The notes under the pieces: model-generated
Databases searched by the model: none
What the model saw: only the letters and a program-made list of their open reading frames with translations
Told to the model about the DNA's origin: nothing
Translations under genes and position numbers: made by a program
Assembly (NCBI GenBank): GCA_048772705.1
Contig: JBLWGC010000148.1
Location: 1 to 24,686 of the forward strand
Direction of reading: 5' to 3'
Source of the DNA: Leidyana gryllorum EB-2025a
Taxonomy: Eukaryota; Protista; Apicomplexa
Length of the DNA stretch: 24,686 nucleotides
Part shown: one piece after another, positions 1 through 24,686 of the stretch
Layout: each line of letters starts with the position of its first letter
How positions within the stretch are numbered: position 1 is the stretch's first letter

Positions 1-69
1 CGGACGTCGAATGGATAGCGCGTTGGACTTCTAATCCAAAGGTTGCGAGTTCGAGTCTCGCCGTAGGTA
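1..69 (+). tRNA. tRNA-Arg(TCT), 5' end truncated or garbled at window start
   Basis: Anticodon arm ttgga-cttctaa-tccaa; T arm gcgag-ttcgagt-ctcgc. Confidence 0.8.
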
Positions 70-133
70 ACCAAATGCTCAGCACTTTACTTCGATGATT
101 TGGCTGACTAGCTGCCTTCGCTGTGGAATGTTG

Positions 134-204
134 TCCACTGTAGTCTGAGTGGCTAGGATATGCGGCCTCACCCGCAAGCTCCGCGCTCAACTCCGGCAGT
201 GGAA
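134..204 (+). pseudogene. tRNA-Glu(CTC) pseudogene
   Basis: Paralog of 4937-5008 with an anticodon-loop deletion and a damaged T arm. Confidence 0.75.
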
Positions 205-292
205 GTCAGTGGTTGAAGTCAGTGGAATACTTGAGCAAAGTGCCCAGCAATCTCCGTCAATAGTGTCTGATTCGTGATCTTCGGCTTGCATT

Positions 293-337
293 GCCTTCTT
301 AGCTTAGGGGCAGAGCATTCGCTCAGTAAGCGAAAGG
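293..337 (+). pseudogene. tRNA-Thr(AGT) 5' fragment
   Basis: Matches the start of 7437-7508 and breaks off after the anticodon arm. Confidence 0.75.
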
Positions 338-424
338 CTTGACTGCATCGACTGGGCACCTGCAAAGCTTAAGTCTCTCAAGCTTCAATCATCTTAGCCC
401 AGCCTCGTAGTTCAGCCACCAGAG

Positions 425-550
425 GGTAAGTCTCTTAGCCACCAAGTCGCAGATTGGAACCTGCCAATACCTGAGGCGCGCACTAGCCCTGCAAGCGGTA
501 AGTCTCTTAGCCACGAACGCGCAGGTTTTTAACCTGCCAGTACCTGAGGC
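425..550. repeat. Two diverged tandem copies, period ~72 bp
   Basis: ggtaagtctcttagccac...aacctgcca(a/g)tacctgaggc at 425-477 and 497-550; partial taagtctct near 370. Confidence 0.8.
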
Positions 551-559
551 ACCCACAGC

Positions 560-633
560 GGGCTGTTTGATCTGGTGGTATGATCCTTCCTTAGGGTGGA
601 AAGAGTCCTGGGTTCGATTCCCAGAACAGCCCG
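560..633 (+). tRNA. tRNA-Pro(AGG), slightly degenerate
   Basis: gggctgt...ttcc-ttagggt-ggaa...ctggg-ttcgatt-cccag...acagccc. Confidence 0.8.
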
Positions 634-733
634 TCTGATAGTTGTTGACGCAACACGGCACTCGACCCATCCCGGACAACTAAGACGGGATCTGAGTTGT
701 TGACTCAACAGGCTGCAACCCGGCCATTCGTCC

Positions 734-806
734 AGACGCTACTGGGACTCGAACCCAGTATCCCCGGTTCCGAAGACCGATGCCATATCCATTAGGCCAT
801 AGCGCC
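734..806 (-). tRNA. tRNA-Arg(TCG)
   Basis: Reverse complement folds as a cloverleaf; anticodon loop cttcgga, T loop ttcgagt. Confidence 0.88.
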
Positions 807-1135
807 GACTAACGGAGCCGTCAAATGGAAGTGTGTAGCGATCCAGAGAGGACATGGGCAGCTACGCCCGATCGTGGGTTTGGACAGGCTTCACCTACAT
901 CTCCCATTCGAGACATCGGTGGACATACTATCCAAGCCAGGATTCGGGCCTGGGTATGCACGGCCACAACTTGCTGTTGTAAGCACTAGACGACCCGGAC
1001 GATCTTCAAGTGAGGCTGGTATGTCGGCGTGACCAAGTGAGTGGATCTCTGATACAAATTCGGACTTAGTAACCAATTCCATTTGTATTGATCGTGGAAT
1101 CCTGTGCCTTCCTGGGGTACGGGGCGAGCTCCCTT

Positions 1136-1200
1136 GCCGCTCCAACTCCGTCGGTAGAGCGCAAGACTTTTGAAGGGAGAACCGCGGGTTCGGGAGGCGC
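1136..1200 (+). pseudogene. Degenerate tRNA-Lys(TTT)-like relic
   Basis: gtcggtagagcgcaagactttt...gcgggttcg; stems disrupted. Confidence 0.45.
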
Positions 1201-1270
1201 GAGCAGTCCTAGTAAAGCTACGCTGAATCGTATGTGAAGCCACTGGCCGCAAAATGCCAAGTTCGACAGC

Positions 1271-1353
1271 GGCAACTTGCCCGAGTGGTTAAGGGGAGAA
1301 GATTTGATCTCTACAGGGCCTGGGCCGGGCTGGTGCAGATCCAGCAGTTGTCG
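1271..1353 (+). pseudogene. Degenerate tRNA-Ser-like gene (long variable arm)
   Basis: Acceptor ggcaact/agttgtc, D arm gcccgagtggttaagggg, T stem gctgg/ccagc with a mutated loop. Confidence 0.6.
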
Positions 1354-1429
1354 TGCGATGTGATCGGAGGGGTCAGACACCAACTCAAGCGTGAATCCTT
1401 GGAATGGTGGGAAAACCAACTGTGTTTTC

Positions 1430-1500
1430 TGCATCTGCCGGGAATCGAACCCGGGTCGTCTCGATGGCAACGAGACATTCTACCACTAGACCACAGATGC
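1430..1500 (-). tRNA. tRNA-Gly(GCC)
   Basis: Intact cloverleaf; anticodon arm tctcg-ttgccat-cgaga. Confidence 0.93.
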
Positions 1501-1620
1501 ATAATATCTTGTTGAGCTAGCCGCCCGCTGTGCAGACCTCATATCATTCCGTGGTTTTCGCCCCTCATCAGACACCTGTTTCCAAAGACACACGCCCCTT
1601 TCACAGTCCGAAAGCTCCGC

Positions 1621-1693
1621 GCAGCCATGGTCTAGTGGTTACGACGTCTGCTTCACACGCAGAAGGTCCCGAGTTCGATCCTCGGTGGCTGTA
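1621..1693 (+). tRNA. tRNA-Val(CAC)
   Basis: tctgc-ttcacac-gcaga; T arm ccgag-ttcgatc-ctcgg. Confidence 0.92.
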
Positions 1694-1746
1694 GCTCGCA
1701 ACTTTATCTGAGCACCACGAAATCTGAAGCGGAAAAACGAACTGTG

Positions 1747-1817
1747 CTCCGAGACCGGGAATCGACCCTGGTCTTCCGCGTGATAGGCAGAAATCCTAAC
1801 CGCTATACTATCTCGGA
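1747..1817 (-). pseudogene. tRNA-Asp-derived pseudogene, anticodon ATC
   Basis: Paralog of 3068-3139 with G34>A and a damaged T arm. Confidence 0.8.
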
Positions 1818-1911
1818 CGCTCTCGATACGCCGGCCTCCATCCCCAGAAGTTCTTCCATTTTGAGATTCCACGGATAGAAAACGCGTGGGGCGGTGAGCC
1901 AACAACATTTC

Positions 1912-1991
1912 GGCAAGATGGCCGAGTGGTCTAAGGCGCTGTGTTAAGGCCGCAGTCCGAAAGGGCGTGGGTTCGAATCCCACTCTTGTCA
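1912..1991 (+). tRNA. tRNA-Leu(AAG)
   Basis: ctgtg-ttaaggc-cgcag, long variable arm, gtggg-ttcgaat-cccac. Confidence 0.93.
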
Positions 1992-2058
1992 ACCGTTGTA
2001 TTGTATTGAGTCGTCCCCTCTCTTCACCGATAGACAGGTCGTTCGACCTACATACAGC

Positions 2059-2129
2059 TGCACCTGCCGGGACTCGAACCCGGGTTACGACCTTGGAAGG
2101 GTCGCATCTTACCCTTAGACCACAAGTGC
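2059..2129 (-). tRNA. tRNA-Gly(TCC)
   Basis: Reverse complement: cgacc-cttccaa-ggtcg, ccggg-ttcgagt-cccgg. Confidence 0.9.
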
Positions 2130-2256
2130 AATTGCGAAAGATCTGCAGCACCCCGAGACACTCGGGCGATTTCTGCGCGCCACCGTCCGCCATACACCCT
2201 CATTGGCATGTGGTCAGGGATGAATTTCCAACATCTTCAACCTTCAGGTCATCTTT

Positions 2257-2322
2257 AGGGCACGCGCGGAGTTGGACCACGGTGATCTGCAGTCAGCTGC
2301 TCTACCACTGAGCTACGTACCC
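2257..2322 (-). pseudogene. tRNA-Cys(GCA) pseudogene
   Basis: gggtacgtagctcagtggtagagcagctgactgcagatca..., with an internal deletion before the T arm. Confidence 0.75.
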
Positions 2323-2418
2323 ACAAACTACCCGTCATACTTGCTCAACTCGATTCTGTCTTCTCATTTGAAGCAAAACGGCCGTTATTGTGCACGAGCT
2401 TGAACAACAACGAGTCAT

Positions 2419-2489
2419 GCATCTGTGGTCTAGGGGTAGAATGTGTCGTTGCCACCGAGACGACCCAGGTACGATTCCCGGCAGACGCA
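2419..2489 (+). pseudogene. tRNA-Gly(GCC) degenerate copy
   Basis: Paralog of 1430-1500 with several substitutions, including the T loop (tacg). Confidence 0.8.
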
Positions 2490-2612
2490 GGAGGCACGCC
2501 TCAAACAGCCGTGGCAGATTGACAGAGACGCTGACAAGCTTCGGCACGAGGCCCGACCAGGGGGCTGTTTGGTCTGCAGGTATGATTTTTCCTCGCTTGG
2601 AAGAACATTGCA

Positions 2613-2691
2613 GGTCTTGTAGCTCAGTCGGCAAAGCGTGTAGCTGTTTACCACAAAGTCGCAGTCTCGAAGCCTAGCGGTGCCGGGAGCT
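2613..2691 (+). pseudogene. tRNA-Asn(GTT) pseudogene
   Basis: tagctcagtcggcaaagcgtgtag-ctgttta-ccaca; T arm scrambled. A related, more decayed inverted copy lies at ~3698-3760. Confidence 0.6.
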
Positions 2692-2760
2692 GCGATATGC
2701 GACGCTCTGTTAGAGGTCGCAACTCTGTATTTAACTACCGACAGGTCGCCCTACCGAGTT

Positions 2761-2833
2761 TGGACGACCTGGGTATCGATCCCAGTACCTCTCGCATGCA
2801 AAGCGAGCGCTCTACCATCTGAGCTAGCCGCCC
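2761..2833 (-). tRNA. tRNA-Ala(TGC)
   Basis: Intact; ctcgc-tttgcat-gcgag, G3:U70 pair, atcgata T loop as in eukaryotic tRNA-Ala. Confidence 0.93.
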
Positions 2834-2893
2834 ATCCGCTCTACATGGAAAACCTTCTGCATCCAGTGGCTGACCGAGTGCCGATACAACGGC

Positions 2894-2973
2894 TGACAAG
2901 AGTGGGATTCGAACCCACGCCCTTTCGGACTGCGGCCTTAACACAGCGCCTTAGACCACTCGGCCATCTTGCC
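2894..2973 (-). tRNA. tRNA-Leu(AAG)
   Basis: Same sequence as 1912-1991, inverted. Confidence 0.93.
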
Positions 2974-3067
2974 GAAGTGTTCTTGGCTCGCCACTTTACA
3001 CGTTTTCTGTTGGTGAAGTCTCGAGAAGGGAGGACTTTTGGGGTTTCAGGCCGGTGTGTTCGGAGCG

Positions 3068-3139
3068 TCCGAGATAGTATAGTGGTTAGTATTTCCGCCT
3101 GTCACGCGGAAGACCCGGGTTCGATTCCCGGTCTAGGAG
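3068..3139 (+). tRNA. tRNA-Asp(GTC)
   Basis: tccgc-ctgtcac-gcgga; one acceptor-stem mismatch that is absent from the mirror copy. Confidence 0.88.
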
Positions 3140-3217
3140 CACAGTTGATCTCAGCTTAAGATTGTCTTCTTGCATTGCTTTTGGTGCTTAGTAAGCGAGC
3201 CGCTGAAAGTTGCGAGC

Positions 3218-3268
3218 TACAGTCACCGAGGATCGAACTCGGAACCTTCTGCGTGTTAAGCAGACGTC
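3218..3268 (-). pseudogene. tRNA-Val(AAC) 3' fragment
   Basis: Anticodon arm to 3' end only, within a mosaic block. Confidence 0.7.
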
Positions 3269-3352
3269 TTGAGATGTTAATTGTAAAGTGTCGACGCGGT
3301 GGCTGTGTTACTTCTAAAACTGCTTATCCCATCGGGTCAACCGACAACCCAG

Positions 3353-3426
3353 AGGGCTGTTCTGGGAATCAAACCCAGGACTCCTTCCACCCTAAGGAAG
3401 GATCATACCACTAGACCAAACAGCCG
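3353..3426 (-). pseudogene. tRNA-Pro(AGG), degenerate
   Basis: Paralog of 560-633 with T loop tttgatt and G1 changed. Confidence 0.75.
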
Positions 3427-3513
3427 CCTGTCGGTCGTGCAACCCGCTGGGTACACTCGAGAGAGTGGTCATACTATGTGAAGTACCACTAAATGCGATG
3501 GGGTCTGCACAGC

Positions 3514-3586
3514 GGGGGACTAGCTCAAATGGTGAAGCGCTCGCTTAGCGTGCAAGAGGTACTGGGATCAATGCCCAGGTCGTCCA
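3514..3586 (+). pseudogene. tRNA-Ala(AGC), degenerate
   Basis: ctcgc-ttagcgt-gcaag; several stem mismatches. Confidence 0.75.
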
Positions 3587-3863
3587 AAGTTTGTAGTGCT
3601 GCAACTGGCGCTATTTGACTACAGAGTTGAGAGCTTTGAGGGTGCCCTGTAGCCCTTAGATGGACTTGGGCACCGCAGTATGTGTGAAGGTTGCCTCAGA
3701 GACCGGATCTGCGAGTTTGTATTTTACAACCACACGCTCTGCCGACTAAGGTACAAGAGCCAGTTCCAATATCTCAGAGGTTAGTAGAGATACGCGTGTT
3801 GCAAGTGTCCGGTTGAGGGCTAGTCCGGAGGCTCTACCAACTCTTTTTGTGAAGGAGTGAATG

Positions 3864-3935
3864 GGCTGCGTGGTGTAGTGGTTAGCACTGGAGACTTTGA
3901 ATCTCCCGATCTGGGTTCGATTCCCGGCGCGACCT
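3864..3935 (+). tRNA. tRNA-Gln(TTG)
   Basis: ggaga-ctttgaa-tctcc; ttcgatt T loop; one acceptor mismatch. Confidence 0.85.
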
Positions 3936-3998
3936 CACAACTAATTCTCACTGCTTTGTGAAACCTCACCACTCCTCTTGATCTGCGGGACCTTCCGT

Positions 3999-4070
3999 GC
4001 AGCCATGGTCTAGTGGTCACGACGTCTGTTAACACGCAGAAGGTCCCGAGTTCGATCTTCGGTGGCTGTA
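3999..4070 (+). pseudogene. tRNA-Val(AAC) with a 1-nt deletion in the anticodon stem
   Basis: Paralog of 1621-1693; tctg-ttaacac-gcaga. Confidence 0.8.
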
Positions 4071-4123
4071 ACTCGCGTTTGTCAGGCGAGCACCACGAAA
4101 TCTAAAGCGGAAGAACGAAGTGT

Positions 4124-4195
4124 CTCCGAGACCGGTAATCGAACCCGGGTCTTCCGAGTGACAGGCGGAAATACTAAGCACTATACTATCTCGGA
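4124..4195 (-). pseudogene. tRNA-Asp(GTC), degenerate
   Basis: Paralog of 3068-3139 with D-loop, anticodon-stem and T-stem substitutions. Confidence 0.8.
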
Positions 4196-4290
4196 CGCTC
4201 GTGGATACCCCGGCCTTCAACCCCAAAAGTCCTCCCTTCTCGAGACTTCACGGACAGAAAGCGTGTAAAGTGGCGAGCCAAGGGCACTCC

Positions 4291-4370
4291 GGCAAGATGG
4301 CCGAGTGGTCCAAGGCGCTGTGTTAAGGCCGCAGTCCGAAAGGGCGTGGGTTCGAATCCCACTCTTGTCA
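4291..4370 (+). tRNA. tRNA-Leu(AAG)
   Basis: One D-loop difference from 1912-1991. Confidence 0.9.
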
Positions 4371-4424
4371 GCCGTTGTATCGGCCCTCGGTCAGTCACTG
4401 CATCCAATAGGTCTTCCATGTAGT

Positions 4425-4467
4425 GCGCATGCTAAGCGAGTGCTCTACCATTTGAGCTAGTTGTCCC
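4425..4467 (-). pseudogene. tRNA-Ala(AGC) 5' half
   Basis: Reverse complement gggacaactagctcaaatggtagagcactcgcttagcatgcg, then truncated. Confidence 0.7.
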
Positions 4468-4546
4468 TTGTGCACACTCCATCGCATTTGTTGGTTCTCA
4501 ACATAGTATGTCTCAACTGTCCTCAGCGGGTTGCACGACCAACAGG

Positions 4547-4620
4547 CGGCAGTTTGGTCTAGTGGTACGATCCTTCCTTAGTGTGGAAGGAGTCCCGGGT
4601 TCGATTCCAAGAACAGCCCT
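4547..4620 (+). pseudogene. tRNA-Pro body with anticodon mutated to AGT
   Basis: cttcc-ttagtgt-ggaag; T stem disrupted. Confidence 0.75.
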
Positions 4621-4936
4621 CTTGGTTGTCGGTTGACCCGATGGGATAAGCAGTTTTTAGAACCAATACAGCCACCTCGTTAGCCCACTTCGGTAGGGCA
4701 GTCTGCACCCTACTAAAAAACGGAGTGTTCGGGAATCGAATAGAGCACTTCCTCCAAGTGGAGGAAAATTATATCACAAGCACTTCAACTCGACATGCGC
4801 AGCAGTGGCCCCCATACAGCTAGCAAGCTTGCCTCGGTCGAAACGGAACGTCTTCCGCGTGCGAGGCTATGATGCGGATGGCCATATCCATTAGGCCACC
4901 GCACCATAGACAAGCTTTGGTCATCTCGGGAGCTTG

Positions 4937-5008
4937 TCCACTGTAGTCTAAGTGGTTAGGATATGCGGCTCTCACCCGCATGATCCGGGTTCAATCCCGG
5001 CAGTGGAA
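4937..5008 (+). tRNA. tRNA-Glu(CTC), T arm 1 nt short
   Basis: tccactg/cagtgga acceptor; tgcgg-ctctcac-ccgca. Confidence 0.8.
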
Positions 5009-5069
5009 GTCATTGGACCATTCGAGCAAAGTGCTCCAGTAACCTCCGTCAATAGTGACTGACTCGTGA

Positions 5070-5534
5070 GGCTGGCCACTGGCCGAGGCTGTCCTGGTCG
5101 TGGTTGGCCACATGCAACAACGCAAACAAGAGGCATACATCACCATTAGCCGCCTTCTCTACTCCGGGCCATACACTCTTCAGCGATGCGGTCTTAATCG
5201 GAAGAACTCGCTCGTCACTCAATGTACACAAGCAGATCCAATGAATTCTGCAACCCTGACCGATGCATGGGCAGCCCTTGTTTTCGCGGAGGAGTGGCCT
5301 CGAAGAAAGATCAGAGTTGCCCTTCCATCTCAAGATGCTTCGTGTCGGACAGATAGCCGCCAACTCCTCGAGATGATTTGACCGATCCGGTATGGTGAGC
5401 TCGACCTGCTTAGCTTCCTTCAACTTCCGGCTCTGCACCCAGAGCACCAGCCTTTTGCTGCCATCATTCGGAAAGATTTTAAACCCGCCCTGCATTCAGG
5501 ATTATGTCCTCATTTCCGAAGATTGAGCGAATGA
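5070..5534 (+). pseudogene. 5'-truncated reading frame open from the element boundary, one internal TGA
   Basis: Frame of ORF 5100-5381 is open from 5070 (GWPLAEAVLVV...) and continues 50 codons past TGA 5379-5381. Confidence 0.4.
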
Positions 5535-7248
5535 CAGTCAGTGTCAAGGGCTGGGGCTCGGCTGAAGGTGTGAAGTTCATCTGGACTCCCACGCCGAAAT
5601 GCTTGCCCCCTATCACAATCCACTGCGTAGACGATGAGATGTACATACAAAGCTGTATGAACTCCACGTGTGCGACTGAGTGGAGTTTCGGTTCCAGTGG
5701 GCCACCCTTCAACCACGTTTACTGCCGTACATCTCAGCCACATGCATTTGAGTCCGCCGAAGAGCCAAACACTTATTGTTCAGGATTTCTAATACTGCGA
5801 AGCAACGGCCACACATGGGTTAAAACGGCATTGCAGAGTGCCCAAAGCGCGTACAAAACGTGGTATACCAATGGGAGTGTTCTCCTGCTCGTCGAGGCCA
5901 TGTACTGGATGCGAACCACACAGATGGCGGAACTCCTCAATAAGATCCCTCCCTACCTGCGCATACTCGGCGTTTCACAACCCCGCATAAGCTTACATCC
6001 CGTCTGCATCCCACGCAATTGGCCTGCGAACTGCATTGCGATTTTCGTTGGTCTTCAACGATTCGATACCCATCCTGAACGACACAATATTACGGATCAT
6101 CTCGCCCCAGTACTCAAGAAGATGGAGAGTCTAGTCTGCCCCGACGCGTCTCAGCCAGAAACGGAGTTGACGAGTACCATGCCAGAAGACTGTGTCCCTA
6201 CAGTTCCCCCACCAGCCCTAAACGATGCCCCTAGATCACACCTCTCATTGACCATTCCTCGTTTGATGCCCTGCCTACCACAATCCTCTACATTGCACCG
6301 CATAACTACTGTTGCGATGAATGTTCTGATGCAGAAAGCGCGGGAAATTAGTGACCCCTCCAGGCGCTTCTCAATCGGACTGCACATAGTACATCCATTC
6401 CCGCACAGGGAATTACCACTTTACCAGGACCAGTCGGCAATGGACATCGTCGCACTGGTCGCTAATGACCTAGAGAAAAGTATCGGAGGCGTGGACCCCG
6501 AATTCGATCTCTGCAAAGCCTCGCGTTTCCGTTTCTGGGTGGCGTACCCAATCTTCTGGCGCCTAATCAGCACTGCCACTGCCGCGTGCCTCAGGTGAGC
6601 TTCGATTGTGGAATTCGTAATGATCATTTTCACAGCTCACTGCGGACCCCACGAAAGATACAAGGCAAAGTCTTTCAACAATGCTTGGTCTGCGGGGGAG
6701 ATCGTTTGGTTTCGAAGGCGGGACTCCCGCCGTCTAAGCTTCCTCGATATTGTCTCTGTGGTTTCAAGTGGCCCTCAGTCGACGACACCCGAATAAGGCG
6801 ATATATGGAGGCGAAGGAAGAGGAACTCCGTCAACTACGAGAAGTTGACATGTTGGCGTGCGTCCGTGGAGGTCTAACTTATTGGGTTGAAGACCTCTGC
6901 GGCGCCAAACTGAATGGTCGCGACGCGGAGTCAGTATGGACCGAGCTGACTGATGACCACTTGGTGCCTCCTCCTCCGCCCTACACGCCGACTCGGGCAG
7001 AGAGACAGAGTTTGGTGGTGATCAGAGGAGCTGGGAAGCTTGGCGCCATGTGCCAGCTTCTAAGGTACTTAGCCCCAGGGGCGACCTTCATAGAGCTGCG
7101 CGAGCTAGCAAAGGCTTGTGGGCGGTGTGGAGTGGGCGACTTCGCCTCTGCGAATAGGCCTTGTGGCTTTTGTGGCGGTTGGGAAAAGGTAGTGACGACA
7201 GATGAGTCGGCGCAGACAACCAGAGCGAGAATAGCGCAGTGGAGCTGA
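5504..7248 (+). CDS. Hypothetical ~567-aa protein with C-terminal Cys clusters; exons 5504-6594 and 6636-7248
   Basis: The two longest ORFs of the arm (364 and 220 aa) fuse in frame on removing AG|GTGAGC...TTTTCACAG| (6595-6635). Motifs CLVC, CLC, CGRC, CGFC. Confidence 0.65.
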
Positions 7249-7295
7249 ACGAAACAATATGACAACACTCTATCCGACAGCACGTCGCACGATAC

Positions 7296-7374
7296 AGCTT
7301 ACGGTAAGGCCTACGGTACGTCTTACGGGCCGTAACCCTGACCGTAAGACGTACCGTAAGCCTTACCGTAAGCT
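7296..7374. repeat. 33-bp-stem hairpin made of 12-bp-periodic (T/C)TACGG and CCGTAA motifs
   Basis: 7296-7328 pairs with 7342-7374 with one mismatch; 13-nt loop. Confidence 0.92.
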
Positions 7375-7436
7375 ATATTTTGCCACGGTACTGTCTCCTG
7401 GCTAATCTACGGGACTCGTGATCTTTGGCTTGCATT

Positions 7437-7508
7437 GCCTTCTTAGCTTAGGGGCAGAGCATTCGCTTAGTAAGCGAAAGGTCGCCGGTTCGATTCCGGC
7501 AGAAGGCT
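7437..7508 (+). tRNA. tRNA-Thr(AGT)
   Basis: gccttct/agaaggc acceptor; ttcgc-ttagtaa-gcgaa; gccgg-ttcgatt-ccggc. Confidence 0.92.
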
Positions 7509-7557
7509 TTGGTCACGACCCAATCAATTCTATAGCTGTTTCCCTCCTGCCCACACG

Positions 7558-7629
7558 TAGCAGTGCGTCGTTTCGATCGACGGACCTTTGGGTTTTGAGC
7601 CCAACACTCTTCCACTGAGCTACACTGCT
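7558..7629 (-). tRNA. Initiator tRNA-Met body with anticodon CAA
   Basis: A1:U72, GGG/CCC anticodon stem, atcgaaa T loop; loop ctcaaaa (anticodon at 7595-7597). Confidence 0.88.
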
Positions 7630-8047
7630 TAGTCTGCAACATGGTTGAGGGAGCCGAAATGCGATTCTTGAGATGTTAATTGCCTTGAGTGCCGAAGTGT
7701 CTGTTGCGCTAGGTATGTCGTTTGTTTCGTTAACGGGTGAGGCACTGCTACCAGTGTAGTGGGGCGGCTCCCCCGTCGTGGGTTGCACCGCGCGGCCACT
7801 GCGTGTAGTAATCACCATTTGGTTCACTCGTCGCGTGTCGTCTCTCTGTTTGTTCCCTGTGTCGTGTTACGTGTCTAGGAAAACCTAAGTGTGTCCGTGT
7901 AGCTACTTTCGCTGAGCCTAGTCTGGGTCGTGTAACAACCGGCCTACACAACTCCGTCTGGACCAAGGGACCCTCCGTGGAGGACGACCACTACGCCAAA
8001 GGCGGACCGATTGACGGTACTTGGTCGCGACCAATGTACCAGGATGT

Positions 8048-8098
8048 CTGTGTCTCCGTCTCGTGCCGGCCCGCAGGCCGGCACACACGGAGACACGG
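8048..8098. other. GC-rich stem-loop in the element leader
   Basis: gtgtctccgt..gtgccggcc-cgca-ggccggcac..acggagacac. Confidence 0.75.
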
Positions 8099-8154
8099 GC
8101 CAGACAGTTAGATCAAAATAGATCACTTGTGCTTACCTTTTCGTTACTTGTTGC

Positions 8155-9082
8155 GTGAACATGGAACCGACCGCCGACTTACCGATGACTGTCAGCCGGA
8201 TCGGCTGCAGGCCCGTGGCCGGCGGCAGGAGCTTTAGTCGCGGTACGTTTCGATGGCATTGTTGTCTGTTCGTGCCTCTGTGTAGGCTGTCTACTGTGTT
8301 CATGCAACACTGGGAAAAGGTGGGCCTAAGGCCTGACAAACATCAACGTCTGTCCTTCTACGAGTGGCGTAGGAGCCTACCGCCGACGGTATGGGAAGCA
8401 TCGCAGGAATACTATATGCCATTAATAGACTCTTACGTCAGACTACAGAACCTCATTAAAGAAGGAAACATCACCCCAAACCGACTACAACGAATACTCG
8501 AAGATGCCCAACTCGAACGCGGCCATGGCAACGAAGCCATAACATACATCGATGGAAATCCGAAAGGACCCGACAGTCACAGAAGACAGCCCAATCATCG
8601 ACACAAGCGGAGACAAAGGCATTGCAATTCCTCAACCAAGACCTAAAGTCATTACCGTGGACAATAAAGGAGATACTAACAGACTCCCGCAACCTGCGAC
8701 CCAAGAATCCACAAGTGACCTGGATCCCACGAGAAGGAAACGTCGCCGATCGACAGATTCAGAACCAGGCAATTCGAGAATCCTCCCAACGTTCCTGGAC
8801 ATATCAAGGCAATACAGACGACAAGCCGAGAAACTACGAAGTATGGAGAGCTCCCTCCAAGCGGCTACAGATGGACTGGCGGAAGCAGCAGAGCTCCTCA
8901 TTATTCTTGGAAGATATATCGAGCGACATGAAGCCGCAAGCTTACAGTTAACATCCAGGCCCTCCCCGAACCCTGGTTTAAGAACTCCCGGCTGGGAGAA
9001 GCCAGACTGCTTGGCAGCCACTTTTCCCTCGATGAAGCTACCCATCACGAGCTCGCTAAGACCGGATACCAGGCTCCGGTAG
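8155..9082 (+). pseudogene. Frameshifted ORF1/gag-position protein with basic and helical segments
   Basis: Overlapping ORFs 8155-8646 and 8552-9082; RRKRRR patch and a helical stretch. Assignment is by position only. Confidence 0.45.
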
Positions 9083-10059
9083 CCACCATTCGCCGTCTAA
9101 GCACCGAGAGGGTTGAAAGGAAGAAGCGGGTCCCCAAAGGCAAGGCAGGGGCGGTACGACGCCGGAGAGTTGACCAAGTTCTCTCCCAGTCGCCAGCCGC
9201 TCCGCCCGCTTCAGAGGTGGTTCTCCCCCCGTCCGGCGAAGATGTCACTGCGGGGGCACTGTCGGCTCCATCGGCCTTCCACTGTGAGAGGGCAGAGTTT
9301 TCCGAGGAGACCGAGGGCGTACTGCTGTTCCCCTCAGTGGGTCGAATGAAACGGTAAGACTATCAAGCAAACTCTGTCACTAACTAGGCAATCAGACAAC
9401 TGCTGCGGCCCCATCCACTGTGTATATCCCGCCACTACCCCTCCGCAGGCCGTCCAACTGTGAGGTTCTCTCTGCCGCGGTCAATATGGACCACTCGCCG
9501 GGCTCTTCTTCATTGTTCCCCGACGTCCAGGTAAGCCCCCCCTTTTGTTAGACTCAGTTCACTCTATTGCGCAGACCCCCGGTGATCTCACTTCACGTGC
9601 TCAGCCCCAAGCCTGGGATCCCGTTCGAGACAGGTACATGCAAGAGCATCCCTCGCTCTTTGCGGTGCCTGGGAATCCTGCAAGAGGCCAGGAATTGGTA
9701 GGATACTGTCAGCGACGCTACGGCAGGTCTCGATAATGAGATTCCGCCTGTTCCATGAGACATAGGAGTCTCTACTAATGGCACGAAGCGAGGTCTTTGC
9801 TGCCCGGAGTTGCGACCGACGGAAATTGGGACATCGAGGCTGCAGAGCTTTCGCAGACCGCCGGGGGGATGAACCTTCCGCGACAGTACGACCAGCAGAC
9901 TCGTATGTCGCTCCCCAACCTTGTTGCCCTTCGCCCGGGAAACCACCGAACGTGTTTCACCACTCGGATGTGGTCCAGGGGCCCATACTACAAGAGGAAC
10001 CCACTGTGCTCATGCGAGGTCCTCTAGCCCCAGGTACGTTAGCCTCACGACTGAAAGGG

Positions 10060-10390
10060 TACACGGATCTGCTTCCCCGAGCACTGTCTAGAGTGCCTCC
10101 GAGAGTGTGGGTGGCTGAACTGGATGCATTTATGGAGCGGATGGTTTCACATTTACCTGAGGACACAGTGGGGCGCAAATTACCGGCCTCTTCAAAGCTG
10201 TCTGTCAAAAGGTGGTGAGCTCGTTGCCGATAACGTGCTTCGGCTTCAGCTACCTACACGGAAGCATTCTACAGTTTGGCTCGAGCCTATCAGTCGTGGG
10301 CGTACTGCGTGCCACATTCGGAGGAGGATCAGCTGCGCGTCTCCGGGCCATGGGTACCCGCTGCGTCCACCTTATGTCCCCAGTGTGTCG
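10060..10390 (+). pseudogene. Reverse-transcriptase core relic
   Basis: Across frames: PPRVWVAELD/LWSGWFHI (10120-10153), DNV/FGFSY (~10239), RLRAMGTRCVH/YV (10338-10378). Order and spacing resemble the DIRS RT motifs DLKDAYFHI, LPFGL and LRxxGIxxxxYLDD; the catalytic DD is absent. Confidence 0.55.
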
Positions 10391-10730
10391 CACCCTTAAA
10401 CTGTCCGGTGAAATCGTCTCCGGTCACCACCAACCCCCGATCTTCATGCCGAGGCCGCGTCACCCCCATTCTCGCGATGGTTCGAGATGTTACAGGTTGC
10501 GAGCAGCCAGCTGTGCTCTTCACAGCGTTCTGCGATCCTGAGCTGGGTGACGAGGCGGAAGATGCTGGACGGAGACTGGACTTTCTTGAAGACGAACGGC
10601 GTTCATACCACGGCGTTGTTTGTCTTCCTGGCGCTGGCTATGCTGTAGCGGTCCGGTCTCTTAACAGATGATGGGAAGCCCAATGGGGAGAGGTGGCCGT
10701 GGAAGATGGCAGAGGACGGAGGACTAGACG

Positions 10731-10985
10731 TTGACACTACACGCAGACTGGGGCGCGGTACTACAAGCGCTTGGGCCTGTCATTGACGGTTGGGATTGGG
10801 GGAACCAGGCAGCCAAAGCCAAGACTACACTTGGCAAGTTACTGGTATACGTGGCCCAGGATGAAGCGTGGCAGCCGCTGAAGGACTTCTCGGCAAGCTA
10901 CACAGCTCTCCCCAACGTTAGAGCACGGAGGATGACCAATGGTGTAAGAAGACGAACGGTCTTAACGTGTAGCTGGAAGAGTTAA
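10731..10985 (+). pseudogene. Possible RNase H N-terminal relic
   Basis: LTLHADWGAVLQ resembles a deleted version of the xTDASxxGWGAVL motif and lies between RT and YR. Confidence 0.35.
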
Positions 10986-11255
10986 CAAGAAATGCGCTCT
11001 ACTTATCTGTTGTCCAAGAATTCTAACTCTCCTGATATTTCGCCTGTCCCAACTGTCCCTTTCCATGAATCCCGTTACTAGCCAATTGGGACACTGGGAC
11101 TCGGGACTATCTCAGGGTTACGCTCCTGAGACCTTCGCTATGCTCATCGTAAGACTTGATATCGCTTCTCGAGACTGTCGTCTCGGAGTAGCAATCCGGA
11201 ATATCATGTCCTTACAAATGGAGAGTGTAGCCGAATCAAGTCGCCCTCGAAGGCA

Positions 11256-11786
11256 TTGCGGCAGGTCTGGTGCGAGGCGAAGAATCCGGCGTTGTTCGCA
11301 GCCGCTGTCGTCTTCTATCTGACGGGGCTGAGAGCTGTTGAACTGGGGGCTCTGCGGCTGGCGGTGCTGGAGAAGGAGGGGGACGCCATCAAGAGGGCGA
11401 AGAAGAGGGCCGGAAAAGTAGAGACTGTACGCATCGTCTTCCCCGATTGGGTGCGGAAGTTGCTGTACAATCTACTGAAGATCAAAGAGCGTGCGAGGTC
11501 GGAGAAGGCGTCCGACGCTCCTCTGTTCCTCCGCTTCGTCCTCTTCCCCGGGCCGCAGAAGGAGGCAAGGTGGGAGACGACAGCTCGTCGTTTACGGGAC
11601 CGCTTCCAGGCTGTCCTTGGGATCCCGCCCACGATGCGCTGTGGAAACCACCTGTGGCGTCGGGCATTCGCGACGGAGGCCGCTAAACTCCGGACTGGCG
11701 TCGCTGTTGTAACCCCAAGTCGCTACTCAAGGGGAACGAGGCCCAGTTCTCATCTCTGCATACTTTCGACCACAAGTCAGACTTAG
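11256..11786 (+). pseudogene. Tyrosine recombinase catalytic domain, frameshifted near C terminus
   Basis: YLTGLRAVEL (box I Arg), KRAKK, NHLWRRAFAT (HxxR). Removing one C at 11713-11716 gives QVATQGERGPVLISAYF, with a candidate catalytic Tyr at 11761-11763. Confidence 0.85.
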
Positions 11787-12255
11787 AACCAAGTTAGTAT
11801 TCTTGCCGACAAGTCTACCACGAATATGTCGCACACGACGGCGCAAAACAAGAACTACGACTTGTTGTACCAAGTGCAAAAGTTATCTTAGGCCGCCTCT
11901 TGCCTAGTCCAACTCTGACTTAGCCAACTTTGCTTGCGTGTGTCTCTCGCTCTGGTGCGCTGGACACACACGGTAGTTCTCCCCGACACCACACTCTGAT
12001 CATTCATGCGAGTGTCTGCACAGTTACACTGTCGCAGAGAGCTCAGACCACTAGGGTGCATTAGCCTTTACGCTTTAGTAGTAGTTGCTTTACGTTCGTT
12101 AATAATGCCTTTTCACCATCTTATACATGCCCCTATATAAGTGCCAAATATGTAGGGAAGTATCCAGATGGATGTTAATTCGATTGGAAATTTCACCAAG
12201 TCGAATTTGGCCACCCGATAGGAAGTTGACCATCAGGCAAACACGAACTACAACA

Positions 12256-12612
12256 GTAGAGAGCCGGAGGGCAGAGCCTCGGCTAAGTTTGTGTGCCGCA
12301 CACGAGGTGGGCAGGCCGCACACTTGGTGGGCCATTTGGGAAGGTCCTGGGACTGGGAAAGGGGTGTGTACGGTGTGTACAGTGTGTATGGCGGCGAGAG
12401 TAACTACTAAACAGGGCTCGGAGGCACGTGGTAAATAGCATGCAAACACAGGGAAGCGAAAAGTGGTAGAGAGCCGGAGGGCAGCAAAAGCATGGCTGGC
12501 CTCGGCTAAGTTTGTGTGCCGCACACAAGGTGGGCACGCCGCACACTTGGTGGGCCATTTGGGAAGGTCTTGGGACTGGGAAAGGGGTGTGTACGGTGTG
12601 TACAGTGTGTAT
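12256..12612. repeat. Direct repeat pair 12256-12389 and 12466-12612 at the spacer edge
   Basis: gtagagagccggagggcag...gtgtgtacggtgtgtacagtgtgtat occurs twice; the second copy is 13 nt longer. Confidence 0.93.
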
Positions 12613-12964
12613 CCGGGACTTGGGAAACATGATTTGGGGCGGCAATCCTAATGGTGTGTGAGATCTCCAAGTCTATAAAAACTTGGAGGCCAGGTGCACG
12701 ATTTTGTGTGTGCGCCTTGTGCGTCTGGGCGTGCGCCTGGTATCCAAGTGCATTTGCGCGTGGGAATCTGGGTTGCGCCTGGTATCCGCCTCGTTTGCGC
12801 TTGGTTTGCCTGTGTTTTAGTGATCTTGTTTTATGCCATGTGGGATGTTTTGTAGGCCTTATTGTCGCCTCGGAACTTGTATTGCTGGCCGACTCAGCGT
12901 GTCTGAGGGGTTTACAGAAATGCCATTACCGGAAGTGTGGGCGTGCTCGTTTACATGTCGATGA

Positions 12965-13396
12965 TTATGTACCATTGCTTCTATCGTTGTTGGTGTTCTC
13001 CTGCCGGTAAAAAGGTGGATGGTCGCCATCTCGTCGTGTTAGGGGTGGTCGAGTTCTCCTCCGGTGCTTTGGTGGCGGAACGGAAAGGGGGTCGTGGGCA
13101 GTTGTGGAGCTCCGCTTCTTCGATCTCGGCTGGGAGGGGGGTGGGGAGGGTTCGCGTGGTCCATCCAAGTCGTCGAGGCCGACGCTGCTTCTCTCTGAGA
13201 GAGCCTCCGGACGACGTGACGTCCGGCTGCATTCGGGCTCCTCCAGATCGCCTTCCTCTCCATCGTCGGAGGACTCGAGACTATCAAAGCGGAGAACCTG
13301 GGAGCCAGCCTCTACCGCTTTGCTCGTGATCTCCTTTTGAAATACCCACTCGACCCTCGTACCCGTGATGGGTTTGGACGAGTTGTAGATATCCAA
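12965..13396 (-). CDS. Hypothetical protein fragment (acidic, then Pro/basic low-complexity tail)
   Basis: 143-codon frame without ATG in the unique spacer, open slightly further upstream (EAGHDVGADWERNGVYL); no recognisable family. Confidence 0.3.
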   Translation of the reverse strand: MDIYNSSKPITGTRVEWVFQKEITSKAVEAGSQVLRFDSLESSDDGEEGDLEEPECSRTSRRPEALSERSSVGLDDLDGPREPSPPPSQPRSKKRSSTTAHDPLSVPPPKHRRRTRPPLTRRDGDHPPFYRQENTNNDRSNGT

Positions 13397-14038
13397 ATAG
13401 ACCCCGTTCCTCTCCCAGTCGGCACCAACATCGTGGCCAGCCTCCGAGTGCTCGACTCACACACATCAACGTAGTGGCGGACCGAGCCGGTTCCCGACTG
13501 CCCCAGATCCTTGGCGACTGTTGTAGTTCGTGTTTGCCTGATGGTCAACTTCCTATCGGGTGGCCAAATTCGACTTGGTGAAATTTCCAATCGAATTAAC
13601 ATCCATCTGGATACTTCCCTACATATTTGGCACTTATATAGGGGCATGTATAAGATGGTGAAAAGGCATTATTAACGAACGTAAAGCAACTACTACTAAA
13701 GCGTAAAGGCTAATGCACCCTAGTGGTCTGAGCTCTCTGCGACAGTGTAACTGTGCAGACACTCGCATGAATGATCAGAGTGTGGTGTCGGGGAGAACTA
13801 CCGTGTGTGTCCAGCGCGAGGCTCCGCAAGAGTGCGAGCGACTGGCACATGGGTGGAGTGAGAGAGACACCAGAGCGAGAGACACACGCAAGCAAAGTTG
13901 GCTAAGTCAGAGTTGGACTAGGCAAGAGGCGGCCTAAGATAACTTTTGCACTTGGTACAACAAGTCGTAGTTCTTGTTTTGCGCCGTCGTGTGCGACATA
14001 TTCGTGGTAGACTTGTCGGCAAAAATACTAACTTGGTT

Positions 14039-14569
14039 CTAAGTCTGACTTGTGGTCGAAAGTATGCAGAGATGAGAACTGGGCCTCGTTCCCCTTGAGT
14101 AGCGACTTGGGGTTACAACAGCGACGCCAGTCCGGAGTTTAGCGGCCTCCGTCGCGAATGCCCGACGCCACAGGTGGTTTCCACAGCGCATCGTGGGCGG
14201 GATCCCAAGGACAGCCTGGAAGCGGTCCCGTAAACGACGAGCTGTCGTCTCCCACCTTGCCTCCTTCTGCGGCCCGGGGAAGAGGACGAAGCGGAGGAAC
14301 AGAGGAGCGTCGGACGCCTTCTCCGACCTCGCACGCTCTTTGATCTTCAGTAGATTGTACAGCAACTTCCGCACCCAATCGGGGAAGACGATGCGTACAG
14401 TCTCTACTTTTCCGGCCCTCTTCTTCGCCCTCTTGATGGCGTCCCCCTCCTTCTCCAGCACCGCCAGCCGCAGAGCCCCCAGTTCAACAGCTCTCAGCCC
14501 CGTCAGATAGAAGACGACAGCGGCTGCGAACAACGCCGGATTCTTCGCCTCGCACCAGACCTGCCGCAA
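14039..14569 (-). pseudogene. Tyrosine recombinase domain (mirror copy)
   Basis: Translation identical to 11256-11786. Confidence 0.85.
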
Positions 14570-16742
14570 TGCCTTCGAGGGCGACTTGATTCGGCTACAC
14601 TCTCCATTTGTAAGGACATGATATTCCGGATTGCTACTCCGAGACGACAGTCTCGAGAAGCGATATCAAGTCTTACGATGAGCATAGCGAAGGTCTCAGG
14701 AGCGTAACCCTGAGATAGTCCCGAGTCCCAGTGTCCCAATTGGCTAGTAACGGGATTCATGGAAAGGGACAGTTGGGACAGGCGAAATATCAGGAGAGTT
14801 AGAATTCTTGGACAACAGATAAGTAGAGCGCATTTCTTGTTAACTCTTCCAGCTACACGTTAAGACCGTTCGTCTTCTTACACCATTGGTCATCCTCCGT
14901 GCTCTAACGTTGGGGAGAGCTGTGTAGCTTGCCGAGAAGTCCTTCAGCGGCTGCCACGCTTCATCCTGGGCCACGTATACCAGTAACTTGCCAAGTGTAG
15001 TCTTGGCTTTGGCTGCCTGGTTCCCCCAATCCCAACCGTCAATGACAGGCCCAAGCGCTTGTAGTACCGCGCCCCAGTCTGCGTGTAGTGTCAACGTCTA
15101 GTCCTCCGTCCTCTGCCATCTTCCACGGCCACCTCCCCCCATTGGGCTTCCCATCATCTGTTAAGAGACCGGACCGCTACAGCATAGCCAGCGCCAGGAA
15201 GACAAACAACGCCGTGGTATGAACGCCGTTCGTCTTCAAGAAAGTCCAGTCTCCGTCCAGCATCTTCCGCCTCGTCACCCAGCTCAGGATCGCAGAACGC
15301 TGTGAAGAGCACAGCTGGCTGCTCGCAACCTGTAACATCTCGAACCATCGCGAGAATGGGGGTGACGGGGCCTCGGCATGAAGATCGGGGGTTGGTGGTG
15401 ACCGGAGACGATTTCACCGGACAGTTTAAGGGTGCGACACACTGGGGACATAAGGTGGACGCAGCGGGTACCCATGGCCCGGAGACGCGCAGCTGATCCT
15501 CCTCCGAATGTGGCACGCAGTACGCCCACGACTGATAGGCTCGAGCCAAACTGTAGAATGCTTCCGTGTAGGTAGCTGAAGCCGAAGCACGTTATCGGCA
15601 ACGAGCTCACCACCTTTTGACAGACAGCTTTGAAGAGGCCGGTAATTTGCGCCCCACTGTGTCCTCAGGTAAACGTGAAACCATCCGCTCCATAAATGCA
15701 TCCAGTTCAGCCACCCACACTCTCGGAGGCACTCTAGACAGTGCTCGGGGAAGCAGATCCGTGTACCCTTTCAGTCGTGAGGCTAACGTACCTGGGGCTA
15801 GAGGACCTCGCATGAGCACAGTGGGTTCCCCTTGTAGTATGGGCCCCTGGACCACATCCGAGTGGTGAAACACGTTCGGTGGTCTCCCGGGCGAAGGGCA
15901 ACAAGGTTGGGGAGCGACATACGAGTCTGCTGGTCGTACTGTCGCGGAAGGTTCATCCCCCCGGCGGTCTGCGAAAGCTCTGCAGCCTCGATGTCCCAAT
16001 TTCCGTCGGTCGCAACTCCGGGCAGCAAAGACCTCGCTTCGTGCCATTAGTAGAGACTCCTATGTCTCATGGAACAGGCGGAATCTCATTATCGAGACCT
16101 GCCGTAGCGTCGCTGACAGTATCCTACCAATTCCTGGCCTCTTGCAGGATTCCCAGGCACCGCAAAGAGCGAGGGATGCTCTTGCATGTACCTGTCTCGA
16201 ACGGGATCCCAGGCTTGGGGCTGAGCACGTGAAGTGAGATCACCGGGGGTCTGCGCAATAGAGTGAACTGAGTCTAACAAAAGGGGGGGCTTACCTGGAC
16301 GTCGGGGAACAATGAAGAAGAGCCCGGCGAGTGGTCCATATTGACCGCGGCAGAGAGAACCTCACAGTTGGACGGCCTGCGGAGGGGTAGTGGCGGGATA
16401 TACACAGTGGATGGGGCCGCAGCAGTTGTCTGATTGCCTAGTTAGTGACAGAGTTTGCTTGATAGTCTTACCGTTTCATTCGACCCACTGAGGGGAACAG
16501 CAGTACGCCCTCGGTCTCCTCGGAAAACTCTGCCCTCTCACAGTGGAAGGCCGATGGAGCCGACAGTGCCCCCGCACTGACATCTTCGCCGGACGGGGGG
16601 AGAACCACCTCTGAAGCGGGCGGAGCGGCTGGCGACTGGGAGAGAACTTGGTCAACTCTCCGGCGTCGTACCGCCCCTGCCTTGCCTTTGGGGACCCGCT
16701 TCTTCCTTTCAACCCTCTCGGTGCTTAGACGGCGAATGGTGG

Positions 16743-17670
16743 CTACCGGAGCGTGGTATCCGGTCTTAGCGAGCTCGTGATGGGTAGCTTCATCGAGGGA
16801 AAAGTGGCTGCCAAGCAGTCTGGCTTCTCCCAGCCGGGAGTTCTTAAACCAGGGTTCGGGGAGGGCCTGGATGTTAACTGTAAGCTTGCGGCTTCATGTC
16901 GCTCGATATATCTTCCAAGAATAATGAGGAGCTCTGCTGCTTCCGCCAGTCCATCTGTAGCCGCTTGGAGGGAGCTCTCCATACTTCGTAGTTTCTCGGC
17001 TTGTCGTCTGTATTGCCTTGATATGTCCAGGAACGTTGGGAGGATTCTCGAATTGCCTGGTTCTGAATCTGTCGATCGGCGACGTTTCCTTCTCGTGGGA
17101 TCCAGGTCACTTGTGGATTCTTGGGTCGCAGGTTGCGGGAGTCTGTTAGTATCTCCTTTATTGTCCACGGTAATGACTTTAGGTCTTGGTTGAGGAATTG
17201 CAATGCCTTTGTCTCCGCTTGTGTCGATGATTGGGCTGTCTTCTGTGACTGTCGGGTCCTTTCGGATTTCCATCGATGTATGTTATGGCTTCGTTGCCAT
17301 GGCCGCGTTCGAGTTGGGCATCTTCGAGTATTCGTTGTAGTCGGTTTGGGGTGATGTTTCCTTCTTTAATGAGGTTCTGTAGTCTGACGTAAGAGTCTAT
17401 TAATGGCATATAGTATTCCTGCGATGCTTCCCATACCGTCGGCGGTAGGCTCCTACGCCACTCGTAGAAGGACAGACGTTGATGTTTGTCAGGCCTTAGG
17501 CCCACCTTTTCCCAGTGTTGCATGAACACAGTAGACAGCCTACACAGAGGCACGAACAGACAACAATGCCATCGAAACGTACCGCGACTAAAGCTCCTGC
17601 CGCCGGCCACGGGCCTGCAGCCGATCCGGCTGACAGTCATCGGTAAGTCGGCGGTCGGTTCCATGTTCAC
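16743..17670 (-). pseudogene. ORF1-position frameshifted protein (mirror copy)
   Basis: Mirror of 8155-9082. Confidence 0.45.
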
Positions 17671-18207
17671 GCAACAAGTAACGAAAAGGTAAGCACAAGT
17701 GATCTATTTTGATCTAACTGTCTGGCCCGTGTCTCCGTGTGTGCCGGCCTCCGGCCGGCACGAGACGGAGACACAGACATCCTGGTACATTGGTCGCGAC
17801 CAAGTACCGTCAATCGGTCCGCCTTTGGCGTAGTGGTCGTCCTCCACGGAGGGTCCCTTGGTCCAGACGGAGTTGTGTAGGCCGGTTGTTACACGACCCA
17901 GACTAGGCTCAGCGAAAGTAGCTACACAGACACACTTAGGTTTTCCTAGACACGTAACACGACACAGGGAACAAACAGAGAGACGACACGCGACGAGTGA
18001 ACCAAATGGTGATTACTACACGCAGTGGCCGCGCAGTGCAACCCACGACGGGGGAGCCGCCCCACTACACTGGTAGCAGTGCCTCACCCGTTAACGAAAC
18101 CCGTTAATGAAACAAACGACATACCTAGCGCAACAGACACTTCGGCACTCAAGGCAATTAACATCTCAAGAATCGCATTTCGGCTCCCTCAACCATGTTG
18201 CAGACTA

Positions 18208-18279
18208 AGCAGTGTAGCTCAGTGGAAGAGTGTTGGGCTCATAACCCAAAGGTCCGTCGATCGAAACGACGCACTGCTA
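18208..18279 (+). tRNA. Initiator tRNA-Met(CAT)
   Basis: agcagtg...ttggg-ctcataa-cccaa...cgtcg-atcgaaa-cgacg-cactgct-a. Confidence 0.95.
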
Positions 18280-18328
18280 CGTGTGGGCAGGAGGGAAACA
18301 GCTATAGAATTGATTGGGTCGTGACCAA

Positions 18329-18400
18329 AGCCTTCTGCCGGAATCGAACCGGCGACCTTTCGCTTACTAAGCGAATGCTCTGCCCCTAAGCTAAGAAGGC
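18329..18400 (-). tRNA. tRNA-Thr(AGT)
   Basis: Mirror of 7437-7508. Confidence 0.92.
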
Positions 18401-18462
18401 AATGCAAGCCAAAGATCACCCGTCCCGTAGATTAGCCAGGAGACAGTACCGTGGCAAAATAT

Positions 18463-18541
18463 AGCTTACGGTAAGGCTTACGGTACGTCTTACGGTCAGG
18501 GTTACGGCCCGTAAGACGTACCGTAGGCCTTACCGTAAGCT
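18463..18541. repeat. Hairpin (mirror of 7296-7374)
   Basis: Same 33-bp stem. Confidence 0.92.
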
Positions 18542-18588
18542 GTATCGTGCGACGTGCTGTCGGATAGAGTGTTGTCATATTGTTTCGT

Positions 18589-20333
18589 TCAGCTCCACTG
18601 CGCTATTCTCGCTCTGGTTGTCTGCGCCGACTCATCTGTCGTCACTACCTTTTCCCAACCGCCACAAAAGCCACAAGGCCTATTCGCAGAGGCGAAGTCG
18701 CCCACTCCACACCGCCCACAAGCCTTTGCTAGCTCGCGCAGCTCTATGAAGGTCGCCCCTGGGGCTAAGTACCTTAGAAGCTGGCACATGGCGCCAAGCT
18801 TCCCAGCTCCTCTGATCACCACCAAACTCTGTCTCTCTGCCCGAGTCGGCGTGTAGGGCGGAGGAGGAGGCACCAAGTGGTCATCAGTCAGCTCGGTCCA
18901 TACTGACTCCGCGTCGCGACCATTCAGTTTGGCGCCGCAGAGGTCTTCAACCCAATAAGTTAGACCTCCACGGACGCACGCCAACATGTCAACTTCTCGT
19001 AGTTGACGGAGTTCCTCTTCCTTCGCCTCCATATATCGCCTTATTCGGGTGTCGTCGACTGAGGGCCACTTGAAACCACAGAGACAATATCGAGGAAGCT
19101 TAGACGGCGGGAGTCCCGCCTTCGAAACCAAACGATCTCCCCCGCAGACCAAGCATTGTTGAAAGACTTTGCCTTGTATCTTTCGTGGGGTCCGCAGTGA
19201 GCTGTGAAAATGATCATTACGAATTCCACAATCGAAGCTCACCTGAGGCACGCGGCAGTGGCAGTGCTGATTAGGCGCCAGAAGATTGGGTACGCCACCC
19301 AGAAACGGAAACGCGAGGCTTTGCAGAGATCGAATTCGGGGTCCACGCCTCCGATACTTTTCTCTAGGTCATTAGCGACCAGTGCGACGATGTCCATTGC
19401 CGACTGGTCCTGGTAAAGTGGTAATTCCCTGTGCGGGAATGGATGTACTATGTGCAGTCCGATTGAGAAGCGCCTGGAGGGGTCACTAATTTCCCGCGCT
19501 TTCTGCATCAGAACATTCATCGCAACAGTAGTTATGCGGTGCAATGTAGAGGATTGTGGTAGGCAGGGCATCAAACGAGGAATGGTCAATGAGAGGTGTG
19601 ATCTAGGGGCATCGTTTAGGGCTGGTGGGGGAACTGTAGGGACACAGTCTTCTGGCATGGTACTCGTCAACTCCGTTTCTGGCTGAGACGCGTCGGGGCA
19701 GACTAGACTCTCCATCTTCTTGAGTACTGGGGCGAGATGATCCGTAATATTGTGTCGTTCAGGATGGGTATCGAATCGTTGAAGACCAACGAAAATCGCA
19801 ATGCAGTTCGCAGGCCAATTGCGTGGGATGCAGACGGGATGTAAGCTTATGCGGGGTTGTGAAACGCCGAGTATGCGCAGGTAGGGAGGGATCTTATTGA
19901 GGAGTTCCGCCATCTGTGTGGTTCGCATCCAGTACATGGCCTCGACGAGCAGGAGAACACTCCCATTGGTATACCACGTTTTGTACGCGCTTTGGGCACT
20001 CTGCAATGCCGTTTTAACCCATGTGTGGCCGTTGCTTCGCAGTATTAGAAATCCTGAACAATAAGTGTTTGGCTCTTCGGCGGACTCAAATGCATGTGGC
20101 TGAGATGTACGGCAGTAAACGTGGTTGAAGGGTGGCCCACTGGAACCGAAACTCCACTCAGTCGCACACGTGGAGTTCATACAGCTTTGTATGTACATCT
20201 CATCGTCTACGCAGTGGATTGTGATAGGGGGCAAGCATTTCGGCGTGGGAGTCCAGATGAACTTCACACCTTCAGCCGAGCCCCAGCCCTTGACACTGAC
20301 TGTCATTCGCTCAATCTTCGGAAATGAGGACAT
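18589..20333 (-). CDS. Hypothetical ~567-aa Cys-rich protein (mirror copy; intron 19202-19242)
   Basis: ORF translations identical to 5504-6598 and 6586-7248. Confidence 0.65.
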
Positions 20334-20828
20334 AATCCTGAATGCAGGGCGGGTTTAAAATCTTTCCGAATGATGGCAGCAAAAGGCTGGTGCTCTGGGT
20401 GCAGAGCCGGAAGTTGAAGGAAGCTAAGCAGGTCGAGCTCACCATACCGGATCGGTCAAATCATCTCGAGGAGTTGGCGGCTATCTGTCCGACACGAAGC
20501 ATCTTGAGATGGAAGGGCAACTCTGATCTTTCTTCGAGGCCACTCCTCCGCGAAAACAAGGGCTGCCCATGCATCGGTCAGGGTTGCAGAATTCATTGGA
20601 TCTGCTTGTGTACATTGAGTGACGAGCGAGTTCTTCCGATTAAGACCGCATCGCTGAAGAGTGTATGGCCCGGAGTAGAGAAGGCGGCTAATGGTGATGT
20701 ATGCCTCTTGTTTGCGTTGTTGCATGTGGCCAACCACGACCAGGACAGCCTCGGCCAGTGGCCAGCCTCACGAGTCAGTCACTATTGACGGAGGTTACTG
20801 GAGCACTTTGCTCGAATGGTCCAATGAC

Positions 20829-20900
20829 TTCCACTGCCGGGATTGAACCCGGATCATGCGGGTGAGAGCCGCATATCCTAACCACTTAGACTACAGTGGA
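20829..20900 (-). tRNA. tRNA-Glu(CTC)
   Basis: Mirror of 4937-5008. Confidence 0.8.
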
Positions 20901-21216
20901 CAAGCTCCCGAGATGACCAAAGCTTGTCTATGGTGCGGTGGCCTAATGGATATGGCCATCCGCATCATAGCCTCGCACGCGGAAGACGTTCCGTTTCGAC
21001 CGAGGCAAGCTTGCTAGCTGTATGGGGGCCACTGCTGCGCATGTCGAGTTGAAGTGCTTGTGATATAATTTTCCTCCACTTGGAGGAAGTGCTCTATTCG
21101 ATTCCCGAACACTCCGTTTTTTAGTAGGGTGCAGACTGCCCTACCGAAGTGGGCTAACGAGGTGGCTGTATTGGTTCTAAAAACTGCTTATCCCATCGGG
21201 TCAACCGACAACCAAG

Positions 21217-21290
21217 AGGGCTGTTCTTGGAATCGAACCCGGGACTCCTTCCACACTAAGGAAGGATCGTACCACTAGACCAAACTGCCG
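21217..21290 (-). pseudogene. tRNA-Pro body, anticodon AGT
   Basis: Mirror of 4547-4620. Confidence 0.75.
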
Positions 21291-21466
21291 CCTGTTGGTC
21301 GTGCAACCCGCTGAGGACAGTTGAGACATACTATGTTGAGAACCAACAAATGCGATGGAGTGTGCACAAGGGACAACTAGCTCAAATGGTAGAGCACTCG
21401 CTTAGCATGCGCACTACATGGAAGACCTATTGGATGCAGTGACTGACCGAGGGCCGATACAACGGC

Positions 21467-21547
21467 TGACAAGAGTGGGATTCGAACCCACGCCCTTTCG
21501 GACTGCGGCCTTAACACAGCGCCTTGGACCATCTCGGCCATCTTGCC
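21467..21547 (-). tRNA. tRNA-Leu(AAG) with a 1-nt D-loop insertion
   Basis: Mirror of 4291-4370. Confidence 0.82.
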
Positions 21548-21642
21548 GGAGTGCCCTTGGCTCGCCACTTTACACGCTTTCTGTCCGTGAAGTCTCGAGA
21601 AGGGAGGACTTTTGGGGTTGAAGGCCGGGGTATCCACGAGCG

Positions 21643-21714
21643 TCCGAGATAGTATAGTGCTTAGTATTTCCGCCTGTCACTCGGAAGACCCGGGTTCGAT
21701 TACCGGTCTCGGAG
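21643..21714 (+). pseudogene. tRNA-Asp(GTC), degenerate
   Basis: Mirror of 4124-4195. Confidence 0.8.
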
Positions 21715-21767
21715 ACACTTCGTTCTTCCGCTTTAGATTTCGTGGTGCTCGCCTGACAAACGCGAGT

Positions 21768-21839
21768 TACAGCCACCGAAGATCGAACTCGGGACCTTCT
21801 GCGTGTTAACAGACGTCGTGACCACTAGACCATGGCTGC
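21768..21839 (-). pseudogene. tRNA-Val(AAC), degenerate
   Basis: Mirror of 3999-4070. Confidence 0.8.
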
Positions 21840-21902
21840 ACGGAAGGTCCCGCAGATCAAGAGGAGTGGTGAGGTTTCACAAAGCAGTGAGAATTAGTTG
21901 TG

Positions 21903-21974
21903 AGGTCGCGCCGGGAATCGAACCCAGATCGGGAGATTCAAAGTCTCCAGTGCTAACCACTACACCACGCAGCC
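21903..21974 (-). tRNA. tRNA-Gln(TTG)
   Basis: Mirror of 3864-3935. Confidence 0.85.
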
Positions 21975-22251
21975 CATTCACTCCTTCACAAAAAGAGTTG
22001 GTAGAGCCTCCGGACTAGCCCTCAACCGGACACTTGCAACACGCGTATCTCTACTAACCTCTGAGATATTGGAACTGGCTCTTGTACCTTAGTCGGCAGA
22101 GCGTGTGGTTGTAAAATACAAACTCGCAGATCCGGTCTCTGAGGCAACCTTCACACATACTGCGGTGCCCAAGTCCATCTAAGGGCTACAGGGCACCCTC
22201 AAAGCTCTCAACTCTGTAGTCAAATAGCGCCAGTTGCAGCACTACAAACTT

Positions 22252-22324
22252 TGGACGACCTGGGCATTGATCCCAGTACCTCTTGCACGCTAAGCGAGCG
22301 CTTCACCATTTGAGCTAGTCCCCC
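22252..22324 (-). pseudogene. tRNA-Ala(AGC), degenerate
   Basis: Mirror of 3514-3586. Confidence 0.75.
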
Positions 22325-22411
22325 GCTGTGCAGACCCCATCGCATTTAGTGGTACTTCACATAGTATGACCACTCTCTCGAGTGTACCCAGCGGGTTGCA
22401 CGACCGACAGG

Positions 22412-22485
22412 CGGCTGTTTGGTCTAGTGGTATGATCCTTCCTTAGGGTGGAAGGAGTCCTGGGTTTGATTCCCAGAACAGCCCT
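22412..22485 (+). pseudogene. tRNA-Pro(AGG), degenerate
   Basis: Mirror of 3353-3426. Confidence 0.75.
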
Positions 22486-22609
22486 CTGGGTTGTCGGTTG
22501 ACCCGATGGGATAAGCAGTTTTAGAAGTAACACAGCCACCGCGTCGACACTCAAGGCAATTAACATCTCAAGAATTGCATTTCGGCTACCTCTTCCATGT
22601 TGCAGACTA

Positions 22610-22681
22610 AGCAGTGCAGCTCAGCGGAAGAGTGTTGGGCTCACAACCCAAAGGTCAGTCGATCGAAACGACTCACTGCTA
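22610..22681 (+). tRNA. Initiator tRNA-Met body with anticodon CAC (right arm only)
   Basis: ttggg-ctcacaa-cccaa; T arm agtcg-atcgaaa-cgact; U8>C. Confidence 0.82.
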
Positions 22682-22729
22682 AGTGTGCGCAAAAGCGAAA
22701 CAGTCTAGAATAGATCGGCTCGTGACCAA

Positions 22730-22801
22730 AGCCTTCTGCCGGAATCGAACCGGCGACCTTTCGCTTACTAAGCGAATGCTCTGCCCCTAAGCTAAGAAGG
22801 C
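22730..22801 (-). tRNA. tRNA-Thr(AGT) (right arm only, empty upstream site)
   Basis: Same body as 7437-7508. Confidence 0.92.
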
Positions 22802-22850
22802 AATGCAAGCCGAAGATCACGAAACAGTCTCTATTGACGGAGATTACTGC

Positions 22851-22900
22851 ACGTCTGCTTAAAACGCAGAAGGTCCGGAGTTCAATCCTCCGTGGCTGTA
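22851..22900 (+). pseudogene. tRNA-Val 3' fragment, anticodon mutated to AAA
   Basis: tctgc-ttaaaac-gcaga...tggctgta. Confidence 0.7.
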
Positions 22901-22952
22901 ACACACATCGTTCAGGCAAGCATCACGGAATCTAGAGCGGAAGACGATCTAT

Positions 22953-23024
22953 CTCCGAGACCGGGAATCGAACCCGGGTCTTCCGCGTGACAGGCGGAAA
23001 TACTAACCACTATACTATCTCGGA
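22953..23024 (-). tRNA. tRNA-Asp(GTC), intact
   Basis: Mirror of 3068-3139 with a perfect acceptor stem. Confidence 0.93.
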
Positions 23025-23118
23025 CGCTCCGAACACACCGGCCTGAAACCCCAAAAGTCCTCCCTTCTCGAGACTTCACCAACAGAAAACGTGTAAAGTG
23101 GCGAGCCAAGAACACTTC

Positions 23119-23198
23119 GGCAAGATGGCCGAGTGGTCTAAGGCGCTGTGTTAAGGCCGCAGTCCGAAAGGGCGTGGGTTCGAATCCCACTCTTGTCA
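23119..23198 (+). tRNA. tRNA-Leu(AAG)
   Basis: Mirror of 2894-2973. Confidence 0.93.
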
Positions 23199-23258
23199 GC
23201 CGTTGTATCGGCACTCGGTCAGCCACTGGATGCAGAAGGTTCTCCATGTAGAGCGGAT

Positions 23259-23331
23259 GGGCGGCTAGCTCAGATGGTAGAGCGCTCGCTTTGCATGCGA
23301 GAGGTACTGGGATCGATACCCAGGTCGTCCA
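23259..23331 (+). tRNA. tRNA-Ala(TGC)
   Basis: Mirror of 2761-2833. Confidence 0.93.
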
Positions 23332-23400
23332 AACTCGGTAGGGCGACCTGTCGGTAGTTAAATACAGAGTTGCGACCTCTAACAGAGCGTCGCATATCGC

Positions 23401-23479
23401 AGCTCCCGGCACCGCTAGGCTTCGAGACTGCGACTTTGTGGTAAACAGCTACACGCTTTGCCGACTGAGCTACAAGACC
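23401..23479 (-). pseudogene. tRNA-Asn(GTT) pseudogene
   Basis: Mirror of 2613-2691. Confidence 0.6.
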
Positions 23480-23602
23480 TGCAATGTTCTTCCAAGCGAG
23501 GAAAAATCATACCTGCAGACCAAACAGCCCCCTGGTCGGGCCTGGTGCCGAAGCTTGTCAGCGTCTCTGTCAGTCTGCCACGGCTGATTGAGGCGTGCCT
23601 CC

Positions 23603-23673
23603 TGCGTCTGCCGGGAATAGTACCTGGGTCGTCTCGGTGGCAACGACACATTCTACCCCTAGACCACAGATGC
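23603..23673 (-). pseudogene. tRNA-Gly(GCC), degenerate
   Basis: Mirror of 2419-2489. Confidence 0.8.
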
Positions 23674-23769
23674 ATGACTCGTTGTTGTTCAAGCTCGTGC
23701 ACAATAACGGCCGTTTTGCTTCAAATGAGAAGACAGAATCGAGTTGAGCAAGTATGACGGGTAGTTTGT

Positions 23770-23835
23770 GGGTACGTAGCTCAGTGGTAGAGCAGCTGAC
23801 TCCAGATCACCGTGGTCCAACTCCGCGCGTGCCCT
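23770..23835 (+). pseudogene. tRNA-Cys-body pseudogene, anticodon CCA
   Basis: Mirror of 2257-2322 with G34>C at 23802. Confidence 0.75.
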
Positions 23836-23962
23836 AAAGATGACCTGAAGGTTGAAGATGTTGGAAATTCATCCCTGACCACATGCCAATGAGGGTGTAT
23901 GGCGGACGGTGGCGCGCAGAAATCGCCCGAGTGTCTCGGGGTGCTGCAGATCTTTCGCAATT

Positions 23963-24033
23963 GCACTTGTGGTCTAAGGGTAAGATGCGACCCTTCCAAG
24001 GTCGTAACCCGGGTTCGAGTTCCGGCAGGTGCA
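23963..24033 (+). tRNA. tRNA-Gly(TCC)
   Basis: Mirror of 2059-2129 with one T-arm substitution. Confidence 0.85.
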
Positions 24034-24100
24034 GCTGTATGTAGGTCGAACGACCTGTCTATCGGTGAAGAGAGGGGACGACTCAATACAATACAACGGT

Positions 24101-24180
24101 TGACAAGAGTGGGATTCGAACCCACGCCCTTTCGGACTGCGGCCTTAACACAGCGCCTTGGACCACTCGGCCATCTTGCC
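24101..24180 (-). tRNA. tRNA-Leu(AAG)
   Basis: Mirror of 1912-1991. Confidence 0.92.
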
Positions 24181-24274
24181 CTAATGTTGTTGGCTCGCCG
24201 CCCCACGCGTTTTCTATCCGTGGAATCTCAAAATGGAAGAACTTCTGGGGATGGAGGCCGGCGTATCGAGAGCG

Positions 24275-24345
24275 TCCGAGATAGTATAGCGGTTAGGATT
24301 TCCGCCTATCACGCGGAAGACCAGGGTCGATTCCCGGTCTCGGAG
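24275..24345 (+). pseudogene. tRNA-Asp-derived pseudogene, anticodon ATC
   Basis: Mirror of 1747-1817. Confidence 0.8.
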
Positions 24346-24398
24346 CACAGTTCGTTTTTCCGCTTCAGATTTCGTGGTGCTCAGATAAAGTTGCGAGC

Positions 24399-24471
24399 TA
24401 CAGCCACCGAGGATCGAACTCGGGACCTTCTGCGTGTGAAGCAGACGTCGTAACCACTAGACCATGGCTGC
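24399..24471 (-). tRNA. tRNA-Val(CAC)
   Basis: Mirror of 1621-1693. Confidence 0.92.
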
Positions 24472-24591
24472 GCGGAGCTTTCGGACTGTGAAAGGGGCGT
24501 GTGTCTTTGGAAACAGGTGTCTGATGAGGGGCGAAAACCACGGAATGATATGAGGTCTGCACAGCGGGCGGCTAGCTCAACAAGATATTAT

Positions 24592-24662
24592 GCATCTGTG
24601 GTCTAGTGGTAGAATGTCTCGTTGCCATCGAGACGACCCGGGTTCGATTCCCGGCAGATGCA
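24592..24662 (+). tRNA. tRNA-Gly(GCC)
   Basis: Mirror of 1430-1500. Confidence 0.93.
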
Positions 24663-24686
24663 GAAAACACAGTTGGTTTTCCCACG

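Follow-up and report, generated by a model that had tools for sequence, protein, structure and literature searches.

A spacer between a tRNA-Glu and a tRNA-Thr gene of Leidyana gryllorum EB-2025a is split by a 2343-bp insert flanked by short direct repeats. The locus raises two questions, namely what was inserted and by what route it entered. The window analysed was the whole of contig C148 (24,686 nucleotides), one of the 237 contigs of a 15.5 Mb assembly. It contains 40-43 tRNA genes of cytosolic type (ARAGORN, Rfam). The contig is a near-complete inverted duplication in which 1407-12257 pairs with 13517-24685 at ∼99% identity, giving 10.8-kb arms around a unique 1.26-kb centre. The shared sequence at the inner junction of the duplication is only 2 nt. 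Because the contig is palindromic, data on the insert count twice, once for 5061-7421 and once for the mirrored 18416-20776 (- strand), which is identical except for its proximal repeat. Near the insert the arms differ by 4 substitutions and by indels.

Target site and duplication

The target spacer is bounded on the left by tRNA-Glu(CTC) at 4937-5008 (+ strand; ARAGORN, Rfam 57.1 bits) and on the right by tRNA-Thr(AGT) at 7437-7508 (+ strand; ARAGORN, Rfam). The insert (5070-7412, + strand) is flanked by a distal copy of GACTCGTGA at 5061-5069 and a proximal copy at 7413-7421, the latter ending 15 nt from tRNA-Thr. The repeat is exactly 9 bp, since the adjoining base differs on either side. 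A preliminary description of the locus had reported a 2343-bp insert with a 9-bp duplication upstream of tRNA-Thr, and its coordinates were correct throughout.

The same description had found the spacer empty twice within the window. Both sites are present, at 269-277 (GATTCGTGA) and 22825-22817 (GTTTCGTGA); the two are diverged paralogs. Stronger support was obtained from the rest of the genome, where the flanks of the insert are repeated in hundreds of copies (354 first-look candidates for the 61-nt left flank, 968 for the 96-nt right flank). Left and right flank matches overlap by exactly 9 bp at at least 22 loci among those listed. Six empty loci were fetched (on C217, C131, C54, C105, C84 and C166), and all six read ...agtgactGACTCGTGAtctttgg..., with the 9-mer present once in each. 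The chance of a 9-bp match is about 4e-6. Because the empty loci carry the 9-mer once, the target was an ordinary copy of the highly repeated tRNA-Glu/tRNA-Thr spacer. At the level of sequence comparison, a real insertion with an exact 9-bp target duplication was confirmed.

The proximal repeat of the right arm reads GACGGGTGA, 2 nt off the left-arm copy, with GG in place of TC at 18420-18421. TCGTGA is present at every empty site examined, so the left-arm state was taken as ancestral and the right-arm state as a later change or a consensus error. The variant leaves the length of the duplication unaffected. Several empty paralogs match both flanks (61 nt and 96 nt) at 100% identity, as would be expected of a young insertion, although homogenisation of the array could mimic youth.

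Contents and ends of the insert

The first 434 bp of the insert (5070-5503, + strand) appear to be non-coding, are presumed to hold a promoter and 5' UTR, and contain no TIR, LTR or TACGG motif. They are followed on the same strand by a predicted two-exon gene. Exon 1 (5504-6594, 1091 nt) begins with an ATG at 5504. The predicted intron (6595-6635, 41 nt) was placed from the sequence and the ORF frames, two of which it joins; it is of GT-AG type with good splice signals, AG/GTGAGC...TTTTCACAG/C, slashes marking the exon boundaries. Exon 2 (6636-7248) includes the stop codon (7246-7248) and was read as carrying two zinc-ribbon-like motifs (CxxC...CxC/CxxC). The coding parts sum to 1091 + 610 nt = 1701 nt, or 567 codons. 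Downstream of the gene is a tail of 164 bp. The preliminary description had suggested that the insert may be the 3' part of a 5'-truncated element; the gene found in it is complete, its ATG being preceded by 434 bp, and the insert as a whole looks like a complete gene unit of upstream region, intron-containing gene and 3' tail.

The argument for truncation had been that the 5' end lies in an open frame. On the + strand a frame does stay open from 5070, where the insert starts, to 5381, in a different frame from that of the main gene, and an antisense frame crosses the left edge. Neither the 5'-edge frame nor the antisense frame gave any relatives, and the 18 differences between 5319-5527 and a related piece on contig C26 show a synonymous excess in no reading frame. 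Coding potential was therefore rejected for the 5'-edge frames, which show no sign of constraint.

The tail contains an array of 11-bp CTTACSGTAAG dyads at a 12-bp phase, which folds into a hairpin with a 33-bp stem at 7296-7375 (-46.8 kcal/mol, z = -9.1). The hairpin ends 37 nt short of the terminal CTACGG, and both had been described correctly before. Within the window CTTACSGTAAG was matched 23 times against 4.2 expected, nearly all of the matches falling in the two hairpin copies. No second such array is present in the genome, the phased TACGG pattern being found elsewhere only in one unrelated coding repeat. In its arrangement the array resembles what binding sites for a dimeric DNA-binding protein might look like. 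Comparison of the hairpin with Rfam gave no family above threshold.

The insert begins with GGCTGG and ends with CTACGG (...CTAATCTACGG), with neither poly(A) nor a microsatellite at the 3' end. No terminal inverted repeats or LTRs were found between the ends down to 7-nt seeds, and no motif matching the 3' tail was found at the other end. An LTR hidden in 5070-5318, or a solo LTR, was considered and rejected, the segment having no similarity to LTRs or to the 3' end. Pfam searches of either exon gave no RT, gag, pol, transposase or Rep/helicase domain, and no transposase, recombinase or nuclease domain was recognisable in the gene with Pfam, NCBIfam, PHROGs or PDB sequences. The absence of TIRs, LTRs, poly(A) and transposase or RT motifs, as noted in the preliminary description, was thus borne out.

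Homologs were sought with exon 1 and exon 2 separately. Pfam, NCBIfam and PHROGs assigned neither exon to a family and returned only two or three rows with E-values of 0.04-0.25. A word search of 5.8 billion proteins gave zero matches for exon 1 and zero for exon 2. When 1.84 billion representatives were searched with exon 1 by phmmer, the single match was to a tandem-repeat translation and was judged spurious. Nothing meaningful was returned from PDB sequences for either exon, scores in the ESM Atlas were ≤0.81, equivalent to noise, and scans of viral and metagenome contigs gave no match to either exon. Single-sequence AlphaFold2 models of the two exons had mean pLDDT values of 34 and 41, too poor for use, and Foldseek with the unusable low-confidence model of exon 1 gave only TM-scores ≤0.2. 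An RNase H-like fold for exon 1, suggested by a beta-beta-beta-alpha-beta-alpha pattern in the model, was dropped because model confidence was low. The predicted 567-residue protein, with no homolog in any collection searched, is classed here as an orphan.

Copy number and comparison with known elements

BLAST of the whole insert against the 15.5-Mb assembly matched only this contig and one 209-bp piece on C26. When the whole assembly was searched in six frames for exon 1, for exon 2 and for the antisense ORF, both exons were placed on C148 only. No donor or second full-length copy was found in the assembly at the DNA or protein level, nor any copies with a common 3' end, variable 5' ends or other target duplications. 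The donor may be absent through incompleteness of the assembly.

The 209-bp piece (C26:30796-30588) is 91% identical to 5319-5527 (+ strand) of the insert and is fused to the middle of the gag of a Ty3/gypsy element. An LTR end (...TACAACA) borders it on one side, and on the other follows a gag-protease-RT-RNase H-integrase-chromodomain array, in which the gag is broken and the element 5'-truncated; Ty3/gypsy chromoviruses are present in this genome. The intact relatives on C25 and C180 have longer gag frames and align to C26 only from C26:30589 downward, in mid-gag, so a role of the piece as the leader of the Ty3/gypsy element was rejected. The piece and the gag share 2-3 nt at their junction. 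The C26 locus is accordingly read as a chimera of 209 bp of insert-type sequence and a 5'-truncated retrotransposon, a small concrete case of a retrotransposon joined to unrelated DNA. One possibility is that reverse transcriptase switched template onto the gene's mRNA and picked up its 5' end, which would put the start of the mRNA near 5319. Equally possible, the piece is the remnant of an old second copy. With its 91% identity, the piece shows that insert-type sequence predates the apparent age of the insertion and that a trace of it survives at another locus. Whichever origin applies, the insert appears to belong to no family in this assembly.

That the insert fits no named family cleanly, as already proposed, was upheld by comparison with eight kinds of element. 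For each of these kinds (MULEs, Merlin, non-LTR retroposons, Ty3/gypsy, Helitrons, tyrosine-recombinase elements, Fanzor/TnpB carriers and Dada), it lacks one or more of the defining features tested. Non-TIR MULEs and Pack-MULEs of plants and some fungi leave a 9-bp duplication, lack long inverted repeats and can carry genes other than a transposase. The exact 9-bp duplication of the insert falls within the 9-11 bp of MULEs, but the insert lacks even short TIRs, has no family of copies, and neither encodes a MULE transposase nor shares an assembly with one (PF10551, zero matches). Its duplication would also suit Merlin/IS1595 elements (8-9 bp), from which it differs in having no TIRs; their transposase (PF12762) is absent from the whole assembly. 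Dada elements use a fixed site inside small-RNA genes, with a 6-7 bp duplication and a DDE transposase, whereas the insert lies in a spacer, has a 9-bp duplication and encodes no transposase domain.

Helitrons insert between A and T without target duplication, have a 5' TC and a 3' CTRR end and encode Rep/helicase. The insert shares with them the lack of TIRs and a hairpin near the 3' end, and differs in its 9-bp duplication, its GGCTGG...CTACGG ends and the absence of Rep/helicase. Elements of the Crypton and DIRS type likewise need no TIRs, and crossover at a common core can leave them between short direct repeats. The insert, however, has no recombinase gene, and a 9-bp core without flanking inverted binding sites is unlike known tyrosine-recombinase sites. 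Phage_integrase gave no match in the insert; its sole weak match (E about 0.1) was at 11160-11783, outside the insert. A weakly tyrosine-recombinase-like ORF is thus present on the same contig, 4 kb from the insert. A zinc ribbon near the C-terminus and a structured 3' end had raised the idea of a Fanzor or TnpB identity, which was rejected: there was no OrfB or RuvC match in Pfam at E-values up to 1, the exons had no match among PDB sequences, which include Fanzor and TnpB structures, and the hairpin matched no Rfam family above threshold.

Like the insert, Dictyostelium TRE non-LTR retroposons and processed retrocopies lack terminal repeats, show a target duplication of several bp and lie near a tRNA gene. 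They differ in that the insert encodes neither RT nor endonuclease, is without oligo(A) or a parent copy, and keeps its intron; no nested 5'-truncated copies of it, as non-LTR retroposons leave, were found in the assembly. From Ty3/gypsy elements the insert is set apart by the lack of LTRs (TG...CA) and gag-pol and by a 9-bp duplication in place of 4-6 bp, its sole link to them being the 209-bp piece on C26. Its one insertion site falls within the range of distances from a tRNA gene reported for DGLT-A and near that of Ty3 (PMC5911963).

Routes of entry

In outline the insert behaves like a low-copy DNA transposon that can be filed under no family. The best reading, offered tentatively and at somewhat less than even confidence, is that a low-copy unclassified element was inserted once, as DNA, in a transposition-like event without replication. 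A 9-bp staggered break would have been made in one of hundreds of identical tRNA-Glu/tRNA-Thr spacers. A self-contained gene unit would have entered the break, and fill-in would have given the two copies of GACTCGTGA. Movement would have been non-replicative and cut-and-paste-like, the element being TIR-less mobile DNA of very low copy number that left no donor behind. We infer the staggered cut, the non-replicative mode and any part that the protein or the dyad array may have played in movement.

A transposition-like event was ranked first because a clean duplication of fixed length between intact flanks is what a filled-in staggered cut leaves. The missing donor fits non-replicative movement, whether by cut-and-paste or by excision of a circle and its re-entry, and the retained intron points to DNA rather than processed RNA as the moving form. 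Transposition is also favoured by the compact and complete unit and by a subterminal dyad array that, like a set of protein-binding sites, is strongly over-represented and unique in the genome. Against it stand the lack of TIRs, of a second-end motif and of a recognisable enzyme domain, and the single copy. A source of 9-bp duplications acting in trans, such as a MULE or IS1595/Merlin transposase domain, was not found in the assembly either, and integration of a circle at microhomology also leaves short direct repeats at both ends.

The last point leads to the main rival, repair-mediated capture at 9 bp of microhomology, in which the 2.3-kb DNA brought one GACTCGTGA with it and no transposase took part. 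The source could have been an excised extrachromosomal circle or a template-switch copy made at a fork stalled by a tRNA gene. Capture is possible, at a probability a little below that given to the transposition-like insertion; judged from the sequence of one genome, repair or circle capture is nearly as likely. The tRNA field was built through repeated duplication and inversion, the contig is itself an inverted duplication with 10.8-kb arms and an inner junction of 2 common nt, and the insert carries no transposon ends or enzyme. By estimate, chance alone would give any 2.3 kb of DNA many 9-mers in common with the array, so 9-bp microhomology would always be available, and excision of a circle also accounts for the missing donor. 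End joining usually involves 0-4 nt of microhomology and small deletions. The clean 9-bp duplication and the two intact flanks are unlike its usual products. Capture by a copying template switch predicts a donor copy, of which none was found in the assembly.

A further route, in which a non-LTR RT retroposed an unspliced transcript by target priming, is unlikely. Such retroposition typically yields duplications of variable length, 9 bp among them, and is compatible with the absence of TIRs and LTRs. The structured 3' end could have served as the recognition element of a stringent-type RT, and the C26 chimera suggests an earlier encounter of the gene's RNA with reverse transcriptase. Against this, the 3' end has neither poly(A) nor a microsatellite, the intron was kept, 434 nt precede the ATG, the parent gene is absent from the assembly, and so is the LINE-type endonuclease PF14529.

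In a stronger form of the preferred transposition-like reading, the insert would represent a new kind of autonomous transposon, one that lacks TIRs, moves by cut-and-paste and survives intact only here, with the 567-aa protein as a transposase that binds the dyads and makes 9-bp staggered cuts. This form is very unlikely. If the insert was moved by its own protein, the protein would represent a class of transposase without detectable link to the DDE, tyrosine, serine or HUH enzymes.

The proposal made in the preliminary description, that the insert is a 5'-truncated member of an undescribed family targeting the Pol III start regions of tRNA genes, is highly improbable, and for this assembly close to refuted. 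The single event lies at -24/-15 relative to tRNA-Thr, inside the 13-33 bp upstream window reported for DGLT-A and near that of Ty3 (PMC5911963), and an open frame reaches the 5' edge. That frame, however, has neither a coding signal nor relatives. Among intergenic positions of the array, 18% have a tRNA gene starting no more than 30 bp downstream, and 73% are within 100 bp of such a gene, so closeness to tRNA-Thr says little about targeting: chance would account for a position like this one at 18% of intergenic sites, and one event in so dense a tRNA field is no evidence for targeting. More generally, where tRNA genes are this dense, closeness to one should not be read as evidence of targeting. 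Of the hundreds of identical target spacers only one is filled, and a genome-wide search for further copies gave only the mirror and the 209-bp remnant, an outcome that counts against such a family. The LTR family represented in the window by a solo LTR (13519-14120) gives 5-bp duplications (GCGAC).

Least probable of all is a chimeric assembly join that placed the insert in the array. A near-perfect palindrome is a shape that fold-back long reads can produce, but an exact 9-bp duplication with flanks in array register would not result from a false join, and the arms differ around the insert by indels and 4 substitutions. The insertion of this orphan gene, with its 9-bp duplication, is thus a real but unexplained single event, useful as a marker of DNA entry into tRNA arrays.

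Inverted duplication and solo LTR

An inverted duplication spans the whole contig, with arms at 1407-12257 and 13517-24685 and a centre at 12258-13516. The two arms were 99% identical with 68 gap columns, and the left arm carries a 51-bp deletion at 11957. A solo LTR from a family of Ty3/gypsy chromoviruses (termini TGTTGTA...TACAACA) was located at 13519-14120, mirrored at 11705-12255. The 5-bp duplication GCGAC lies on either side of it, and two LTRs on another contig of the same assembly, at C26:22177-22779 and C26:26543-27145, share 98% identity with it. The 5' ends of the two head-to-head 603-bp LTR copies coincide with the inner ends of the arms to within 2 nt, and the right copy alone has its 5-bp duplication at both sides. 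Together these two features suggest either a genuine rearrangement by fold-back at the LTR end or a fold-back artefact of assembly.

tRNA arrays and the second foreign block

Genome-wide, near-identical copies of the tRNA-Glu/tRNA-Thr module number in the hundreds and are spread over dozens of contigs; tRNA array therefore accounts for a large part of the assembly's small contigs. The empty site at 269-277, where the spacer lacks the insert, sits in a decayed module (130-337) that holds a degenerate tRNA-Glu-like sequence uncalled by ARAGORN. The tRNA-Thr of this module breaks off near 337, and short repeats (gtaagtctcttagccac) come next.

The stretch at 7696-11704 is a second block of foreign sequence. 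It starts 66 nt upstream of the minus-strand tRNA gene at 7557-7629, at the point where homology to the paralog 22544-22703 stops. The preliminary description called this block DIRS-like. The analysis turned up only a weak tyrosine-recombinase match at 11160-11783 (Pfam E 0.11-0.15), and ten ORFs gave no RT match.

Chimeric junctions on C26 and HSP70 paralogs

Chimeric junctions were found at C26:30588-30824, within the stretch C26:25546-35545 (L011). The inverted 28-nt 5' end of an LTR is followed by a 209-bp piece, 91% identical to 5319-5527 of the window, and then by a Ty3/gypsy gag that begins mid-gene, with 2-3 nt of microhomology at the junction. The chimera is possibly the product of a reverse-transcriptase template switch that took up the 5' end of an mRNA from the orphan gene.

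The HSP70 domain gave 40 matches in the assembly, tandem paralog clusters among them; loci include C230:1577555-1594793, C104:1252909-1268878 and C2:201839-211179.
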